From: an uncultured Holophagales bacterium
GTDB taxonomy: Bacteria; Acidobacteriota; Thermoanaerobaculia; Multivoradales; UBA5704
Assembly (NCBI GenBank): GCA_963842525.1
Contig: CAWJGT010000021.1
Coordinates: 34,716 to 98,715 of the forward strand
Reading direction: 5' to 3'
Length of the DNA: 64,000 nucleotides
Shown here: piece after piece, positions 1 through 64,000 of the stretch
Layout: every line of letters starts with the position of its first letter
Numbering within the stretch: position 1 is the first letter of the stretch
Made by a program: the position numbers and the translations under genes
Notes under the pieces: generated by a model
What the model was told of the DNA's origin: nothing
Database searches by the model: none
Seen by the model: only the letters and a program-made list of their open reading frames with translations

Positions 1-2376
1 GTCGCGGTGCTCACCCTGGCATTGGGGATCGGTGCGAATACGGCCATCTTTTCGGTCGTCAACGAGCTGCTCCTGCGCCCGCTGCCCTACCGCGATCCGG
101 AGCGGATCGTCATGTTGTGGGAGGTGACTCCGGAAGGAGAGCACCAGAACACGACCTCGCGCATCAATGTCCGGTCCTGGCGCGAGCAGAGCACGGTTTT
201 CGAGAGCATGGCGGCGTTCGCGGACTTTCGCCGCAGCCTGACCGGCGGCAACGGCGAGCCGGAGGAGGTCCCGGCCCAGCTCGCCAATCCCGAGCTGTTC
301 CATATCCTCGGCGTCAAGCCGATCCTCGGCCGGGTCCTGACGCAGGAGGACGCCCGGCCCGATGCACCGGCTGTCGCCGTCCTGAGCAACGGCCTCTGGC
401 GGAGGCGGTTCGGGGGCGACCCGGGGGTGATCGGTAAATCCATTACGCTCAACGGCGCGCCCTGCACGGTGGTCGGCGTCCTTCCTCCGGGTTTTGAATG
501 GCATCTCCGGGCGAAATCGCGCACGGGCAAGCCCGCCGAATTGTGGACCGCGCTGTCGATGCCCACGGAGGGGGATGGCGCACTGCGGGGCCGGTTCCTT
601 TCGGCGGTGGCACGCCTGAAGCCCGGAGTCTCGTTCCAGCAGGCCGATGCCGAGATGAAGACCATCATGGCCCGCCTCGCACAAGAGGAGCCCTGGTACA
701 ACAAGGGGACCAGTGCAGAGGTCGTTCCGCTGCGTGAGCAATTCGTTGGCAGGGTCCGGCCCGCGCTCCTGATCCTTCTCGGCGCCGTCGGTTTCGTGCT
801 GCTGATCGCGTGCGCCAACGTCGCCAACCTTTTGCTCGCTCGCGCCGCGGCCCGGGAAAAAGAGATCGCGCTGCGGACGGCGCTCGGCGCGAGCCGCAAT
901 CGTGTCGTCCGGCAACTCCTCACCGAAAGCCTGCTGCTCGCCATTCTGGGCTCTCTGGTCGGTCTGGGGCTCGCATGGCTGGGGATCCGGGCGCTCGTGG
1001 CGATCAGCCCGTCCGATGTCGTCGATCTGCGGAGCGTCGGCCTGAATCTCCCGGTGCTCGCCTTGACGCTGGTGGTTTCGCTGGCGACCGGAATCCTTTT
1101 CGGCCTGGCGCCCGCCCTCGAGGCGACGCGCCTCAACCTCAACGAGACGCTCAAGGAAGGCGGTAAGGGGGCCGGCGGGCAGGGCGCCCGGAGCCGCCGC
1201 CTGCGGGGCACCCTGGTCGTCGCGGAAGTCGCTCTGGCGCTCGTGCTGCTGGTCAGCGCGGGGCTGCTGGTGAAGAGCTTCGTGCGCCTGCAACAGATCG
1301 ATACCGGGTTCAACACGGAGAACGTTCTGACGCTTGTGGTGAATCTTCCGACCGCCAAGTACGACACCATGGAGCGGGTCGTCGGCTTCTTTCGCGAGGC
1401 CACGGAGCGCATCCGGACGCTCCCCGGTGTCCGCTCGGTGGGCGCCGTGAACTACCTGCCGTTGTACGGCGGGCTCGGCACAACAACCAGTTTTCTGATC
1501 GAGGGCAGGCCCGCTCCTCCGGTGGGCCAGGAGCCCAGCACGGACGTGCGCGTGGCCGACTCCGGTTATTTCGGCGCGATGGGCGTCCCCCTGCTGCGCG
1601 GCCGCAATTTCACGGAGGTCGAGACGACCGAGGCGAGGAACGTCGTGCTCATCAACGAATCGATGGCGCGGCAGCACTTCGCCGGTGAAAACCCCATCGG
1701 AAAGCGCATCAGCGTCCATATGTTCGAGGAGCCCGTGCCCACGGAGATCATCGGCATCGTCGGCGACGTCCGCTACGACAGCCTGACGGACGAAGCGCCG
1801 CCGATGGCCTACCTCCCTCTCCCGGTGCTCACCTATTCGTCCATGACGCTCGTCCTGCGGACCACCGGCGACCCGGCGGGCATGGCACCCACGGTGCGGC
1901 GCGTGGTGCACGAGATCGACCCGAACCAGCCCATCTCCGACGTGCGGACAATGGATCAGGTGATGGCCGCCACGGTAGGCCGCGCCCGTTTCAACACGCT
2001 GCTGCTCGGGCTCTTCGCGGGGCTGGCAACGCTGCTGGCGGCGGTCGGCATCTTTGGCGTGATGAGCTATTCGGTGACTCTGCGGACCCGCGAGATCGGC
2101 CTCCGGATGGCGCTCGGCGCACGGCAGGGCGAGGTGCTGAGGCTCATCCTGAAGCAGGGATTTCTCCTCACATTGATCGGGATCGGCCTCGGCCTGGCCG
2201 GCGCGCTGGCCCTGACGCGCCTCCTGTCGGGCCTGCTCTATGGAGTCGGGTCCACCGACCCGGCGACGTTTGCAGCCATCGTTGTGCTCCTCACCGTGGT
2301 GTCCCTGATCGCTTGTTACATCCCGGCGCGGCGGGCGACGCGCGTCGATCCATTGAGTGCTCTGCGGTACGACTGA
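1..2376 (+). CDS. MacB/FtsX-like ABC efflux permease, acidobacterial ADOP type (5' end lies outside the window)
   Basis: The frame is open from base 1 ([18 protein letters not shown] is the first TM helix). There is a large periplasmic domain, then FtsX-type TM bundles near aa 250-400 and at the C-terminus, ending with the typical [10 protein letters not shown] tail. It is paralogous to 39148-41727. Confidence 0.85.
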
Positions 2377-2560
2377 AGAGGATGAATCGTGAAAAGATTC
2401 GCTGCTCTTGCTTGTATCGTGCTGGCATCCGCACAGCCATCAACACCCGTCGCCCAGCAAGGCGCGTCGCTGGCGATGAGCCCGAGCGTGGATCTGACCC
2501 GGGTGCGGTGATAGATTACGCGGCGAAGCCGCCGCGAAACATTCCTCGCGTGCGCGCGTA

Positions 2561-4447
2561 ATGCCTGTATCGCCGACTTTTGGGAGATCTGATATGGCCA
2601 TCGTGCAGACTGACGAACCGACTCCTCGGAAGCCGCTCCGGCTGTGGCCCGGCGTCGTTGCCGTGGTGGTGCAGTGGCTGGGCTGGTTCGTCCTCCCCGT
2701 GCTCTTTCCCGAGGCCGCGATGTACGGGCTCCTTGCGGGGGTCTTCTGCGCGCTGGTGATCCTCCTGTGGTTGCTGTTCTTCAGCCGGGCACCCGGGCTC
2801 GAGCGCCTGGGCGCCATCGTCCTGATGGCCGGCGGGCTGGCCGCGACTTGGCCCCTCCTCCACCCCTCGATTGCGGGCGGCGCGATGGGGTATTTGTTCT
2901 TCGTCTTGGCCATCCCGGTCCTGAGCCTCGCCTTGGTGGCCTGGGCGGTGGCCAGCCGTCGCCTCTCCACGGGCTCCCGGCGTGCCGCGCTGGTCGCCAC
3001 CATCCTGATTGCGTGCGGAGTGTTCGCGCTCGTACGGACCGATGGCATGTACGGCGCCGGCAAAGCGGATCTCCACTGGCGATGGACGCCGACTCCCGAG
3101 GAGCGGCTCCTGGCCCAGGCCGGCGACGCGCCGGCGGCGCGTCCGTCCGCTCCGGCAGCGGCCGTTGCAGCGTCGCCGGAAAAGCCGCTCCCGGCACCCG
3201 CCAGCGCCGAGCCGCCGACGCCCGCTCCGGCCGCCGCGCAGGCTCCCGAGAAGCCGCTGGTTCCGGCAGCAGAGGAGACAGAGACACAAGCCGACTGGCC
3301 CGGCTTTCGCGGACCCGAGCGCAACGGCGTGGCTCGCGGCGTACAGATCGACACCGACTGGGCCAAGTCCCCGCCCGTCGAGCTGTGGCGCCGGCAGGTC
3401 GGACCGGGGTGGTCGTCCTTCGCGGTCCAGGGCGACCTCGTCTACACCCAGGAGCAGCGTGGTGACGACGAGGTCGTCTCCTGCTACAACCTGACCACCG
3501 GAAAGCCGGTATGGCAACACGGCGACGCGGCCCGGTTCTGGGAGTCGAATGCCGGCGCCGGTCCGCGCGGGACGCCGACCCTCAGCAATGGCCGCGTCTA
3601 CACATTGGGTGCGACCGGAATCCTGAACGCGCTCGACGCTCGGAACGGCGCCGTCGTGTGGTCGCGCAATGCGGCGTCCGAAACTGGCGCGAAGCTCCCG
3701 GGCTGGGGCTTTGCCGGCTCGCCGCTGGTGGTCGGCGACGTCGTCATCGCTGCCACCTCCGGCACGCTCATCGCCTACGACGCCGCCACCGGTGAACGAC
3801 GCTGGCTCGGCCCGGACGGCGGCATGGGCTACAGCTCGCCACATCTCGCGACGATCGACGGAGTCACGCAGATCCTGCTGCTCCACGGAACCGGCGCGAT
3901 GGGCGTCGCGCCGGCCGACGGCAAGGTGCTTTGGGAGCACAAGTGGCCGGGCGACGGCATCGTGCAGCCGGCCCTGACCGCGGACGGCGACGTCCTGCTC
4001 GGCGCCGGCTCCGGCATGGCCGGAAGCGGCATGCGCCGCATCGCGGTCGCGCACGGGTCCGGCGGATGGACCACCGAAGAGCGCTGGACCTCGATCGGCC
4101 TGAAGCCCTACTTCAACGACTTCGTCGTTCACAAGGGCCATGCCTTCGGCTTCGACGGCAGCAGACTCGCGTGCGTCGGCCTCGAAGACGGCAAGCGCAA
4201 GTGGAAAGACGGACACTACGGCCACGGCCAGCTCGTCCTGTTGCCAGATCAGGACTTGCTGCTCGTGCTATCGGAGAAGGGTGAGCTGGCGCTGGTCCGG
4301 GCGACCCCCGACCAGTTCACGGAGCTCGCGCGGTTCCCGGCGATCGAGGGCAAGACCTGGAACCACCCGGTGCTGGCCGGCGACGTCCTGCTGGTCCGCA
4401 ACGATCAGGAAATGGCCGCATTCCGGCTGTCGCTCGCAGGCCGCTGA
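2561..4447 (+). CDS. PQQ-like/BamB-like beta-propeller repeat protein with an N-terminal polytopic membrane region and Ala/Pro-rich linker
   Basis: About 170 aa of hydrophobic helices are followed by an AP-rich linker. Propeller blades follow (WPGFRGPERNG, GDLVYTQEQ, GKPVWQH, NGRVYTLG, NGAVVWS). The start could instead be the ATG at 2594. Confidence 0.75.
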   Translation: MPVSPTFGRSDMAIVQTDEPTPRKPLRLWPGVVAVVVQWLGWFVLPVLFPEAAMYGLLAGVFCALVILLWLLFFSRAPGLERLGAIVLMAGGLAATWPLLHPSIAGGAMGYLFFVLAIPVLSLALVAWAVASRRLSTGSRRAALVATILIACGVFALVRTDGMYGAGKADLHWRWTPTPEERLLAQAGDAPAARPSAPAAAVAASPEKPLPAPASAEPPTPAPAAAQAPEKPLVPAAEETETQADWPGFRGPERNGVARGVQIDTDWAKSPPVELWRRQVGPGWSSFAVQGDLVYTQEQRGDDEVVSCYNLTTGKPVWQHGDAARFWESNAGAGPRGTPTLSNGRVYTLGATGILNALDARNGAVVWSRNAASETGAKLPGWGFAGSPLVVGDVVIAATSGTLIAYDAATGERRWLGPDGGMGYSSPHLATIDGVTQILLLHGTGAMGVAPADGKVLWEHKWPGDGIVQPALTADGDVLLGAGSGMAGSGMRRIAVAHGSGGWTTEERWTSIGLKPYFNDFVVHKGHAFGFDGSRLACVGLEDGKRKWKDGHYGHGQLVLLPDQDLLLVLSEKGELALVRATPDQFTELARFPAIEGKTWNHPVLAGDVLLVRNDQEMAAFRLSLAGR

Positions 4448-4464
4448 CGGACGGCGGGCCGGAG

Positions 4465-4581
4465 CGGCCAGGCGACCGCCGCGAAGCCGCCGGTCATCAG
4501 GCCCTTCGGGTTGAGGTAACTCCTCTCGCCCCCGGGAGCGTTCTTCCCCTGGACTTTGAGGATGCGGTAGTAATAGCTCCC
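4465..4581 (-). pseudogene. Short fragment resembling a DUF2950-type protein
   Basis: The minus-strand translation GSYYYRILKVQGKNAPGGERSYLNPKGLMTGGFAAVAWP matches my memory of the conserved DUF2950 core. It has no start and no remaining gene body. Confidence 0.35.
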
Positions 4582-4609
4582 CCTTACCGCGGCCCCGCCT
4601 CCACCCCTC

Positions 4610-4669
4610 GAGCCGCTCCTCGGGAGTCGGCGTCCATCGCCAGTGGAGATCCGCTTTGCCGGCGCCGTA
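4610..4669 (-). repeat. Exact 60-bp inverted copy of 3050-3109 (an internal segment of the propeller gene)
   Basis: Direct comparison: the reverse complement of 4610-4669 equals 3050-3109 (tacggcgccggcaaagcggatctccactggcgatggacgccgactcccgaggagcggctc). Confidence 0.9.
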
Positions 4670-4927
4670 GCAGCGGCGAGACGAGGCGCTGGACGATCTG
4701 GCCAGGATCGAGCGCGACTGTCTACAGAAGGGAAACGTGATCGATGCCTTCGAGGCCCGGCTCTCCGCCGGTGAGCTGATGCGGCCGCCGGAGAGAGGCG
4801 CGAGGCTGGAGGAGATCGCGCGCGAGGCGCGCCGGCTGGGTCTCGAACAGATCGCCCGCCGGGCGGAAAAGATCCGGCGGGAGGAGTAGGCTCTCCTCCC
4901 ACCCGGTGCTCACACATTTCCACTGCA

Positions 4928-5182
4928 TCAGGCCGTCTGCTCCATCGCCGTGGTCCCCTGGTAGGGCGGCGGCGGCCACAGCGGGGGGGGCTTCGGGATG
5001 AGGATTTCCGGCGGGTCGACGATGCTGCTGATCAAAGGCAGGGGCAGGTCGTGAGCCTGCGCTGCGAGATTCGCGGGAGAGGCCGCGGTGCCCAGCGCCG
5101 GGACGGCCAGGAACAGCGGAAGAATGCAAACAGCGAACAGCCGAGGCAACCTGGAATCGATCATCTTTTGAATGGCAAACAT
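4928..5182 (-). CDS. Small secreted Pro-rich hypothetical protein
   Basis: An internal ATG is preceded by AAGGGGA. The signal-like N-terminus is MFAIQKMIDSRLPRLFAVCILPLFLAVPALG and the tail is proline-rich (PKPPPLWPPPPY). No family recognised. Confidence 0.4.
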   Translation of the reverse strand: MFAIQKMIDSRLPRLFAVCILPLFLAVPALGTAASPANLAAQAHDLPLPLISSIVDPPEILIPKPPPLWPPPPYQGTTAMEQTA

Positions 5183-5339
5183 GACTTTCCCCTTATCTGG
5201 TGAAGCAGTTTTTAGTTCGCGTTTCAGTTTTTCGATCGAATCCGGATTCGAAAAACTGAACATTGCAGCCGGCGTGCCAAGCCGGCTCCCGGGGGAAGTC
5301 AGTCTGTCGGGAGGCGCTAAAGAGGGGAAAAAGTGATAT

Positions 5340-5374
5340 TTGACATGTCAACCCAGGGGCGGTTGACATGTCAA
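5340..5374. promoter_or_regulatory. Two perfect 12-bp palindromes TTGACATGTCAA, 23 bp apart centre to centre
   Basis: Copies at 5340-5351 and 5363-5374 lie in a low-GC intergenic stretch. Each contains TTGACA on both strands. Confidence 0.5.
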
Positions 5375-5628
5375 AAGCCGGAGGCGGCGAGCCGCCTCAG
5401 CAGGACGTCGCGGTCGATGTCTCCATAGGCGGCCAGGCCCGGCTCGCGCGGGCCGGTGAGCCCTTCGCCGTCCGACTCCGCCGTGGCGCCGTCCAGCCGG
5501 CACGGGCGGACGCTCGCGGCGCGCTCGGGGCTCTCGCCGGAGAGCCAGGCCACGAGGGAGGCCCCGGCCACCGGCTTGCCGTCCGGATCCAGAACCCGGC
5601 CGGCGATCCGGGCGGCGGGCTGGAGCAT
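5371..5628 (-). pseudogene. Isolated carboxypeptidase-regulatory-like (CarboxypepD_reg) domain fragment
   Basis: RIAGRVLDPDGKPVAGASLV is the usual start of this domain at the N-terminus of TonB-dependent receptors and similar proteins. No receptor body follows. Confidence 0.35.
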
Positions 5629-5810
5629 GGAGCGTACGGTCTACGACCAGCCCGGCCGCATCGTGCCCTGGCGCGCCTCCGGCTACATGAAGCGCAAGGA
5701 CGGATTCGAGAACGCCCCCTATCTGAGCATGGACCTTCTGTGGGCCGCCGGGGCCTTGATGTCCACGGTGGACGACCTGGCGCGGACCTACCTGAGCGGT
5801 GGGACGCTCC
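5627..5810 (+). pseudogene. C-terminal fragment of a beta-lactamase-family serine hydrolase
   Basis: PYLSMDLLWAAGALMSTVDDLARTYLSGG resembles the distal part of class-C-like serine hydrolases. The SxxK region is absent. The fragment runs in frame into the 21-bp repeat array. Confidence 0.4.
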
Positions 5811-5869
5811 GGACGGCAGCGGCCCCAGCCGCGGTGCCACGCCTCACGAAGCAAGAGGTGCTGCCCCGG

Positions 5870-6430
5870 GGAACCGAGCCGCTGGCCGCGAGCCCCGAGG
5901 CGTTGACCGTGGGCAACGGGTCCAGGACCGCGAGCCGAGCCCTGCCGATCGGGAGCCGCGAGCCGGTGACCCGGGGCGGCGAGCCGGCGACCGCGCGCCA
6001 TGAGCCAGAGACCGGGAGCCGAGAGACGCTGACACGGAGGCGAGCGACACCGGCCTATGTGAACGAGCCGGTGGCAGCGAGCGGCGAGCCGGTGACCTGG
6101 AGCGGGGAGCCGTGGACCGCTGTCACGGAGATGCTGACCGCTGTCACGGAGACGCTGACCTGTGCCTGCGTGCTGGCGGCCTGGCTCAAGGAGCCGCCGA
6201 GCTGTGTCGCTGGGCCGTTACCCCATGTCGCGGGGACGCCGACCCAGGCCGCCGAGTCTTTGACCTATGTCGCCGGGCCGTTGATCGCTGTCGCTGGGAT
6301 GTCGCTCCATGCCGCTGGGGCGTTGACCTATATTGCGGTGTCGTTGACCGTTGTCGCTGGGCCGTTGCCCTGGATTCCTGGCCCGTTGACCGATGTCAGC
6401 GAGGCTCGGATCCAGGTCAGCGCGCCGTGA
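5870..6430 (+). repeat. Degenerate tandem array of about 27 units with 21-bp period
   Basis: Cutting the sequence every 21 nt aligns the units, for example tcacggagatgctgaccgctg / tcacggagacgctgacctgtg / tcgccgggccgttgatcgctg / tcgctgggccgttgccctgga. All three plus-strand frames stay open. In the ORF frame it reads as heptads (VAGPLxx, SGEPVTW). Confidence 0.8.
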
Positions 6431-6499
6431 ATCGTGGTCGCCGGGGCACCACCCCGGAACGACGAAGCGGTCAAGGCAGACATCGCGGCTCCGGACCCC

Positions 6500-6596
6500 G
6501 GCGATGAATCGCCGGGCTAGCAACAGCGCCCCATGAATGGGGCTTGAAGCCGGGTTCACCCGGCGCTGTTCCTAGCCCGGGCATTCATGCCCGGGC
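6500..6596. repeat. REP-like cluster of short palindromes
   Basis: The palindromes are ggcgATGAATcgcc, ccccATGAATgggg and gcccgggcATTCATgcccgggc. An imperfect 21-nt inverted repeat is also present (cgccgggctagcaacagcgcc / ggcgctgttcctagcccgggc). Confidence 0.55.
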
Positions 6597-6619
6597 GGCA
6601 GGACGGCTAGACGAGCCAT

Positions 6620-7246
6620 TCACCGTCCAACCCGAAAGCTCCGCGCCGCCCCCTCCTCTCCAACGACGGTCCAGTAGTACTCGACCCCCGGCCGGAGCTT
6701 CCGTCGCTCCTCTTCCGGGAAGGCGACTTTTCCGTCCACCGCGGGCGGGCTCGTCCAGACGTAGCTCTGGGCGGCGTCGTAGACGGTGATCCGCCGGGCC
6801 TCGCCTCCCAGGTCCGGGAAGACGAATTCCGCCGGGACTGCCTCGAGGGTCCCCTCAGGACTCCAGGTGCCGACGACAGGACCGCCGTTCCGGGTCACAT
6901 CGTCCGGCGGCTGGACGTCTTGCCGGACCGCTATCCAGAAACCGAGGCCGATCACGCAGAGCGCGAGCACGGCGGCCAGAGCGAGGACCGGATTGCGCTG
7001 TGGCGGACGGCGGACCGCGGGCGGTCCGCCGAAGCGGGCCCAGGCGGTCTGGATGTCGCGCGCCGCCATCGGCTCCGGAGCGTCGAACGCCTCCTGGCGC
7101 AAGATCTCCTCCGAGCAGGCCGCGCAGACCGCGGCATGGGCGAGGTGCTGCTCCGCCTCGTCGGTGCGCGGACCGCTGCGCGCCTCATAGAGCTGCTCCG
7201 GGGTCGGATGGGGACCCGGAGCCCGCGCGGGGATCGGATCGTTCAT
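6620..7246 (-). CDS. Anti-sigma factor (zf-HC2-like, single TM, periplasmic C-terminal domain)
   Basis: Its ATG at 7246 overlaps the sigma gene stop by 4 nt. It has HAAVCAACSEE and the TM helix VLALAAVLALCVIGLGFWIAV. Confidence 0.7.
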   Translation of the reverse strand: MNDPIPARAPGPHPTPEQLYEARSGPRTDEAEQHLAHAAVCAACSEEILRQEAFDAPEPMAARDIQTAWARFGGPPAVRRPPQRNPVLALAAVLALCVIGLGFWIAVRQDVQPPDDVTRNGGPVVGTWSPEGTLEAVPAEFVFPDLGGEARRITVYDAAQSYVWTSPPAVDGKVAFPEEERRKLRPGVEYYWTVVGEEGAARSFRVGR

Positions 7247-7770
7247 GTCTCCTCCTCCAACAAGCCCCTCAAACGCCGCCGCGCATTCCAGATCTGGACC
7301 TTGACCGTGGGGAGGGACAGCCCGAGCCTCCGGGCGACCTCGCCGTAGGGCAGCTCCTGCTGGACGTGGAGCAGGAGGCAGGTCCGCATGCGGGCCGGCA
7401 GCTTCGACATTGCTGCGATCGTGCGTTGCAGATCCTGCCGGTCCGTGGCCCGGTCGGCCGCCGAGGGGCCTTCGGCGGGGAGGGTCTCCTCGATCGGCTC
7501 CATCTCCCCGCTCCGACCCCGGCGGCGCCACTCGTCCCGCGCCACGTTCCGGGCGATGGAGTAGATCCACGGGGCGAGCCCGCCTCCCCCCCGGAATTGC
7601 TCCATGGACTTATAGACGTTCCAGAGCGTCGTTTGACTTAGATCCTCGGCATCGGCCGGCTGGAACCCGCAGGACTTGAAGAAGCTCCGCAGCCGCGGGA
7701 AGAACTCCACGAACAGGTCGTGGAAGTCCTCCCGCCCGGACTGCGGACCCGTTGGGGATGAGGAGAGCAT
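7243..7770 (-). CDS. ECF-type RNA polymerase sigma-70 factor
   Basis: Region 2 is present (FVEFFPRLRSFF, DAEDLSQTTLWNVY, PWIYSIARNVARDEWRR). The region 4 HTH is present (LPYGEVARRLGLSLPTVKVQIWNARRRL). Confidence 0.85.
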   Translation of the reverse strand: MLSSSPTGPQSGREDFHDLFVEFFPRLRSFFKSCGFQPADAEDLSQTTLWNVYKSMEQFRGGGGLAPWIYSIARNVARDEWRRRGRSGEMEPIEETLPAEGPSAADRATDRQDLQRTIAAMSKLPARMRTCLLLHVQQELPYGEVARRLGLSLPTVKVQIWNARRRLRGLLEEET

Positions 7771-7887
7771 CGCACCCTCATCTGAGCCCAACCCTGGCTG
7801 GCGTGTCAACGGGCGGGAGAGACTAATACCACCGCGCCCTTCCTTCGTCTTCCCTGGTGAATCACATCGATCGACTGCACAGGGAGG

Positions 7888-9750
7888 ATGAAAATGCGAG
7901 ATCTGAGAAAGTCTGTGATCAGGGGCGCCGCGCTGGCCGTGGCCCTCACCTGGACGTCCGCCGCCTCGGCCGATCCTCAGATCGGGCTGAACCTGCCGTT
8001 GGCGGGCGGCGTCCCGTCCACCCAGGACGAGACGTCCGTCGCGGTCAACCCGAACAATCCGCTGCAACTCGTGGCCGCGGCGGTCACCTACTTCGTGGAG
8101 AACAAGAAGGGGTGCGTCTCCCCGGCCGATACCGGGGAATACATCAATAGCAGCACTGTGGCGCTTTATGGATCGAAGGACGGTGGCGCAACCTGGGAAT
8201 ACCATTGCGCCCCCTGGCCTTCTGCGGTGGCCGGCGGTCTGGAGGGTGCGGACGAGTGGTACGGCGACGATCCGTCCGTGGCCTGGGACGCCGAAGGCAA
8301 CGCCTATGCCGCCTACATGCTCCTTTCCTGGCCGTACGGCGAGACGCTCCATCTGTCGTCTGCGATCGCCGTCGCCCGGACGACCGACGCCGGAACCAAG
8401 TGGACCACGTGGAGCGTCGTGGCCAACGACATCACGAAGCTCCACCCCTTTCATGAAAAGCCGAAGATCGCCGTCGACACCTCTACCGAGGGCCGCTCCT
8501 CGCACCCGAGCCGCGTCTACGTCACCTGGAGCCGGGACCTCACCCAGCAGGTGGCCTGGTCGGACGACGGAACGACCTGGAAGCAGAAGTCCTTCAACTT
8601 TCCCTCAGGGGATCATCACGGCGGCAACGTTGCGGTCGGGCCTGACGGCGCCGTCTATGTGATCTGGAACAAGATCCATCCGGTCGACGAGCTGTGGCAG
8701 CCCAAGGCGTACGACACGGTCTGGCTCAGCAAATCGGTCGACGGCGGCGACACCTGGTCGGAGCCGGTGCAGATCCTCTCCCTCAACCGCGGCTCGCTGG
8801 ACGCCTACTACCTGCCCCCGGCGCAGGACAATTGGTGGGTCAATTCCTACCCTTCGATCGACATCCAGCGCAATCCCGAGTCGCCTTACTACAACCGGAT
8901 CCATCTCGCCTGGACCGACCGGACGACCTGCGTGCCCTACCAGCCCTACCCCTGTGGCTCCTATGACATCTACAGCAGCTATTCGGCGGACGGCGGCGCC
9001 ACCTGGTCCCCGCGCCTCCGTGTCAACGACAACGCCGACGAGGCCTACCACTTCCTCCCGTGGCTGGCGGTCGACCAGAGCGACGGCGCGGTCCATGTCG
9101 CCTGGTATGACACACGCCTCGATCCAGAGACCCATGAGCCGACGCAGGTCTACACGTCGCGCTCGGCCGACGGTGGCGACTCCTTCGGAAGAGACCTCTG
9201 CCTGACGGACGGCGGCTCTACGTTCCAAAACCACATCAATTACAGCAACCTGAACCACAAGACCAATGACGACACCCCCTCGGCGACCCAGTACGGCGAC
9301 TATCTCGGGGTCGCCGCGTTCAATCGCAAGATGATCGCGGTCTGGACGGACAGCCGGCAGTTCTTCGACCAGGTTTACACCGACCTGCTCGAAGACGCCG
9401 CGGTGGGATCTGCCACCTACTGCTCACGCCCGAAGTGGGCTCCCGGCCCGGTGCCGGAGGTTCAGAGCCCCGCGAGCGGCTCGATCCAAATCACCCTGCC
9501 GCAGCTCCTGAGCTGGGGCACCAATGCGACGGGAGGAACCACAGACCTCCTGCGCTACAGCGGTGCAGACTGCACAGGCGTTCCGGTGGAGATCCAGGTG
9601 CCCGGCGGCGCGCTCCAGGCAACGGACGCCCCTCCCATCGCGGGGACGTACTCCTACCAGGTCCGGGTGCGCAACGACTGCCCGGGCACCGAGCTGACGC
9701 CGATGTCGAGCCTCTCCGTGTGCTCCACGCCGGTGATCTTCGTGCCCTGA
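7888..9750 (+). CDS. Secreted BNR/Asp-box repeat (sialidase-superfamily) beta-propeller protein with a C-terminal Ig/FN3-like domain
   Basis: It has a signal peptide and six Asp-box motifs (SKDGGATW, TDAGTKWT, SDDGTTWK, SVDGGDTWS, SADGGATWS, SADGGDSF). Confidence 0.8.
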   Translation: MKMRDLRKSVIRGAALAVALTWTSAASADPQIGLNLPLAGGVPSTQDETSVAVNPNNPLQLVAAAVTYFVENKKGCVSPADTGEYINSSTVALYGSKDGGATWEYHCAPWPSAVAGGLEGADEWYGDDPSVAWDAEGNAYAAYMLLSWPYGETLHLSSAIAVARTTDAGTKWTTWSVVANDITKLHPFHEKPKIAVDTSTEGRSSHPSRVYVTWSRDLTQQVAWSDDGTTWKQKSFNFPSGDHHGGNVAVGPDGAVYVIWNKIHPVDELWQPKAYDTVWLSKSVDGGDTWSEPVQILSLNRGSLDAYYLPPAQDNWWVNSYPSIDIQRNPESPYYNRIHLAWTDRTTCVPYQPYPCGSYDIYSSYSADGGATWSPRLRVNDNADEAYHFLPWLAVDQSDGAVHVAWYDTRLDPETHEPTQVYTSRSADGGDSFGRDLCLTDGGSTFQNHINYSNLNHKTNDDTPSATQYGDYLGVAAFNRKMIAVWTDSRQFFDQVYTDLLEDAAVGSATYCSRPKWAPGPVPEVQSPASGSIQITLPQLLSWGTNATGGTTDLLRYSGADCTGVPVEIQVPGGALQATDAPPIAGTYSYQVRVRNDCPGTELTPMSSLSVCSTPVIFVP

Positions 9751-9752
9751 TC

Positions 9753-12700
9753 CTATCGGCCGTCCCCGATCAGCTCGAAGGCCGCCCAGTGGTAGGGGTG
9801 GGCGACCTTCGGGTCCCCGTTGTGCAACAGCTCGCGCTGGGCCTGCTGGAGGGCGCCGTCCTTCGGCTGGCCGGCGCGCAGCCGTGTGTAGAAGCGCCGC
9901 ATCAGCTCCGCGGTCGAACGGTCCGAGACGGACCACAGCGAGGCGAGGATCGAGCGCGCCCCGGCATACTGAAAGGCGCGGGTCAGGCCGATCAGCCCCT
10001 CGCCCGCGGCATCGCGCCCGAGGCCGGTCTCGCAGGCGGAGAGGGTGACCAGGTCGGCGTCGATGCGCAGCCGCTCGAAGATCTCCCATGCCTGGAGCAA
10101 CCCGTTGTCGTCCTGGTCGGCCCCGCCGGGGATGGACAGGGCGAGGGCGGAGTCGAGCGGGAAGCGGTGGTCGAGAAGGGCATGAGCGGCAAAGTGAACG
10201 ATGCGCGGCCTGGCCGGAAGGTGCTTGGCCCGCGCCTCGGTTGCCGCCGAGCCCAGATAGGCGACGGCGTTCGACCCGTACAGGGAGGTCAGGCTGCCGG
10301 CCTCCTCGCGGGACGCGGGGAGTGGGGGCAGGCCCCGGCGGTAGCGGGCCAGCGGCGACGCCAGGGGATCTGACGACGCGCCCGCGGCCGGCCGGTATCG
10401 CGGGTCCGCGAACGCTACCACCTCCGGGCCGGGCTCTGCAGGGCTGGATCGCTTCAGCTCCGCGTAGAGAGTCGCCGAGAGCACGCTGTGGAGGGGTTTC
10501 CACTCGGTCAGGAAAACGGGAGAGCTCCCAGGCCGGACGAGCGCCGCGAACGGCAGCGTCTGGAGCGGCCCGTCCGGAGAGATCAGCACCCGCCGGGAGC
10601 GGCCGATCCAGGGCACGGCCGGAGCGATCAGGAGATCCCAGAGCCGCCGGCCCTGAGCGAGCAGGGCCGGCTCGACCTCGGGGCTCTCGGTTCCGCGCAG
10701 GATCAGGCTGCGGAAGATGGAGACCTGCCGTTCAATCTCCTCTTCGCCGGCCGGCCGGCGGAAGACCTGGACCTCTTGGTCGGGGGTGACGACGAAGAGG
10801 AATGTGTCCTCCTCGGTGACGCAGTAGGAGAGCCAGACGGTCCCCGGGTCCAGGGCACGGCGGATGCCTTCGAGGTCGAGCGGCCGGGGATCGCGCAGGG
10901 ATGCGTAATGGGGAGATGCCTTGGCGATCCGGCCCGCCAGGACGGATCGCTCGTTGCGCAGCCGGGTCAGGCGGGCGAGCAGGGCCTCGAGGTCTTTCGT
11001 CTGGCGCGGATCGGCGTCGACGATCTCGTCCTGCGTCGTCTCGTAGTCGCCGTCGAGCCGCTGCTGCTGCTCGAGGAGTTGCACCGGGACATCGGTGCTG
11101 AAGACGAGGTCGCGCTCGGCGAGCATGGTAAGGAGAGAGCGTGCCCGCGAGCGCTCCAGGGTGTGCAGGGCTGCGGCTGGATTCCCCTGCTCGATCTGAA
11201 GCCGTATCAGATCCTTGTAGATCGAATCGTTCTTTGCCTGGAAGCTCGACCGCGACTCGTCCGAGCCGCCGAGGCGGCCGATCTGTGCCTCCAGGGCCTC
11301 GATCGCCTCGATGAGAAGGGGCTCGCTCTCGGCGGCACGTCCCGATTTCCAAAGGGCGACGCCGAGGTAATTGAGCGTCTCGGCCTCGCCCTGGCTTTTG
11401 GGGGCGATCCGGCGGAAGATCGCGAGCGCCTGCTGCAAGTAAGGCTCGGCCTCCGCATGCCTACCGGACCGGAAGGCGGCGTCTCCCAGGAATTGCAGGA
11501 CCTGCCCTTCATGAAGCGTTCCCGGCGCCGCCTGGCGCTGTATTGTGAGCGCCTCCCCGGCGAGGCGCCTGGCGGCGGCGCGATCGCCGCGATCCCAGGC
11601 AATCCTCCCCAGCATCGACAGGCTGACCGAGACGTCGGTGCTGACCGGAGAGAGCTGTCTGCGCAGGGCCAGGGCCTGGCGGGCGAAGCGTTCCGCCTCG
11701 TCGAGGCGCTTCCACTCCAGGGAGATGAAGGCGAGATTGCTCAGGGTCTTCGCCTCCTCGGCCGACCCTGGAACCTGCTCGCGCTGGATTGCCAGGGCGC
11801 GCCGGAACAGCGCGTCGGCCTCGGCATACTGGGAGCGCTCGCGCGCCAGGAGCCCCAGCCCCGCGAGGGTGACTGCGACCTGGCGGCCGTCCGGCGCGAT
11901 CTTCTCGAACCGGCGCAGGGCATCCCGCAGGTAGTCCTCGGCGAGCGCATAATCGCCGCGGTCCGTGGCGAGCGCCCCCAGATTGGCGAAGGTGCGGGCG
12001 ATTTCGGAGCTTCTCGGGGTCGAGCTTCTGCCAGAGGCGCACCGACTCCCTGAAATAGCGCTCTGCGGCCCTCGTGTCGCCGGTGGCGCGGGAGACGAGG
12101 CCCAGGTTGTTGAGCACGAGCGCCTCGTCGGTGCTGCCGGGAAACCGCTTCCGGATCAGACCCAACGCCTGCTCGTAGAGGCGCCGGGCCGCGGCCAGAT
12201 CATCCCGGTACCAGGCGTTGGTGGCGAGGTTGTTGAGGGTCGAGGCCTCGGCGAGGCTCCCGGGAGCGAGCTGCGACCGCAGGCGCAACGCCTGGCGGAG
12301 GGCCTTCTCGGAGGCGTCGATCTCGCCCCGCGACTGCTCGAGCCAGCCGATCGAGAGCCAGATGGACGCCTCGGACAGGCTTTCCGGAACGAGCTCCTGG
12401 CGCATCCGCAGCGTGGTGCGGAAAGCCTTTTCCGCCGCCGGGAAGTCGTCCTGGATCATGGAGGCGACCCCGCGCTGCTGGAGGATGTGGGCCAGGAAGA
12501 GCTTGCGGCCGTGGCGCCCGGCCTGCCGCGCCGCCTCCTCATAGGCGGCGTGCGCCTCGGGCCAGCGGCGCTCCTTGGCAAGGCTCTGCCCCCGCGCGAG
12601 CGCCACGCACTCCTCCTCCCCGGGACCGAGCGGGCGGACCGCGAATTCCCATTCCCCCGGGGGCATCTCGACCGTCAGGGCCTCCTTGCCGCGGACGAGG

Positions 12701-13008
12701 CGCAGCTCGACGGGTCCGCGAGCCGCCTGCTCGACCTCGATCGCCGGGAATTCCGTACAGGAACGGATCGGGCCGCCCGCTTCCTCGGGATGGGCCGGCG
12801 GCGCGGCCTTGCGCCGCCAGGAGAGGACGAGGTCCCCCGGGCGCAGACCGGCCCGCGCACCCGCTCCATTGGGTGTGACCGTCTCCACGGCGATCGCCGC
12901 CGGCCGGTCCGGCTCGCGGGAATTGCAGGACCAGGCCGTCAGGGCGAGAGACAGGGACAGAGCGGCCCTTATGGCGCCGGTGGGCGACCTCCAGAAAGAG
13001 TGGGGCAT
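9753..13008 (-). pseudogene. PDZ-TPR-CHAT domain protein (about 1085 aa) interrupted by one frameshift near 12008-12016
   Basis: The N-terminal ORF carries a lipobox-like signal, a PDZ-like domain and TPRs up to RLWQKLDPEK. The TPR sequence continues in another frame (SSEIARTFANLGALATDRGDY), which is the frame of ORF 9753-11615. The CHAT catalytic context is present (HFAAHALLD, TLSACETG). Confidence 0.8.
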
Positions 13009-13047
13009 ATGGCAACAGTGTAGCGAATCAGGTGGAACGTGGCGGCC

Positions 13048-15030
13048 TTACCGCGCGTACCCCAGCGACCGCAGCCGTTCGAGCGTGTAGGAATCGAGAT
13101 CGGCTTCCTCTCCGTCCCGGAGGCGCAGGACCTGGCGCGCGCGGCGGCCCTGCGCAGCGAAACCGGCGAGAAGTCTCCTCCCTGTCGCGATCTCGCCCTG
13201 CGCGAACGGCGCCAGATCGATCCGCTCGCCAGGATCGCGCTGCAGGTCGTAGAGCTCCTCGCGGCCGGTCATCTCCCAGCGGATGTACTTGAAACGGCCG
13301 AAGCGGACCGCCTGGCGGTCCTCGAAGCGGTTGAGGCCGAGGCTGACGAGGGGGGCGGGCGCGGGCGAGTTTCCCTGGAGGTGGGGGAGTAGCGAGGGCT
13401 CGGCCGGGTAGCCGGACGGCAGCGGCAGGCCGCAGAGGCCGAGCACGGTCGGCATCACGCTCGCCGTCGAGACGGGGAGGTCGACCGCGCCGGTCCGGAC
13501 CGAGCGGGGCAGCTTCAGGAGCAGCGGCACGTGGAGGAGCTCGTCATAGAGCGTGTGGCCGTGCCCGTAGGCGTCGTGCTCCCAGAATTCCTCGCCATGG
13601 TCGGAGAGGATGACGAGCAGCGTGTCCTCATAGAGGCCCAGCCGCTTCAGCTCGGCCACGAGCCGGCCGGCGAAGTCGTCGGCATAGCGCACCTCCCCCA
13701 GATAGAGCTGCCGGATCCACTCGCGCTCGGCAGGTGTAGGCACCCAGGTCCCGTCCCGGATCGCCTCCTCGTCCCACCCCTCGAAGCGCCACCAGCCGCC
13801 CGCAGGCGGTTGCCTCCCCGCCAGGTAGAGCCGTGGCGGTCCATACGGGGCATGGGGATCGAAGACGTGGACCCACAGGAAGAAGTCCTCGTCCCTGTGA
13901 GCCTGGAGCCAGCCGGCTGCATGCTCCGCCAGGTCCGGCGGCGGAGCCTCGTCCGGCCGAAAGCGGTCGACGTGGCGCCGGAGGAGACCGGCCCCAAAGG
14001 AGCGGCCGAGCCAGGGACCCGGGAAATGGCGGTACTCCTCGAATCCCTGATCGAGGCGCACGGCCGGGCCGAGGACGGTGCTCGAGACCAGGGCCGCCGT
14101 CCGATAACCCGACCGGCGCAGAACCTCGGCCAGGGTGACCAGCTCGTCCGGCACCCGGCTGCGGCTGTGGAGGGCCTGGTGGACCTGCGGCGCCACCCCG
14201 GTCATCACCGAGGCCATGGAGGGCAGCGTCCACGGTGCGGGAGAATAGGCCCGCCGAAAGACCACCGAGCCGCCCGCCAGCCCGTGCAGGCTCGGTGTAT
14301 GTGCCGCCGACACCGCATCGGCCCGCAGGGTGTCGATGCTGAGCACGACCACCCGCGGGACCGCGTGCCTCCGCCGGGATGCCCTCAGTACAGAACCGTC
14401 CTCCGAAGCCCAGGCGGCCAGCCAGGGTCCGGCGAGCGCGAGCACCGCGGCGCCGGCCAGCCAGGGCCGAGGGGAGAGGGGAGGGCGAAGCCGGACCAGG
14501 AGGACGATCGTCAGCACGGCCACGACGGCCAACCCGACCGCGGCGGCTGCGGGGGAGAGGCGATAGCGGCCGAGCCAGAGGGCCAGGAGAAGCTCGGCGC
14601 TGAGGAGGGGGGCGGCGAGGAGGACCTCACCCCCTGTCCCCCTCTCCCATCTCCCACCCACCCATCCCCGGGAGAGGGGGGACGTCGTTGATGCCTGTGT
14701 GGCGAGCTCGCGGAAAGGCTCCGCCTGCGTCCCCCCTCTCCCGGCGGGGGGTGGAAGGGAGATGGGAGAGGGGGACAGGGGGTGAGGTCTCCGGCCGAGC
14801 CGCACCACCACCGCCCCAATCAGACACACCACCAACACCATCCCCACCGTCACCCCCACCGCCCACACCACATGGACCCCGGACCTGAGCCCCCCAGGCG
14901 CCTCCTTCCAGAGGCTCCACGCCACGTCCAGGCAGCCGGCCGTGAGAGCCAGGCTGAGGCCGGCCGTCACGGCCCAACCGGGGAGAGCCAGGCGGCGGCG
15001 AGGAGGGTCGGCGGGACGGGTCGCGCTCAT
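13048..15030 (-). CDS. Membrane-anchored sulfatase-like hydrolase/transferase (alkaline-phosphatase superfamily)
   Basis: N-terminal TM helices are followed by VVVLSIDTLRADA, APWTLPSMASVMTG and ILSDHGEEFWEHDAYGHGHTLYDE. A palindromic repeat lies in the N-terminal coding region (see 14623-14789). Confidence 0.8.
   Translation of the reverse strand: MSATRPADPPRRRLALPGWAVTAGLSLALTAGCLDVAWSLWKEAPGGLRSGVHVVWAVGVTVGMVLVVCLIGAVVVRLGRRPHPLSPSPISLPPPAGRGGTQAEPFRELATQASTTSPLSRGWVGGRWERGTGGEVLLAAPLLSAELLLALWLGRYRLSPAAAAVGLAVVAVLTIVLLVRLRPPLSPRPWLAGAAVLALAGPWLAAWASEDGSVLRASRRRHAVPRVVVLSIDTLRADAVSAAHTPSLHGLAGGSVVFRRAYSPAPWTLPSMASVMTGVAPQVHQALHSRSRVPDELVTLAEVLRRSGYRTAALVSSTVLGPAVRLDQGFEEYRHFPGPWLGRSFGAGLLRRHVDRFRPDEAPPPDLAEHAAGWLQAHRDEDFFLWVHVFDPHAPYGPPRLYLAGRQPPAGGWWRFEGWDEEAIRDGTWVPTPAEREWIRQLYLGEVRYADDFAGRLVAELKRLGLYEDTLLVILSDHGEEFWEHDAYGHGHTLYDELLHVPLLLKLPRSVRTGAVDLPVSTASVMPTVLGLCGLPLPSGYPAEPSLLPHLQGNSPAPAPLVSLGLNRFEDRQAVRFGRFKYIRWEMTGREELYDLQRDPGERIDLAPFAQGEIATGRRLLAGFAAQGRRARQVLRLRDGEEADLDSYTLERLRSLGYAR
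14623..14789. repeat. 167-bp palindromic element of the CCCCTCTCCC...GGGAGAGGGG family, located inside a CDS
   Basis: The left arm is gacctcaccccctgtccccctctcccatctccc. The right arm is its reverse complement. The arms are about 60 nt with a roughly 48-nt centre. Confidence 0.85.
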
Positions 15031-15043
15031 GCGCGTCTAGAAT

Positions 15044-15646
15044 ATGCCCATGAAGACCCTCGTTTCGATCCGTTCGACCCTCCCGACCCTCCTCCTTGCA
15101 GCAGTCCTGGCCGGCTGTGCCGGCACCACCGGCCCCCGCGCCGGAGCCGCCGCCGGGCGCGCCCCCGACGTCGAGCAGGCAGCCCTCCGCAACGACGTCC
15201 ACCTCGCCCTGCTGGACAAATTCGGCTCGGAAGCCCTGGGCATCGCCGTCAAGGTCGACGGCGACCGCGCCTTACTGAGCGGCGAGGTGCCCAGCCGTTC
15301 GACCCAGGAGCTGGCCGAAGAGGTCGCCCTCTCGGTCCGTGGCATCCGTCGCGTCGACAACCTCCTCACCGTGGACGCGGATGCGAGCAACCTGGCGACG
15401 CCGGCCGGCCGGGCGGTCGACAACGCCGACTCCGAGGTCCGCGATGCCGCCCTGGAGATGCGGGTGGGCCAGCGGCTGCTCTCGGAGATCGGCCGCTACG
15501 CGTTGGATCTGGAGATCGAGGTGACTGACGGCGTCGTCAGCCTGCGCGGGAAGGTGCCGGACGACGAACGCCGGCGTCTCGCTCTCGCCACTGCGGAGAA
15601 GACGCCGGGCGTCAAGCAGGTCATCAATTTACTGCAAGTGCAGTAG
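15044..15646 (+). CDS. BON domain-containing lipoprotein (two BON domains, OsmY-like)
   Basis: It has a lipobox (LLAAVLAGCAG). Two repeats have BON character (VKVDGDRALLSGEVPS, IEVTDGVVSLRGKVPD, GVKQVINLLQV). Confidence 0.8.
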   Translation: MPMKTLVSIRSTLPTLLLAAVLAGCAGTTGPRAGAAAGRAPDVEQAALRNDVHLALLDKFGSEALGIAVKVDGDRALLSGEVPSRSTQELAEEVALSVRGIRRVDNLLTVDADASNLATPAGRAVDNADSEVRDAALEMRVGQRLLSEIGRYALDLEIEVTDGVVSLRGKVPDDERRRLALATAEKTPGVKQVINLLQVQ

Positions 15647-16457
15647 TGGTGGAGCCGCCGCCGCCCGGGACCGGGCAGCTCGCCTGGGAGGCGGTGCGGA
15701 GCCAGTCCTCGTTGCCGGAGTAGGAGAAGACGAAGCTCCCGCCTTTGATCGTGTCGATCACCCGCGGCGCCATCTCCTGGGACAGCGCCGGGCAGCCCCA
15801 GCTCCGTCCGAGCCGGCCCTGGTTGCGGGCGTGCTCGGCGCTGACATACCAGGCGCCGTGCATCACGATGTAGCGGGCCTCGGCCCTGTCGTTGATGCCC
15901 TCGTCCAGGCCCCGGAGCTTCATCGAGTAGCCGTTGCCCCCTTCGTAGGTGCCGCCCGTCAGGAACAGGCCGAGGCTCGTCTGGTGGCTGTCGTTGAGGT
16001 TCGAGAAGCGGGTGGCGTAGTTGTCGCCGCTCCCGCGCCCGTGCGCCACCAGCTCATGGAAGAGCACCTCACCCTTCTCCAGGTCGAGCACCCAGAGCCG
16101 CGGCTTCGTCGACGGCAGGGAGTAGTCGATGATCGTCAGCAGGTCGTCCTTGCCGGACGTGCCGCGGGCGCGCGCACAGGAGACCGCGTCGAGAGCCATC
16201 GCGAGCACCTTCGGCGACAGCCCCTGGGCCTTGTCCTGGAAATTATTGAAGACCGCTGGCACCGTCTTTGCTACGACTAGAGCTGGAGCCGCGGACGTCT
16301 TCACGGCTACAGGCTTGACGGTCTTGGGTGCCGGAGCGGCGTCCGCCGGGGTGGAGAGGTTCTTGGTCGCACCGGCGGCGATCAGGGTCAGGGCGATGGC
16401 GGGGAGGCAGAGCCCCCGACCCAGGGAGCGCAGTTTTGTCGAGCTCTTTGTATGCAT
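15624..16457 (-). CDS. L,D-transpeptidase catalytic-domain family protein (YkuD_2-like)
   Basis: Matching motifs are LLTIIDYSLPSTKPRLWVLDL, LVAHGRGSGDNYATRFSN, YIVMHGAWYV and GRLGRSWGCPAL. Only the last 277 aa of the 881-aa track ORF are credible, starting at the ATG at 16457. Confidence 0.85.
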   Translation of the reverse strand: MHTKSSTKLRSLGRGLCLPAIALTLIAAGATKNLSTPADAAPAPKTVKPVAVKTSAAPALVVAKTVPAVFNNFQDKAQGLSPKVLAMALDAVSCARARGTSGKDDLLTIIDYSLPSTKPRLWVLDLEKGEVLFHELVAHGRGSGDNYATRFSNLNDSHQTSLGLFLTGGTYEGGNGYSMKLRGLDEGINDRAEARYIVMHGAWYVSAEHARNQGRLGRSWGCPALSQEMAPRVIDTIKGGSFVFSYSGNEDWLRTASQASCPVPGGGGSTTTALAVN

Positions 16458-16631
16458 CACGTGAAGTATGCCCTCCGAAAAGTCTCTTGTACAGCCTGCC
16501 CTGCCGGGCTCGTCCAATTGTGCGGACTCTCTACAACGCTCCCTTCCTACGGGAAATTCCAGTCGCCGCGATCGGCACGCGTCCTGCAAATCCTTCAAGG
16601 AGTCAGGTGGAAAACCGCCAGGAGGTACAAC

Positions 16632-17354
16632 ATGACCCATAGAAATATTCCCTCGATCAGCCTCTTCGCAGCGCTCGTTGCTGCTCTTCTCTTCACCGCC
16701 TGCGGCTCCTCGGGGATCGGCGACATCCTCGGCAGCCCCCGGGACGACAGCCAAAGCTCGTACCCCGGCAGCGTCGGCGATGTGCGCGGTACCGTGGAGC
16801 GCGTGGACACCCGGGACCGTTTCATCGTCGTGAACGGCGAGGAAGGCTACCGGAGCAACCTGCGCAACGGCAATGACGAAATTATCGTCTATTACGACAA
16901 CAACACAACGGTGCGGCACGATGGCCGGACCTACCGGCCGGAGGATCTGGAGCGCGGCGACCGCATCGAGATCGACGTCGACCAGAGCGGCAGCCGCCTG
17001 CTCGCCCAGGACATCCAGGTCGTCTACGACGCGACGGCCGGCAGCGGGACGGGCTCCTCGCAGGATGACTACCAGACGATCTCCGAGCTGCGGGGCACCG
17101 TCCGCTATGTCGACACCCGGGCCCGCACGCTGGAGATCGAGCCGCGGAGCAGCTCCTTCTCCACGGGGTCGTCGGACATCGTGACCGTGCGCTACGACAC
17201 CTCCACCACCGTCGAGTTCGAGGGGCGCAGCTACCAGCCCGAGAACCTCGAAAGGGGTGACGAGGTGGAGATCGAGGTGCGTGACCTCAACGGCCAACTG
17301 CTCGCCGAGCAGATCCTGGTGGTCGGCGAGGGCCGGTCGACCGGCCGCCGCTGA
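16632..17354 (+). CDS. Lipoprotein with two internal repeats of about 95 aa, function unknown
   Basis: A GGAGG sits 6 nt upstream of the ATG at 16632 and there is a lipobox (LLFTACGS). The repeats are RGTVERVDTRDR...YRPEDLERGDRIEIDV and RGTVRYVDTRAR...YQPENLERGDEVEIEV. Confidence 0.7.
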   Translation: MTHRNIPSISLFAALVAALLFTACGSSGIGDILGSPRDDSQSSYPGSVGDVRGTVERVDTRDRFIVVNGEEGYRSNLRNGNDEIIVYYDNNTTVRHDGRTYRPEDLERGDRIEIDVDQSGSRLLAQDIQVVYDATAGSGTGSSQDDYQTISELRGTVRYVDTRARTLEIEPRSSSFSTGSSDIVTVRYDTSTTVEFEGRSYQPENLERGDEVEIEVRDLNGQLLAEQILVVGEGRSTGRR

Positions 17355-17355
17355 A

Positions 17356-17496
17356 CCCTCTCCCCAACCCCTCTCCCGCGCGTCCACCACCTCCCGCCCC
17401 GAGCGGGAGAGGGGCGCGCTCTTCTCCTTTTCCCCCTCTCCCGTTCGGGGGTGGCGGAGACGAGGGACGCACGGGAGAGGGGGTAGGGGGTGAGGG
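17356..17496. repeat. Two units of the CCCCTCTCCC...GGGAGAGGGG palindromic element family (intergenic)
   Basis: One unit is cccctctcccgcgcgtccaccacctcccgccccgagcgggagagggg. The other is ccccctctcccgttcgggggtggcggagacgagggacgcacgggagaggggg. The first unit is nearly identical to the unit at 37887-37967. Confidence 0.8.
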
Positions 17497-17534
17497 CGCT
17501 GCCGGCAGCGCCAAGCTGCTAAGATCCGCCCGCC

Positions 17535-18326
17535 ATGGGTGTCCTCCAGAAGAACAACGTCAAGCTGTCGGGGCGGGAGACGGGCCAGGCGATGCTCTTC
17601 GCCCATGGCTTCGGCTGCGACCAGAACATGTGGCGGTTCGTCGCGCCCGCCTTCGAGGGCGAATACAGGATCGTCCTCTTCGACCATGTCGGCGCCGGCG
17701 GCTCGGACCTCTCGGCCTGGAACCGCGTCCGGTACGATTCGCTGCAAGGCTACGTCGACGACGTGCTGGAGATCTGCCGCGAGCTGGAGCTGACGCAGGC
17801 GGTCTTCGTCGGGCACTCGGTCAGCGCCATGATCGGCGTGCTCGCGGCGATCCAGGAGCCTGACCGGTTCGAGAAGCTGATCCTGATCGGGCCTTCGCCC
17901 CGCTATATCGACGACGGAGACTACGTCGGCGGGTTCAGCCGGGAGGACATCGAAGGGTTGCTCGAGTCGCTCGACAGCAACTACCTGGGCTGGTCGAGCG
18001 CCATGGCCCCGGTGATCATGGGAAACCCCGACCGGCCCGAGCTCGGGTCGGAGCTGACCAACAGTTTCTGCCGCACCAACCCCGAGATCGCGCGGCACTT
18101 CGCTCGTGTCACCTTCCTCTCCGACAACCGGGCCGACCTCTCCAGGGTCCAGGCCCGCTCGCTGATCCTCCAGTGCTCCGAGGACGCCATCGCCCCGCAG
18201 TCGGTGGGGGAGTACGTGCACCGGCAGATTCCCGGCAGCGAGCTGGTGCTGATGACGGCGACCGGGCATTGCCCGAACCTGAGCGCTCCCGAGGAGACCA
18301 TCGCGGCGATCCAGGCATTCCTGTAG
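17535..18326 (+). CDS. rsbQ: RsbQ/KAI2/D14-family alpha/beta hydrolase
   Basis: It is collinear with Bacillus RsbQ as I recall it (FAHGFGCDQNMWRF, nucleophile elbow GHSVSAM, TGHCPNLS). A Ser-Asp-His triad is plausible. Confidence 0.85.
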   Translation: MGVLQKNNVKLSGRETGQAMLFAHGFGCDQNMWRFVAPAFEGEYRIVLFDHVGAGGSDLSAWNRVRYDSLQGYVDDVLEICRELELTQAVFVGHSVSAMIGVLAAIQEPDRFEKLILIGPSPRYIDDGDYVGGFSREDIEGLLESLDSNYLGWSSAMAPVIMGNPDRPELGSELTNSFCRTNPEIARHFARVTFLSDNRADLSRVQARSLILQCSEDAIAPQSVGEYVHRQIPGSELVLMTATGHCPNLSAPEETIAAIQAFL

Positions 18327-18337
18327 CTGGTGGCGCC

Positions 18338-19916
18338 TTGTCAGGTCACGACGAAGCTCCCGATGCCCCGCCTGCGACGCTGCTCGAGGAAAGCGCCGAG
18401 GACCTCTACGAAAACGCCCCCTGCGGCTATATCTCGGCTCTGCCGGGTGGGCTCATCGTCCGGGCCAACCAGACGTTCCTGACCTGGATGGGCTACCGGC
18501 GGGAGGATCTCGTCGGCCGCAGGCGGTTCCAGGATCTGCTCACCGCCGGAGGCAGGATCTTCCACGAGACGCACTACGCTCCCCTGCTGCAGATGCAGGG
18601 GAGCGTGCGGGAGATCGCGGTCGAGATGGTCTGTGCGGACGGCCGCCGGCTGCCGGCGCTGATCAACTCGGTGCTCCGGAGAGACGAGGCGGGAAAGCCG
18701 CTGCTGGTCCGCACCACCGTCTTCAACGCCACCGACCGCAAGGAGTACGAGCGCGAGCTGCTGCGCGAGCGGCAGAAGGCCGAGCAGACGACCCAGGCCA
18801 TGGCGGACTTCATCTCGATGCTCAGCCATGAGATCCGTACGCCGCTCAGCGCCATCATGGGGGTCGGGCCTTTCCTCGGGCTGACCGAGCTGTCGCCGCA
18901 GCAGCAGAAGCTCGTCCGTATCCTCCGGTCGTCTTCGGAGAACCTGCTGAACCTGGTCAACCAGATCCTCGATTTCGGAAAGATCGAAGCCGGCAAGGTG
19001 TCCCTGGAGGAGAGGAGCTTCGATCTCCGCCAGCTCGTCTACGGGATCCTCGACGGCCTCCGGATCAAGACGAAGGAGGGAGTGGCTCTCGAGGCGCACA
19101 TCGACGAGCGGGTGCCGAACCAGCTCCTGGGCGATCCGGTCAAGATCGGGCAGGTGCTCACCAACCTCCTGGCCAACGCGATCAAGTTCACCCCCCAGGG
19201 ATCGGTGACAGTGACGCTCCAGGTCCGCGAGCTGATCGCGGACGGCGTGTCGATCGAGCTTCCGGGTCGCCGACACCGGGATCGGGATCGCCGCGGACCG
19301 GCTGCCCCACATCTTCGACGACTTCACCCAGGCCAGCTACGACATCGGTATGAAATACGGCGGCACCGGCCTCGGGCTGGCCATCAGCAAAAAGCTTGTG
19401 GAGATGCACGGCAGCCGGATCACCGTGGAGAGCGAGTTGGGGCAGGGGACGACCTTCCGCTTCGACCTGCGCCTGAAGATCCCACCCGCTGCCGCTGAGC
19501 CCGCCGTGCCCGCCAACGCGGAAGGCGAGCCCCTCAAGGGACTGAGGGTCCTGGTGGCGGACGACAACGAGGTCAACCTGTTCGTGCTCACCGGATTCCT
19601 GCGAAGCTGGGGTGTCGAGCCCGACGTCGTAGCGACCGGGAGACAGGCCGTCGAGCGTATCCAGGAGAAGGATTACGACCTGGTGCTGATGGACCTGTCG
19701 ATGCCCGAGCTGGACGGCTACGCCGCCACACGGCAGATCCGCTGCCTGCCCGACCCGAGGTTCCGGCAATTGCCGATTTTCGCAGTCTCGGCCTCGATCC
19801 GGATGGACCCGCAGCACGAGATCGAGGAGGCAGGCTTCACAGATTTCGTCGGCAAGCCGGTCAGCCCCGACATCCTCTTCGCGAAGATCGTCCGCCACAT
19901 ATCTCGGATGCACTAG
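18338..19916 (+). pseudogene. PAS-sensor hybrid histidine kinase with C-terminal receiver domain; frame break near 19258
   Basis: It has a PAS domain (NAPCGYISALPGGLIVRANQTFLTWMGYRREDL) and an H-box (SHEIRTPL). At gagcttccgg the frame shifts to FRVADTGIGIAADRLPHIFDDFTQ...GGTGLGLAI. A REC domain follows (VLVADDNEVN, LVLMDLSMPELDG). The TTG start at 18338 is inferred. Confidence 0.8.
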
Positions 19917-19927
19917 CTCCTGTGCTG

Positions 19928-19981
19928 ATTTGTCCTTCCCAAAAGGACAAATATCGACTAAACTGTCCTTCATGGAAGGAC
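19928..19981. promoter_or_regulatory. Two GTCCTT/AAGGAC palindromes, the second centred on the ATPase start codon
   Basis: One is atttgtcctt-cccaa-aaggacaaat (19928-19952). The other is gtccttc-ATG-gaaggac (19965-19981). Both lie in a low-GC patch. Confidence 0.45.
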
Positions 19982-21300
19982 CAATTGGTCCTGGTGAGCT
20001 CGTCGACGAGCTGATCGCGGATTTCCAGGAGCGGGATCTGCCGCGAGTGACACCGCGTGACCTCTCCCTGCCGGAGCTGCCTGGCAAGGCGGATGCGGTG
20101 GTGGGGATGCGCCGGTCCGGCAAGACCTACTTCCTTTACCAGCAGATCGAGAAGAGGATCGCGAGCGGGATCGACCGCAGTCGGCTCCTGTACGTCAACT
20201 TTGAGGACGAGCGGCTCCTTCCCTTCGCTGCGGCGGATCTGGCGCGGATCCCCGAGGCGTTCTATCGCCGGTTCCCCAGCAATCGAGAGCAGCTCTGCTG
20301 GTTCTTCTTCGACGAAATCCAGAATGTTCCGGGGTGGGAAACTTTCGTGCGCCGGCTGCTCGACAGCGAAAAGGTCGCGCTGGTCCTGACCGGCTCCTCC
20401 GCCCGGCTCCTCAGCCGCGAGATCGCCACCAGCCTGCGCGGACGGAGCCTCTCAACCGAGATCCTCCCGTTCAGCTTCGCGGAGTCGTTGCGCCACGAAG
20501 GAATGGAGCTGCCCGAGCGCTGGCCGCCCGGAGCGAAGGCACGCTCGCTCTTGGAAAACCGATTCGAACGGTATCTGAAAACCGGTGGATTTCCCGAGGT
20601 CCAGGCCATCGATCAGGATCTGCGGGTCCGCGTGCTCCAGGAGTACGTCGACGTGGTGATCTTCCGGGACGTTGTCGAGCGTCATGGGGTGGACAACCTC
20701 CCGGCCCTGCGCTACATGGAGCGCGGCCTGCTGGCGAGCCCGGCCGGCAAGTTCAGCGTCAGCAAGCTGTTCAACGACCTCAAGTCGCAGGGGATGCGGG
20801 TAGCCAAGGACACGCTGTACGAGTACCTCGCCCACCTAGAGGACAGTTTCCTCCTCTTCACGATCACGGTCGCCTCGCCCTCGGCGCGGGTCCGCCAGGT
20901 CAATCCTCGCAAGTGCTATCCGATCGATCCCGCCCTGCCCGCGGCTGTCTCCTTTCGGGCCTCCGAGGACGTTGGCCACCTGCTGGAGACCGTCGTTTAC
21001 CTGGAGCTGCGGCGGCGTGGGCGGTCCGTGGCCTACGTGACGACCCATTCCGGCTACGAGGTCGATTTCCTGGCGGAAGGTCGCACAGGGGTCCGGGAGC
21101 TGGTCCAGGTCTGCGCCAGCCTGGAGGACCCGACGACCCGTCAGCGCGAGCTCCGCGCCCTGGAGGAGGGGATGCGAGAGACCTCCTGTGAGCGGGCCAC
21201 CCTGGTCACACTGCGGGAAGAAGATTCCGTGGAGATCGCCGGCCGCACGGTCCGGATCGTTCCCGCCTGGCGCTGGCTTTTGGAGCCCGAGGGGACCTGA
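19972..21300 (+). CDS. AAA-type ATPase with DUF4143 C-terminal domain
   Basis: Walker A is GMRRSGKT and Walker B-like is WFFFDEIQ. The layout is the typical AAA_14 plus DUF4143 arrangement. Confidence 0.75.
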   Translation: MEGPIGPGELVDELIADFQERDLPRVTPRDLSLPELPGKADAVVGMRRSGKTYFLYQQIEKRIASGIDRSRLLYVNFEDERLLPFAAADLARIPEAFYRRFPSNREQLCWFFFDEIQNVPGWETFVRRLLDSEKVALVLTGSSARLLSREIATSLRGRSLSTEILPFSFAESLRHEGMELPERWPPGAKARSLLENRFERYLKTGGFPEVQAIDQDLRVRVLQEYVDVVIFRDVVERHGVDNLPALRYMERGLLASPAGKFSVSKLFNDLKSQGMRVAKDTLYEYLAHLEDSFLLFTITVASPSARVRQVNPRKCYPIDPALPAAVSFRASEDVGHLLETVVYLELRRRGRSVAYVTTHSGYEVDFLAEGRTGVRELVQVCASLEDPTTRQRELRALEEGMRETSCERATLVTLREEDSVEIAGRTVRIVPAWRWLLEPEGT

Positions 21301-21662
21301 TTCACGGCTCCCGCTACCCGCAGATCCAGAGCCAGGATTTCGTCCTGGTCCCGCAGGTAGAGCCGGCCGCGGGCGAGCGAGGGCGAGGTCCAGGCTGTGC
21401 CCTCCATGACCTGGAATTTGCCCTTCTCGCGATAGCCTTCGGGGGTCGCCTCGGCCAGGGCCAGGGTGCCGCGGTCGGAGAGGATGACCAGCCGGCCGTC
21501 CGCGGCGGTCAGCGACCCCTTGCCGAAGCCGCGGTAGGCCCATTTCTCCTCCCCCGTGGCCGCGTCGAGGCACTTGAGCGTGGCGTTGTCGAAGCCGTAG
21601 AGGAAGCCTCCCGCGGCCACCGTGGAGCTGAAGTGGTTCTCCGGTAAGCTCCACGGCCCCAT
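21141..21662 (-). pseudogene. 5'-truncated remnant of a PQQ-like propeller gene
   Basis: GFDNATLKCLDAATGEEKWAY...GRLYLRDQDEILALDL aligns with the last two blades of 2561-4447. There is no N-terminal body, and the 3' end overlaps the ATPase gene. Confidence 0.6.
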
Positions 21663-21754
21663 GGCTGCTGCTCCTCCCGCCCGGATCGGAATTTCTGATG
21701 AGCAGGCTCTCTTGTCCTGATCAGCGAATACGCCATCTGCTGGTAGACTTCGCC

Positions 21755-22319
21755 ATGAGACAAGCTCCTGTTACGAATCTGCTTCAGAGGTGGAGCCAGG
21801 GAGACCGGGAGGCTGCGGAGGAAGTCCTGCCGCTCGTCTATGACGAGCTGCGCCGCATCGCCGCCAGGGAAGCTCCGTCGTGGGCCGCGAGGCCAGACCC
21901 TTCAGGCCACGGCCCTCGTCCATGAGGTCTACCTGCGCCTCAGCAGCCGCGAAGGCTTCCGCCTCTCCAGCCGGCCCCATTTCTTCGCTCTCGCGGCCAA
22001 GTTGATCCGGCAGATCCTCGTCGACTATGCCCGCCGCCAGAACCGGCTCAAGCGGGGAGGCCAGGCAGAAAGAGTGACGCTGACCGAGACGGCCGGCCTT
22101 GTGGAGCCGAGGGGGCCCGACCTGCTGGCGGTCGACGAGGCCCTGGAAAAGCTGGAGGAGCTCGACCCCAGAAAAGCAGCGATCGTCGAGCTTCGCTTCT
22201 TCGCCGGCCTGACCCTGGAGGAGACCGCCACGCAGCTCGGCATCTCCCCGGAGACCGTCGGCCGCGAGTGGCGCCGGGCGAGGGCCTGGCTGTGCAACGA
22301 GCTGGAGGGTGGAGCATGA
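21755..22319 (+). pseudogene. ECF-type sigma factor (Sigma70_ECF-like, kinase-associated type) with a frame break near 21870
   Basis: VTNLLQRWSQGDREAAEEVLPLVYDELRRIAARE continues in another frame as LRRGPRGQTLQATALVHEVYLRL. The C-terminal HTH is LTLEETATQLGISPETVGREWRRARAWL. Confidence 0.75.
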
Positions 22320-25063
22320 ACGATGCCGAGCGTTGGCGCGAGGTGGACCGCGTCTTCGAGGCGGCGCTCGACCGTCCTCCCGGCGAGCGGACCGCCTTTC
22401 TCGAAGCGGCCTGTGCGGGCGATCCCGTGCTTCGTCACGAGGTGGAGAGATTGCTCGCCGCGGATGCGCGGGAGGCCGCCTTCATCGATCGGCCGGCCGA
22501 CGAGGTCCTGGGATTGATGGTGGGCGATCGCGGGGAGCCGCAACGCCTCGGACCCTACCGGCTGCTGCGCGCCATCGGACGTGGCGGCATGGGCGCTGTC
22601 TATCTCGCTGTGCGGGACGACGAGCAGTATGAGCGTCTGGTCGCGGTCAAGATCCTCCGTTCCGGTCTCGAAGACACCGAGCTTCGCCATCGGTTCCTCG
22701 TCGAGCGGCAGATCCTGGCCCGCCTCGAGCACCCCGGCATCGCCCGGTTGTACGACGGCGGAACCACGGAGGACGGCCGGCCGTATCTGGTGATGGAGCT
22801 GATCGAAGGGCTGCCCGTCGACGAGTATTGCGATCGTCACCGGCTGGCGATCGACCAGCGCCTCGCGTTGTTCCTGCGGATCTGCGCCGCCGTGCAGTAC
22901 GCGCACCAGAACCTGCTCGTCCACCGCGACCTCAAGCCGGCGAACATCCTGGTGACTCCGCAGGGAGAGCCGAAGCTCCTCGACTTCGGCATTGCCAAGC
23001 AGCTCGAGCCGGCGGCTGCGGCCGATTCCCGCACGCGGACCGGGCTGCGGGTGATGACCCCCGGCTATGCCAGCCCCGAGCAGGTGAAGGGTGGAGCCAT
23101 CACCACGGCCAGCGACGTGTACTCGTTGGGGGTGCTGCTCTACGAGCTGCTCGCCGGCCGGAGCCCCTATCAGGTGGAGGAGGGAGCGCCGCCCTACGAG
23201 CTCGAGCGCGCCGTCAATGAACAGGAACCGGAGAAGCCCAGCATGGCCCTGTTGCGGCCCGGCAATCCGTCGCCCGCGGACATCGCCGCCGCCCGGGGCA
23301 GCCGGCCCGCGGCGCTCCGGCGCCGGCTGGCGGACGACCTCGACACGATCGTGCTCACGGCCCTGCGCAAGGAGCCGCCACGGCGCTATGAATCGGTCGC
23401 CCGGCTTTCCTCGGACCTGGAGCGGCACCTGAAGGACCTTCCAGTCTCCGCCCGTCCTGACACCTTGGGCTACCGGACGAGGAAGCTCGTCCGCCGGCAC
23501 CGCATCGCGGTGGCTGCCGCGGCGGTTGTCGTCCTGCTCGTTGCGGTGCTGCTGGCGGGCCTTTTTCTCCAGGGCCGGCAGACCGCCCGGCAGAGGGACA
23601 AGGCCCGCTACGCGCTGTCGTTTCTGGTCGACACCTTCAAGCAAGCCGATCCTTATCGAACGCAGGGAGAAACACTCACCGCCCGTGAGATCCTCGATCA
23701 GGGAGCCGATCGCATCTCGCGGGAGCTTGCGGGTGAGCCGGACGTGCAGGCGGCCGTGATGGACGCCATCGGCGAGGTCAACCTCGGCCTGGGACGATAC
23801 GACGCCGCGGAGCCGCTCCTGAAGCGTTCCCTCGCGATCCGCCGCCAGACCTTCGGCCCCGAATCCCTGGAAACGGCGGAGAGCCTGGAGCACCTTGCCG
23901 AGCTCCGGAATGAGCGCGCCGAATGGGCTGGTGCGGAGTCGCATCTGCGGGAGGCCCTGGCCATCCGGCGGCGGCAGGGTGGCGAGGACCTCGCCGTGGC
24001 GAAGACCCTCAATCGGCTCGGCCAGACTCTCCTCGGCAAAGGCGCCTCTGCCGAGGTTGCACCCGAGATCGAGGCGCTCCACCAGGAGGCCCTCGCCATC
24101 GCCCGCCGCGTCGAGGGACCCGACGGCCTCACCGTGGCCGAGACTTTTTTCGCGCTCGCGAATCTGCAAGGCGTGCTAGGGAACTATGCGGAGTCGGAGA
24201 ACCGCTTCCGGATGGGGCTCGCCGTCGGACAGAAAGCCCTGGGAGAGCAGGATCCGCGGTACTGGCGCGACCGGTCGAGGCTCGGGGACGGCTTGTTCAA
24301 CGCGGGCAAATTCAAGGAGGCAGAGGCCGTGTACCGCCAATGCCTGAATGTGCAAAAAAAGGTCCTCGGCCGGGAGCATCCGGACGTGGCGCGCACGCTC
24401 ATCGGCCTTGCCGCGGCACTCCACCTCCAGGGCCGGTACACCGAAGCGGAGGCTCTGGAACGCGAGGTGCTGGCCCTGGCTCGCTCGCAATACGGTCCGG
24501 CGCACTGGCTGGTGGCCGAGGCCCTGTGCAATCTGGCAGCGAGCCTCGTGGGGCAAGCCAGGAGGGACGAGGGAATCCCTTTGTTTGAAGAAGCGCTGGA
24601 AATCCGCCGTCGGACTCTGGGTGAGAAGCACTGGAGAGTGGCTCAGGTCCTCCTGCTTCTCGCCGAGACGTACCGTGTTCAAAAGGAATTTCCCAAAGCG
24701 CTCGGGCTCGCACGCCAGGCCCACGATGTCTTCGCAGCCGGGGACGGTCCGGACCATCCATTCACCGCCCACGCGCTGCTGGAGATCGGCAGGAACTACC
24801 TGGAGCAGGACCGCCCGACGGAGGCCGAGCCCTTCCTGCGACGCTGCCTGGAGATCCGGCAAAAGAAGCTCGAAGCCCGCCATCCCGACCTGGCCAGGGC
24901 GCAGTTCCGGCTTGCGGAGTGTCTGATCCAGCAGAGCCGCTCCGAGGAGGCAAGGCCCCTGCTGCGGGAGGCGCACACGACGTTCATCGCCGTCTATGGA
25001 CCGGCCAGCGAATCGGGCAAAAAGGCAGCAAAGCTGCTGGAGACGATGCCCCCCGCACCCTGA
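22316..25063 (+). CDS. Ser/Thr protein kinase with TM segment and C-terminal TPR array
   Basis: Its ATG overlaps the sigma stop (ATGA). Kinase motifs are VAVKIL, HRDLKPANIL, DFGIAK and YASPEQ. The TM helix is IAVAAAAVVVLLVAVLLAGLF, followed by about 10 TPR-like repeats. Confidence 0.9.
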   Translation: MNDAERWREVDRVFEAALDRPPGERTAFLEAACAGDPVLRHEVERLLAADAREAAFIDRPADEVLGLMVGDRGEPQRLGPYRLLRAIGRGGMGAVYLAVRDDEQYERLVAVKILRSGLEDTELRHRFLVERQILARLEHPGIARLYDGGTTEDGRPYLVMELIEGLPVDEYCDRHRLAIDQRLALFLRICAAVQYAHQNLLVHRDLKPANILVTPQGEPKLLDFGIAKQLEPAAAADSRTRTGLRVMTPGYASPEQVKGGAITTASDVYSLGVLLYELLAGRSPYQVEEGAPPYELERAVNEQEPEKPSMALLRPGNPSPADIAAARGSRPAALRRRLADDLDTIVLTALRKEPPRRYESVARLSSDLERHLKDLPVSARPDTLGYRTRKLVRRHRIAVAAAAVVVLLVAVLLAGLFLQGRQTARQRDKARYALSFLVDTFKQADPYRTQGETLTAREILDQGADRISRELAGEPDVQAAVMDAIGEVNLGLGRYDAAEPLLKRSLAIRRQTFGPESLETAESLEHLAELRNERAEWAGAESHLREALAIRRRQGGEDLAVAKTLNRLGQTLLGKGASAEVAPEIEALHQEALAIARRVEGPDGLTVAETFFALANLQGVLGNYAESENRFRMGLAVGQKALGEQDPRYWRDRSRLGDGLFNAGKFKEAEAVYRQCLNVQKKVLGREHPDVARTLIGLAAALHLQGRYTEAEALEREVLALARSQYGPAHWLVAEALCNLAASLVGQARRDEGIPLFEEALEIRRRTLGEKHWRVAQVLLLLAETYRVQKEFPKALGLARQAHDVFAAGDGPDHPFTAHALLEIGRNYLEQDRPTEAEPFLRRCLEIRQKKLEARHPDLARAQFRLAECLIQQSRSEEARPLLREAHTTFIAVYGPASESGKKAAKLLETMPPAP

Positions 25064-25188
25064 GCCCCGCTGCCAGACAGATCACCTGACGGACTCTTCC
25101 CCCATTTGACGTATTCCGGATTGAGGGCCTGCCGGCTGGCAGGCGCTGACACCTGATGGACAGGTGACGCAAAAACCTCGAGAGGAGA

Positions 25189-25440
25189 ATGGTGTTGAGC
25201 CCAAAAATCAAGCTGTTCCTGCTGGCGCTCGTCGTGCTCGCCGTCGTCGTCACCACGCCGTTGTCTGCATTGAAGCAAGATACGGGTACAGGCGGGGGCT
25301 CGGGCGGCGGAGGTTGTTCCACGTCGTGCTCCAGGGAGTGCGCCGACGGTTCATGGTCGGGAATTGGCTGTCTCGCGAACCAGTGTGCCTACTGTACGTG
25401 CAGCGGCTCTCCGGTCCGGGCCAATCCATACTGCTCCTGA
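25189..25440 (+). CDS. Small secreted Cys-rich protein (83 aa precursor, 8 Cys in the last 41 aa)
   Basis: A GAGGAGA sits 2-3 nt upstream of the ATG. It has a Sec-type signal (LALVVLAVVVTTPLSALKQD) and a Gly-rich linker (GTGGGSGGGG). The core is CSTSCSRECADGSWSGIGCLANQCAYCTCSGSPVRANPYCS. Confidence 0.6.
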   Translation: MVLSPKIKLFLLALVVLAVVVTTPLSALKQDTGTGGGSGGGGCSTSCSRECADGSWSGIGCLANQCAYCTCSGSPVRANPYCS

Positions 25441-25519
25441 TCGCATAGAGGACGACACCGCAAGTCCTGCCGCGCCTTCTCCTGGAGAGAGGCGCGGCAG
25501 GATCTTTCGTCGAAGCCGG

Positions 25520-25690
25520 CTCGGTCACGATCAGCGCCTGGGCGATGCCGAAGCGCTGGAGCATGCCGCCGGAAAAGCCGGACAGCATCTTTTTGCGGAC
25601 GCTCCACAAGTTGGTCTGATGGAGAAGGGTTTCGACGGTCGTCTTGCGGTCCGCAGCCGAGGCGATGCCCTTCAAGACTGCCTTGAGCGT
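25520..25690 (-). pseudogene. Fragment of an ABC transporter ATP-binding protein (signature-motif region only)
   Basis: LSGFSGGMLQRFGIAQALI is an ABC signature/Q-linker region. Walker A and Walker B are absent. Confidence 0.5.
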
Positions 25691-25755
25691 CCATGGTCCC
25701 GCGGTGGCTCCTGCCGGTCCCACGGGACCACTGCGTGCCACCGCAGTACCGTTTT

Positions 25756-26427
25756 TCAACCTCGGTGATTGCGCGCATAGAGCACCAGCTCCATACGGCT
25801 CATCGGCCCCACCTTTTCATAGATCCTGTTCAGATGAGTGCGGACCGTCGGCACCGAGACGCCAAGCTCGTGGGCGATCTCCTTGTTGCCCAGGCCCCTG
25901 CCCAGCAGCCGTAGGACATCCATCTCGCGTGGGGTAAATGCGTCGCCGGGAACCGGCCCCGGAGGCCCCGGAGGCCCCGGAGACGAGTGGCGCCCCGCGG
26001 TGTCTTCCTTCGCCAGGCCCAGGAAGGCCTGGGTCACCGCCGGGCTGAGATAGAAGCGCCCCTTGAGCACCTCGCGGACGGCGGTCTCGATCTCCATGGC
26101 AGCGGAGTCCTTGGTGAGGTAGCCATAGGCGCCGGCGTCGAAGGCTGCCTGCACCCATTCGGGGTCGGTGTGGACGCTGAGGATCAGGACCCGCGTCTCG
26201 GGAAGGAGGTCGCGCAGCCGGCGCGTGGCCTCGATGCCGTTGATCACCGGCATCGAGATGTCCGCGAGGACCAGATCGGGCCGCCAGACCTCCGCCAGCT
26301 CCAGGAGAGCGCGGCCATCCGTCGCCGTCCCCACCACTTCGAAATCCGGGTTGAGGATCTCCCTCAAGTCTTCCAACATCAGCGGATGGTCGTCAGCAAG
26401 AAGAATTCTGGGGCTCCGTTCGCCCAC
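25756..26427 (-). CDS. NarL/FixJ (LuxR)-family response regulator
   Basis: The REC domain has [19 protein letters not shown] and [19 protein letters not shown] linker precedes the LuxR HTH ([37 protein letters not shown]). I infer a GTG start at 26427, because the track ATG at 26481 lies inside the inverted M14 fragment. Confidence 0.8.
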
Positions 26428-26448
26428 AACCTCCCCTTTCCTCCGAGT

Positions 26449-26654
26449 GGCCCGGCGTGGCCATGAGCGCACCCGGCGCACCCGGCACCGCCTCGCAATA
26501 CTGGGCCTGCTTGCCGATCACGGCGTACGGGCAGGCGGCCTGTTCGAGCAGGTAGAGGACCGCGGCGCGGTTGCGGGCGGTCTCGGCCGGGATCACCTCG
26601 TCCGGCGGATAAAAGCCCGGCGAGGAGCTCACCGGGTACATCTCGAAGGTGTAG
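26449..26654 (-). pseudogene. Inverted fragment of an M14 peptidase gene (cassette copy A)
   Basis: The minus strand reads [68 protein letters not shown]. This is the segment that precedes the FN3 domain in copies B and C. Confidence 0.8.
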
Positions 26655-27466
26655 GCAACGGACAGGTCAGCCTCACCTGGACCGCGGCGAGCGGCGCGAA
26701 CCTGTACCGCGTCCACCGCGCCACGGTGAGCGGCGGGCCCTACACGACGATCCAGAGCAACCTCACCGGCACGAGCTTCACCGACACCGGACTGACCAAC
26801 GGGACAACCTATTACTACGTGGTGACCGCGACCAATGGAGTGGGGGAGGGGGCGAATTCCAACGAAGCGTCGGCCACGCCGGTTGTTCCGCCGACCGTCG
26901 TGACCTTCACCTCGGCCGCCTCCCACGACGGCTGGGTGCTCGAATCGTCCGAGGCCTCCAACGCCGGCGGCTCGATCGATGCGACCGCCAGCACGACCAG
27001 CGCCCTGCGGGTGGGCGACGCGACCAGCGACCGCCAGTACAAGTCCGTCGTCTCGTTCAACACCTCGTCGATCCCCGACGGCGCCACGATCCTTTCGGTG
27101 ACCCTGCGCCTGCGCCGCGGCACATCCTCCGGCACCAGTCCGTTCACCACCCACGGCACCTGTTGGGCCGACGTGCAGACGGGGAGCTTCTCGGGCTCGA
27201 CGACGCTCCAGACGGGCGACTTCCAGGCCACGGCGACCGTGGTCCAGGCGGCGAGCCTCGGCAACGCCGCCTCGAACGGGAGTTGGTCGGAAGGCAGCTT
27301 GAACGCATCAGGTCTCGCGGCGATCGACAAGACGGGCACGACGCAGATGAGGGTCTATTTCAATCTCGACGACAACGACGACGGAGGCAACGACTACATC
27401 GGCTACTACTCCGGCAACAACTCGACTTCGGCGAACCGGCCGCAGCTCGTGGTGACGTACCAATAG
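26655..27466 (+). pseudogene. FN3 + DNRLRE/CBM96-like C-terminal cassette, copy A (no peptidase domain, no credible start)
   Basis: [30 protein letters not shown]...RPQLVVTYQ is about 90% identical to the C-terminal 270 aa of copies B and C. Confidence 0.75.
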
Positions 27467-27490
27467 GCCGGATCCCAGGAGGAGAAAATC

Positions 27491-28959
27491 ATGCCAAACA
27501 GAGGAGAGTGTTCGATGGAAACGAGATTTCTGTTCACCCTGGCCCTCGCGGCCCTGCTGTTCGCACCGGCCGTGCAGGCGCAGCAGACCTTCGTCACCAC
27601 CACCGTCGACGAGGCCGACGGGTCCTGCGACGACGGCGACTGCTCGCTGCGCGATGCCGTCGCCCTGGCCCCCCCGGCACCACCGTCGTCGTGCCTCCCG
27701 GAACGTACGTCCTCACCCTGGGGCAGATCACGATCGACAAGAACCTGGCCATCGAGGGGAGTGACACCCGCACCACGATCATCGACGGCAACGATGCCAG
27801 CCGGATCTTCGAGACCGCACCCGGCACCCAGGTCGTGTTCCGAGCCCTCACCCTGACCCGGGGCAATGCCGCCGGAGACGGCGGAGCGGTCCTGAGCCAG
27901 GGTGCTGCATTGGTCCAGTTCTGCACGGTCAAGGACAACACCGCGAGCGGCGAGGGCGGCGGTGTCGCGGCCGGCGGTGATTTGTCCGTCGACTTTTCGA
28001 CCTTCAGCGGCAACAGAGCTTTCATCGGAGGTGCGATCGTCCGCGTTGCTCCAAGCGATCAGACGATCTCCAACAGTACCTTCAGCGGCAACGTCGCCCA
28101 AGCCTTCGGGGGTGCTTGGACCTGTGGCAACGGTGCCTTCCCAGGGACTCTCGACCTGTTGAACAGCACCTTCACAGGCAACGAGGCCGGCAGTGTCGAT
28201 GCGTTGGACCTCGGTTGCGATGACACGGTCACCACTGTCGCCAACACCATCTTTGCCGAAAACGGCAGCGATGCTGTGCAAGACTGCGCCTTCGCTGGCG
28301 GTAGCAACATAGAGACGACGAGCCACGTCCTCGGCAGCGACGGCAGCTGCACGTTGGGCGGCCCCGGCGACCTGCCGAACACCGATGCTCTCCTCGGCCC
28401 GCTGGCGAACAACGGCTTTTTCACCGACACCCACCTCCCCGGGGCCGGCAGCCCGGCAATCGACGCCGGGGATGCCGCCGTGTGCGACGCGGCCCCCGTC
28501 GGCGGCCAGGACCAGCGCTTCGTCTTCCGGCCCCAGGGCGCAGGCTGCGACATCGGTTCCGTCGAGGTCGAGGTCATTGCTGCCCCCGACGACGACGGCG
28601 TCGCCAACGACGTCGACAACTGTCCGACGGTTGCCAATCCCGGCCAGCAGAACTTCGACAACGACGCCTTCGGCGACGCCTGCGACAACGACCTCGACAA
28701 CGACGGGAAGACGAACAACCACGACGTTTGCGACTTCACGCCCGCGGGCCAGGTGGTCGGCAAGCTCACCGGCTGCTCGATCGCCGAGCTCTGTCCGTGC
28801 GACGGTCCGCTCAGCTCACACCACGGTTGGCACAACCATGCCCAGTACGTGAGCTGCGTGACCGTGATGGCGACCGCCTTCCGGCTGGAGCACCTGATCA
28901 CGACCCAGCAGAAGGTGCAGGTCATCAACGCCGCCGCGCAATCGAGCTGCGGCCGGTAA
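27491..28959 (+). pseudogene. Secreted right-handed beta-helix (choice-of-anchor-Q-like) protein with thrombospondin type-3 repeats and a Cys-rich C-terminal domain; frame break in a poly-C tract
   Basis: An AGGAGGA precedes the signal peptide and TFVTTTVDEADGSCDDGDCSLRDAVALA. After the C7 run at 27669-27675 the frame changes to PGTTVVVPPGTYVLTLGQITIDKNLAIEG. The C-terminus carries DNCPTVANPGQQNFDNDAFGDACDNDLDNDG. Confidence 0.75.
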
Positions 28960-28988
28960 GGGAGCCAACCATTTGAGAGCAACCCGGG

Positions 28989-29020
28989 CCGGGCCCTTGC
29001 GAGGGCCCGGCTCTTTTCTT
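28989..29020 (+). terminator. Rho-independent-type terminator
   Basis: The stem is ccgggccc-ttgcga-gggcccgg, followed by ctcttttctt. Confidence 0.6.
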
Positions 29021-29028
29021 CATCCCAC

Positions 29029-29129
29029 GGCCCAACGGGCCGGGAGAGCATAGCCCAGGGATGAGGCCGAAGGCCGATTCCCTGGGTCAACAGGCCCCCG
29101 CAAATCCAGCGGCCTGAAAGGCCGCGAGA
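29029..29129 (+). repeat. REP-like unit of about 100 bp, copy 1
   Basis: ggcccaacgggccgggagagcatagcccagggatgaggccg...ggcctgaaaggccgcgaga is about 93% identical to 31139-31238. It contains the hairpins cccaggga/tccctggg and ggcc-tgaaa-ggcc. Confidence 0.8.
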
Positions 29130-29133
29130 GCTT

Positions 29134-29292
29134 TCAATCCCAGACGTAGCGCTCGTCAAATTCGATTCCATAGGCCTCGAGGAACGCACGGAGCTCCTCT
29201 TGAAACGACTTGACCCGGTGATGCTCGCGTTGGTTGCGGATGTAGGTCCGAACGTCTTCGACTTGCGATTGGCTCACCGAGAAGACTGCGGA
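29134..29292 (-). pseudogene. C-terminal remnant of a REP-associated tyrosine transposase (IS200-like RAYT)
   Basis: FSVSQSQVEDVRTYIRNQREHHRVKSFQEELRAFLEAYGIEFDERYVWD is the conserved RAYT C-terminus. The catalytic N-terminal two thirds are missing. It is bracketed by inverted REP-like units. Confidence 0.7.
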
Positions 29293-29364
29293 GAGATTCT
29301 CGCGGCCTTTCAGGCCGCCAGGAGGTGGGCGTTCGTCGACCCAGGGCATCGGCCTGCGGCCTCA

Positions 29365-30918
29365 GATGCTATGCAGGGCGGGGATGCAAAAGCGGGTCGC
29401 CGGTTGTATGTTTCGGGGGAACTTTAGCGGTTAGAAAGGAGAACCCCGATGAACCAGACAACCCGCATTGCAGAGTCTACGCGAACGGAGGCGGTGTTAC
29501 ATATGGCCCTGGAGCTCGGCGCCAGCGAGTGGAAGCTGGGGTTTGGTGTAGAGGCTGGACGGAGGGCAAGTCAGCGGACAGTTGCAGCCGGGGACCTTGC
29601 CGGGCTGATGCTGGAGATCGCGCGGGCCAAACATCGCCTTGGCGTGCCGGAGTCGGCTCGGGTGGTGAGTTGCTACGAGGCCGGACGGGATGGATTCTGG
29701 CTCCACCGGTTCCTGCTGTCGGAGGGAGTGGAAAACGTTGTCATGGACTCCTCGAGCATCGAGGTGAATCGGCGGCATCGCCGGGCCAAGACGGATGGGG
29801 TGGACGTGGAGAAGTTGCTGTCGTTGTTGATCCGTTACGAGCGCGGGGAGAAGAAGGTGTTCGGGGTAGCGCACGCGCCGACCCCCGAGCAGGAGGACGA
29901 GCGTCACCTGGCTCGGGAGCTTGAGTCTCTGAAGCAGGAGCGCACGGCCCACACCAATCGGATCAAGGGCCTGCTGGCCAGCGTGGGGGCTCGGGGGGTG
30001 AAAGTCGGCAAGGGCTTTCTGCAGCAGCTGGATCAGGCGAGGCAGTGGAACGGCGAGAGGCTGCTGGCGAGCTTGCGGGAGCGTTTGAGGCGAGAGGGCG
30101 AGCGTCTGGCTGTGCTGGAGAGTCAGATTGCCGAGCTCGAGCGGTTTCGCCGGACGGCCAGCGTGGAAGCGACGGAGAAGGTGCAGCGGCTGCAAGAGCT
30201 CAAGGGGATCGGAGGCAACAGTGGTTGGCTGTTCGTGGTGGAGTTCTTCGGCTGGCGGCAGTTCCGCAACCGCCGTGAGGTGGCCGGTTTGGCGGGTCTG
30301 ACGCCGATGCCTTATCAGAGCGGTGACACGGTCAACCACGAACAAGGGATCAGCAAGGCGGGGAATCGTCGGGTCCGGGCGATGGCGATCGAGATCGCTT
30401 GGGGCTGGTTGCGCTTCCAACCGCAGAGTCGCCTGAGCTTGTGGTTTCAGGAGCGTTATGGTCCTGGGAGCCGCCGATCTCGGCGGGTGGGGATCGTGGC
30501 CCTCGCCCGCAAGCTGCTGATCGCGCTGTGGCGCTATCTGGACTACGGTGTGATTCCTGAGGGTGCTGAGCTGAAGACGAAGTAATCTGGGAGGAAAAAG
30601 CTCGGAGAGAAACGACTGGTGGAGCGTGCCCGGCCCAGGGCTTGGTTCGGCTTCCGAACCGTTCTCTCAGATGGGGCCGCTCCGAGAGCTTGCCTGAGTC
30701 GCTCGACAGCGCATGCTGCATTTGGTGTCCTGACCCAAAGAGGTCAGCACGGATAGAAGCTGGAAAGGACGACTCCCCAGGTCCCTGCACACTCCGGGCA
30801 AGCGCCAGACGGACTGAGAACCAAGAAGCGAGAAAACCGGTGACAGGAGGGGGGCCAGGAAAGGGAAAACGACGAACCACCACCCCGAGACGCTTGACAC
30901 CGGTGGCCCACATAGAAG
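29365..30918 (+). mobile_element. IS110-family insertion sequence (about 1.55 kb) inserted inside a REP-like unit
   Basis: The minus-orientation REP unit is split. Its left part ends ...ggcctgcggcctca at 29364 and its right part resumes gccctgagctatgttctcccggcccgttgggcc at 30919. There are no terminal inverted repeats, as expected for this family. Confidence 0.75.
29449..30585 (+). CDS. IS110-family transposase (DEDD N-terminal domain plus transposase_20-type C-terminal domain)
   Basis: Matching motifs are VVSCYEAGRDGFWLHRFL, KTDGVDVEKLL, LKGIGGNSGWLFVVEFF, GLTPMPYQSGDT, ISKAGNRRVRAMAIEIAW and VALARKLLIALW. The start may be the internal ATG (MALELGA). Confidence 0.9.
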   Translation: MNQTTRIAESTRTEAVLHMALELGASEWKLGFGVEAGRRASQRTVAAGDLAGLMLEIARAKHRLGVPESARVVSCYEAGRDGFWLHRFLLSEGVENVVMDSSSIEVNRRHRRAKTDGVDVEKLLSLLIRYERGEKKVFGVAHAPTPEQEDERHLARELESLKQERTAHTNRIKGLLASVGARGVKVGKGFLQQLDQARQWNGERLLASLRERLRREGERLAVLESQIAELERFRRTASVEATEKVQRLQELKGIGGNSGWLFVVEFFGWRQFRNRREVAGLAGLTPMPYQSGDTVNHEQGISKAGNRRVRAMAIEIAWGWLRFQPQSRLSLWFQERYGPGSRRSRRVGIVALARKLLIALWRYLDYGVIPEGAELKTK

Positions 30919-31138
30919 CCCTGAGCTATGTTCTCCCGGCCCGTTGGGCCGGATGGAGACAACCCTATACATCCGGCCCGGCTCGTGCGCGGCCTCGCTA
31001 CCGTCACCTGGCGGCGAATGCTGCCGAAACGCTCGGGGCGGTTTTCGGCTGAATCGAGCCCTGGAGATCGAGGATCATGCGCGCGGGCCACGTGGCCGGC
31101 CCGTCCGGCCCAACGGGCGGTGCATGGCGAACCCGTCC

Positions 31139-31238
31139 GGCCCAACGGGCCGGGAGAGCATAGCCCAGGGATGAGGCCGCAGGCCGATGCCCTGGGTCAA
31201 CAGGCCCCATAAATCCGGCGGCCTGAAAGGCCGCGAGA
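31139..31238 (+). repeat. REP-like unit, copy 2 (a partial extra copy lies at about 31102-31135)
   Basis: See 29029-29129. Confidence 0.8.
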
Positions 31239-31537
31239 AATCTTCCCTAAACTCCCCCAACCAAAGGTTTTCGCAGGACCCCCTACCCAGAGGGGCAGGC
31301 CCTCCCTCCTCTCTAGAGTGGATCTTGCCTCCTCTCCAGAGAGGAGGCGGAGGCCTCGAAAAATCATCGCTAGAGAGGATGGTCACGCCGCGTCGTATGC
31401 GCTAGCCTGAGCTGCAATCAGGAGCAGCCTGAACGAAAGGCCAAGGAGGGGGAGCTCCCCCGGCTTGACGACACAACGAAGGGAGGCCAGGCATGATCAA
31501 TTGCTTGGCAGCTCTTTTTTCGGAAAGGAGATGGCCG

Positions 31538-32416
31538 ATGAGCGCATCCAGATGGTTCGTGTGCACGGTTGTGACCGCGATTTCCCTGATTGGCGCGGGA
31601 TCGGCGACGGCGGACGACTTCGTGGTGCCGGCCGGAGGAGGCTGGATGGTCGATACCGTATCGGTCGTCGGCCAGTATTTCAACGGGCCCGGCGGCCCTG
31701 CCCCCACGGTCCGCGTGACCTTCTACGACAACGCGGGGACGTTGCCCGGATCGGCCATCGCCGCCTGCGACTACCCAGCGATCGTTCCGGTCGATGCCGG
31801 AGGCAGCTTTACGCTCAGCCTGGACTCCGCGTGCATGCTGGCGCCGGGAACCTACTGGGTTGCGGTGGTGGCGAACATGGACTTCTCCTCGGGGGGCCAG
31901 TGGGGTTGGGGCATGCGCACGGCCACTTCGAACAACCCCGCAGCGTGGCGAAACCCGGGCGGTGGCTTTGGGACCCCGTGCGGGAGCTTCGGGGCTCGCG
32001 GCGCAACCTGCGGTAACGTACCAGAGGCGCCCGACCCGTTGTTCTCCCTCTCCGGCGTCGTGAACGAGGTCGACAACTGCCCGCTGGTCGCCAACCCCGG
32101 CCAGGAAGACTTCGACCACGACGGCATCGGCGACGCCTGCGACAACGACGTCGACAACGACGGGCACTCGAACAACCACGACATCTGCGACTTCACCCCC
32201 CCGGGCACGGTCGTCGGCCGGCTCACCGGCTGCTCGATCGCCGAGCTCTGTCCGTGCGACGGTCCGCTCAGCTCACACCACGGTTGGCACAACCATGCCC
32301 AGTACGTGAGCTGCGTGACCGTGATGGCGACCGCCTTCCGGCTGGAGCGCCTGATCACGACCCAGCAGAAGGTGCAGATCATCAACGCCGCCGCCCAATC
32401 GAGCTGCGGCCGGTAG
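31538..32416 (+). CDS. Secreted protein with an unknown N-terminal domain, thrombospondin type-3 repeats and the same Cys-rich C-terminal domain as 27491-28959
   Basis: An AAGGAGA sits 6 nt upstream of the ATG at 31538. The signal peptide is [25 protein letters not shown]. It carries [31 protein letters not shown]. The last roughly 195 nt are about 98% identical to 28765-28959. Confidence 0.75.
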
Positions 32417-32457
32417 CGCGCCTTCTCCAACGATCACCTATCCGCGAGCAACCACCG

Positions 32458-32488
32458 GGCCGGGCTCTTTCGGGAGCCCGGCCTTTAT
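32458..32488 (+). terminator. Rho-independent-type terminator
   Basis: The stem is ggccgggctc-tttcgg-gagcccggcc, followed by tttat. Confidence 0.55.
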
Positions 32489-32503
32489 CCCAAGGAGCTC
32501 TCG

Positions 32504-34643
32504 ATGCACGGTCCTTCGATCGCCAGAAGTGTTCGGCCATCCCTTTTCGGGCTGGCGTTCATGTTGCTGGTGGGGCTCGTCCTGGCCGCGCCCGCCGCCG
32601 CCCAGCCCACCAAAGACACCGAAACCTACAAGATCTCGAACGTCTTCGACGCCCGCGCCCGCTCCGCCATCGCCGCCACCGGCGCGGACGTCTTCGAGGT
32701 CGGCCACGACTACGTCCTGGTCGAGGCGACACCCCGTGAGGCCCGGGCCTTGAAGCGGCTGGGCTTTGCGCTGGTCAAGTTCCGGACGCAGACGGAATTC
32801 CTCAAAGTCTTTCCGGCCGCCGACTCGGCCTACCACGACTACGCCGAGATGGTGGCCGAGCTGGAGCAGGCCGCGTTCGACCATCCCGACATCTTCTCGC
32901 TGTTCAGTCTCGGCACCTCGTACGGGGGGCGCACAATCTGGGCCGGCAAGATCTCCGACAACGCCGGCGCCGACGAGGCCGAGCCCGAGGTGCTGTTCAT
33001 CCACCATCAGCACGCCCGCGAGCATCTGACCGTCGAGATGGCCCTCTACACCCTGAAGATGCTGACCGACGAATACGGCGTCGATTCGCAGATCACCGGC
33101 CTGGTCGACAGCCGCGAGGTCTGGATCGTCTTCGACCTGAATCCCGACGGCGGTGAGTACGACATCGCGACCGGCAGCTACGCCTCCTGGCGCAAGAACC
33201 GCCAGCCCAACGCCGGAACGAGCGCCGTCGGCACCGACTTGAACCGCAACTGGGGGTACTCGTGGGGCTGCTGCGGCGGCAGCAGCGGCACGCCGAGCAG
33301 CACGACCTATCGGGGAACGGCCGCGTTCTCCGCCCCCGAAACCGCGGTGGTGCGCGATTTCGTCGACAGCCGGGTGATCGGCGGCGTGCAGCAGATCACC
33401 TCCAGCATCGACTTCCACAGCTACGGCGAGCTGGTCCTCTGGCCCTTCGGCTATTACCTTCACCGACGTGCCGCCCGACATGACCCAGGACGACCACGAC
33501 GCCTACGTGGCGATGGGCCAGGCGATGGCGGCGACCAACGGCTACACGGCCGAGCAGGCGAGCGAGCTCTACATCACCGACGGAACGATCGACGACTGGA
33601 CCTACGGCGTCCACAACATCTTCACCTACACCTTCGAGATGTACCCTGTGACGTCGGGACAAGGCGGCTTTTATCCCCCGGACGAGGTGATCCCGGCCCA
33701 AACCGCCCGCAACCGCGCGGCGATCCTCTACTTTCTCGAACAGGCCGCCTGTCCGTACGCCACAATCGGCAAGCAGGCCCAGTACTGCGAGAACCTGCCG
33801 GCCGCGCCGGGCGCGCTTTCGGCCACGCCGGGCAACGGGCAGATCGGTCTCGCCTGGACGGCCGCGAGCGGCGCCACCGGCTACCGCGTCCACCGCGGCA
33901 CGAAAAGCGGCGGGCCGTACACGACCGTCCGCAGCAACCTCAACCTCACGAGCTTCACCGATACCGGCCTGGCCAACGGCACGCCCTATTTCTACGTCGT
34001 GACCGCGACCAACGGGGTGGGGGAGGGGCCGAATTCGAACGAGGCGTCGGCGACGCCGGTGGTTCCGCCGACCGTCGTGACCTTCACCTCGATCGCCGCG
34101 CAGGACGGCTGGGTGCTCGAATCCGGAGAGAACACCAACGTCGGCGGCTCGATCGACTCGACCGCCACCACCACCAGCGCCCTGCGGCTGGGCGACGACA
34201 CGAGTGACCGGCAGTACAAATCGGTCGTCGCCTTCGACACCTCGTCGATCCCCGACGGCGCGACGATCCTCTCGGCCAATCTGCGCCTGCGCCGCGGCAC
34301 GTCTTCCGGCACCAACCCCTTCACCACTCACGGCACCTGCTGGGTGGACGTCCAGACGGGGAGCTTCTCGGGCTCGACGACGCTCCAGACGGGAGACTTC
34401 CAGGCCGCGGCGACCGTGGTCCAGGCGGCGAGCCTCGGCAACGCCGCCTCGAACGGGAGCTGGTCGGAAGGCAGCCTGAACGCGTCCGGGCTCGCGGCGA
34501 TCGACAAGACGGGCACGACGCAGATGCGGGTCTATTTCAATCTCGACGACAACGACGACGGAGGCAACGACTACATCGGCTACTACTCGGGCAACAACTC
34601 GACCTCGGCCAACCGGCCGCAGCTCGTGGTGACGTACCAGTAG
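32504..34643 (+). pseudogene. Secreted M14 zinc carboxypeptidase + FN3 + DNRLRE/CBM96-like domain, copy B; frame break near 33453
   Basis: It has AAGGAG and a signal peptide. M14 motifs are [29 protein letters not shown] and [16 protein letters not shown]. One extra base is present (ggctattacc versus ggctacacc in copy C). The sequence then continues in ORF 33468-34643. Confidence 0.85.
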
Positions 34644-34660
34644 CATTCACCGGAGAATTC

Positions 34661-34695
34661 GAGGCCGGGCGCCTGCGGGAGCCCGGCCTCTTTCC
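34661..34695 (+). terminator. Rho-independent-type terminator
   Basis: A perfect 10-bp stem (gaggccgggc / gcccggcctc) with a 10-nt loop is followed by tttcc. Confidence 0.5.
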
Positions 34696-34713
34696 ACACG
34701 AGGAGAGAGCGCA

Positions 34714-36847
34714 ATGAAAATTCAACGATCCTACCGTTGGCTGTGCGGGCTCGGGCTGGGGCTCACACTGCTCTTCGGGCTCGGCCTGGCGGCTCCCGCC
34801 GCCGCCCAGCCCCTCAAAGAGACCGAGACCTACAAGATCTCGAACGTCTTCGACGCCCGCACCCGTTCCGCCATCGCCGCCACCGGCGCGGACGTCTTCG
34901 AGGTCGGCCACGACTACGTCCTCGTCGAGGCGACAGGGAAGGAGGCCCGGTCCTTGAAGCGGCTGGGCCTGGAGCTCGTGCGGTTCAGAACGCAGGAGGA
35001 ATTCCTCAAGGTATTTCCCTCCGCGGATGCGAATTACCACGACTATGCCGAGATGGTGGCCGAGCTCGAGCAGGCCGCGTTCGATCACCCGGCGATCTTC
35101 TCGCTGTTCAGCGCCGGCCTGTCCTACCAGGGGCGCACGGTCTGGGCCGGCAAGATCTCCGACAACGTGGGTACCGACGAGACCGAGCCCGAGGTGCTCC
35201 TCACGCATCATCAACACGCCCGCGAGCACATCACCGTCGAGATGGCCCTCTACACCCTGCGCATGCTGACCGACGAGTACGGAACCGATCCCCAGATCAC
35301 GAGCCTGGTGGACGGCCGCGAGATCTGGCTCGTCTTCGACGTGAACCCGGACGGCGGCGAGTACGACATCGCCACCGGCACCTACGCCTCCTGGCGCAAG
35401 AACCGCCAGCCCAACTCCGGCACGAGCGCCGTCGGCACCGATCTGAACCGCAACTGGGGGTACAGGTGGGGTTGCTGCGGCGGCAGCAGCGGCACGCCGA
35501 GCAGCGAGACCTACCGCGGGGCGGCGCCCTTTTCGGCTCCCGAGACCGCGGTGGTGCGCGATTTCGTCGACAGCCGCGTGATCGGCGGCATCCAGCAGAT
35601 CAAGACCCACATCGACTTTCACAGCTACGGTGAGCTGGTGATGTGGCCCTACGGCTACACCTTCACCGACGTGCCGGCCGACATGACCGTGGACGATCAC
35701 GACGCGTTCGTGACCATGGGCCAGGCCATGGCGGCGACGAACGGCTACACGCCGCAGCAGGCCAGCGAGCTGTACATCACCGACGGCGGCATCCGGGACT
35801 GGCTCTACGGCGCCCACCGGGTCTTCAGCTTCACCTTCGAGATGTATCCGGTGACGTCGGGGCAGGGCGGATTCTATCCTCCGGACGAGGTGATTCCGGC
35901 CCAGACCTCCCGCAACCGCGCGGCGCTCCTCTACCTGCTGGAGAATACCGCCTGCCCCTACGCCGTGATCGGCGAGCAGTCTCAATATTGCGAAGCGGTG
36001 CCGGGCGCGCCGGGATCGGCTCACGGCCACGCCGGGCAACGGGCAAGTGGGCCTCACCTGGACCGCGGCGAGCGGCGCGACCGGTTACCGCATCCACCGC
36101 GCCACGGTGAGCGGCGGGCCCTACACGACGATCCAGAGCAACCTCGCCGGCACGAGCTTCACCGACACCGGCCTGACCAACGGGACGACCTATTCCTACG
36201 TGGTGACCGCGACCAACGGAGTCGGGGAGGGACCGAATTCGAACGAGGCTTCGGCCACACCGGTCGCTCCGCCGACCGTCGTGACCTTGACCTCGGTCGC
36301 CTCCCACGACGGCTGGGTGCTGGAATCGTCCGAGACCTCCAACGCCGGCGGCTCCAGCGACAGCACCGCCAGCACCACCAGCGCCCTGCGGGCCGGCGAC
36401 GCCACCAGCGACCGCCAGTACAAATCTGTCGTCTCGTTCGACACCTCGTCGATTCCCGACGGCGCCACGATCCTCTCGGCGACCTTGCGGCTGCGCCGCG
36501 GCACGTCCTCCGGCACCAGCCCGTTCACCACCCACGGCACCTGCTGGGCCGACGTGCAGACGGGGAGCTTCTCGGGCTCGATGACGCTCCAGACGGGCGA
36601 CTTCCAGGCCACGGCGACCGTGGTCCAGGCGGCGAGCCTCAGCAACGCCGCGAGCAACGGCACCTGGTCGGAAGGCAATCTCAACGCTTCAGGCCTCGCA
36701 GCGATCGACAAGACCGGGACGACGCAGCTCCGGATCTATTTCAACCTCGACGACAACGACGACGGAGGCAACGACTACATCGGCTACTACTCGGGCAACA
36801 ACTCGAGCTCGGCCAACCGGCCGCAGCTCGTGGTGACCTACCAGTAG
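34714..36847 (+). pseudogene. Secreted M14 zinc carboxypeptidase + FN3 + DNRLRE/CBM96-like domain, copy C; frame break near 36014-36020
   Basis: The peptidase domain is intact through [11 protein letters not shown]. The FN3 sequence ([27 protein letters not shown]) is then in another frame and continues as ORF 36047-36847. Confidence 0.85.
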
Positions 36848-36925
36848 GCCCTGGTTTGCCGCGAACGCGGGCCGATTCGTGGTGAACCGGCCCGCCTTGC
36901 GTCGTCCCAGCGCTTTCTGCCCACC

Positions 36926-37100
36926 CCTGCCAGTTGCATAAGAATGTGAGCAGTAAGCGTGAAAAAGACCGCGCCTGTTGGATTCACAGAGCATTTGGCC
37001 GCTGTCTTTGGACTCCACCACCAGTGCGATCCAGAAACAGCGGAAGAGGCCCCGGAGGGGCCAGTCCGGGGCCTTTCCCGCGTTCTTATGCAACTGGCAG
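36926..37100. repeat. 175-bp element bounded by perfect 19-bp inverted repeats (MITE-like or long-stem RNA)
   Basis: cctgccagttgcataagaa (36926-36944) pairs with ttcttatgcaactggcagg (37082-37100). The interior has lower GC and contains the hairpin aggccccgg-aggggccagt-ccggggcct. Confidence 0.75.
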
Positions 37101-37101
37101 G

Positions 37102-37578
37102 TCAAAGGTGGCCGTGCCGTCGCCGCCAGTACTCGCGGAACGACCGCAGCCGTGGTAGAGACTCGCGGTCTTTCGCGCGGCCGCTCGCTTCCTTGCTGGC
37201 GATGATGTCGTCGAGGTGGCAGACGGAGAAGCCTTCGACTTCGACCCGCCGCCGCCAGGCGTCTGCGAAACGCTCGATGCCGTCGGGGGCGAAGACGAGG
37301 TCGAGGTCGAAAGGTCCGTTCTTGAGCTGCACGAAGTCCTTGCCGCGCTCGATTTGCGCCGCCTGCTCGTCGTCGAGGGCGAAACCCAACTCGCGCAGGG
37401 CGGCGACGATGGCCTGGCCGTTTTCGGGACTCTTTTCCACGAAGAGGTCGGCGTCCTGAGTGGTGTCGGGGAAGCCGAGCAGAATGGCGCCGGACTTGCC
37501 GAGGAAGAGATAGCGCACGCCGTGGCGGGCGAAAGCGTCACGGATCTCCTCGGCCTGCCGGTATTCAAACGCGCCCAT
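37102..37578 (-). CDS. Minimal nucleotidyltransferase-fold protein (DUF6036/MNT-like), possible toxin-antitoxin component
   Basis: VRYLFLGKSGAILLGFPDTTQDADLFVEKSPENGQAIVAALRELGF and the ASGRAKDRESL tail fit the small NTase family as I recall it. Confidence 0.5.
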   Translation of the reverse strand: MGAFEYRQAEEIRDAFARHGVRYLFLGKSGAILLGFPDTTQDADLFVEKSPENGQAIVAALRELGFALDDEQAAQIERGKDFVQLKNGPFDLDLVFAPDGIERFADAWRRRVEVEGFSVCHLDDIIASKEASGRAKDRESLPRLRSFREYWRRRHGHL

Positions 37579-37810
37579 ATCCCAGCCAGTCCGGCAGGTT
37601 CTGCTCGCACCAGCGGCGGTAATCGGCGGTGGTGTCGAAGGCGCGGAACGGCTCGTCGTCGAGCACCGGCTTGTAGGTGTGGATGAAGGCGTAGCGGAAG
37701 CGGGTCTGCAGCGGCCGGCGGGCAGCGGCCTCGAACTCGGCTAGCCACTCCGCCGGAATGTCGTCCTCTCGTGGCGTGGCGGCCCTCGGCTGCGCCGTCT
37801 CAGATCCCAT
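37565..37810 (-). CDS. Small hypothetical protein overlapping the downstream NTase-like gene by 14 nt
   Basis: The 81-aa ORF overlaps the next gene by 14 nt (GTATTCAAACGCGCCCAT region), which suggests coupling. No family recognised. Confidence 0.4.
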   Translation of the reverse strand: MGSETAQPRAATPREDDIPAEWLAEFEAAARRPLQTRFRYAFIHTYKPVLDDEPFRAFDTTADYRRWCEQNLPDWLGYGRV

Positions 37811-37886
37811 GGCCGATGATTATAGAGGAGCGATGCACTTTCCAAACACCTCAGAGGGTGTCTCAAAAGTCCCGTGGCGGCCGGCA

Positions 37887-37967
37887 GAGCCCTCTCCCCC
37901 GACCCCTCTCCCGCGCGTCCACCACCCCCCACCCCGAGCGGGAGAGGGGGCCAGGGGGAGAGGGCTC
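37887..37967. repeat. Single nested-hairpin unit of the CCCCTCTCCC...GGGAGAGGGG family
   Basis: The sequence is gagccctctccccc-gacccctctcccgcgcgtccaccaccccccaccccgagcgggagaggggg-ccagggggagagggctc. Confidence 0.8.
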
Positions 37968-38703
37968 ACAGCGGCGGCCCCCTCCACCAGCACTTCTCGG
38001 GATGGTCGGCCCCGAGGAGCGACTCGCGGATGGCGAGGGCGCGGTGGAAGATCGGCACGGCGTCGCCTTTGCCGGAGAGGTGCGCCAGCGAGCCGAGGCG
38101 GACGAGGGTCTCGGCGACCTCCACGTCCTCGGGGCCGCGGAGCCGCTCGCGGATCTGCAGGGCCTCCTGGAGCAGCGGCCGGGCCTCGTCATAGAGGCCG
38201 AGGCTGGTGTGGATGCCGCCGAGGGTATTCAGAAGCTGCGCTCGCAGGAGCGGCTGGTCGCGCAGCTCCTTGCCGAGGCGCTCGGCGCCGCGGTGCAGGA
38301 TCTCGCGGACGTCAGGCGGCTCGCCGCGGGCCTGCCGCGGGTCTGAAGCCTGGAAGAGGTCCTCCAGGAAGTGTGCGGTGGCGTCGGCCCGCGCCGCCTC
38401 CAGCCGGGCGCGCCGCGCCTGGACCTGGGTGGTGACGAGGCCCGCCGCGAGCGCCAGGATCACCAGCGCCGCCGATGCCACCAGGCCCCGGTGCCGCCGC
38501 GCGAGCTCGCCGAGCTGGGTGAGCACGCCTTCGGCCGCGGGCAGCGGCACGGTGACCTCGATCTCGGTGCCGGCGCCAGGGGATGAGGCGATGCGGCACC
38601 GGCCGCCGAGCAGCTCCGTGCGTTCCTCGATGCTGGCGAGCCCCAGCCCGCCGGCCTGCCGTGCCGCGCCAGGATCGAAGCCGCCGCCGTTGTCCGCCAC
38701 CAC
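37966..38703 (-). pseudogene. Chimeric remnant: histidine-kinase HATPase_c tail fused to a TM+TPR fragment of a Ser/Thr-kinase-type protein
   Basis: The N-terminus VADNGGGFDPGAARQAGGLGLASIEERTELLGGRCRIASSPGAGTEIEVTVPL is the G2 box and end of a kinase. The rest is collinear with residues following the TM of 22316-25063 (FLEDLFQASDPRQARGEPPDVREILHRGAERLGKEL). Confidence 0.6.
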
Positions 38704-38767
38704 CAGGCGGGCCGCCGGCGGCGGTCCGCAGCGTCACCCGGGCCGCCCTGGCGTTAGCCTTGACGGT

Positions 38768-38786
38768 TATAGCCAGTGTGGCTATA
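38768..38786. promoter_or_regulatory. Perfect 8+8 palindrome TATAGCCA-gtg-TGGCTATA, 9 nt upstream of the padR start
   Basis: Read directly from the sequence. Its position fits an autoregulatory PadR operator. Confidence 0.5.
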
Positions 38787-38794
38787 GTAGGGCC

Positions 38795-39151
38795 ATGAAC
38801 GATCGCGAGCTCATCGAAAATCTCCTGCCGCTGCCACCGGCCACCTTCCACATCCTCCTCGCGCTCACCGACGAAGAGCGCCACGGCTACGCCATCATCC
38901 AGGACGTCGAGGAACGCACCGGCGGCGAGCTGCGGCTGAGCGCCGGCACGCTCTACCGTTCGATCGCCCGCATGGTGGAGCAGGGCCTCATCGCCGAGGT
39001 CGTCAAGCGGCGCCCGGTGGCCGATGACCAACGGCGGCGCTACTACCGCCTCACACCATTCGGCACCGCCGTCGCGCGCGCCGAGATGCGGCGCCTGTCC
39101 CAGCTCGTGCAGATGGCCCGCGCACGCGGGCTCAAACCCGAGACCACGTGA
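38795..39151 (+). CDS. PadR-family transcriptional regulator
   Basis: The winged HTH is FHILLALTDEERHGYAIIQDVEERTGGELRLSAGTLYRSIARMVEQGLI, followed by RRRYYRLTPFG. The stop overlaps the next start (GTGATG). Confidence 0.9.
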   Translation: MNDRELIENLLPLPPATFHILLALTDEERHGYAIIQDVEERTGGELRLSAGTLYRSIARMVEQGLIAEVVKRRPVADDQRRRYYRLTPFGTAVARAEMRRLSQLVQMARARGLKPETT

Positions 39152-41727
39152 TGCGCCTCTACCGCACGTTGTTACATCTCTATCCTTCGTCCTTCTGGGC
39201 CGAGTATCGCGAGGAGCTGTGCCATGCCTTCGCCGAGCGGACCCGCGGGCTCTCCGGCCCCTTCGCCTCGCTGATGATCTTTCTGGCGGCGCTCACGGAT
39301 GTGATTCCCAATGCGATCGCGGCGCATTGGGATGTCCTGCGGCAGGACCTCCGCTATGCCGCGCGATCCTTGCGGCGCACGCCGGGCTTTGCGCTCACTG
39401 CCGTTCTCGTCGTCGCGCTCGGTGTCGGCGCCAACACGGCAGTGTTCTCGCTCGCGGACTTCGTCCTCGTGCGGCCTCTTCCGTACCGGGACGCGGACCG
39501 GCTGGTGAAGCTCTGGCAGCACACGCCGGGGTACGAGACGATGGAGCCGTCGCCGGGAAACTATCGCGATTGGAAAGCGATGACGACGTCGTTCTCGGAA
39601 ATGGGGGCCTATGCGGGAGGGGAGGTGAACCTCGTGGGCGCCGGCGAGCCGAGGCGCATCGATGTCCTGGCCGCCACGCATGAGGTGTTGCCGATGTTGG
39701 GCGTCTCTCCGTCAATCGGCCGCATTTTTACGGCGCAGGACGCGGAAAACACTCTCCTGCTCAGTCATGCGCTCTGGCAGTCGCAGCTCGGCGGCGACCC
39801 CAAGATCATAGGGACCACCGTTCGCCTCGACGGCATGCCGTATACCGTGCTCGGCGTGATGCCGGCTTCTTTTCAGTTTCCGAGCCGTGACATAGCGGCG
39901 TGGAGGCCGCTCGTGTTCGTCGAGGACGATTACACCGAGCGTGACAACAATTACCTCGAAGTCCTGGCGCGGCTGCGGCCAGGGGTCTCCAAAGAGCAGG
40001 CGTTCAGGGAGCTTTCCGTCGTAAGCGCCCGCCTGGAGCGGCAATATCCCAAGTACAACAAGGATGTCGGTGCGAACGTGCTCGGGTTGCGCGATGACCT
40101 GTCGGAGCGCTCGCGGCTGCTTGTCCTGGCGCTCTGCGGCGCCGCGCTCTGCATCCTGTTCCTGGCGTGCGCCAACCTCGCGAGCCTCTTCCTGGCTCGC
40201 GGCACGCACCGGGCGCGCGAGCTGGCGGTCCGTGCCGCGCTCGGTGCGGGACGCGAGCGGCTGGTGCGGCAACTGGTGACCGAAAGCCTGGGCATCGCCA
40301 TCTTGGGAGGCGTCGTGGGGATCGCTGCCGCCGTCCTGGGCCTTCCCCTTCTCGCCCGGCTCGTGCCGAACGAGCTCCCCATCGCCGAGCGTGCGACGCT
40401 GGACCTGCGCGTGCTCGCGCTGGCCGTGGGATTCATGCTGCTCACCGGTCTTGCGTTCGGCCTCGCGCCCGCGTTGCGTGCGGGGCGGAGCAACGCTCTC
40501 GACGCGTTGCGCAATGGAACACGTGCCGGCGGAGGACAGACTCAACGGGTGCGCGCGGCGCTCGTCGTGGTCGAGGTCGCGGCGTCCGTCGTGCTGCTGA
40601 TCACGTCCGGCCTCTTGATCCGCGCGGTCTGGCGGATCCAGTCGACCGATCCAGGGTTCATTGCGGATAACGTGCTCACGATGAGGACCGCGCTTCCCGT
40701 CAGCAAATATGACTCACCCGCGAAACGTGAGCAGTACTTCCAGCACGTTCTCGAAGAGCTGAGCGCGTTGCCCGGTGTGCAGGGCGCCGCTTTCGCGACG
40801 GGGCTGCCGCTGGCGACGCGCGGCCGTATCTGGCCGGTGTCGCTTGCGGGCGAGGAGGTGGTGCGGGGGAGCGAAAACACGGTGAGCCTGCGTTTTGTGA
40901 CACTGCACTATTTCGAGACGCTCAGGATTCCGCTGCGCCGTGGCCGCGACGTGGCGGAGAGCGATACCGACGGACAACCGATGGTGGCCGTCGTGAGCGA
41001 GTCGTTCGTCCAGCGACACTGGCCAAACCAGGATCCGCTCGGCAAGCGGTTCAACGTTGCGTTCAGCGAGCGCACGGTCGTAGGTGTGGTGGGGAACGTG
41101 CTGGTGCGCGGGCTGGAGCGGCAGAGCGAGCCCCAGGTGTATCTGCCGTACCAGCAGCAGGGCGAGAGCCTGCTCGGCTACATCCCGCAGGACCTCGCGC
41201 TGCGGACCGCCGGCACCTTGGATGCGGGTACGCTCCTGCCGCGGATTCGCGAGATCATCAAGGCGACGGACGCGGAGCAGCCGGTCTCAAATATTCAGAC
41301 GATGGAAGCGATCGTCGCGGAGGACACGGCCTCGCGCGTGACGCAGCTCCGTCTCCTTGGCGCACTCTCGGCGATCGCTCTACTGATCGCGGGGCTCGGC
41401 ATTCATGGGCTGCTCACCTTCACCGTGTCGAAACGGTCCCAGGAGCTGGGCGTGCGGCGGGCGCTCGGAGCGCAGGACCGCGAAATCATCGGATTGGTGC
41501 TGCGCGAAGGGCTGGTGCTCGCGCTGATCGGCATCACGATTGGCGTCGCCGTGGCCTGGGCCGCCGCGAGAGGGATGGGCGCGCTGCTTTTTGGGGTGCG
41601 TCCCGAAGATCCGCTCACGATCGCCGTCGCCACGGCGCTATGCCTCGCCACCGCCGTGGTGGGGTGCCTGCGTCCTGCAATGCGTGCCGTGCAAGTCGAC
41701 CCGCTGTCGGCGTTGCGCGCGGAGTAA
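39148..41727 (+). CDS. MacB/FtsX-like ABC efflux permease, ADOP type with permease-prefix domain
   Basis: The N-terminal prefix is LYRTLLHLYPSSFWAEYREEL. Two FtsX TM bundles and two periplasmic domains follow, ending with a [10 protein letters not shown] tail. Confidence 0.9.
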   Translation: MMRLYRTLLHLYPSSFWAEYREELCHAFAERTRGLSGPFASLMIFLAALTDVIPNAIAAHWDVLRQDLRYAARSLRRTPGFALTAVLVVALGVGANTAVFSLADFVLVRPLPYRDADRLVKLWQHTPGYETMEPSPGNYRDWKAMTTSFSEMGAYAGGEVNLVGAGEPRRIDVLAATHEVLPMLGVSPSIGRIFTAQDAENTLLLSHALWQSQLGGDPKIIGTTVRLDGMPYTVLGVMPASFQFPSRDIAAWRPLVFVEDDYTERDNNYLEVLARLRPGVSKEQAFRELSVVSARLERQYPKYNKDVGANVLGLRDDLSERSRLLVLALCGAALCILFLACANLASLFLARGTHRARELAVRAALGAGRERLVRQLVTESLGIAILGGVVGIAAAVLGLPLLARLVPNELPIAERATLDLRVLALAVGFMLLTGLAFGLAPALRAGRSNALDALRNGTRAGGGQTQRVRAALVVVEVAASVVLLITSGLLIRAVWRIQSTDPGFIADNVLTMRTALPVSKYDSPAKREQYFQHVLEELSALPGVQGAAFATGLPLATRGRIWPVSLAGEEVVRGSENTVSLRFVTLHYFETLRIPLRRGRDVAESDTDGQPMVAVVSESFVQRHWPNQDPLGKRFNVAFSERTVVGVVGNVLVRGLERQSEPQVYLPYQQQGESLLGYIPQDLALRTAGTLDAGTLLPRIREIIKATDAEQPVSNIQTMEAIVAEDTASRVTQLRLLGALSAIALLIAGLGIHGLLTFTVSKRSQELGVRRALGAQDREIIGLVLREGLVLALIGITIGVAVAWAAARGMGALLFGVRPEDPLTIAVATALCLATAVVGCLRPAMRAVQVDPLSALRAE

Positions 41728-41730
41728 GTG

Positions 41731-43632
41731 ATGACCAGGATCAGAGCAACATGGATCTCTTTCCTCCTGATTTTCGCGGCCCTTTCTGTTGAAGCGGACG
41801 GGCTGGAGGGCCTTTGGAAAGCAAAGCGGTGGTTCGGGCCCTTTGCTCGCGGCCCATTGGTCATGCAGCGGACCGGGACGACGTACACCGCCGAGATGAT
41901 CGGACGGATTGTGCCCGTCCGCCAGGACAAGAACGAGCTGTCCTTCGACCTGCCGAACGGCCAGGGATCGTTTCGTGGCAAGCTGCAGGCCGGAGGCGCC
42001 ATTGTCGGTCAATGGTATCCGCCGGATGCTCTTGGGATGGTCTTCAAGTATGTGTCTCCTGTCCATCTGAAGCCGGACGGTCCGGACCGGTGGAGCGGAC
42101 AGGTGGCCCCCTTCGAGGACACGTTCACGTTCTATCTGATGCTACAGAAGCGGCCGGACGGGTCGCTGGGAGCATTTCTTCGCAATCCGGAGCGCGACTG
42201 GGGCGCCCAGATCGGAGTCGAGCGGCTCACCCGCGACGGCAATGTCGTGAAGCTCCTCGGCAAGCGTCCGGGTCAGACGGAGGAACGTGAGCTGGTCAGC
42301 GGGACCTACGATGCCGACCGTGAGGTGATCACCCTGACGTTCCCGTCTCGCGGCGGGACCTACGACTTCCGCCGCGACGACGAGCAGAGCGATTTCTATC
42401 CGCGAGGCAAGAACCCGGGCCGCTATGAGTATCATCCGCCGCTGGCCCGCGACGACGGCTGGCCCACGGGGACCCTGGAAGAAGCGGACATCGATCGCGC
42501 GGGCATCGAGAGCTTCATCCAGAGGATCCTCGAGACACCGATGGAGTCGGTGGACAGCCCCGAGATCCACGGCATCCTGATCGCTCGGCATGGCAAGCTG
42601 GTGCTGGAGGAATACTTCCACGGCGAGCAACGCGACAAACTGCACGAAACGCGATCGGCGGCCAAGAGCCTCACGGCGACCCTCATCGGCGCCGCGATCC
42701 AGGACGGCGCACCGCTGAAGCTGTCGACGCCGGTCTACGAAATCATGAACGGTGGAGCCTTCCCCCCGGACCTGGAGCCGCAGAAGCGGGCCATGACCCT
42801 GGAGCACCTCCTGACTATGTCGTCCGGGTACTTCTGCGACGACACCAACCCGGACGCGCCCGGCAACGAAGAAAACATGCTCGATCAGACCGACGAGCCG
42901 GACTACTACCGCTATACGCTGAAAGTCCCGATGGCTTCGGTGCCTGGCGAAAAGGCCGTCTATTGCAGCATCAACCCGAACCTCGCCCTCGGGGTCCTGA
43001 GCCGGGCGACAGGTGAATCCCCGATGGCCACGTTCGACCGCCTGCTCGGGGTCCCGATGAAGATCCATCGCTACGGATGGATTCTGGATCCCGCGGGGAA
43101 CCCGTATGGCGGTGGCGCCGTGCAGCTCCTGCCGCGCGATTTTATGAAGCTCGGACAGCTCATGCTCAACGGAGGGACCTGGGAAGGACGCAGGATTCTC
43201 AGCCGCGAATTCGTGGCCCGAGCGTCCTCGCCTCTATACCACCTGCGTAATGTCGTTTACGGATATCTCTGGTGGGGGATCGACTATCCGTACAAGGACC
43301 GCACCGTGCACGCCTTCTACGCCGGGGGCGCCGGCGGTCAAGGGGTCATGGTGATCCCGGATCTCGACCTCGTCATCGCCACCTACGCGGGCAACTACAG
43401 CAGCAGAAGCGCCGCGATCAACACGCAACAGAACCTCACTCCCAGGTACATCCTGCCGGCCGTGCGCGAGCAGGGCGACGACAAGAGCGCGCCCGTCGTT
43501 CCACGGGAAGACTACGTCACCCCGTACGGCCGATCGCCTGTGTCGGGGCCGGTCTCGGGAGCTACGGATGTTTCAGGAGCCGGTCCCGGTCGAGAACCTC
43601 GCCGTTCAGGATCACCAGACGGATCTTCTTGA
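41731..43632 (+). CDS. Secreted beta-lactamase-family serine hydrolase with an N-terminal extra domain
   Basis: It has a signal peptide, the SxxK motif in TRSAAKSLTATLIGAAI, and YCSINPNLALGVL. The last 70 nt overlap the convergent amidohydrolase gene. Confidence 0.8.
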   Translation: MTRIRATWISFLLIFAALSVEADGLEGLWKAKRWFGPFARGPLVMQRTGTTYTAEMIGRIVPVRQDKNELSFDLPNGQGSFRGKLQAGGAIVGQWYPPDALGMVFKYVSPVHLKPDGPDRWSGQVAPFEDTFTFYLMLQKRPDGSLGAFLRNPERDWGAQIGVERLTRDGNVVKLLGKRPGQTEERELVSGTYDADREVITLTFPSRGGTYDFRRDDEQSDFYPRGKNPGRYEYHPPLARDDGWPTGTLEEADIDRAGIESFIQRILETPMESVDSPEIHGILIARHGKLVLEEYFHGEQRDKLHETRSAAKSLTATLIGAAIQDGAPLKLSTPVYEIMNGGAFPPDLEPQKRAMTLEHLLTMSSGYFCDDTNPDAPGNEENMLDQTDEPDYYRYTLKVPMASVPGEKAVYCSINPNLALGVLSRATGESPMATFDRLLGVPMKIHRYGWILDPAGNPYGGGAVQLLPRDFMKLGQLMLNGGTWEGRRILSREFVARASSPLYHLRNVVYGYLWWGIDYPYKDRTVHAFYAGGAGGQGVMVIPDLDLVIATYAGNYSSRSAAINTQQNLTPRYILPAVREQGDDKSAPVVPREDYVTPYGRSPVSGPVSGATDVSGAGPGREPRRSGSPDGSS

Positions 43633-44935
43633 GATTACCGACGTCCTGGACGGGGTCCGCGTCGAGCACCAGGAGGTCCGCGTTGTAACCGGCTTTCACT
43701 TGACCCACGGTGCTCCAACCGAAGAGCTCGCCGAAGTTGCTGGTCGCCGCCGCCAGCGCCTGGCGCGGAGTCAGCCCGATGCGCGTCAACAGCTCGAGCT
43801 CGGTGTGGAGTGAAATTCCGGGCATCGTGCCGAAGGCATCGGCTCCACTGCCGGCCACGAATTTCGCTCCCGCCTTCCGATACTGCTCATCGAGCATCAG
43901 CATCGCCTGAGGCACACCGGGAGGGAAGCCGTCCATCGGATTGCTGGTCGGATCCGGGTTGTCGCGCTCGCCGGTCGCCGGATTGGCAGGCAGGTGGATG
44001 TCCTTCGGATCGAGAATCGCTGCGATCGGCTCCTTCCAGGGATTTTTATGGCCCGGCATCTCCAGGTACATCATGCTCGCCGTGGGAATGAGGCCCACCC
44101 GGCCAGACGCAAGCACCGCGGCATGCCGTTGCAGGGCCGGATCGCTCGGGCTCAGGCTCACCAGATACTTGTAAAACTTGATTCTGGGCGGACCGAAAGG
44201 AGCGTTGGCCACCTCCTGGCGCAGCTCAGGAGGCGTCACATCCAGCGAATAGCGGCTGGTGTGGACGAAGGCATTCACACCGGCCTGAACGCCCTCGGCA
44301 TAGGTGGTCGCTCCAAACTCGCCGATCGTCGCCATGCCGAGCTCACGGGCGCGGCGGGCCGTCACGCGCACCTGCTCGGGGGTCATGCCGTAGTGGAGAA
44401 GCAGCGCCCTGGCTCCGCCCCGGGCCACAGCATCGATCTGCTGGATCAATTCAGGCTCTGACGTCGAAGCGGTATGACTCCATTGCCAATCGAGCCTGTA
44501 GATCCGGGGGCTGGGCTGCGCATCGACGAAGAGAGGGCCGCGCCGTCCGCCCGGCGGCTCACCCAGCCCGATGATTGAGGTCACGCCCATGTACAGATGG
44601 GCGTTGGCCTGGGCCTGGTTGTTCAATGCGGAAAACGCATCGTTCAGCCCAGGGACGATATACTTGCCGGATACATCGGTCACCGTTGCCCCGGCAGGGA
44701 TTCGCACCTCCTTTCGCGGACCGGCGGCAACGATCTGGCCACCGCTGATGACCACGACCGAGTCTTTGATGTCGGACGTCGAGCTTCCGAAGCCCGAGAC
44801 ATCGACGAGGGTGCCTCCTGCGAGGACCAGGGTGCGTGGCGGCTCGGCCGTCTGAGCCTTCGCGCCCGGATCCTGCGCGGCAACGGTGCTGCCGGCGAGC
44901 AAGAGCAGGGCAAGAGCGGAGAGTCGTATTCTCAT
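43562..44935 (-). CDS. Secreted metal-dependent amidohydrolase-family protein
   Basis: The ATG at 44935 gives the signal peptide MRIRLSALALLLLAGSTVAAQ. Matching motifs are GLNDAFSAL and the distal GYNADLLVLDADP, typical of the amidohydrolase superfamily. Confidence 0.75.
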   Translation of the reverse strand: MRIRLSALALLLLAGSTVAAQDPGAKAQTAEPPRTLVLAGGTLVDVSGFGSSTSDIKDSVVVISGGQIVAAGPRKEVRIPAGATVTDVSGKYIVPGLNDAFSALNNQAQANAHLYMGVTSIIGLGEPPGGRRGPLFVDAQPSPRIYRLDWQWSHTASTSEPELIQQIDAVARGGARALLLHYGMTPEQVRVTARRARELGMATIGEFGATTYAEGVQAGVNAFVHTSRYSLDVTPPELRQEVANAPFGPPRIKFYKYLVSLSPSDPALQRHAAVLASGRVGLIPTASMMYLEMPGHKNPWKEPIAAILDPKDIHLPANPATGERDNPDPTSNPMDGFPPGVPQAMLMLDEQYRKAGAKFVAGSGADAFGTMPGISLHTELELLTRIGLTPRQALAAATSNFGELFGWSTVGQVKAGYNADLLVLDADPVQDVGNLKKIRLVILNGEVLDRDRLLKHP

Positions 44936-44984
44936 GGATGGTTCTCCCCTGGACTTTCTCTGCTTGAGCCGTCGCGGTAAAGAT

Positions 44985-45356
44985 TCAGGGCAGCAGCACC
45001 GGCCGGTCAATGCTACGGAAGTCGCTGTCTACCGCGAGGATGGGGCAATCTTCCACTGTGGCCAGAGCATAGGCGAAGCAGTCACCGAGATTGAGCGGCA
45101 GCCGGAGTCGGGCCTCTGCGGCGATCTGAGCCTGGCGAACATCGGGAGGGATGAAGAGTATGCCGCTGCTCAGCAACTCGGCCTCCATCTTGTCGTAGAG
45201 CTGCGGCTGTAGGTCGCGAATCCGGATCAGCGCCTCTGTGAGATTGACCGTGCTCATCCGCAAGTCGGCCGCATGTTCCTCCATCTGGGCCACAGCCCAC
45301 TCCGCGTGAGGTTCCGCAAAGAAGATCGCGAGCAGGGCCGAGGTATCGACCACCAT
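44985..45356 (-). CDS. vapC: PIN-domain toxin
   Basis: The acidic quartet context is VVDTSAL, TEAL, LGDCFAYA and AVDSDF. Confidence 0.85.
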   Translation of the reverse strand: MVVDTSALLAIFFAEPHAEWAVAQMEEHAADLRMSTVNLTEALIRIRDLQPQLYDKMEAELLSSGILFIPPDVRQAQIAAEARLRLPLNLGDCFAYALATVEDCPILAVDSDFRSIDRPVLLP

Positions 45357-45358
45357 GA

Positions 45359-45595
45359 TCAACCCCAGAGGTCGGCGTCCGAGCGGAACCTCGGCTTCGG
45401 ATTCACTGGGGTTTGTCGGCCCAGGCCCAGCCAACTCGAGAAGTCTGCGGGCGACCGGCGTCGGCGCTCGCGCTCTGCGGTCTCCAAGACTGCCAACCGG
45501 ACCGCCTCAGACTTGGTGCGCAGCTGACGCAACCTCATCAACTCGTCCAAGGCTTCCTCGAATTCAGGTGTCAGATGGAGATTGAGCTGGGGCAT
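45359..45595 (-). CDS. vapB: Ribbon-helix-helix-type antitoxin
   Basis: The sequence is MPQLNLHLTPEFEEALDELMRLRQLRTKSEAVRLAVLE. It ends 2 nt before the vapC ATG. Confidence 0.7.
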   Translation of the reverse strand: MPQLNLHLTPEFEEALDELMRLRQLRTKSEAVRLAVLETAERERRRRSPADFSSWLGLGRQTPVNPKPRFRSDADLWG

Positions 45596-45680
45596 GGGGC
45601 TCCTCCTGTACAGAATATATACAGAACTCGCCGGCCTCGTCAATGGAGCCTGCCGCACCCCAGGCCCTTCCTCCCACCCC

Positions 45681-46007
45681 CTATGGATACTTCGGATACG
45701 CCGCTCTCTTCGGCGTCCACTTCTTCGCCTTCGGGATCTCCGCGAGCACGGCCTTGACGGCGGCTTCGAGCTGCGGATCGCGGCCGGCCTGGAAGGATTC
45801 GGCGTCCCATTCGATCTCTAGGTCCTGGTGGATGCCTTCGTTTTCGATGCCCCAGGTGCCGTTCGGGTCGTAGGAGGCGCGGTTGGGGATGGTGATCTGG
45901 CCGCCGTCGATCAGGTCGGGACCGAAAAGGGCTCCGCCGATGCCGCCGCCGCCGGTGCCGACGACGCCGCAGGGCCATCGCCATCCGCCGCAGGTCCGGC
46001 TTGCCAT
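45681..46007 (-). CDS. Hypothetical protein (Gly-rich N-terminus), 15 nt downstream of the PI-PLC-like gene
   Basis: ORF only. The same strand and tight spacing suggest co-transcription. No family recognised. Confidence 0.35.
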   Translation of the reverse strand: MASRTCGGWRWPCGVVGTGGGGIGGALFGPDLIDGGQITIPNRASYDPNGTWGIENEGIHQDLEIEWDAESFQAGRDPQLEAAVKAVLAEIPKAKKWTPKRAAYPKYP

Positions 46008-46022
46008 GCCGCAGGTCGGCCC

Positions 46023-47471
46023 TCAGGGATAGATGCCGCTGAAGGCCTGGCCTGCGCTGACGTCGTCGCCGATGCTCGCGGTCTGCGAGAGCGGCATCGT
46101 CTCGTGGGGGAAGAAGAGGAACTTGACGAGCTTGTCCTTGTCATGCGAGCTGGTCCCATAGCCGTGGTATCGCATGGCGCTCGAGAAGCTGAAGCTGCCG
46201 ATGAATTTCCAGGTGACGCCGTCCACCGACCCCCAGCCCTGGACCTGCTTGCCGCTGTTGCTGATCTGAAGCTTCACATAGCCGAGGGTGTCGTCGTCCA
46301 CCGTGTCGGGCGGTGCGATGGGGACTTCCACTTTCTTCGTGTCCTTGCCTGTGGCTTCCCGGTATTGGATACGCAGCGGCTCGGCGGCGGGGCGCACCAC
46401 GGCCAGATAGGCGGCATCGTCGTCGAGCGACGCGCGGGCCATGAGAGAGCCCTTGGCCCATTCGTCGACGTGCGAGGCGGGGCTGGAGATGAAAGTGACG
46501 TAGGTGCGGTCGGCAGTGCCGGCATCGGTATAGTAGAAGAAGAAGCTGTCCTCGTCCCCCCACAGGTCCTCGGACTTGCACTGCACGCCGTAGACGACGC
46601 CGGGCTCCGTCAGATCCGGCGAGATGGAGATCTGGATCCCTTGGAACGGCCAGCCCTTGTCGTTGTCGGTCTGTGCCCACGGGTCCTCGACGGAATTGAC
46701 CTTGTCCGTGGCGATCAGGTGGACCTGGCCGCTCACGGCTTTGTTCCAGTCGCTCTGGGAGTTGGCGGAGAAGACCCGGCTGACGAAGCCGCTGGAAAAG
46801 ACCTGGGGTCCGAGGGAGGCGGCCTGCGACATCTGCAGGTTGAAGTAGACGACGTAGTTTTTGGCGGTGATGTCCGAAGTCTGGGAAATCTCGGGGGCGA
46901 TGAACGCCGCGCGCTGGTTGGCCATATTGCCGTTGTCGACATAGACGTTGAGCTTGTCGGTGCTGCTGCCCACGCCGCCGCCGGTGAGCACGAAGATGAA
47001 TTTGCCACGCAGGTCTTCCAGCCGCGGCCAGCCGCCGCTCACCGCCGATTGCAGGTTGTTGGACGAGGGGCTCAGGTCGCCCGGGGTGAAGACACGGTCG
47101 CGCCCCAGGGAGAGGAGCATCTGGTCGAGATTCTCGATCGTATGCGTAGCGTCGAAGTTGTCCTTGAGGTCGATGAAGATGGTCGCGACCTCGTGATCGG
47201 GCACGGCGAGCTGGAGCCCCTGGAAGACGGTCATCGCGTCGGAGAGCTTGTCGACGGTCGTGCCCGGCTCCACGATATCGACGTGGTAGACGTACCAGTT
47301 GCCGGTCAGCTTCTCGCGCCCGGTCTTGCCGTTGTGGATGTCGATCTCCATCGACCGCAGGCGCCAGTAGAGGAACTGGTCGTAGAGCCCCTCGTCCTTG
47401 TCGTAGGAGTTGTGAGAAGACTTCTGCCGCACCTGGTTGTAGCGGATCTCTTCGTAGGGTGTGTAGACCAT
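46023..47471 (-). CDS. PI-PLC X-domain-like phosphodiesterase fused to a concanavalin/LamG-like (DUF1349-like) beta-sandwich; no signal peptide
   Basis: The motif context YNQVRQKSSHNSYD...RSMEIDIH...WYVYHV fits Ca-dependent bacterial PI-PLC-like domains. The C-terminal 170 aa are beta-rich (GYVKLQISNSGKQVQGWGSVDGVTWKFIGSF). GC is visibly lower than in the neighbours. Confidence 0.6.
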   Translation of the reverse strand: MVYTPYEEIRYNQVRQKSSHNSYDKDEGLYDQFLYWRLRSMEIDIHNGKTGREKLTGNWYVYHVDIVEPGTTVDKLSDAMTVFQGLQLAVPDHEVATIFIDLKDNFDATHTIENLDQMLLSLGRDRVFTPGDLSPSSNNLQSAVSGGWPRLEDLRGKFIFVLTGGGVGSSTDKLNVYVDNGNMANQRAAFIAPEISQTSDITAKNYVVYFNLQMSQAASLGPQVFSSGFVSRVFSANSQSDWNKAVSGQVHLIATDKVNSVEDPWAQTDNDKGWPFQGIQISISPDLTEPGVVYGVQCKSEDLWGDEDSFFFYYTDAGTADRTYVTFISSPASHVDEWAKGSLMARASLDDDAAYLAVVRPAAEPLRIQYREATGKDTKKVEVPIAPPDTVDDDTLGYVKLQISNSGKQVQGWGSVDGVTWKFIGSFSFSSAMRYHGYGTSSHDKDKLVKFLFFPHETMPLSQTASIGDDVSAGQAFSGIYP

Positions 47472-48257
47472 GGACGATCCCTCCTGGAAAACAGCCTTGT
47501 GTCGATAGGGTGGCCCCCATGACCGCCCTCCAGAGGTGTAGTGGGGCGGGACGTGGAATTATCGCGCCGGTGCGGCGCCGGCGCCAGGGGTTTCACCTGC
47601 TCAGCTCTCCCTGCCTCGCAGCCGGAAGGGCGCATTGCCCGGCGAGGTGCAATCCGGGCGGCGTTGAAGGCACGAGACTTTGCCCGCGCCCATGCCCTGG
47701 CCCAGCGCTATCTCGCCGACGAGGGCACTCCCAAGTCCCTGCGGACGGCGTTTCGCGAGATGCTGGAGGAGGATGCGCGAAGGCAGGGACAGTGAAATGG
47801 GCCTAGATCCGCGATTGGGCTCGCGGTGCGATTGGAGGCAGGAAGGCCCTCCCCTCCGCGAACGCTCGCGTGCTCGTATTCTGGCTCAGCGAAATCCGAT
47901 AAAATGGTGACTCTGCCCCTCTTGCGCGATCAGAACGGCGTCCCGATCGGCGTTCCATCCCATGAAGAGGGGATCGAAGCGGATCTTCTCGCATGCCATC
48001 TGGAGATAATGAAGCTCATGGCATGAAGGGATCTGGGGCTCGGCAGCGAGCCGATCGTAGACCTGCCAGTCGGACTCGCTCTGCGCGGCGAAAGCGGAGG
48101 CCCACACTTCCCGGGAGGGCGCCATCAGGACGGCTCGGGGCGGACGAAGCGTTCGAGACGGGCAGCAGCATCCTTGGCGTGCAGTGCGCTCATGAAAGGA
48201 GTCTACTCCGATGGCGGCTTCACCAACTGCGTCAAAAGCCCCTGAGGTGACGGAAGC

Positions 48258-49041
48258 TCAATCCCGGAGGGAGGTGAGGATCTCGACCACCGAAGCAGTG
48301 GTCGTCGCCTGGCGGAGGACGGATTTGAGGGTTTCCGACTCGTTGGAGCTCGCAAGGGCGGTCCGCAGGTCGTCGTCCACTGCGAGGCCGCGGGCAGCCA
48401 GAACCTCGACGATAGCCTCTCGGAGTCCTTGGAGCCTCTCCCTCGGCGCGGACATCCTCCAGGCTGGCATAGCCCTGGCGCTGGAGGAGATTGCGGAAGA
48501 TCACCCGGCGCGCCGCCTCGCGGTCGTAGAGGGCCTCCACCGGCAGCGGATTGGCGAGGATTCCTGGCGCTTCGAGCTGCTCGCCGGGATTCGCGATGCG
48601 CACCCTCTGGCCCGGCTGGTGCACCTCCACCCGCCGCGGACCGGTCAGCCGCACCACCCAGATATGGCGGGTGCCGGCGGCGAAGAGCTCTTGGATCTTG
48701 ACCTGCAGATCCGCTTCGTCCTGGCCTGTGTCGGCGTACTCGACCGCCAGGGGAGGTGCTCCCTCGGCCCATCCCGGCTGGTCGGGGATCTCGCCGACGG
48801 AGAGATCGGGGGCGCGGAGGATTTCCGGGGACGGGGAAAAACCGACGTCGACGCCAACGTCCTGGACCGCGGGATCGCTCGCGAGCACTCCGTCTCCCAC
48901 GCTCGTCGCCTTTCCTCCCCGGCGGCCCGTGGGCAGGCATTCAATGGGATGGCCGTTGGACAGCTCATAGGGGTCGCCGGAGCGAAGCTGGTCAGCACGG
49001 AAAGGGCCCTGAGATCTGGCGTGCAGCGAGTTTTTCGTCAT
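48258..49041 (-). pseudogene. Uma2 (DUF820) family putative endonuclease with a helical C-terminal extension; frame break near 48440
   Basis: APDLSVGEIPD...LAVEYADTGQDEADLQVKIQELFAAGTRHIWVV fits Uma2. After GYASLEDVRAEGE the sequence continues in ORF 48258-48470 (RLQGLREAIVEVLAARGL...). Confidence 0.65.
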
Positions 49042-49102
49042 AGGGCAAGTATAGCACCCGGCCCCAGGTTGTCCATAAAGGGAACACCAGGTTTGCGACT
49101 GC

Positions 49103-52100
49103 TCACCCGGCGAGAGCGAGCGCCGGGGGCGCGGCAGGGGGCGTGGCTTTTGCCGGATCCCGGCGGCGGCGGGCGATCACCTGGATGATGCCGGGGAGGA
49201 TTTCCACGTGGTCGGCGATCAGCTCGTGGAGCGTCCCGCGCTCGATGGCGAGGAGGCTGGACGGCTCGACCGCCTTTGCCGAGGCGGTACGGACTCCGGT
49301 CTCGACGGCGGCGATCTCGCCCAGGAGCTCTTCCGGCCCGCTCCGGCCGACCACCTGGCCGCGGACCTCGATCTCGATCCCGCCGGCCACGGTGATGTAC
49401 AGGTTGTCGCCGGGGTCGCCAGCCTGGAAGAGCAGCTCGCCCGGACGCAGCCGGACCTCGGTGATGGCTGCGGTGAGGCGGACCAGATCGGAGGGGCGGA
49501 CCTGGCCGAAGATCGGCGAGCGGCGCAGGATCTTCGCCTTCTCGAAGAGCAGCAGGGGCGGCTGGTCGCCCTCCCACCCCAGCCGGCGTTCGAGGGTTCG
49601 CAGATCCTGGGTCGGCAGCGATCCCCGCCGGCGCGCATAGAGCCCGCTGTCGAGCCTGTGGACCGCCCAGGCGGCCATCTCCCGGATCATCGGCTCCGGA
49701 TGGTGGAGGACGGCGAGGAGCTCGTCGGGGACCGCGGAGGCGGGCATGTCGACCAGGGCTCCGATCGCGCAGGCGCGGGTCCAATGGTCCATGTGTGAGC
49801 TGCCCTGGTGGATGATCTCGCACAGGCGCCCCACGCGGCCGAGCTGGCGCTGCGGGAAGCAGCGCTGGAGGCGCTCGAGGAGCTGGGACGGCGGGAGCTG
49901 CTCGAACAGCGGGAAGAGGGCCTCGCGCACGTCCGGCGGGACGACCGCCTCGGCGATCTCGAACACATAGGCGTGCCCCTGGCCGGCCGGGTCGGCCAGG
50001 CTGTGGCGCATCAGCTCCACCGCCTGCGGATCGGCCACCAAGGACAGAAGCAGGAAGATCGAGTCCCAGTCCCGCTCGAGGTCGCGCGCGAGGGCCGCCA
50101 CCACCTCTGCCACGGCGGGCTCGGTGCCGAGGTCGATCTGGGCCGCTGTGATCCAGGCCATGTGGCCCGCGATGTTCTCGACCTGCTGCTTGACCACGTT
50201 GTCCTGCAGGTCGTCGGCGTGGAAGCCGCGCCGTGCGAGGGAGAGCAGCGCCTGCCGCTGGACCTTGCGGTTTGGGTAGGTGATCTTGTCGAGAAGGAGG
50301 AGGTCCGTCTGCGGCCCGGGCACCTGCTCGTAGACCCGAACGATGCGCAGGAGGGTCTGGGGGCTCTGGTCGGAGCGGCGGAACATCTCCTCCAGGGAGT
50401 TGAGCATGGGCGCGCCGATCGTCACCAGGGCTGCGGCGGCCTCGCGGCAGCACTCGCTCGCGCGGAGCTGCTCGACGACGCGCGGCCAGACAGACCGGCC
50501 GAAGGGGCTGGCCGCCGCTCGCAGGGCCTCCCGGCGGACGGCGGTGTTGGTGTCCCACAACAGGCGCGGCAGCAGCTCGGCGGCCTCCTGCTTGGACAGG
50601 CTGGCGAGCAGGGATGCCGCGAGGCGCCGCTCCTCCGCGTCCTCCGACGTGGCCAGGGCGCGGACCCGCTCGTACGTGGTGTTGACCAGGAGGGACTCCA
50701 GGGTCCGCACGGCCTGGCGCAACGCGGCCCGCACGTCGAACCGCAGCTCTGTGGCCTCGCGGCGCTGCAGCTCGGCGAGCCGGTGGAGGAGGCGCAGCCG
50801 GTCGATGCGCTCCGCGGCCTCGCGGCGCAACTCCGGGTTGTCGGACGCCAGCAGCTCGCAGAGGGCCTCCTCGTGCAGGATGGAGTCGGACTTCTCGAGG
50901 ACGTTGAGCGCGTAGGCAACCTCGCCGACCGGCGCGGTATGGAGGTTGCGCCGCATCTGGTCGACGGGCGAGATGACGATCGGACGGCGGGTCCGGCGGG
51001 AGAGGAGCTGCAACAGCCGGACGCGGTATTCGCGGTGCGCCAGGAGAGTGACCGCCAGCCAGGCCACGAGGAGGAACACCAGGATCCAGATCACGCTGGC
51101 CGGACCAAACGCCGGAGGGCCGATGAGGAGCAGGGCGAGCCCCGCCAGGCCGAGGGAGACCTGCTTGACCACCCCTTCGACTCGGGTCTGGAAGACGAAC
51201 CGCTCGCTCTCGTCCACCGGCTGGAACAGGACCTTGAACGAGGGATCGAACAGCGAGCGGCGGACCACGAACTCGATCAGCTTGGCGAGCGAGAGGAAGA
51301 CGAAGAAGCTCAGGGCGGCGGTGCCCTGGACCCCCGCGCTGGCCGCCGCCAGCAGCGCGCAGAGCAGGACTCCCAACGGCAGGGACAGGAGGCCGAAGAG
51401 GAGCCCGAACTGCCGGATCAGGCGGCCGGAAAGAAACGTTTTCATCACCAGCTCGACGATCTTGGTGGCTCCCCAGAAGACGCCGAGGAAGATGGCGAGG
51501 GCCTCTTCGTTGCGGAACGTGCCGCGCGTCGCGCTGAGGAACCCGAAGTCGACGAAATAGAGGGAGAAGACGAGGAAGACGGCGAGGAGCGACAGCAGCA
51601 CGAAGTAGCGGTCGCGGAGCACGTGGGCCGGCGGGGCCTTTTCTTCCTCTACCTGGGCCGGGAGCGCGGGGCCGGCGACGGCCTCGGCCGGGAGCCTCCG
51701 CAACCCGGCGAGCACCACCAGCAGGCAGAGCGCCAGCCCTACGGCGGCGACCAGCAGGAGGTCCGAGGTGTCGCGGGAGAAGAAGGAGGAGACGAGCACG
51801 GGCACCAGGAAGAAGCCGAAGATCTCGGCCACCACCTCGCCGGAGCTGACGAGGCCGAACAGGCGCTTGCCCTGCTGCAGGTCGTAGGTGCGGCCGGCGA
51901 GGCCCCAGAAGCCGAGGTCGAGCAGCGTCAGCAGAGGATCGACGCAGATGAAGACGAGGAAGCTCATCCACAGCGGATCGCCGAGGCCGAAGGCCAGCCG
52001 GAAGGCACAGACCGCTGCCAGGAGGAAGGTCAGGTTGCCGATCAGCAGCCGGCGGAAGGGGAGGCGGCGCTGGAAGAGCGAGAAGAGCCACACCACCAGC

Positions 52101-52318
52101 GCACCCACCACGCCCGACGCGATGTAGGCGTAAGGGAGCCAGCGCGTCGCGTAGTGGCTGAGGAACGTGGCATTGGCAAAGGCGAAGAAGAAGGCGATGA
52201 AGATGCCGTTGCACAGCGACTGCCCCAGCAGGAACAGGGTGGGCAGACCCTCGCCCGGTCGGAGATCGAAAGTCCGGAAGAGGAAATCCTGGAGTCGGGT
52301 GCTGTGGCGGAGGTCCAT
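49103..52318 (-). CDS. Polytopic TLC/MFS-like (ATP:ADP-antiporter-like) membrane domain + HEAT-like solenoid + C-terminal cyclic-nucleotide-binding domain (1071 aa)
   Basis: About 12 TM helices span aa 1-440. HEAT-like repeats follow (DNPELRREAAERI, DTNTAVRREALRAA, HPEPMIREMAAWAV). The CAP_ED-like end is IFGQVRPSDL...LFQAGDPGDNLYITVAGGIEI...LLGEIAAVETGVRTASAKA. Confidence 0.7.
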   Translation of the reverse strand: MDLRHSTRLQDFLFRTFDLRPGEGLPTLFLLGQSLCNGIFIAFFFAFANATFLSHYATRWLPYAYIASGVVGALVVWLFSLFQRRLPFRRLLIGNLTFLLAAVCAFRLAFGLGDPLWMSFLVFICVDPLLTLLDLGFWGLAGRTYDLQQGKRLFGLVSSGEVVAEIFGFFLVPVLVSSFFSRDTSDLLLVAAVGLALCLLVVLAGLRRLPAEAVAGPALPAQVEEEKAPPAHVLRDRYFVLLSLLAVFLVFSLYFVDFGFLSATRGTFRNEEALAIFLGVFWGATKIVELVMKTFLSGRLIRQFGLLFGLLSLPLGVLLCALLAAASAGVQGTAALSFFVFLSLAKLIEFVVRRSLFDPSFKVLFQPVDESERFVFQTRVEGVVKQVSLGLAGLALLLIGPPAFGPASVIWILVFLLVAWLAVTLLAHREYRVRLLQLLSRRTRRPIVISPVDQMRRNLHTAPVGEVAYALNVLEKSDSILHEEALCELLASDNPELRREAAERIDRLRLLHRLAELQRREATELRFDVRAALRQAVRTLESLLVNTTYERVRALATSEDAEERRLAASLLASLSKQEAAELLPRLLWDTNTAVRREALRAAASPFGRSVWPRVVEQLRASECCREAAAALVTIGAPMLNSLEEMFRRSDQSPQTLLRIVRVYEQVPGPQTDLLLLDKITYPNRKVQRQALLSLARRGFHADDLQDNVVKQQVENIAGHMAWITAAQIDLGTEPAVAEVVAALARDLERDWDSIFLLLSLVADPQAVELMRHSLADPAGQGHAYVFEIAEAVVPPDVREALFPLFEQLPPSQLLERLQRCFPQRQLGRVGRLCEIIHQGSSHMDHWTRACAIGALVDMPASAVPDELLAVLHHPEPMIREMAAWAVHRLDSGLYARRRGSLPTQDLRTLERRLGWEGDQPPLLLFEKAKILRRSPIFGQVRPSDLVRLTAAITEVRLRPGELLFQAGDPGDNLYITVAGGIEIEVRGQVVGRSGPEELLGEIAAVETGVRTASAKAVEPSSLLAIERGTLHELIADHVEILPGIIQVIARRRRDPAKATPPAAPPALALAG

Positions 52319-52339
52319 CGCTCGCAGTCTCCCCCTCGT

Positions 52340-55000
52340 TCAGCGGCGGAACGACAGCCGCAGGAAGACGGCGCGCCCGGGCTGCGGCAGCACCCGGGCA
52401 AAGCTGACGCCGTCCGCCGGGGAGACCCCCGGATCGTCGTAGCGGGCGTCCAGCAGGTTGTTCACCACGAGCTGCAAGCGGACGCCGGGCAGGACGTTCT
52501 CGTACGCCACGGCGCCATTGACCACCAGCGACGGATCGACGCGCTCGCCGTAGGGGTCGACCGGCCGGCCGAGGCGATCGACCCACAGCTCCTGCGGCTC
52601 CCGCAGCAGGTCGAGGTTCTGGCCCGCGCGGCGCTCGCTGGCCCAGTTGCCTCGCACGTTGAAGGTCCAGCGGTCGGCGACGCGGCCGGTCAGCCCGAGG
52701 TTGACGCGGTGGTCGGCGATGTCCTCGATCCGTACGTCGACGATCGGGCGGCCCTGCTGATCCTGCAGCGGCGTGCCGTCGCTGTGCAGGGGATCGGTCC
52801 GCGGGTCGGTCCAGGTGTAGCTCGCGTCCAGGTCGAGCCGGCGGTAGCGCCATTTCGCCGCCGCCTGCACGCCGGAGATCTCCAGCGACCCGAGGTTCTG
52901 GTTCTGCAACGTGCTCGGCTGGTTCGGCCGCTCGATCTCCTTGGTGGTGACCACGTCGCTGTAGCGGGCCTGGAAGGCCGCCGCTTCCAGCGACAGCTCG
53001 GGCCGCGGCTGCCAGCCGGCGCTCACCTCCAGGTTGCGCACCCGCTCCGGAGCCAGTGCGGGGTTGGGCAGCTCCCGCAGGCCCGGCGCCGTGGCATAGC
53101 GGTTGAAATTCGACGGCGCCTTGAACGCCTCGGCATAGATCGCCTTGAGCACCCAGGAGGACGGGCTGTAGATGAAGGCCAGCCGCGGGCTCGCCACGGT
53201 GCCGTAGCCCTCTCCCCGGTGCTGGGTGTTGTGGTCGACGCGGGAGCCCAGCACCACCTTGAAGTGGTCCCGGAGCCGGTAGGACGCCTGCGCGAAGGCA
53301 CCCACGTCCAGCTCGTCGAAATATTGGGGGTCGTCGCCGGCCAGGTTGTCGGTCGTCAGCAGGTAATCTCCCTGGACCATGCTGTTGCGGGCATCGAAGC
53401 CGCCGACCACGGCGAGCCGGCTGGAGGGGCTGTAGACGAGCGTCGCCTCACCCTTGAACTGCTCGGAGAGGAGCGCATAGGAGGTCTCCTGCCAGAAGGA
53501 GGCGCGGTCCGTCGCAAGGTCGCGGAGACCGAGGCCGCCGTTTGCATAGCTCTTGAGCAGTTGCTCGCTGGTATCCCCGCCCAGCGTGTGCCGCTTGTAG
53601 CTGCTCGTGAAGCTCAAGGCGAGCCTGCGGCTCAGCTCGTTGTCGTACTTGACATAGAAGAGGCTCTGCTGGGGCACCCACAGCGTGCCGTTGTCGGCAC
53701 CGGCATAGAGGCCGTCGGTGTACCAACTGCTGAACCCCTCCTCACGGCGCCAGGTCTGGAAGCCGAGCGTCAGGTTGAAGAGGTGCAGCCGGCCGCCGAT
53801 CGACCAGTCGTCGGTCCTGTCCGAATACCGCGGCAGCCGTCCTTCGACCGGGATGGCGAGCGCCGCTTTGTCGAGGGCGCGGGCCCTCTCGGCGCCCGCC
53901 GGCGTGAGCTCGAAGCCGCCGCCCGCCGCCGGCCTCACATAGGGGGAGGCGCGCAGGAGCGCCTCGTCCGCCGCGGACAACGAGCCGCTCTCCGGCCCGG
54001 TGCGGAGGATGCGGGAATAGTCCAGCCCGTCGTAGAACGACGGGTCGTAGTCCCAATCGGGGAATTCCGAGAGGTCCCACTCGTCGGACTGGTAGAGGCG
54101 GGCGCTCAGCGCGAGCGAGACCTTCTTGTCGCGGCGGCGCGTCGCCAGCGTGACGTCGGCCCAGCGGGTGTCCCAGGCGCCGCCGCCGGCCGTCAGCGCG
54201 GTGGCGAAGCGGCGGCCCTCCGGGATCATCTCCTCGGTTTCGCGCGTGATCACGTTGATCACTCCGGCGAAGGCATTGGCGCCGTACAGGGTCGAGGCCG
54301 GGCCGTAGATCACCTCGATGCGGTCGACGTTGCTCAGCGGAAACTGCCGCGACAGATGCGCGGCGTTCGACCACAGGTCGTTCTCCTCGATGCCGTCCAC
54401 CAGGAACAGCGTGCGGTCGTTGCGCGAGCGGTAGCCGCGCTGGTAGAAGACCGAATAGATGTCGCCGTTGCCGCGGGAGAAATCGAAGCCCGGCAGGTCG
54501 TGGAGCACCTGCTCCAGGTCGAGGTAGCCGCGGCGTTCGATCTCCTCGGCGGTGATCACCACCACGGTGGCGGGCGCCTCGCGCAGCGACTCGGGGGTCT
54601 TCGACACCGAGGTCACCACGGCCGACGTCGGCTGCCTGTCGCGGATCTGCTGCACTCGCCGGACGAACGGCAACGGATCGTCGAAGGCCGGACGGAAAGA
54701 GGGGTTGAGCTCCAGCAGGCTGGCGATCGTCCGATCGGCCCGCTCGATCTCGTCGAGCGCCAGCCAGGCCTTGGCAAGCAGGGTGTAGGCGCCTTCCTGC
54801 TCGCTGGGCTCGAGGTCGTGCGCGCAGGGCTCGAGCCGGGAGACCACGAGCTCCAGGCGGCCGATCTCGAAATCGGCCTGCGCGGCCTGGAGGTCGCAAG
54901 CGGTCTCCGCCCGGACAGCCTGCGGAGCGAGCCCCGGCAGGAGGAGGGCGAGGCCGAGGAGGACCGGGCTCGTGAGGCGGAACGGGGTCGGGGTCCGCAT
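52340..55000 (-). CDS. TonB-dependent outer-membrane receptor with a helical N-terminal extension of about 90 aa
   Basis: It has a signal peptide (MRTPTPFRLTSPVLLGLALLLPGLAPQAVRA). The plug is VVVITAEEIERRGYLDLEQVLHDLPGF...IEVIYGPASTLYGANAFAGVINVIT. A long beta-barrel follows, ending in RLSFRR. Confidence 0.85.
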   Translation of the reverse strand: MRTPTPFRLTSPVLLGLALLLPGLAPQAVRAETACDLQAAQADFEIGRLELVVSRLEPCAHDLEPSEQEGAYTLLAKAWLALDEIERADRTIASLLELNPSFRPAFDDPLPFVRRVQQIRDRQPTSAVVTSVSKTPESLREAPATVVVITAEEIERRGYLDLEQVLHDLPGFDFSRGNGDIYSVFYQRGYRSRNDRTLFLVDGIEENDLWSNAAHLSRQFPLSNVDRIEVIYGPASTLYGANAFAGVINVITRETEEMIPEGRRFATALTAGGGAWDTRWADVTLATRRRDKKVSLALSARLYQSDEWDLSEFPDWDYDPSFYDGLDYSRILRTGPESGSLSAADEALLRASPYVRPAAGGGFELTPAGAERARALDKAALAIPVEGRLPRYSDRTDDWSIGGRLHLFNLTLGFQTWRREEGFSSWYTDGLYAGADNGTLWVPQQSLFYVKYDNELSRRLALSFTSSYKRHTLGGDTSEQLLKSYANGGLGLRDLATDRASFWQETSYALLSEQFKGEATLVYSPSSRLAVVGGFDARNSMVQGDYLLTTDNLAGDDPQYFDELDVGAFAQASYRLRDHFKVVLGSRVDHNTQHRGEGYGTVASPRLAFIYSPSSWVLKAIYAEAFKAPSNFNRYATAPGLRELPNPALAPERVRNLEVSAGWQPRPELSLEAAAFQARYSDVVTTKEIERPNQPSTLQNQNLGSLEISGVQAAAKWRYRRLDLDASYTWTDPRTDPLHSDGTPLQDQQGRPIVDVRIEDIADHRVNLGLTGRVADRWTFNVRGNWASERRAGQNLDLLREPQELWVDRLGRPVDPYGERVDPSLVVNGAVAYENVLPGVRLQLVVNNLLDARYDDPGVSPADGVSFARVLPQPGRAVFLRLSFRR

Positions 55001-55005
55001 GGTCG

Positions 55006-58000
55006 TTACTTCCCTTCGGGCAGGTCGGGACAGGTTCTCTCGTAGGCGAGGCCGGCGGACATGAAACGGCCCCACTCGGCCTGGCTCAGGTTGCGGCCGA
55101 CGCTCCGGCAGATGGCCTCGGCATAGGCCGCGGGGCGCGTCCAGCGGAGGCGCACCCGGCGGTCGGCGCCGCCGGAGATCAACCGCTGGCCTTCCGGCGT
55201 GAGCGCCACGGACCACACCCAGCCGCCGTTGTCCGCCAGGCGCAGCGGCTCGACGCCACGGCGGTTGACGTTCCACAGGCGGACGGTCCCGTCGAGTGCC
55301 CCCGAGGCGAGCAGGGCGGGCGGCGAGAAGGCCACGGAGCCGACCGCGGAGGCGTGGCCCGCGAGCACTGCCGGGGGAGCCGAGGGATCGGCGAGGCTCC
55401 AGAGCAGGATGGTCCCCTCCACCGTGCCCGCGGCCAGGAGCTGCCCGTTGGAGCTGAAGGCCGCCGAGCGCAAGTCGCGTCCGCTGGCGAGCACCTGCGG
55501 GGACGCGGGGAAGCTCCACAGCCGCAATCCGCTCGCGGTCGCGGCCGCCAGGCGCGAGCCGTCCGGGCTGAAGGCGAGTGAGGCGACCCGGGGGCCTGAA
55601 GGGAGCAGCACTTCGGTCACGTCGGGATTGGCGGGATGGCGCAGGAGCACTCCCCCGTCGCCGCTGCCGGAGGCCAGACGGCCGTCGGCCGCCCGGAAGG
55701 CCAGGGCACCAACGATGCCGGTATGGCCGGGCAGCGGGCGGGGCGCGCTTCCGGGCTGGGAGAGGTCGCGCAGCAGGAGCGTGCCGTCGAGCCCGCCCGC
55801 GGCGAGATACCGTCCCTGGGAGTCGAGCGCCAGCGAGCGGACGCCGCCCGGCAGCCTGGCCGCGACCTCCGGATTACCGGTTGCCTGGCGCAGATCGAGG
55901 AGGCTCACCGTGCCGTCGTCGGCGCCGGCCGCCAGGGTGCGGCCGTCGCGGGAGAGGGCCAGTGCGCGGACCGCGTCAGACTGCGGGAAAACGGGCTCCG
56001 TGCCGGGGGCGACGCGGAGGGCTCCCTGACGGAGAGCGCCGAACACATTGGCGTCTTCGGGATCGCCGTCTTCGCGCTGGTGGATCCGCCAGGCCTGGAG
56101 GGCGAGCAGCGCGGCGAGCTGCCGCTCGTCGGCGTCCTGGAGGCGCGCGAGCTGAGCGATCAGGGAGCGGCTGAGCTGGAGCTGCCCGAGGCGCCGGGCC
56201 TCCTCGGCGGATTCCTGGGCCTGCCGGCGGAGGTCGTCGGCCCTCTCCTTCTGCTGGCTGATCTCCACCGCGGCTGCCTCCGCCTCTGCCCGCGCCTCGC
56301 GGGCCCTATCCGCCGCGGTCTCGGCCGCCGCGCGAGCGTCGTCGGCCCGGCGCTTTTCCTCCAGCGCCACGACCGCGCTCTGGCTCGCCCGGAGGCGCTC
56401 GCTGTCCGCCACCCGCCTCTCCGCCTCGGCCGCCCGCCGCGCCCTGTTGGCCGCGATCTTTTCGCGGTCTGCGGCGCGGCGTTGCTGCTGTGCGAGGATC
56501 GTCTGGCTCTGCGCCTCGTTCGCCTTTTGCAACGCCAGCTGCGCCTGCTCCTCCGCCTTGTTGGCCGAGGCCTTGGCCTGCGACTGCCAGACCACGGCGA
56601 AGATGCCGAAGAGGAGGATGAGGAGGGCGGCCGAGCCGAGGATCACGGCCAGCCAGCGGACTTTTCGCAGCTCGCCCAGGCGCTGCAGCTCGCGCGACGC
56701 GAGGGCCAGGTCGCGCTCCCGCTCGCTATATTCCAGGAAGAGCAGGCTGCGCTCGAACGCGAGGTCGTAGCGCTGCGCCCAGAGCGCCGTCGGCTTCTGC
56801 CGGTCCCGCCAGTTGAGGGCCACCTGCAGCTCGGGGTCGCGCCACAGCCCGGCGGTCCCCTCCTGGTATTGCGTTGCGGCCTTCGACAGGCGCAGGTAGA
56901 GCTGCGCCGAGCGCGCCTCCTCGTCCACCCACTGGTGGAGCCGGGTCCAGGTCCGCATCAGGCTCTCGTGGGAGATGTCGAGGACGGTATCGGCGGTGAG
57001 CAGGACGCGCGCCGGCGGCATCAGGAAGGAGCGCCCCGGCCGGCGGAAGCGCTCGACCACGGCCACCACCTCCGTCTCGGTCGCGCCCGCCAGCTCGCAG
57101 ATCTCGCCCAGCCGTGTCGGGCGGCGCACCCCGCGGGCGTCCGAGCCCTTGTCGGTCAGCGCCTTGAAAAGGGTCTCGGCGATCTCGCGCTCGCGGTCCG
57201 AGGAGAGCTCCAGGTAGGCCTTCTCGGCGTGCAGCGAGAGCGCCTCCTTCATCGTGCCGGTGGCTTCGTAGTGGCGCAGGTCCAGGGGCTCGTCCTCGCC
57301 GTGATGGCCCGACCAGTAGTCCCAGGTCCGCATCAGGGCGTGCTGGAGGATGGGGAGCTGGTCGGGGTCGTCCCCCATGTCGTTCAGGAGGCGCAGCACC
57401 AGGCGAGGCGCGACCTCGGCGCCGCCCACGGCCACCGGACCGACGATGGCGGCGCGGCGTTCCTCGCGGGTCATCCGGGGCACCAGGTACTGCCCGTCGT
57501 TGACCGCCTCGGCCAGCCCGGGGAGCTCCGTGCAGTTGCCGATGAAGTCGCTGCGCATGGTGAGGACGACGTAGATTGGAACCTCTCCCTGGCGGACCGT
57601 CTCGAGGAGAAGGCTCGCGAACGCCGTGGCCTCGTCGCGGGAGTTGCTGATCCGCGGGTTGCGCTTGAAGCGGAAGAGCTCCTCGAACTGGTCGACCAGC
57701 ACCAGCAGGTTCTCGCCGGCCGGCAGGCGCGCCTGGCGCACGCACTCGATCAGCCCCCGGGTGCTGCGGTGCAGGGTGGCGTCGAGGATGGAGCGGTCGA
57801 CCTGGGCCATCTCCGGGTCGCCGCCGCGGCCGAGCACCGCAGGTGCGTTGAGCGCCGTCGCCAGATTGCCGATGGGATCGTCCCCCGGGCGGAAGATGGC
57901 GACCCGCCAGCTCGAGCCGGCCTGGACCATGAAGCCGCCGTGGAGCGACGGGATCAGCCCGGAGCGGACGAGCGACGACTTGCCGCTCCCCGACGTGCCC

Positions 58001-58146
58001 ACCACCGCCAGGAACCGGGTGCGGCGCAGGCGTCCGAGCAGCTCGTCGACCTGCCGCTCGCGGCCGAAGAACAGGTGCTCCTCCTCGGGCTCGAAGCTGC
58101 GCAGGCCGGGGAAGGGATTGAAGCCGACCGCCGTGTCGAGGATCAC
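55006..58146 (-). CDS. STAND-type P-loop NTPase (nSTAND1-like) - TM helix - long coiled coil - WD40 propeller (1046 aa)
   Basis: The GTG start overlaps the TIR gene stop (GTGA). Motifs are FPGLRSFEPEEEHLFFGRERQ, Walker A GTSGSGKSS and Walker B LLVLVDQFEE. The TM helix is WLAVILGSAALLILLFGIFAVVW. About 190 aa of Ala/Arg/Glu coiled coil and about 7 WD40 blades follow, with a C-terminal ICRSVGRNLSQAEW motif. Confidence 0.85.
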   Translation of the reverse strand: MILDTAVGFNPFPGLRSFEPEEEHLFFGRERQVDELLGRLRRTRFLAVVGTSGSGKSSLVRSGLIPSLHGGFMVQAGSSWRVAIFRPGDDPIGNLATALNAPAVLGRGGDPEMAQVDRSILDATLHRSTRGLIECVRQARLPAGENLLVLVDQFEELFRFKRNPRISNSRDEATAFASLLLETVRQGEVPIYVVLTMRSDFIGNCTELPGLAEAVNDGQYLVPRMTREERRAAIVGPVAVGGAEVAPRLVLRLLNDMGDDPDQLPILQHALMRTWDYWSGHHGEDEPLDLRHYEATGTMKEALSLHAEKAYLELSSDREREIAETLFKALTDKGSDARGVRRPTRLGEICELAGATETEVVAVVERFRRPGRSFLMPPARVLLTADTVLDISHESLMRTWTRLHQWVDEEARSAQLYLRLSKAATQYQEGTAGLWRDPELQVALNWRDRQKPTALWAQRYDLAFERSLLFLEYSERERDLALASRELQRLGELRKVRWLAVILGSAALLILLFGIFAVVWQSQAKASANKAEEQAQLALQKANEAQSQTILAQQQRRAADREKIAANRARRAAEAERRVADSERLRASQSAVVALEEKRRADDARAAAETAADRAREARAEAEAAAVEISQQKERADDLRRQAQESAEEARRLGQLQLSRSLIAQLARLQDADERQLAALLALQAWRIHQREDGDPEDANVFGALRQGALRVAPGTEPVFPQSDAVRALALSRDGRTLAAGADDGTVSLLDLRQATGNPEVAARLPGGVRSLALDSQGRYLAAGGLDGTLLLRDLSQPGSAPRPLPGHTGIVGALAFRAADGRLASGSGDGGVLLRHPANPDVTEVLLPSGPRVASLAFSPDGSRLAAATASGLRLWSFPASPQVLASGRDLRSAAFSSNGQLLAAGTVEGTILLWSLADPSAPPAVLAGHASAVGSVAFSPPALLASGALDGTVRLWNVNRRGVEPLRLADNGGWVWSVALTPEGQRLISGGADRRVRLRWTRPAAYAEAICRSVGRNLSQAEWGRFMSAGLAYERTCPDLPEGK

Positions 58147-59630
58147 GCGAGCACCCCCACCTTGCCTTGGAGCTGTTGGAAGAACGGCGCCAGGTCCGCC
58201 GGTGAGTAGCCATCGATCTGCTGGAACACCAGGGCTTCGTGCGTGCGGAACCGCCGCTTCTGCGGGTTGTCGGGCCCGGCCACGAAGACCCCCCGCGCCC
58301 CAATCGGCCGGGTACGGCCGTAGGCGGCGCTCTTCTGCACCTCCCGCAGCTTCTGGCGCAGCCACAGCTCGCTGCCGGCGCCGTAATAGAGGAGGACGGC
58401 GTCGCAGAGGGCCAGGCTCTCCTCATGGTCCCGCCGCACCATGGCCTCATCGCCTTCGAACACCGGCAGGATGACCTCATGGCCCAGGCCGAAGAGGTGG
58501 TCCTCCAGGGCTGCCGTCTGGTCGAGGTCGCGTTGGTCGCAGATGAGATAGATGCGTGTAGGCCCGCCATCCGCCGGCCGCTCGGGCGCCGCAGCGGCAG
58601 GCGCGAGCCGCCGGTGGAGGGCCACCTTGAAATCCTCGAGCGGCGTCTCCAGGAGGTCCGCACCGTTCTGCAGCCGGGAATCCGTCTGCAGATGCTGGAG
58701 GAAGCGCTGCTGCCGCTCGTCGCGGGTCTCCAGGCCGGGAGGGATCCAGATCAGCCGGGAGAAGCCGCCGGCGGATCCGCGCTCGATGGCCAGCTCGTGC
58801 TGGAGCGCCACGATCGACTCCGTCGCCCCCTCGGGCACCACGCCGTAGTTCTGGCCCACCATGTGGACCGAAAGGCTGCAGCGGCCGAGCTGCTCGCGTA
58901 CGAACGCCTCGCACTCGGGCCCATAGAGGGGCAGGGGCCGGTCGGGCAGCACCGTCCAGCCGTGCTCCTGCAGCTCGCGCTTGACCGTATCCCGTTGGTC
59001 CTTGAGATCGAAGCTCGCCTCGGCCAGATAGACCGCCCCGCGGCTGGGGCTGGCGGGGGCCTCCCCGGCGGCGTCCTGCTTTTCGAGGATCGACAACAGG
59101 TCGGAAATATCGTGGGCGAGGTCGTCGAGCCGCGTCCAGTAGTGGCGCTGGATCTCGGGGTCGGCGATCTGCGAGAGCTCCCGCTGCCGGCCGGTCTCGG
59201 GCTCCACGACGAAGAAGTCATAGCCCAGCAGATCCTGGAGCTCCGAGGGGTGCTGCTCCAAGGGAACCGGCGTCTTGACCACCTTGAACACCCGTGCCTT
59301 GTTGGCGACACGCACGCCGCCGGTGCTCTCCGAGGCGCGATAGAACTCCTCGACCTCGCGCAGGCACCAATCCGATTTGACGTAGCGGGGCGACAGGACC
59401 GAGACCAGCAAGGCGGTGTGGGGAAGCTTCTCGCACAGCTCGTCGGCGAAGTAGTCGTTGCCCTGGAGCTTGGGGTCGCGGAAGATCCTGGGCGGCTTGC
59501 CCAGGAGCTGGGCCAGGCGGACCTCCAGAGCGTGGTGGAAGGTCGAGATCCAGCCCTTCTGTCCCTCGGTCAACGCCTGATCGTCGATGTGGGCGTAGCT
59601 GAGGAAGACGTCGCTGTCGAATCCGTTCAT
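58143..59630 (-). CDS. TIR domain protein followed by two DUF4062-like (TIR-like) domains
   Basis: The TIR domain begins DVFLSYAHIDD...SVLSPRYVKSDWCLREVEEF. Two further Rossmann-like modules follow (AVYLAEASFDLKDQRDTVKRELQ...SLSVHMVGQNYG; RIYLICDQRDLDQTAALEDHL...CDAVLLYYGAGS). An alternative GTG start lies at 59636. Confidence 0.8.
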   Translation of the reverse strand: MNGFDSDVFLSYAHIDDQALTEGQKGWISTFHHALEVRLAQLLGKPPRIFRDPKLQGNDYFADELCEKLPHTALLVSVLSPRYVKSDWCLREVEEFYRASESTGGVRVANKARVFKVVKTPVPLEQHPSELQDLLGYDFFVVEPETGRQRELSQIADPEIQRHYWTRLDDLAHDISDLLSILEKQDAAGEAPASPSRGAVYLAEASFDLKDQRDTVKRELQEHGWTVLPDRPLPLYGPECEAFVREQLGRCSLSVHMVGQNYGVVPEGATESIVALQHELAIERGSAGGFSRLIWIPPGLETRDERQQRFLQHLQTDSRLQNGADLLETPLEDFKVALHRRLAPAAAAPERPADGGPTRIYLICDQRDLDQTAALEDHLFGLGHEVILPVFEGDEAMVRRDHEESLALCDAVLLYYGAGSELWLRQKLREVQKSAAYGRTRPIGARGVFVAGPDNPQKRRFRTHEALVFQQIDGYSPADLAPFFQQLQGKVGVLA

Positions 59631-59814
59631 CCTCACCTGACCGGCCTCACATAGGGACCGCCGTCGCCTGTCCGGCCGACGTTCATGTCACAAACCTCCG
59701 AAGCTCAAGGTTTGCAGTATCATAGATCATGCCTGCCCCCGTGAGTGGGGCGAGAATCAAGAAAAACCTGAAAGTGAAGGACTTGCGCCGCGTGGAGAGG
59801 CGACGCCGGCGGCC

Positions 59815-59863
59815 TGTGTCAGACCGTGTCAGATGTGTCAGGACATGTCGGCGTCATGTCGGC
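59815..59863. promoter_or_regulatory. Helically phased array of five TGTC(A/G)G repeats upstream of the TIR operon
   Basis: TGTC starts fall at 59817, 59827, 59836, 59847 and 59858, giving spacings of 10, 9, 11 and 11 nt. GACATGTC is palindromic, and a further CATGTCAC lies at about 59676. Confidence 0.45.
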
Positions 59864-59877
59864 ACGCCGTAGACCCG

Positions 59878-61957
59878 CTATTCGTCGTCCTGCGGCGGAA
59901 GATCGCTCTCCGGCTCGGACCGTTTCCGCCAGCGCCGCCAGTGCAGGACGAGCGCCCAGGGAACCAGGATCCACCAGCAGACGAGGACGGCCCACAGGCC
60001 GAAGGAGGGCCGGTTGGCCAGGGTCAGGAAGGTGTTGTTGCCGAAGACATTGTCGTTGACCAGATAGGTCCAGGTGGAGGAGGGACCCCGCAGCCCTTCA
60101 CGCTCCCAGTCGACGCCGTCCGCACTCCTGGAGCTCGCAGCGCTGGTGCTCGAGAAGCTGCCAGTAGGTGAGCAGCCGGGCACGGAGATCGCCGTGCTGG
60201 CCTTCGACGATGCGCTGCACGCGCGCCACCTCGCGCCGCACGGCCGGATGATCGACGGCCCGGTCCGCCTCTCCGGATTCACCGGCCGCGCGCAGTCCCT
60301 GCAGGAGCTTCGGCGGCAGCAGCCGCTCGATGCCGCAGCGTTGCAGCAGGCTGTCCTCCAGGCTGAGGATGAACCGGGACGAGCCGGGGTCGCCCTGGCG
60401 GCCGGCCCGGCCTCGCAACTGGTCGTCGATGCGCCGGCTCTCGTGGCGGTTGGTGCCGAAGATGTACAACCCGTCGAGGGCCATGACCGCCTCGCGCTGC
60501 AGCTCGCCCGCTCCCCCGAGCCGGATGTCGGTGCCGCGGCCCGCCATGTTGGTCGAGATCGTCACCGCGCCCAGGGCGCCTGCCTCGGCCACGATCTCGG
60601 CCTCCTCGGCATCGTTCCTGGCATTGAGCACGCGGCAGGCGATCCCGGCCTGGCGCAGGTCGGCGGCGAGGCCCTCCGACTCTTCGACGCTGACCGTGCC
60701 CACCAGGATCGGCCGGCCGGTGGCATGGGTGCGGGCGATCTCCTCCAGGAGGGCCCGCCGCTTCGCCTCCGTGGAGGCATAGATCACGTCGGGGTGATCG
60801 ACGCGGATGCACGGCCGGTGCGGTGGGATCGGCGCGACTGTCGAGGTTGTAGACGCTGGGCCAGCTCCGGTGGCGGCGGGCCGCGCCGTGGCGGTCATGC
60901 CGCAGAGCCGCGGATACTTCCGCAGGAAGTGCTGGACGGTGATCGAGCCGAGGATCTTGCCTTCCGGCTGCGCAGCGCAATCCTTCCTTGGCCTCCAACG
61001 CCGCCTGCAGACCGTCGGGCCAGTGGCGGTTCTCGGCGACGCGGCCGGTGAGCTCGTCGACCAGCTCGATCCGGCCGTCGCGGACGATGTAATCCACGTC
61101 GCGCCGCAGCAGGGCCTCGGCGTGCAGGGCGTTGCGCACCTCGGCGAGCAACCGCACGTTCTCGCCGACAAAAAGGTTTCCAGCAGCCGAGGAGCTTTTC
61201 GGCGCGGTGCACGCCGTGCTCGGTCAGGAAGATGTTGTGCGCGTACTCGTCCGTGTCGTAGTCGCTTTCCCGCTTCGAGCCGGCGGGCGATGCCGGCCAG
61301 GCGCTCGAGGTCGACGCCCGTCTCGTCGAGCGTGCCGGCAATGACCAGGGGGATGCGTGCCTCGTCGATGAGGATCGAGTCGGCCTCGTCCACCAGGCCG
61401 AGATGGAAAGGCCGGTGCACCTGCTGGCCGCGATCGAAGCAAAGGCCGTCGCGCAGGAGGTCGAATCCAGCTTCCTTGACCGTCAAGTAGGTGACATCGC
61501 AGCCGTAGGCCCGCTGCCGCTCGGCGGTCGAGAGCCCCTCCTGGACGCAGGCGACGGTGAGCCCAAGCCGTTCGTAGATAGGCCCCATCCAGGCGGCGTC
61601 GCGGCGGGCCAGGTAGTCGTTGTAGGTGAGGACGTGCACGCCGCGGCCGGTGAGCGCGTTGAGCACCACGGGAGCGACCGCCGCCAGCGTCTTGCCCTCG
61701 CCGGTCTGCATCTCCACCAGCTTGCCCTGATGCAAGGCGATGCCGGCGAGCATCTGGACGTCATAGGGCCGTTGGCCGAGCGCCCGCCGGGCGGTCTCGC
61801 GCACCAGCGCGAAGCAGTCCGGCAGGAGAGTGTCCAGCGGTGAGCCGTCGCGGGCCTGCCGGCGCAGGTCCCCAGCCCGGTTGCCCAGCTCCTGATCGCT
61901 GGCGCGGGCAAGATCCGCCTCCCTGGCGTTGATGGCGTCCAGCTCGGAGCTCGTCAA
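59878..61957 (-). pseudogene. SecA-family ATPase paralog with a C-terminal TM helix, disrupted by at least 6 frame changes
   Basis: The DEAD motor is intact at the N-terminus (MQTGEGKTLAAV, HVLTYNDYLARRD, LVDEADSILIDEARIPLVIAG). The PPXD and NBD2 pieces are scattered over three frames (SDYDTDEYAHNIFLTEHG; NLFVGENVRLLAEVRNALHAE...ALEAKEGL; KILGSITVQHFLRKYPRLCGMTATA; VYNLD; IPPHRP). The tail in ORF 59878-60282 ends with GLWAVLVCWWILVPWALVLHW. Confidence 0.75.
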
Positions 61958-62026
61958 GGATAGGGGCCTCTGCGGTGATCATACCCGCTTTCGGCTAGAA
62001 TCTCCGGATCTCGAAGGAGGAGAGCC

Positions 62027-62581
62027 ATGATCCGTTTCAGCCGCATGGGGCTCGCCGGCGCGGCGTTGCTCGTCCTGGCGCTGCCGGCCGTTGCGCAGCG
62101 CGAGATCCAGAAGCCGCGGGACAACTGGCAGCAGCCGGGCGAGATCCAGGTGCCGAAAGGCATCCAGGCGATCCGCGCTCAGGAGGAGCGGTGCAGCAAG
62201 CGCTTCCTGATGGTCTCGGATGCGCTCTTCGAATTCGACAAGGCCACGCTCTCGCCGGATGCCGAGGAGACCTTGCGGGCCCTGGTCCCCCTCCTCGCCA
62301 AGGCCGGCAAGCATCCGGCGACGATCGAAGGCCATACGGATGCCAAAGGCGCCGACGCCTACAATCAGACGCTGAGCGAGGCGCGGGCCCGGACGGTCAA
62401 GGACTGGCTCGTAGCCCAGGGGGCGCTCCCCGCGACGACGCCCACCCAGGGCTGGGGCGAGCAGCGCCCGGTCGCACCCAATGCCAAGCCGGACGGCTCG
62501 GACGATGCAGCCGGGCGCCAGAAGAACCGGCGGGTCGAGGTGGTGCTCGACCTCTGCGGCCAGGCGGGCCGGGCCCGGTAG
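62027..62581 (+). CDS. OmpA-family (OmpA_C-like) periplasmic/outer-membrane protein
   Basis: An AAGGAGGAGA SD and a signal peptide precede FEFDKATLSPDAEETL, IEGHTDAKGADAYNQTLSEARARTVKDWL and NRRVEVVL. Confidence 0.85.
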   Translation: MIRFSRMGLAGAALLVLALPAVAQREIQKPRDNWQQPGEIQVPKGIQAIRAQEERCSKRFLMVSDALFEFDKATLSPDAEETLRALVPLLAKAGKHPATIEGHTDAKGADAYNQTLSEARARTVKDWLVAQGALPATTPTQGWGEQRPVAPNAKPDGSDDAAGRQKNRRVEVVLDLCGQAGRAR

Positions 62582-62599
62582 TCGCTTCCGGGCGCCGCC

Positions 62600-64000
62600 T
62601 CAGGTTCCCGGAGCCGCGGTGACCTGGAACCGCCGCGCCGCGACGGCCTTGGCCTTGCCGGCGTCACCTCCCAGGCGCAGCTCCAGCAGGTAGCTCCCGG
62701 GCGGCAGGGAGCCGGTCCGCAGGCGCGCAGTCAGGAGATCGGGCTGACCGGCCTCGCCAGGGGTGATGGCGAGCAGCTCGACATCGCCGCCGGTCGCGGG
62801 TTTGCCCGCGGCGGTGAGGATGCGTCCCTTGACCCACGCGCCCTTGCCTGTGAAGCCGTGGCCGACGAGCAGGAGCTGTGCCTCGCCGGCCGCGGGAAGG
62901 TCGGCTTGCGCGGCCGGCAGCACCGCGCGGCCGTGGACGTCGAAGGCCCCCTCGGCCGAGCGCACGAGCAGCCAGGGATCGTTGGCCGGCGACAGGAAGA
63001 GGGCTTCGAGCCGGGGGTCGGGCTCGGCGGAGGTCTCGTCGAGGTGCAGGGGGACCGAGAGGAGAGACAGGCGCCCGTTGCCGCGGTCGCGGACCAGCAC
63101 GCGCAGGAGGTGCTGTCCCGGCGGAAGGTCGAGGTTACCGAGAACGCGCACGCCGCTCCGGGCAAGGCGGGTCCCGACCTTGGCCGGGTCGAGCTCCACG
63201 GCCTGCGCGAAAAAGTCGCTGCTGCTCCCCCTCTCGTCCAGGGCATAGCCGAAGACCTCGAGCCCGATCCGCGTCCCGGAGGAGAGGAGGCGCTGTCCCG
63301 GAATCTCGACCAGCACTGCCACGGAGGTGGACTGCGCGCCGGTCCGCAGCGGCACGGCGACGACCTCGACCCCCAGATCGTCCTGCTCCTCGTCCCCTGC
63401 CACCAGCCGGGCCGCTTCGGCGATCCGCTGGACATCCTTCTGCTTGCCGAACGGAAGAGGGGCGAAGAACCCGCCGCGGTGGTGGAGGCCGACGCCTCGG
63501 CCGGCGTTGCGGAGCCGCACCTTCAGGGTGTGATAGGCGCCGTCGGGCTTCACGTCGTCGGCCTGGACGGTGAGCACGTAGCTATGGGCGCTGCGCCGCA
63601 GCGCGCCGTCCAATCCCTGGGCGAGACGGTTCGTCCCCTCGACCAGCGTGCCGCCCGTCTCATTGGCGAGGAAGAAGAGCCCCTCGGAACGATCGTCGCT
63701 CCGCCGTACCCCCGCGAGGTCCACGGAATGGATAACCCAGCCCGAACGCCGCAGGTCCCCGAGCGTGGTTTCGAGCCTGTCGAGCAGATAGCTGCCGCCC
63801 ATGGTCGGGTCATCGATGTTCTGGGGAAAGTCGGTGGCGATGGACATGGGGAACCCGTCGCTGAAGAGGGTCAGGTACTTCCTGCCCACCACGGACCGCA
63901 GAACGTCGGCGAGGCCGGCCATACCCTCGGCCATGGTCGCGACGTGACTGCGCTGGCGGGCCTCGATGTGCGGCTTGTGGAGCACGGACGAGTGGGAAAG
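62600..64000 (-). CDS. VWA-domain protein of the acidobacterial VWFA-related type (5' end outside the window)
   Basis: The frame is open to base 64000. The end of a VWA fold is present (GRKYLTLFSDGF, HSVDLAGV, LFFLANETGGTL), followed by the beta-rich C-terminal domains typical of this family. Confidence 0.7.
   Translation of the reverse strand, partial: LSHSSVLHKPHIEARQRSHVATMAEGMAGLADVLRSVVGRKYLTLFSDGFPMSIATDFPQNIDDPTMGGSYLLDRLETTLGDLRRSGWVIHSVDLAGVRRSDDRSEGLFFLANETGGTLVEGTNRLAQGLDGALRRSAHSYVLTVQADDVKPDGAYHTLKVRLRNAGRGVGLHHRGGFFAPLPFGKQKDVQRIAEAARLVAGDEEQDDLGVEVVAVPLRTGAQSTSVAVLVEIPGQRLLSSGTRIGLEVFGYALDERGSSSDFFAQAVELDPAKVGTRLARSGVRVLGNLDLPPGQHLLRVLVRDRGNGRLSLLSVPLHLDETSAEPDPRLEALFLSPANDPWLLVRSAEGAFDVHGRAVLPAAQADLPAAGEAQLLLVGHGFTGKGAWVKGRILTAAGKPATGGDVELLAITPGEAGQPDLLTARLRTGSLPPGSYLLELRLGGDAGKAKAVAARRFQVTAAPGT

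Follow-up and report, generated by a model that had tools for sequence, protein, structure and literature searches.

A conserved TIR, membrane STAND-WD40 and outer-membrane barrel gene module with a possible role in trans-envelope signalling

Described systems related to the locus

The closest known relatives of the four-gene locus described here are the nSTAND1 conflict systems with TIR effectors (Kaur, Burroughs, Iyer and Aravind 2020, PMC7159879) and the NLR-like or Avs receptors (PMC13581612). The locus shares with them an nSTAND1 NTPase (gene B) with intact Walker motifs and a C-terminal WD40 repeat sensor, and an adjacent TIR protein (gene A) that is translationally coupled to the NTPase, with TPR-S as an occasional accessory. 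Unlike in those systems, in B a transmembrane helix and a stalk of periplasmic length come before the sensor, and an outer-membrane barrel with a new extension (gene C) is an obligatory partner; TonB or outer-membrane partners are mentioned in neither PMC7159879 nor PMC13581612. Furthermore, the module is often linked to an NTT-HEAT protein (gene D) and to partner-switching regulators, and A and B have neither a common EAD-like adaptor nor a PADLOC match.

Other systems resemble parts of the locus. In the FecA-FecR-FecI TonB-dependent transducers, a receptor extension likewise precedes the TonB box, and next to the receptor gene lies one for an inner-membrane protein that crosses the membrane once, with one domain in the periplasm and a signalling domain in the cytoplasm. 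However, C carries a TPR-like N-terminal extension (NTE) instead of an STN domain, the NTE is also found on small non-transporting barrels, and the place of the FecR anti-sigma factor is taken by a STAND ATPase-WD40 protein, with no ECF sigma factor. Tol-Pal (TolA stalk, TolB propeller and Pal) is similar in its inner-membrane anchor, in its long helical stalk, which in B is rich in Ala, Glu, Lys and Arg, and in a periplasmic beta-propeller that meets an outer-membrane protein, as is predicted here. In contrast to Tol-Pal, B holds all of this in a single polypeptide, on a cytoplasmic STAND ATPase and not on the proton-driven TolQR motor; no homology was detectable between the B module and TolA, TolB or Pal.

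The order of TIR-like/DUF4062 domain, STAND ATPase and WD40 repeats is also that of the eukaryotic DUF4062-NACHT-WD40 proteins (TEP1, NWD1/2) and Apaf-1, and TIR-like NADase activity has been shown for TEP1 and the bacterial Swarozyc (PMC13174449). Here, however, the order is divided between two proteins, is anchored in the membrane and has its propeller predicted outside the cytoplasm, and the DUF4062-like domain 2 of A has a Gln at the expected catalytic position. As for D, its architecture is exactly that of the NTT-HEAT-cNBD fusions, a likewise uncharacterised family (Major, Embley and Williams 2017, PMC5381601); linkage to STAND, TIR or outer-membrane genes is not reported in the passages of that paper that were covered. 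Within this family, the B-linked clade of D proteins has mostly lost the cNMP cassette. Toll-like receptors are comparable in logic only, in that they too sense outside the cytoplasm with a repeat domain and signal through one transmembrane helix to a cytoplasmic TIR domain, whereas in the present case the sensor is non-homologous, a STAND switch is interposed and the TIR domain is on a separate protein.

The four genes and their products

The window, that is, the whole stretch of 64,000 nucleotides that was analysed, contains the four genes packed on the minus strand between positions 49103 and 59636, with junctions of -4, +5 and +21 nt as read from the sequence; all features below are on this strand. 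The TGA stop of A shares nucleotides with the GTG start of B in a GTGA overlap (58143..58146), a 4-nt overlap that recurs in two other loci (L001 and L091). Five nucleotides (55001..55005) separate the TAA stop of B from the ATG of C, and 21 nt (52319..52339) the TGA stop of C from the ATG of D, the latter spacer including a GGGGGAG Shine-Dalgarno-like run whose end is 10 nt 5' of the D start. Direct reading thus agrees with the initial annotation, which had described four minus-strand genes with almost no spacing and each of these three junctions. Third-position GC is 0.85-0.93 across the four frames, and no terminator-like site was found on the minus strand inside 49103-59636. The 241-nt ORF-free region upstream (59637..59877), between the stop of the ORF at 59878-60282 and the start of A, is likely to hold the operon promoter, and no sigma-70-like consensus was found in it. 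The same genes also abut in 7 other loci with gene calls, where the junctions range from -20 to +25 nt. Pfam backs the domain assignments that had been proposed for the four products, namely TIR, nSTAND1, WD40, Plug/TonB barrel, TLC, HEAT and cNMP_binding.

Gene A (58143..59636) starts with GTG and encodes 497 aa; the 495-aa product of the existing record begins at an alternative ATG, at 59630. It matches TIR_2 (2.4e-9), DUF4062 (0.004) and the NCBIfam model FxsC_Nterm (3.7e-16, under that model's cutoff). Its AF2 model (pLDDT 79.8) has three alpha/beta domains, at residues ~8-190, 201-345 and 361-490, all TIR-like, and the best Foldseek matches are the TIR domains of SARM1, RPP1, RUN1, SPARTA and AbTir, at probability 1.0. 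A is predicted to be cytoplasmic. In a phmmer alignment, residues 45-98 correspond to the RUN1 TIR domain (PDB 7s2z), and Glu94 (codon 59355..59357, within SDWCLREV), which corresponds in position to the catalytic Glu of TIR NADases, aligns with an Ala (WCLDAL instead of WCLDEL); 7s2z is the entry of the RUN1 catalytic-Glu mutant E100A. Glu94 is invariant in 40 Acidobacteriota-type A homologues and is also kept in A of L001, L002, L005, L015 and L090-L092; outside this Acidobacteriota form of A, as in the Bacteroidota A proteins, the position is not conserved. Domain 2 has an invariant Gln at the expected catalytic-Glu position, an equivalence that is based on motif and helix register. Identity to A is 56-87% among the ~118 near-full-length matches listed, and 48% in one 661-aa relative.

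Gene B (55006..58146; 1046 aa) matches nSTAND1 (3e-102) and WD40 (7e-38), and its AF2 model has a pLDDT of 77.7. The best 120 homologues listed are ~1000-1100 aa long and ~50-76% identical to B. In an alignment of 33 homologues, G50, S52, G53, G55, K56, S57 and S58 of the Walker A motif GTSGSGKSS (residues 50-58; 57973..57999) are invariant, as are D152, Q153, E155 and E156 of the Walker B region. A single transmembrane helix (residues 499-521; 56584..56652) is indicated by a Kyte-Doolittle value of 2.87 for VILGSAALLILLFGIFAVV; it falls within a continuous helix of the model (464-538), and 85 homologues have a transmembrane helix at position 485-510. By hydropathy, the positive-inside rule and the ATP need of the NTPase, B is predicted to be a bitopic inner-membrane protein, with the nSTAND1 ATPase N-terminal of the transmembrane helix and with stalk and propeller beyond it. 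The stalk (residues 522-712; 56011..56583), rich in Ala, Arg, Glu and Gln and predicted to be periplasmic, is made up in the model of helices 545-587, 592-666, 672-691 and 699-712. In the same 85 homologues, a stretch of 140 residues directly C-terminal of the transmembrane helix has a median of 77% A/E/K/R/Q/L/D and less than 1% Pro+Gly (maximum 3.6%). Some B homologues are automatically annotated as 'FtsN' because of the stalk. The WD40 beta-propeller (residues 719-1002; 55141..55992), also predicted to be periplasmic, is modelled with pLDDT mostly above 90 and matches TEP1 propeller models. C-terminal to it, C1013 and C1039 are invariant among the 33 aligned homologues, and the last 45 residues contain two Cys in 54 of 85 homologues. 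The WD40 part evolves more rapidly than the NTPase, with identities of 61% against 89% in L001 and 43% against 69% in L002.

Gene C (52340..55000) encodes a TonB-dependent receptor of 886 aa with a signal-peptide-like N-terminus and matches to Plug (1e-22, residues 139-247) and TonB_dep_Rec_b-barrel (1.4e-38, residues 403-849). Its NTE, of ~95 residues (31-125; 54626..54910), is TPR-like, predicted to be periplasmic, conserved across phyla and has two conserved Cys; no Pfam model covers it, the best Pfam match being TPR_19 at 0.04. Between the NTE and the plug lies the TonB-box-like stretch AVVTSVSK (residues 127-134; 54599..54622), which we take to be a TonB box by its likeness to known boxes such as BtuB DTLVVTA, and 'VTSVSKK' is conserved across the aligned receptors. 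In other loci, the receptor is replaced by small barrels of the OMP_b-brl_2 type (~345 aa), and an HMM built from receptor NTEs matches the N-termini of 11 out of 11 of these at 3e-17 to 7e-23. A search with a single NTE sequence found 126 representatives, with nearly all the matched stretches in the first ~150 residues.

Gene D (49103..52318; 1071 aa) encodes a 12-helix membrane domain of the NTT/TLC type (residues 28-427), followed by a HEAT-repeat region and a cNMP-binding domain (residues 955-1037; 49208..49456), as seen from hydropathy and Pfam matches to cNMP_binding (3.7e-16), HEAT_2 (4e-11) and TLC (2.7e-5; 23.6 bits, cutoff 21). The phosphate-binding cassette, LGEIAAVETGVRTASA, is canonical in the window and in L001, L002 and L005, and degenerate in all other B-linked D proteins.

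Conservation of the module

The A-B-C-D order recurs in Acidobacteriota at 36-79% identity, with D identities to the window of 79% (L001), 46% (L002-4), 41% (L005) and 36% (L007) and with different flanks, and rearranged versions of the module are found in Bacteroidota, Ignavibacteria and others. In a D-anchored survey of species genomes, B adjoins D in 34 of 80 loci, or in 22 of the 36 loci with at least 7 kb on both sides, counts that leave out L034, which has a weak opposite-strand WD40 match. When metagenomic loci were instead anchored on B, A was directly upstream in 56 of 60 and an NTE/outer-membrane barrel gene directly downstream in 56 of 59; D was present in 19 of 26. The linkage recurs across phyla. 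The NTE was seen in all loci that show the region 3' of B and in none without B. The exceptions in the B-anchored survey are two WD40-type B loci (L143 and L147) with no NTE gene in view and L145, where this gene is 6 kb from B. The gene carrying the NTE after B is receptor-sized in 13 cases and small-barrel-sized in 41. Since the NTE is homologous between receptors and small barrels, the conserved partner of B appears to be the NTE and not TonB-dependent transport; the receptor is the minority carrier, and transport through it is thus not a conserved feature.

The D family is also widespread without A, B and C, in Chloroflexota, Desulfobacterales, Gemmatimonadota and other groups. Those D proteins that are linked to B fall essentially into a single clade, subdivided by taxon and layout, and the inheritance of D follows taxonomy. 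Conversely, A-B-C occurs without D in L090 and L091, and D is absent from 7 of the 26 evaluable B loci. Loci of other lineages add partner-switching regulators, namely STAS, RsbW-like HATPase_c_2 and SpoIIE-type PP2C proteins. In L007 and L092 the operon includes a fused TPR-S, a domain of conflict systems; L002 encodes a second TIR protein after D, and L090 an NRPS after the receptor. The cluster is also found in the cultured Runella rosea, and one copy is on a Runella plasmid. Flanking genes are mostly housekeeping genes; the window also holds Uma2, CHAT-TPR and IS110 genes.

A, B and C match none of the PADLOC models, while the cNMP-binding domain of D matches the same domain in Pycsar models; no relatives of the module were found among IMG/VR viral contigs. 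The initial annotation knew of no described system that couples a TIR/STAND-WD40 pair to an outer-membrane receptor and a D-like protein, and no published description of the module was found. A-B-C-D is the Acidobacteriota form of a widely conserved, apparently undescribed module.

Possible roles of the module

We see an even chance that the module forms a physiological signalling route from the NTE-barrel through the periplasmic WD40 propeller and the cytoplasmic STAND switch to TIR. With the ATPase of B in the cytoplasm, the stalk would span the periplasm and let the propeller bind the barrel's NTE, a contact suggested by gene order and the shared extension. A TonB-dependent receptor serves as this barrel in the window, and its NTE precedes the TonB box in the manner of FecA-type transducers. 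The WD40-NTE contact might change when ligand passes or when the state of the outer membrane alters, and the signal, passing through stalk and transmembrane helix, would reach the STAND switch and cause nucleotide exchange and oligomerisation, which would gather the TIR domains of A. In Acidobacteriota, whose A proteins have retained the catalytic Glu in domain 1, the output is likely to be cleavage of NAD+, while in Bacteroidota and Ignavibacteria the output may be tied instead to the STAS/RsbW/PP2C proteins. D, with its cytoplasmic HEAT scaffold, would be a frequent but dispensable partner that probably couples the response to nucleotide exchange, and the D protein of the window may additionally be gated by cAMP/cGMP.

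An envelope-spanning sensor feeding an NTPase/TIR module had already been suggested, and comparative data support it, as the B proteins consistently have a single transmembrane helix, then a stalk of ~190 residues that is poor in Pro and Gly, then the propeller, with an NTE-barrel encoded downstream. The outer-membrane receptor as part of the sensor stands in so far as a barrel with an NTE follows B, but not as a TonB-dependent receptor, which is the minority form. By contrast, the suggestion that D reads or moves a TIR-derived nucleotide is not borne out, as D is optional, its cassette is mostly degenerate when B-linked and the TIR Glu is lineage-specific. The least secure point is that the role would be physiological envelope-to-cytoplasm regulation and not classical fast-evolving phage defence. 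It is favoured by the PADLOC and IMG/VR results and by the listed identities of A (56-87%) and B (50-76%).

Defence is a possible, if rather unlikely, explanation. Phages commonly use TonB receptors and small barrels as their receptors, and with a logic similar to that of Toll-like receptors the NTE-barrel could be a guarded or decoy receptor for phage or bacteriocin, whose docking or injection would be felt by the periplasmic WD40 domain, leading to oligomerisation of B and depletion of NAD+ by the TIR domains of A (abortive infection), with D adding nucleotide loss or exchange. The combination of TIR_2/DUF4062, nSTAND1 and WD40 is an NLR-like immune signature, the TIR catalytic Glu is retained in A, and antiphage NADase activity has been demonstrated experimentally for DUF4062 proteins (PMC13174449). 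The same direction is indicated by the joined TPR-S, the second TIR protein of L002, the Uma2, CHAT-TPR and IS110 genes of the window, the patchy distribution with its plasmid copy and the faster divergence of the WD40 part. However, A, B and C have no PADLOC match, viral contigs hold no relatives, flanks are mostly housekeeping genes and many loci embed partner-switching regulators; the Glu is lost in Bacteroidota A and domain 2 has its invariant Gln, and the D tree tracks taxonomy and layout, pointing to a long history of vertical inheritance.

It seems improbable that the locus is an uptake route in which the receptor and the NTT-like D import a nucleotide- or NAD-like nutrient across the outer and inner membranes, with A and B only regulating or processing it. 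Receptor and inner-membrane transporter do share one operon, the TonB-box-like motif is retained, an NRPS follows the receptor in L090, as in siderophore loci, and transport of ATP, NAD+ and other nucleotides is known from members of the NTT family (PMC5381601). Nevertheless, the NTE is mostly on a ~345-aa barrel that is unable to be a TonB-dependent transporter (41 against 13), D is missing from 7 of the 26 B loci and also from L090 and L091, and the Pfam-scanned ORFs of the window include neither a periplasmic binding protein nor TonB/ExbBD genes. Chance adjacency of four unrelated, packed genes with no joint function could account for the commonness of the D family without A, B and C and for a spacing that is usual in compact genomes, but it is extremely improbable and is effectively refuted by the D- and B-anchored surveys: A-B-NTE-barrel is found in ~95% of B-anchored loci, in several phyla and with differing flanks, and the overlapping stop and start codons are conserved.

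Gene order and the TIR-like and STAND proteins

The minus-strand ORFs A (58143-59636), B (55006-58146), C (52340-55000) and D (49103-52318) encode a TIR-like protein, an nSTAND1-WD40 protein, a TonB-dependent receptor and an NTT/TLC-HEAT-cNMP protein, respectively. The GC content of the window is about 68%, its proteins are matched best by those of Thermoanaerobaculia (Acidobacteriota), and the third-position GC of the four ORFs ranges from 0.85 to 0.93. The junctions are as claimed in the initial annotation, with a GTGA stop/start overlap between A and B, 5 nt between B and C, and 21 nt including GGGGGAG between C and D, and every domain that it had named in the four proteins was confirmed by Pfam. 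No terminator-like hairpins were detected on the coding strand within the block, including between B and C, in a simple scan that constitutes weak evidence. The only promoter-like site relative to the block (TGGACA-16-TATACT, 49075-49048, minus strand) lies after D and belongs to a Uma2-family (restriction-endonuclease-like) gene (48232-49041, minus strand), which is found 61 nt past D. The window contains no second copy of the block, and an exact look-up of the D protein in public contigs returned no record.

The model of A (AF2, pLDDT 79.8) consists of three consecutive alpha/beta domains. A TIR fold was recognised by Foldseek with probability 1.0 to the TIR domains of SARM1, RUN1, RPP1, SPARTA TIR-APAZ and AbTir, and Pfam TIR_2 scored 38.1 bits (cutoff 28). 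In the SDWCLREV motif of the first domain, Glu94 aligns with E100 of RUN1, which we take to be the catalytic glutamate (helix alphaC) of that TIR NADase, and the A protein of the window thus appears to carry this residue. Glu94 is invariant in the Acidobacteriota-type A proteins examined, including those from loci in which D is degenerate or missing, and the motif is not conserved in the A proteins of Bacteroidota. The second domain is DUF4062-like, with a weak match to that model (17.8 bits, below the cutoff of 24.7) and a family-wide motif, S274..Q279..A283, with an invariant Q279. Judging from the helix register, Q279 would sit where the catalytic glutamate is expected, and a comparison of this domain with PDB sequences, sought to fix the catalytic position, gave no usable match. 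A therefore does not seem to be a DUF4062/Swarozyc-type NADase with a conserved catalytic glutamate, and no conserved acidic residue is present in its third domain. Thoeris, with its ThsB TIR and ThsA-type effector, was not recovered either, there being no PADLOC match for A. An EAD-like adaptor common to A and B was also considered, and none was found by BLASTP.

With regard to B, nSTAND1 (PF20703) was assigned with 343.5 bits (cutoff 27.1, E 3e-102), the WD40 repeats were also confirmed by Pfam, and the Walker A (GxSGxGKSS) and Walker B (DQxEE) motifs are invariant among the aligned homologues. A single strongly hydrophobic helix (residues 499-521) is followed by long helices that run on to about residue 712 in the model, by a WD40 propeller modelled with high confidence (residues 719-1002) and by a short C-terminal region with two invariant cysteines. 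This layout recurs in 85 homologues from several phyla, where the transmembrane helix begins between positions 485 and 510, the 140 residues past it are composed of 77% A/E/K/R/Q/L/D and <1% Pro+Gly at the median, and the tail past the helix is 488-580 residues long. The dependence of the ATPase on cytoplasmic ATP and the more positive N-terminal flank of the helix predict a periplasmic location for both stalk and propeller. Switches of the STAND/NLR type are regarded as sensors that work in the cytoplasm. As one transmembrane helix parts the NTPase from the WD40 domain, B is predicted to differ in the placement of its sensor from the STAND/NLR conflict systems of Kaur et al. 2020.

The N-terminal extension of C and the recurrence of the module

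The C protein has clear matches to Plug (81.1 bits) and to the 22-strand TonB-dependent barrel (134.3 bits), and none of the NCBIfam equivalogs reaches its cutoff. From its N-terminus it comprises a signal peptide, an N-terminal extension of about 95 residues (NTE, residues 31-125), a conserved VTSVSKK stretch, the plug and the barrel. The VTSVSKK stretch resembles known TonB boxes and is a putative one. The NTE contains two conserved cysteines and a TPR-like motif, and is covered by no Pfam model, the best match being TPR_19 at 0.04. C differs from FecA-type TonB-dependent transducers in that it has no STN-domain match, and no FecR or ECF sigma genes were found in the window flanks or in the related loci examined.

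The product of the gene after B in Bacteroidales and Cytophagales is a barrel of about 345 residues of the OMP_b-brl_2 type and not a TonB receptor. Nevertheless, an HMM built only from the NTEs of receptors matches the N-termini of 11 out of 11 of these small barrels, with E values of 3e-17 to 7e-23. Across 92 loci, the NTE was found wherever the region downstream of B was in view and was absent wherever B was absent. The complete NTE genes of a metagenome sample comprised 41 of small-barrel size and 13 of receptor size, and about 100 B/NTE pairs were gathered overall. A single-sequence NTE search of 1.84 billion representatives returned 126 proteins, nearly all of which match inside their first ~150 residues; their lengths cluster at ~870-920 and ~340-360 residues, besides still shorter proteins that may be fragments. 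These sequences indicate that it is the NTE, rather than a TonB receptor, that is conserved as the partner of B. The NTE homology and the co-occurrence of the NTE with B lend support to the initial proposal of an envelope-spanning sensor made of an outer-membrane protein and a periplasmic WD40 domain.

A sister family of B, found in loci L148, L150, L152, L154-L156, L160, L161, L165, L167 and L171, follows A and combines nSTAND1 and a transmembrane helix with periplasmic TPR repeats (858-1421 aa) in place of WD40. None of these TPR-type proteins has an NTE gene downstream; the next gene encodes a Phenol_MetA_deg-like outer-membrane barrel in L165 and a 451-aa protein without Pfam matches in L156. 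As the NTE gene is missing from these loci and another barrel family takes its place once, the kind of periplasmic domain and that of outer-membrane partner change together.

The recurrence of the module, sought by a gene-neighbourhood survey, was established in scans anchored on D and on B. In the D-anchored scan, in which one genome per species was used and the best 80 of 468 relatives were examined, B adjoins D in 34 of the 80 loci, and in 22 out of 36 when at least 7 kb is available on both sides (L034, with a weak opposite-strand WD40 match, was excluded from these counts). The carriers belong to Acidobacteriota, several orders of Bacteroidota, Ignavibacteria/Kapaibacteria, Chitinispirillaceae and a Thiohalospira. 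The module is present in at least five bacterial lineages. The order A-B-C-(x)-D is kept around D homologues of 79%, 46%, 41% and 36% identity, with stop and start codons that overlap or nearly abut and flanking genes that differ. A neighbour-joining tree of D groups the B-linked proteins into what is essentially a single clade, split by taxon and gene layout; for the other clade, from Chloroflexota, Desulfobacterales, Gemmatimonadota, Latescibacterota and others, none of A, B and C ever occurs nearby.

The B-anchored scan of metagenome contigs covered 69 WD40-type loci. A lies directly upstream of B in 56 of the 60 evaluable loci and overlaps its start in the window, which corresponds to the effector-next-to-NTPase arrangement of Kaur et al. 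2020. An NTE-bearing gene is found directly downstream of B in 56 out of 59 loci, and D within the locus in 19 out of 26. Three further B-anchored loci show the orders A-B-C-NRPS (L090), A-B-C alone (L091) and TPR-S-A-B-C-D (L092). In L090 (15832-23156, on a 9.3-Mb contig), a multi-module NRPS of >3800 aa stands in place of D. In L002 (13436-16354, a Thermoanaerobaculia MAG), a second TIR_2 protein of 972 aa is encoded 250 nt downstream of D. In L007/L011 (2324-6471, an Acidobacteriota MAG), a TPR-S protein precedes the A-B locus as in L092; two ORFs take the place of an intact B, and the TIR motif of A cannot be read, owing either to decay of the locus or to frameshift errors in long reads.

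Signalling model and possible roles

In D, some 12 hydrophobic helices are followed by an extended HEAT region and by a cNMP-binding domain; the scores are 23.6 bits for TLC (barely above the cutoff of 21), 43.5 for HEAT_2 and 59.3 for cNMP_binding, and its phosphate-binding cassette, GE.A..R[ST]A, is canonical. This NTT-HEAT-cNBD architecture is described as uncharacterised in the available portion of Major et al. (PMC5381601), which also reports NTT-HEAT fusions in cyanobacteria, Chlamydia and oomycetes and makes no mention of the A-B-C neighbourhood. The cassette is canonical in the clade of D without B and in the close relatives of the window, and degenerate in all other B-linked D. A Pycsar reading was discarded: the PADLOC matches only relate the cNMP-binding domain of D to that same domain in Pycsar models, and no cyclase is encoded in the operon.

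The initial annotation had further suggested that a nucleotide product of the TIR domain is read or moved by the cNMP-binding D, and this was not supported. No binding of TIR products is known for cNMP-binding domains. A proposed co-variation of the TIR glutamate with the cNMP cassette, which would have favoured such a relay, was rejected, since the B-linked loci L015, L090, L091 and L092 keep the glutamate with D degenerate or absent. For the window itself, it is plausible that the TIR is catalytic and that D is gated by cNMP. As D is dispensable, the cassette is degenerate in the other B-linked D and the TIR glutamate is not conserved in Bacteroidota, the two are lineage-specific additions and not the core logic of the module.

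We propose that the NTE-barrel contacts the periplasmic WD40 domain of B, and that the signal would be relayed by the stalk and the transmembrane helix. The STAND switch might then exchange nucleotide and oligomerise, which would bring the TIR domains of A together, with a possible NADase output, and D may act as an optional nucleotide-linked partner.

As to what such a pathway serves, a physiological role seems modestly ahead of an immune one. The phylogeny of D is congruent with taxonomy, A and B are highly conserved, and many loci include partner-switching regulators. An immune role is suggested by the TIR/STAND/WD40 composition, by the existence of antiphage NADases in the DUF4062 family (PMC13174449), by the fusion of TPR-S into the operon in L007 and L092, and by the faster divergence of the WD40 part. 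Physiology is further favoured by the lack of PADLOC matches for A, B and C and of relatives in a scan of viral contigs with the B profile; the PHROGs matches are to unannotated families only. The flanks of the loci are mixed, with TPR-S, Uma2 and PIN in some and housekeeping genes in most. A bolder scenario, which we consider rather unlikely, is that the NTE-tagged barrel reports phage or bacteriocin docking or the passage of a ligand to the periplasm-spanning STAND protein, and thereby to the TIR NADase and the nucleotide transporter, as an NLR-like surface watch amounting to a prokaryotic 'Toll-like' outside-in immunity. Were this true, NTT-HEAT proteins would be assigned a function for the first time.

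Full-text searches returned no paper in which a TonB receptor or another outer-membrane partner is linked to STAND or TIR proteins, and such partners are not mentioned in the main STAND surveys (PMC7159879, PMC13581612). Within the literature searched, the module and the NTE domain thus appear to be undescribed. The module is a STAND/TIR system that has the layout of cell-surface signalling, in which the predicted sensor is placed outside the cytoplasm and tied to an outer-membrane protein via a new domain. It provides a model of outer-membrane-to-cytoplasm signalling that can be tested and that dispenses with sigma/anti-sigma pairs, places the uncharacterised NTT-HEAT family in a genomic context for the first time, and forms a natural series in which the TIR output is swapped for partner-switching regulators.

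Accessory genes, cultured carriers and surroundings of the block

One layout of Bacteroidota and Ignavibacteria runs STAS-B-C-x-D, followed by a large sensor that has a PP2C domain of the SpoIIE type and by an RsbW-like kinase, where x is a GNAT-like protein of about 280 aa. The commonest metagenome layout is D-A-B-NTE small barrel-beta-propeller lipoprotein, sometimes with a HAMP-SpoIIE phosphatase between D and A. The lipoprotein, of about 400 aa, regularly follows the small barrel (L031, L070, L082 and many of L105-L170), and its repeats resemble a beta-propeller, with a weak DUF5122 match; in the same loci, a Vut_1 transporter gene is often found upstream of D on the opposite strand. No accessories of the STAS, RsbW, PP2C or beta-propeller-lipoprotein type are present in the window.

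The module is experimentally reachable because it has cultured carriers, namely Runella rosea HYN0085, on a plasmid, and Persicobacter species. In R. rosea (L173), it occupies positions 55783-77905 of the 88-kb plasmid NZ_CP030852.1, in the order two STAS, RsbW-like, B (annotated as 'hypothetical protein'), TonB-dependent receptor, GNAT, D (as 'MFS transporter') and sensor kinase; glgX and an AGE-family epimerase gene belong to the same strand run. The accessions are WP_114070623.1 for this B, WP_162794286.1 for the receptor and WP_114070620.1 for D. B homologues are also found on replicons of Persicobacter sp. JZB09 and P. psychrovividus.

Upstream of the operon in the window, a 619-aa protein (60098-61957, minus strand) contains only SecA_DEAD and SecA P-loop domains and is of the 'secondary SecA_DEAD' type (compare PMC4452313). 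It was rejected as a member of the system, being missing upstream of A in L002, L005 and L090-L092. A small ORF with a hydrophobic tail (59878-60282, minus strand) lies between this gene and the operon, and on its far side are an OmpA-family gene on the opposite strand (62027-62581, plus strand) and a 461-aa ORF without Pfam matches (62600-63985, minus strand). Elsewhere in the window, a further architecture of the conflict-system type is a TPR-CHAT (caspase-like protease) protein (9753-11615, minus strand). Other genes encode an AAA_14/DUF4143 ATPase (19930-21300, plus strand), a Ser/Thr kinase fused to long TPR_12/TPR_10 arrays (22268-25063, plus strand) and a short HATPase_c-TPR protein (37966-38703, minus strand), and an IS110-family transposase (Transposase_20; 29449-30585, plus strand) is flanked on either side by thrombospondin type-3 repeat proteins (27163-28959 and 31493-32416).

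What the first reader, a model, noticed from the sequence alone, without database searches (positions are those of the whole stretch)
55006..58146. STAND NTPase predicted to place its coiled coil and WD40 propeller outside the cytoplasm
A single strong TM helix (WLAVILGSAALLILLFGIFAVVW) separates the N-terminal P-loop NTPase from about 190 aa of coiled coil and about 7 WD40 blades. The residues just before the helix are strongly basic (RELQRLGELRKVR). Those after it are not (QSQAKASANKAEEQ).

By the positive-inside rule this favours an N-in/C-out topology. STAND sensors are normally fully cytosolic. A periplasmic sensor propeller next to an outer-membrane receptor gene would be an unusual signalling geometry.
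Basis: inference. Interest (0 to 1): 0.65.

Follow-up and report, generated by a model that had tools for sequence, protein, structure and literature searches.

The report
Membrane-spanning STAND NTPase with outer-membrane partner
This is a STAND-type switch protein with its ATPase inside the cell and very probably its WD40 sensor in the periplasm, always encoded next to an outer-membrane barrel protein and usually a cytoplasmic TIR enzyme, which suggests an unstudied system that carries signals from the cell surface to the cytoplasm.

Summary
The gene lies on the minus strand (58146..55006) and encodes 1,046 aa:
- an nSTAND1 NTPase
- one strongly hydrophobic 23-aa helix (aa 498-520)
- a ~190-aa helical stalk
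- a 7-bladed WD40 propeller

The helix and its K/R-rich N-flank are kept in 120/120 close homologues and 80/80 metagenome loci. N-in/C-out is the only topology that leaves the P-loop domain in the cytoplasm.

The gene sits inside a conserved cassette. Upstream is a cytosolic TIR+DrHyd protein whose stop overlaps the STAND start (GTGA). Downstream is always a secreted outer-membrane β-barrel protein.

The constant part of that partner is an N-terminal helical domain with a probable disulfide. The barrel itself is exchangeable: TonB-dependent-receptor type here, a small OMP_b-brl_2 barrel in low-GC, probably Bacteroidota, loci. This domain follows 54/58 WD40-type genes and 0/14 TPR-type genes. 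A nucleotide-transporter-like/HEAT/cNMP-binding protein is a frequent fourth gene.

The nSTAND1+TM+β-propeller architecture is already listed in the supplement of Kaur et al. 2021. The outer-membrane partner and the cross-envelope reading were not found in the literature searched.

The topology is not proven experimentally, and the function (defence-type surveillance of the envelope) is inferred.

The parts
55006..58146 (-). Gene for the bitopic STAND NTPase (1,046 aa; GTG start, TAA stop)
   Evidence: ORF and translation. It aligns full-length to 120 homologues.
56857..58116 (-). Cytoplasmic nSTAND1 NTPase module (aa 11-430). Walker A is at 57973-57999 and Walker B at 57679-57708.
   Evidence: Pfam PF20703, E 3.5e-102. 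This is the most conserved region, at 70% mean pairwise identity.
56656..56856 (-). Helical region after the NTPase (aa 431-497). It ends in the K/R-rich stretch next to the membrane, RELQRLGELRKVR.
   Evidence: AF2 helices 439-450, 454-457 and 464-523.
56587..56655 (-). Single transmembrane (signal-anchor) helix, aa 498-520
   Evidence: KD19 2.87, Hessa sum about -3.5 kcal/mol, hydrophobic moment 0.07. Conserved in 120/120 homologues and 80/80 loci.
56011..56586 (-). Predicted periplasmic helical stalk (aa 521-712). It is Ala/Gln/Glu/Arg-rich, with near-invariant Ala every 7 or 14 residues.
   Evidence: AF2 helices. Ala autocorrelation peaks at period 7. The length after the TM helix is 530±13 aa in 120 homologues.
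55138..56010 (-). Predicted periplasmic 7-bladed WD40 propeller (aa 713-1003)
   Evidence: Pfam WD40, E 9.5e-38. 28 strands in AF2. Foldseek matches the PkwA WD40 domain 5yzv with target-normalised TM-score 0.87.
55009..55137 (-). C-terminal helical tail (aa 1004-1046) with conserved Cys1013 and Cys1039
   Evidence: Conservation 99% and 100% in alignment A1.
58143..59636 (-). Upstream gene for a cytosolic protein with three TIR-like domains: TIR_2 at aa 10-106 with motif WCLRE, a DUF4062/'DrHyd'-type domain at aa 202-279, and a third flavodoxin-like region. Its TGA stop overlaps the STAND GTG start (GTGA).
   Evidence: Pfam. Junction sequence. The motif SPRY..S[DE]WC.RE is invariant across 8 loci. 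No hydrophobic segment; KD maximum 1.2. A homologue lies upstream in 76 of 80 metagenome loci.
52340..55000 (-). Downstream gene for an outer-membrane TonB-dependent-receptor-type protein (886 aa). Parts: signal peptide (54908-55000); N-terminal 5-helix domain with a Cys pair (aa 32-125; 54626-54907); TonB-box-like AVVTSVSK (54599-54622); plug (54260-54586); barrel.
   Evidence: ATG lies 5 nt after the STAND stop. Pfam Plug and TonB_dep_Rec_b-barrel. AF2 pLDDT 91.9. Foldseek hits Cir, FepA and BtuB at E~1e-33. It follows the STAND gene in all 10 distinct database loci examined (in L009 the contig ends inside it).
49103..52318 (-). Frequent fourth gene: a 12-TM NTT/TLC-like transporter domain, HEAT repeats and a C-terminal cyclic-nucleotide-binding domain (1,071 aa)
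   Evidence: Pfam TLC, MFS_1, HEAT_2 and cNMP_binding. PDB ADP,ATP carrier 9j3n at E 7e-5, and CRP/PKA-R cNMP-binding domains. 12 hydrophobic peaks and a GE…RTA motif. A homologue is present in 7 of 10 distinct database loci and in 39 of 80 metagenome loci, where in the low-GC clade it lies upstream of TIR.

Best explanation
**What it is.** The gene encodes a single-pass inner-membrane STAND NTPase.
- In the cytoplasm: the nSTAND1 NTPase.
- In the periplasm: a ~190-aa alanine-heptad helical stalk carrying a 7-bladed WD40 propeller.

**The cassette around it.** It is the central component of a conserved module that spans the cell envelope.
- Upstream: a translationally coupled, cytosolic TIR+DrHyd protein that keeps the Glu of the WC.RE motif, which I take from memory to be the catalytic glutamate.
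- Downstream: a secreted outer-membrane β-barrel protein. Its constant feature is a small periplasm-facing helical N-terminal domain, probably disulfide-bonded. The barrel is interchangeable.
- Often also present: an inner-membrane NTT-like/HEAT/cNMP-binding protein.

**Proposed mechanism.**
1. The propeller, held out on its stalk, docks on or monitors the N-terminal domain of the outer-membrane partner.
2. An event at the outer membrane changes this contact. The event could be ligand, bacteriocin or phage engagement of the barrel, or envelope damage.
3. As in other single-pass receptors, the change is passed on by altered clustering of the TM helix and stalk. This switches the cytoplasmic STAND module into its oligomeric NTP-bound state.
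4. That state activates the TIR protein, which cleaves NAD+ or produces a nucleotide signal.
5. The cNMP-binding transporter-like protein is a possible downstream effector.

**Shown by sequence analysis:** the domain order, the single TM helix and its charge bias, the conserved gene order, the secreted nature of the partner, and the specific co-occurrence of its N-domain with the WD40 type.

**Inferred:** the topology (high confidence), the physical propeller/N-domain contact (moderate), and the trigger, the TIR output and a defence role (low to moderate).
For: **Topology**
- One non-amphipathic hydrophobic helix.
- N-flank K+R exceeds C-flank in 120/120 homologues, mean about 7 against 2.9, and in 120 of 141 more distant representatives.
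- The TM helix is present in 80/80 metagenome loci spanning GC 0.30-0.73.
- The NTPase has intact Walker motifs and no signal peptide.
- AF2 gives a continuous helix through the TM, then stalk and propeller.

**Cassette**
- TIR -> STAND -> TonB-dependent receptor, with a 4-bp overlap and a 5-nt gap in the window.
- The same order holds in 7 loci reached from STAND homologues.
- The STAND gene lies directly upstream in 3/3 further loci reached from the receptor side; TIR is present in only one of these three.
- Flanking genes differ between loci.

**Partner**
- An HMM of the receptor's N-terminal extension finds the ORF directly downstream of 54/58 WD40-type STAND genes and 0/14 TPR-type ones.
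- In the low-GC clade that ORF is signal peptide + N-domain + OMP_b-brl_2 small barrel.
- TPR-type STANDs are followed by a different signal-peptide-bearing protein with a Phenol_MetA_deg-type domain ending in YxF.
- 55/58 evaluable N-domain ORFs have a signal-peptide-like hydrophobic region.
- The two Cys of the N-domain are both found in 59 ORFs; in the other 11 the pair was not matched, and the ten sequences I read lack the pair at the conserved positions (nine have neither Cys; one keeps the first and has a displaced second). That pattern is what a disulfide would give.
- In the AF2 model of the receptor the N-domain forms five confident helices before the plug. The receptor has a true TonB-dependent-transporter fold.

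**Rates and output**
- The ectodomain and the receptor evolve faster than the NTPase and TIR. Regional identity is 0.40-0.43 against 0.70. Identity to the window protein is 38-72% for the receptor and 52-88% for TIR.
- The TIR motif SPRY..S[DE]WC.RE is invariant.

**Literature**
- Operons written 'TIR+DrHyd-> nSTAND1+TM+BetaPropeller' are listed among conflict systems by Kaur et al. 2021.
Against: - No experiment and no dedicated topology predictor supports the topology.
- No tool here could model the propeller/N-domain complex.
- A mirror-tree test did not single out the propeller. N-domain distances correlate equally with the NTPase (0.85) and the WD40 (0.84), and the partial correlations are 0.44 and 0.41.
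- PADLOC has no model for any of the three core proteins. Evidence for a defence-island context is thin: some loci carry CHAT or extra TIR genes.
- TIR is absent from 2 of the 3 receptor-side loci, so TIR may not be the only output.
- WD40 and TPR repeats are not themselves markers of exported proteins.
- The AF2 stalk has low confidence at aa 512-528 and 580-601. Whether it is an extended rod or a hairpin is unknown.
Confidence: 0.6

Rival explanations
1. Transport module. The TonB-dependent receptor and the NTT/MFS-like inner-membrane protein form an uptake route, for example for a nucleotide or NAD-related compound. The membrane STAND protein, with TIR, is its substrate-sensing regulator or gatekeeper rather than an immune sensor.
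For: An outer-membrane transporter fold plus a 12-TM nucleotide-carrier-like protein lie in one cassette. TIR and DrHyd domains act on NAD and nucleosides (own knowledge). PADLOC gives no defence hit.
Against: In the larger low-GC clade the receptor is replaced by a small OMP_b-brl_2 barrel, while only the N-terminal domain is kept. That does not fit a need for a 22-strand gated transporter. The NTT-like gene is missing from many receptor-type loci. The near-universal partner is TIR, typical of conflict systems.
Confidence: 0.15
2. Mechanical coupling or tether. The protein is an analogue of TolA or TonB, with N-in single TM, a long periplasmic spacer and a C-terminal globular head. It uses its NTPase to energise the co-encoded outer-membrane barrel or to tether it to the inner membrane. 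Its role would be envelope integrity or receptor gating rather than signalling.
For: The geometry is the same as TolA/TonB. There are weak compositional hits to TolA (E 0.006) and GltJ. The receptor keeps a TonB-box-like motif, V[TS]SVSK. Stalk length is tightly conserved at 530±13 aa after the TM helix.
Against: STAND NTPases are oligomerisation switches, not motors (own knowledge, Leipe et al. 2004). No ExbBD/TolQR-like genes are in the cassette. The TolA hits fall far below the model's cutoff (15.9 against 59 bits). This model gives no role to the coupled TIR protein.
Confidence: 0.1
3. The hydrophobic segment is not a membrane span, for example a buried oligomerisation helix or a monotopic anchor. 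The whole protein, including the propeller, would then be cytosolic like Apaf-1 or Avs.
For: Most characterised STAND sensors are cytosolic (PMC13581612). WD40 and TPR repeats are common cytosolic sensor domains. The conserved Cys pair in the tail does not discriminate.
Against: The segment is 23 uncharged residues with KD 2.87, hydrophobic moment 0.07 and a favourable insertion energy. Its sequence is variable but its hydrophobicity is conserved, and the charge bias is conserved. The obligate neighbour is a secreted outer-membrane protein.
Confidence: 0.04

Closest known systems
TIR+DrHyd -> nSTAND1+TM+β-propeller operons in the conflict-system catalogue of Kaur, Iyer, Burroughs & Aravind 2021 (eLife 10:e70394, Figure 2-source data 1)
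   Same: The NTPase family is the same (PF20703) and so is the domain string including 'TM'. The upstream TIR+DrHyd gene is also the same. Examples come from Cytophagales, Entotheonella and Luteitalea.
   Different: The catalogue lists architectures only. The main text mentions nSTAND1 once and does not discuss topology. Its neighbourhood strings contain no TonB or Plug term. The outer-membrane-barrel partner with a shared N-domain, and the NTT-like/HEAT/cNMP gene, are not described there.
Apaf-1 and prokaryotic Avs / NLR-like STAND sensors
   Same: A NOD-type NTPase is followed by a repeat sensor. Foldseek aligns the full length to Apaf-1 3sfz, and the propeller is a canonical 7-blade WD40. 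Activation by oligomerisation is expected.
   Different: Those sensors are cytosolic and bind intracellular ligands. Here a TM helix and a 190-aa stalk separate the NTPase from the sensor. PADLOC gives no Avs or bNACHT hit.
TonB-dependent transducer cell-surface signalling (FecA-FecR-FecI, FpvA-FpvR)
   Same: The outer-membrane TonB-dependent receptor carries an extra N-terminal periplasmic domain ahead of the TonB box. It is encoded next to a single-pass inner-membrane protein that has a periplasmic C-terminal domain and a cytoplasmic N-terminal signalling part.
   Different: The extension is a 5-helix TPR-like domain, not the STN signalling domain; Pfam finds no STN. The inner-membrane partner is a STAND NTPase, not an anti-sigma factor. 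No ECF sigma gene is in the cassette, and the output is a TIR protein. The barrel can be swapped for a barrel of the non-TonB OMP_b-brl_2 family.
Toll-like receptors
   Same: The geometry is similar: a repeat sensor outside, a single TM helix, and a TIR-domain output inside.
   Different: TIR is a separate polypeptide and a STAND NTPase sits between sensor and TIR. The sensor is WD40, not LRR. There is no evidence of common descent of the receptor as a whole.
TolA/TolB/Pal and TonB
   Same: The layout is N-in single TM, a long periplasm-spanning spacer and a C-terminal head that meets an outer-membrane protein. TolB is a periplasmic β-propeller.
   Different: There is no TolQR/ExbBD partner. 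There is a 500-aa NTPase on the cytoplasmic side. Sequence similarity to TolA is only compositional.
Mycobacterial PknD-type receptor kinases (cytoplasmic kinase, one TM helix, extracellular β-propeller); own knowledge
   Same: This is a precedent for a bacterial single-pass receptor with a β-propeller ectodomain and a cytoplasmic nucleotide-using signalling domain.
   Different: The cytoplasmic module and the propeller family (NHL) both differ.
Zorya (ZorAB), an anti-phage defence that senses the envelope (PMC11946911)
   Same: The concept is shared: an inner-membrane complex reads a perturbation of the cell envelope and passes it to cytoplasmic effectors.
   Different: The proteins are unrelated (a MotAB-like stator with a long tail). 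There is no outer-membrane partner gene, no STAND and no TIR in the core.

Membership tests
nSTAND1 clade of STAND NTPases (Pfam PF20703) | Match to the family profile above its curated cutoff | tested here: met
   343 bits against a cutoff of 27.1, E 3.5e-102, covering profile positions 1-374 of 379.
nSTAND1 clade of STAND NTPases (Pfam PF20703) | Intact P-loop (Walker A) and Walker B acidic motif | tested here: met
   GTSGSGKSS at aa 50-58 and LLVLVDQFEE at aa 147-156. G50, S52, G53, G55, K56, S57, S58, D152, Q153, E155 and E156 are invariant in 86 homologues.
nSTAND1 clade of STAND NTPases (Pfam PF20703) | NTP-dependent oligomerisation switch | not testable with these tools
   This needs biochemistry.
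TIR+DrHyd -> nSTAND1+TM+β-propeller conflict operon (Kaur et al. 2021 source data) | Upstream co-directional gene with TIR plus a DrHyd/DUF4062-type domain | tested here: met
   TIR_2 at E 2.4e-9 and DUF4062 at E 0.004, the latter below its cutoff. GTGA stop/start overlap. That DUF4062 equals the catalogue's 'DrHyd' is my assumption, not something I tested. A homologue lies upstream in 76 of 80 loci.
TIR+DrHyd -> nSTAND1+TM+β-propeller conflict operon (Kaur et al. 2021 source data) | nSTAND1, then one TM segment, then a β-propeller, in one polypeptide | tested here: met
Bitopic N-in/C-out (type II) inner-membrane protein | Single hydrophobic span long enough to cross the bilayer, not amphipathic | tested here: met
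   23 residues, KD19 2.87, hydrophobic moment 0.07, no second peak above 1.5.
Bitopic N-in/C-out (type II) inner-membrane protein | Positive-inside charge bias | tested here: met
   5 against 2 K+R in the window protein. N>C in 120/120 close homologues and in 120/141 distant relatives.
Bitopic N-in/C-out (type II) inner-membrane protein | Experimental location of the C-terminal domain outside the cytoplasm | not testable with these tools
   No reporter-fusion or proteomic data exist, and DeepTMHMM/Phobius were not available.
TonB-dependent transporter (the downstream gene) | Plug domain plus 22-strand barrel fold, with a signal peptide | tested here: met
   Pfam Plug at E 1e-22 and barrel at E 1.4e-38. 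AF2 pLDDT 91.9. Foldseek to Cir, FepA and BtuB at E~1e-33 with target-normalised TM-score up to 0.87. Signal peptide MRTPTPFRLTSPVLLGLALLLPGLAPQAVRA.
TonB-dependent transducer cell-surface signalling (Fec/Fpv type) | N-terminal STN-type signalling domain on the receptor | tested here: not met
   Pfam at E≤1 finds only Plug and barrel. The extension is a 5-helix TPR-like domain (TPR_19 hits in homologues).
TonB-dependent transducer cell-surface signalling (Fec/Fpv type) | Anti-sigma (FecR-type) partner and ECF sigma factor in the locus | tested here: not met
   The cassette genes are TIR, STAND, receptor and NTT-like/HEAT. No sigma or FecR domains appear in any of the annotated loci.
Known anti-phage defence systems (PADLOC v2.0: Avs, bNACHT, Thoeris, Pycsar and others) | Profile match of the core proteins | tested here: not met
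   No significant hit for TIR, STAND or receptor. Only the cNMP-binding domain of the fourth gene resembles Pycsar effector domains, E 1e-12.

The most novel reading that the evidence does not exclude
This would be a bacterial pattern-recognition system that spans the whole envelope, a functional analogue of Toll-like receptors.

- An outer-membrane barrel acts as a guarded surface receptor or decoy. In this clade it has a TonB-dependent-receptor fold, the class that phages, colicins and pyocins exploit.
- Its periplasmic N-domain is held by the WD40 propeller of an inner-membrane STAND protein.
- Attack at the cell surface is reported across both membranes to a cytoplasmic TIR enzyme before, or independently of, entry of foreign nucleic acid.
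- A cNMP-gated nucleotide-transporter-like protein acts as the effector.
Probability: 0.25. Interest if true: 0.85.

Novelty: new variant of a known kind. Interest (0 to 1): 0.66.

Why it matters
Characterised STAND/NLR-type immune switches in bacteria, plants and animals sense ligands inside the cell. A large family in which the sensor repeats sit outside the inner membrane, genetically locked to an outer-membrane protein, would add an extracytoplasmic sensing mode to this superfamily.

The family is large and widespread. The NTPase query found 45,420 clusters at 50% identity, and nearly all of the nearest 150 carry the TM helix. The loci examined range from 30 to 73% GC.

It would also give a concrete, testable case of signalling from the outer membrane to a cytoplasmic TIR enzyme.

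The exchangeable barrel with a constant N-domain identifies a small periplasmic module that I did not find described in the literature I could search. It is the likely docking site. The cassette offers simple constructs for topology, binding and NADase assays.

Tried and rejected
1. **Genome-contig scan with the single protein.** Synteny was obtained instead from the look-up of encoding contigs and one metagenome scan.
2. **PADLOC.** No known defence system matched.
3. **Mirror-tree / partial Mantel test.** I asked whether the partner's N-domain co-evolves with the propeller more than with the NTPase. Correlations were 0.84 against 0.85 and partial correlations 0.41 against 0.44, so the test does not discriminate and I do not use it as evidence.
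4. **Conserved Cys1013/Cys1039 in the STAND tail as a disulfide marker.** Rejected as evidence. From memory, the same C…NLT..EW…TC tail occurs in relatives listed without a TM helix, and I did not test that.
5. **Looking for C-terminal domains diagnostic of export in TM-bearing relatives.** Only WD40 and TPR were found, and neither is diagnostic.
6. **Foldseek of the STAND model and PDB sequence search.** Only WD40 and Apaf-1-type matches came back. No solved nSTAND1 structure exists, and nothing bears on topology.
7. **A linker-fused propeller + N-domain AlphaFold run.** Considered and not attempted.
8. **The adjacent SecA-like gene as a dedicated export factor.** Rejected. It is frameshifted and absent from the other loci.

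Full report
**1. What is at the coordinates**

The feature is a gene on the minus strand. It starts at GTG 58146 and stops at TAA 55008-55006, giving 1,046 aa. The longer ORF reaching 58365 overlaps the upstream gene in another frame. The GTG at 58146 overlaps that gene's TGA stop as GTGA and follows a G-rich ribosome-binding stretch.

Pfam places an nSTAND1 NTPase (PF20703, E 3.5e-102) at aa 11-430 and WD40 repeats (E 9.5e-38) in the C-terminal third. Walker A is GTSGSGKSS and Walker B is LLVLVDQFEE; both are intact and invariant in homologues.

**2. Is the hydrophobic segment a real membrane span?**

It is the only strongly hydrophobic stretch in the protein.
- Its Kyte-Doolittle 19-residue mean is 2.87. 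The next best is 1.47, inside the folded NTPase.
- A plain sum of Hessa-scale values (recalled from the literature) gives about -3.5 kcal/mol, against +6.1 for the next best window.
- The Eisenberg hydrophobic moment is 0.07 at a mean hydrophobicity of 0.91. The 'amphipathic helix' alternative therefore fails.

AlphaFold2, run on an 86-sequence alignment (pLDDT 84.6), gives this layout:
- one uninterrupted helix from aa 464 to 523, through the segment
- long helices at 527-589 and 599-666, then shorter ones at 672-691 and 699-712
- 28 strands forming seven blades (aa 719-1002)
- a short helical tail

The stalk is 25% Ala. Ala recurs with period 7, and near-invariant Ala sits every 7 or 14 residues in the family, which is the pattern of tightly packed coiled coils. 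Confidence is low at aa 512-528 and 580-601, so I cannot say whether the stalk is an extended rod or a hairpin.

**3. Conservation of the span and its charge bias**

| Sample | Result |
|---|---|
| 120 best homologues (48-76% identity; those with a source name are Thermoanaerobaculia/Acidobacteriota MAGs) | All have one 19-23-aa hydrophobic segment starting at about aa 495-513. N-flank K+R averages about 7, C-flank 2.9. N>C in 120/120 |
| 150 nearest cluster representatives found with the NTPase alone (45,420 clusters at E≤1e-3) | 138 have exactly one strong segment, near aa 500. Of 141 evaluable: N>C in 120, equal in 12, N<C in 9 |
| 80 loci from the metagenome scan (GC 0.30-0.73) | All carry the segment |

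The helix sequence is poorly conserved (43% identity, against 70% for the NTPase), but its hydrophobicity is kept. That is what a lipid-facing span looks like.

The P-loop domain needs cytoplasmic NTP and has no signal peptide. It is also translationally coupled to a TIR protein with no hydrophobic segment (KD maximum 1.2). A real single span therefore forces the stalk and propeller outside the cytoplasm.

**4. The neighbourhood: a conserved cassette**

In the window the minus strand carries four genes in a row:
1. a 497-aa protein with a TIR_2 domain, a DUF4062-type domain and a third flavodoxin-like region (59636..58143)
2. the STAND gene
3. five nucleotides later, an 886-aa TonB-dependent-receptor-type protein (55000..52340)
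4. 21 nt further on, a 1,071-aa protein (52318..49103)

The order TIR -> STAND -> receptor recurs in seven further distinct loci reached from STAND homologues, with unrelated outer flanks. In one of them (L009) the contig ends inside the receptor gene, which I identified by tblastn.

Starting instead from receptor homologues at 38-41% identity, including one from an Ignavibacteriaceae MAG, the gene directly upstream is again an nSTAND1-TM-WD40 protein in 3/3 distinct loci. Two of those lack TIR.

Identity to the window proteins is 52-88% for TIR, 48-75% for STAND and 38-72% for the receptor. Within STAND, the ectodomain parts (0.40-0.43) diverge faster than the NTPase (0.70).

**5. The constant element is the partner's N-terminal domain, not the barrel**

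The receptor has these parts in order:
- a signal peptide
- a ~95-aa extension containing two Cys, invariant across the eight aligned loci
- an invariant V[TS]SVSK..ESL.EAPA stretch (TonB-box-like motif plus the start of the plug)
- the plug and the barrel

Its AF2 model is very confident (pLDDT 91.9, pTM 0.89). The extension forms five helices (aa 37-122). The rest has a true TonB-dependent-transporter fold: Foldseek finds Cir, FepA, BtuB, PfeA and FpvA at E~1e-33.

I built an HMM from the extension of 111 receptor homologues and searched all ORFs of 93 loci. It hits the ORF immediately downstream of the STAND gene in 54 of the 58 WD40-type metagenome loci that have at least 400 bp of downstream sequence. 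It hits none of the 14 loci whose STAND carries TPR repeats instead.

In the most numerous clade (STAND 35-40% identical, mostly lower GC, probably Bacteroidota) the downstream protein is only ~350 aa. It consists of a signal peptide, the same N-domain and a small OMP_b-brl_2 (PF13568) outer-membrane barrel.

Of the N-domain ORFs, 55 of 58 evaluable have a signal-peptide-like hydrophobic region. My pattern search found both Cys in 59 ORFs. It missed the pair in 11, and in the ten of those I read the pair is absent at the conserved positions (nine have neither Cys; one keeps the first and has a displaced second). That is the pattern expected of a disulfide, and so of an exported domain.

TPR-type STANDs are followed by yet another kind of secreted protein. 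It has a signal peptide, a low-complexity linker, a Phenol_MetA_deg-type domain and a terminal Y-x-F. From my own knowledge I read these as outer-membrane-barrel features.

In short, a membrane nSTAND1 gene is followed by a gene for an outer-membrane barrel protein, and the WD40 type goes with one specific periplasmic N-domain. The only part of any other cassette protein that could meet that domain is the STAND stalk and propeller. This is the strongest indirect support for the proposed topology. It also points to a propeller/N-domain contact.

**6. The other cassette members**

*TIR.* A TIR homologue lies upstream in 76 of 80 metagenome loci. Its first domain keeps the motif SPRY..S[DE]WC.RE in all eight aligned loci. 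From my own knowledge, the Glu in WC.xE is the catalytic glutamate of TIR NADases. The nearest solved sequences are plant TIR NADases (RUN1, E 0.004).

*The fourth gene.* It has 12 hydrophobic segments related to NTT/TLC nucleotide carriers (Pfam TLC E 2.7e-5; PDB 9j3n ADP,ATP carrier E 7e-5). HEAT repeats follow. The C-terminus is a cyclic-nucleotide-binding domain with a canonical GE…RTA cassette. That domain resembles those of Pycsar effectors (PADLOC, E 1e-12).
- A homologue lies in or beside the cassette in 7 of the 10 distinct database loci.
- It is found in 39 of the 80 metagenome loci. In the low-GC clade the order is NTT-like -> TIR -> STAND -> small barrel.

It is a frequent but not universal member.

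**7. How it most likely works**

*Shown by sequence analysis:* the domain order, the single span, the charge bias, the gene order, the secreted partner and the type-specific co-occurrence.

*Inferred with high confidence:* the NTPase is cytoplasmic, and the stalk and propeller are periplasmic.

*Inferred with moderate confidence:* the propeller binds or monitors the partner's N-domain beneath the outer membrane. The length after the span is tightly conserved (530±13 aa), which fits a geometric constraint such as the width of the periplasm.

*Inferred with lower confidence:* an event at the outer membrane changes this contact, and the change reaches the cytoplasm through altered clustering of the single-pass helix and stalk. 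That suits a STAND module, whose activation is oligomerisation. The oligomer then activates the TIR protein. The cNMP-binding transporter-like protein is a candidate effector.

The receptor class involved is the one that phages, colicins and pyocins use as receptors; several of the structural matches are such complexes. The surface-exposed partner is also the fastest-evolving component. Both fit a surveillance role but do not prove one.

**8. Rivals**

- *Uptake route regulated by STAND.* A receptor plus an inner-membrane carrier would fit. But only the N-domain, not the gated barrel, is conserved, and the carrier is often absent.
- *TolA/TonB-like energiser or tether.* The geometry fits. But STAND domains are not motors, no TolQR/ExbBD genes are present, and TIR is left unexplained.
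- *Fully cytosolic protein with a non-spanning hydrophobic helix.* Sections 2, 3 and 5 contradict this.

**9. Comparison with what is known**

nSTAND1 was defined by Kaur et al. 2021 (PMC8195603), whose main text mentions it once. Their source data, however, contain 'nSTAND1+TM' 412 times and 'nSTAND1+TM+BetaPropeller' 278 times. They also list operons written 'TIR+DrHyd-> nSTAND1+TM+BetaPropeller' from Cytophagales, Entotheonella and others. [quoted passage not shown] The architecture, and the TIR pairing, are therefore already catalogued.

The same files contain no TonB or Plug term. Only five papers in the searchable library mention nSTAND1. None of the papers I read describes an outer-membrane partner or discusses the topology of these proteins. 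Doré et al. 2024 (PMC10907252) predicted a periplasmic location for one DGR-diversified NACHT-CLec target, so the idea of an extracytoplasmic STAND sensor has a computational precedent. The 2026 survey of prokaryotic STANDs describes WD40 sensors but uses 'transmembrane' only once, in a figure legend.

In function, the closest analogies are:
- TonB-dependent transducer signalling (FecA/FecR/FecI). Its defining STN domain, anti-sigma factor and sigma factor are absent.
- Toll-like receptors, for geometry only.
- TolA/TolB, for geometry only.
- Receptor kinases with propeller ectodomains.
- Zorya, as an envelope-sensing defence.

PADLOC has no model for the core proteins.

**10. Verdict**

- The finding is a new variant of a known kind. 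It is a catalogued TIR/nSTAND1+TM+propeller system, now shown to be genetically locked to an outer-membrane barrel protein through a conserved periplasmic domain, often with a nucleotide-carrier-like/cNMP-binding protein.
- The function remains inferred.

Noticed in passing
window 60098-61957 (-), with 60279-61157 and 60895-61341 in other frames: A SecA-like gene lies directly upstream of the cassette. Its DEAD and P-loop domains are in one frame, but the preprotein cross-linking domain is split over two other frames, and the C-terminal wing/scaffold part is missing. It is either a decayed SecA paralogue or a stretch with assembly indels. It is not conserved next to the cassette in other loci.
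   Followed up: partly
window 49103-52318 (-); also L003, L005, L008, L011-L015 and about half of L016-L095: A 12-TM NTT/TLC-like carrier fused to HEAT repeats and a cyclic-nucleotide-binding domain accompanies the TIR/STAND genes in many loci. In the low-GC clade it sits upstream of TIR. A nucleotide carrier next to a TIR enzyme suggests nucleotide export or import, or a cNMP-gated effector. Its role is unexplained.
   Followed up: partly
L065, L071, L085, L092, L095 and other TPR-type loci: Sister systems have nSTAND1+TM+TPR instead of WD40, again after a TIR gene. They are followed by a different secreted protein: signal peptide, S/T/P/Q-rich linker, Phenol_MetA_deg-type domain and a terminal YxF. 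L095 also has an extra ThsB-like TIR gene downstream.
   Followed up: partly
L012 (Ignavibacteriaceae MAG), L013/L014: These cassettes have STAND, receptor and the NTT-like/HEAT gene but no TIR gene upstream. TIR is therefore not an obligatory output, or it is encoded elsewhere in those genomes.
   Followed up: no
L028, L041, L044, L045, L050, L053, L061, L079, L090, L093 (ORF downstream of STAND): A subclade of the small-barrel partners has lost both Cys of the N-domain together. L042 is a partial exception: it keeps the first Cys and has a displaced second. Joint loss is what a disulfide pair would show. Whether the cognate propellers changed in step was not examined.
   Followed up: no
window 9753-12155 (-) and 21926-25063 (+): The window holds other large signalling or conflict-type genes: a TPR-CHAT (caspase-like) protein and a Ser/Thr kinase fused to TPR repeats. 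Neither is adjacent to the cassette.
   Followed up: no
window 48232-49041 (-), 61979-62581 (+), 62600-64000 (-): The cassette is flanked by a Uma2-family putative endonuclease gene, an OmpA-family gene on the opposite strand, and an acidobacterial-type VWA-domain gene. None of them is found next to the cassette in the other loci.
   Followed up: partly
STAND aa 1004-1046 (window 55009-55137): The C-terminal tail has the motif C..V.R.LT.EEW…PYE.TCP with two almost invariant Cys residues. The role of the tail (cap of the propeller, metal site or disulfide) is unknown.
   Followed up: partly
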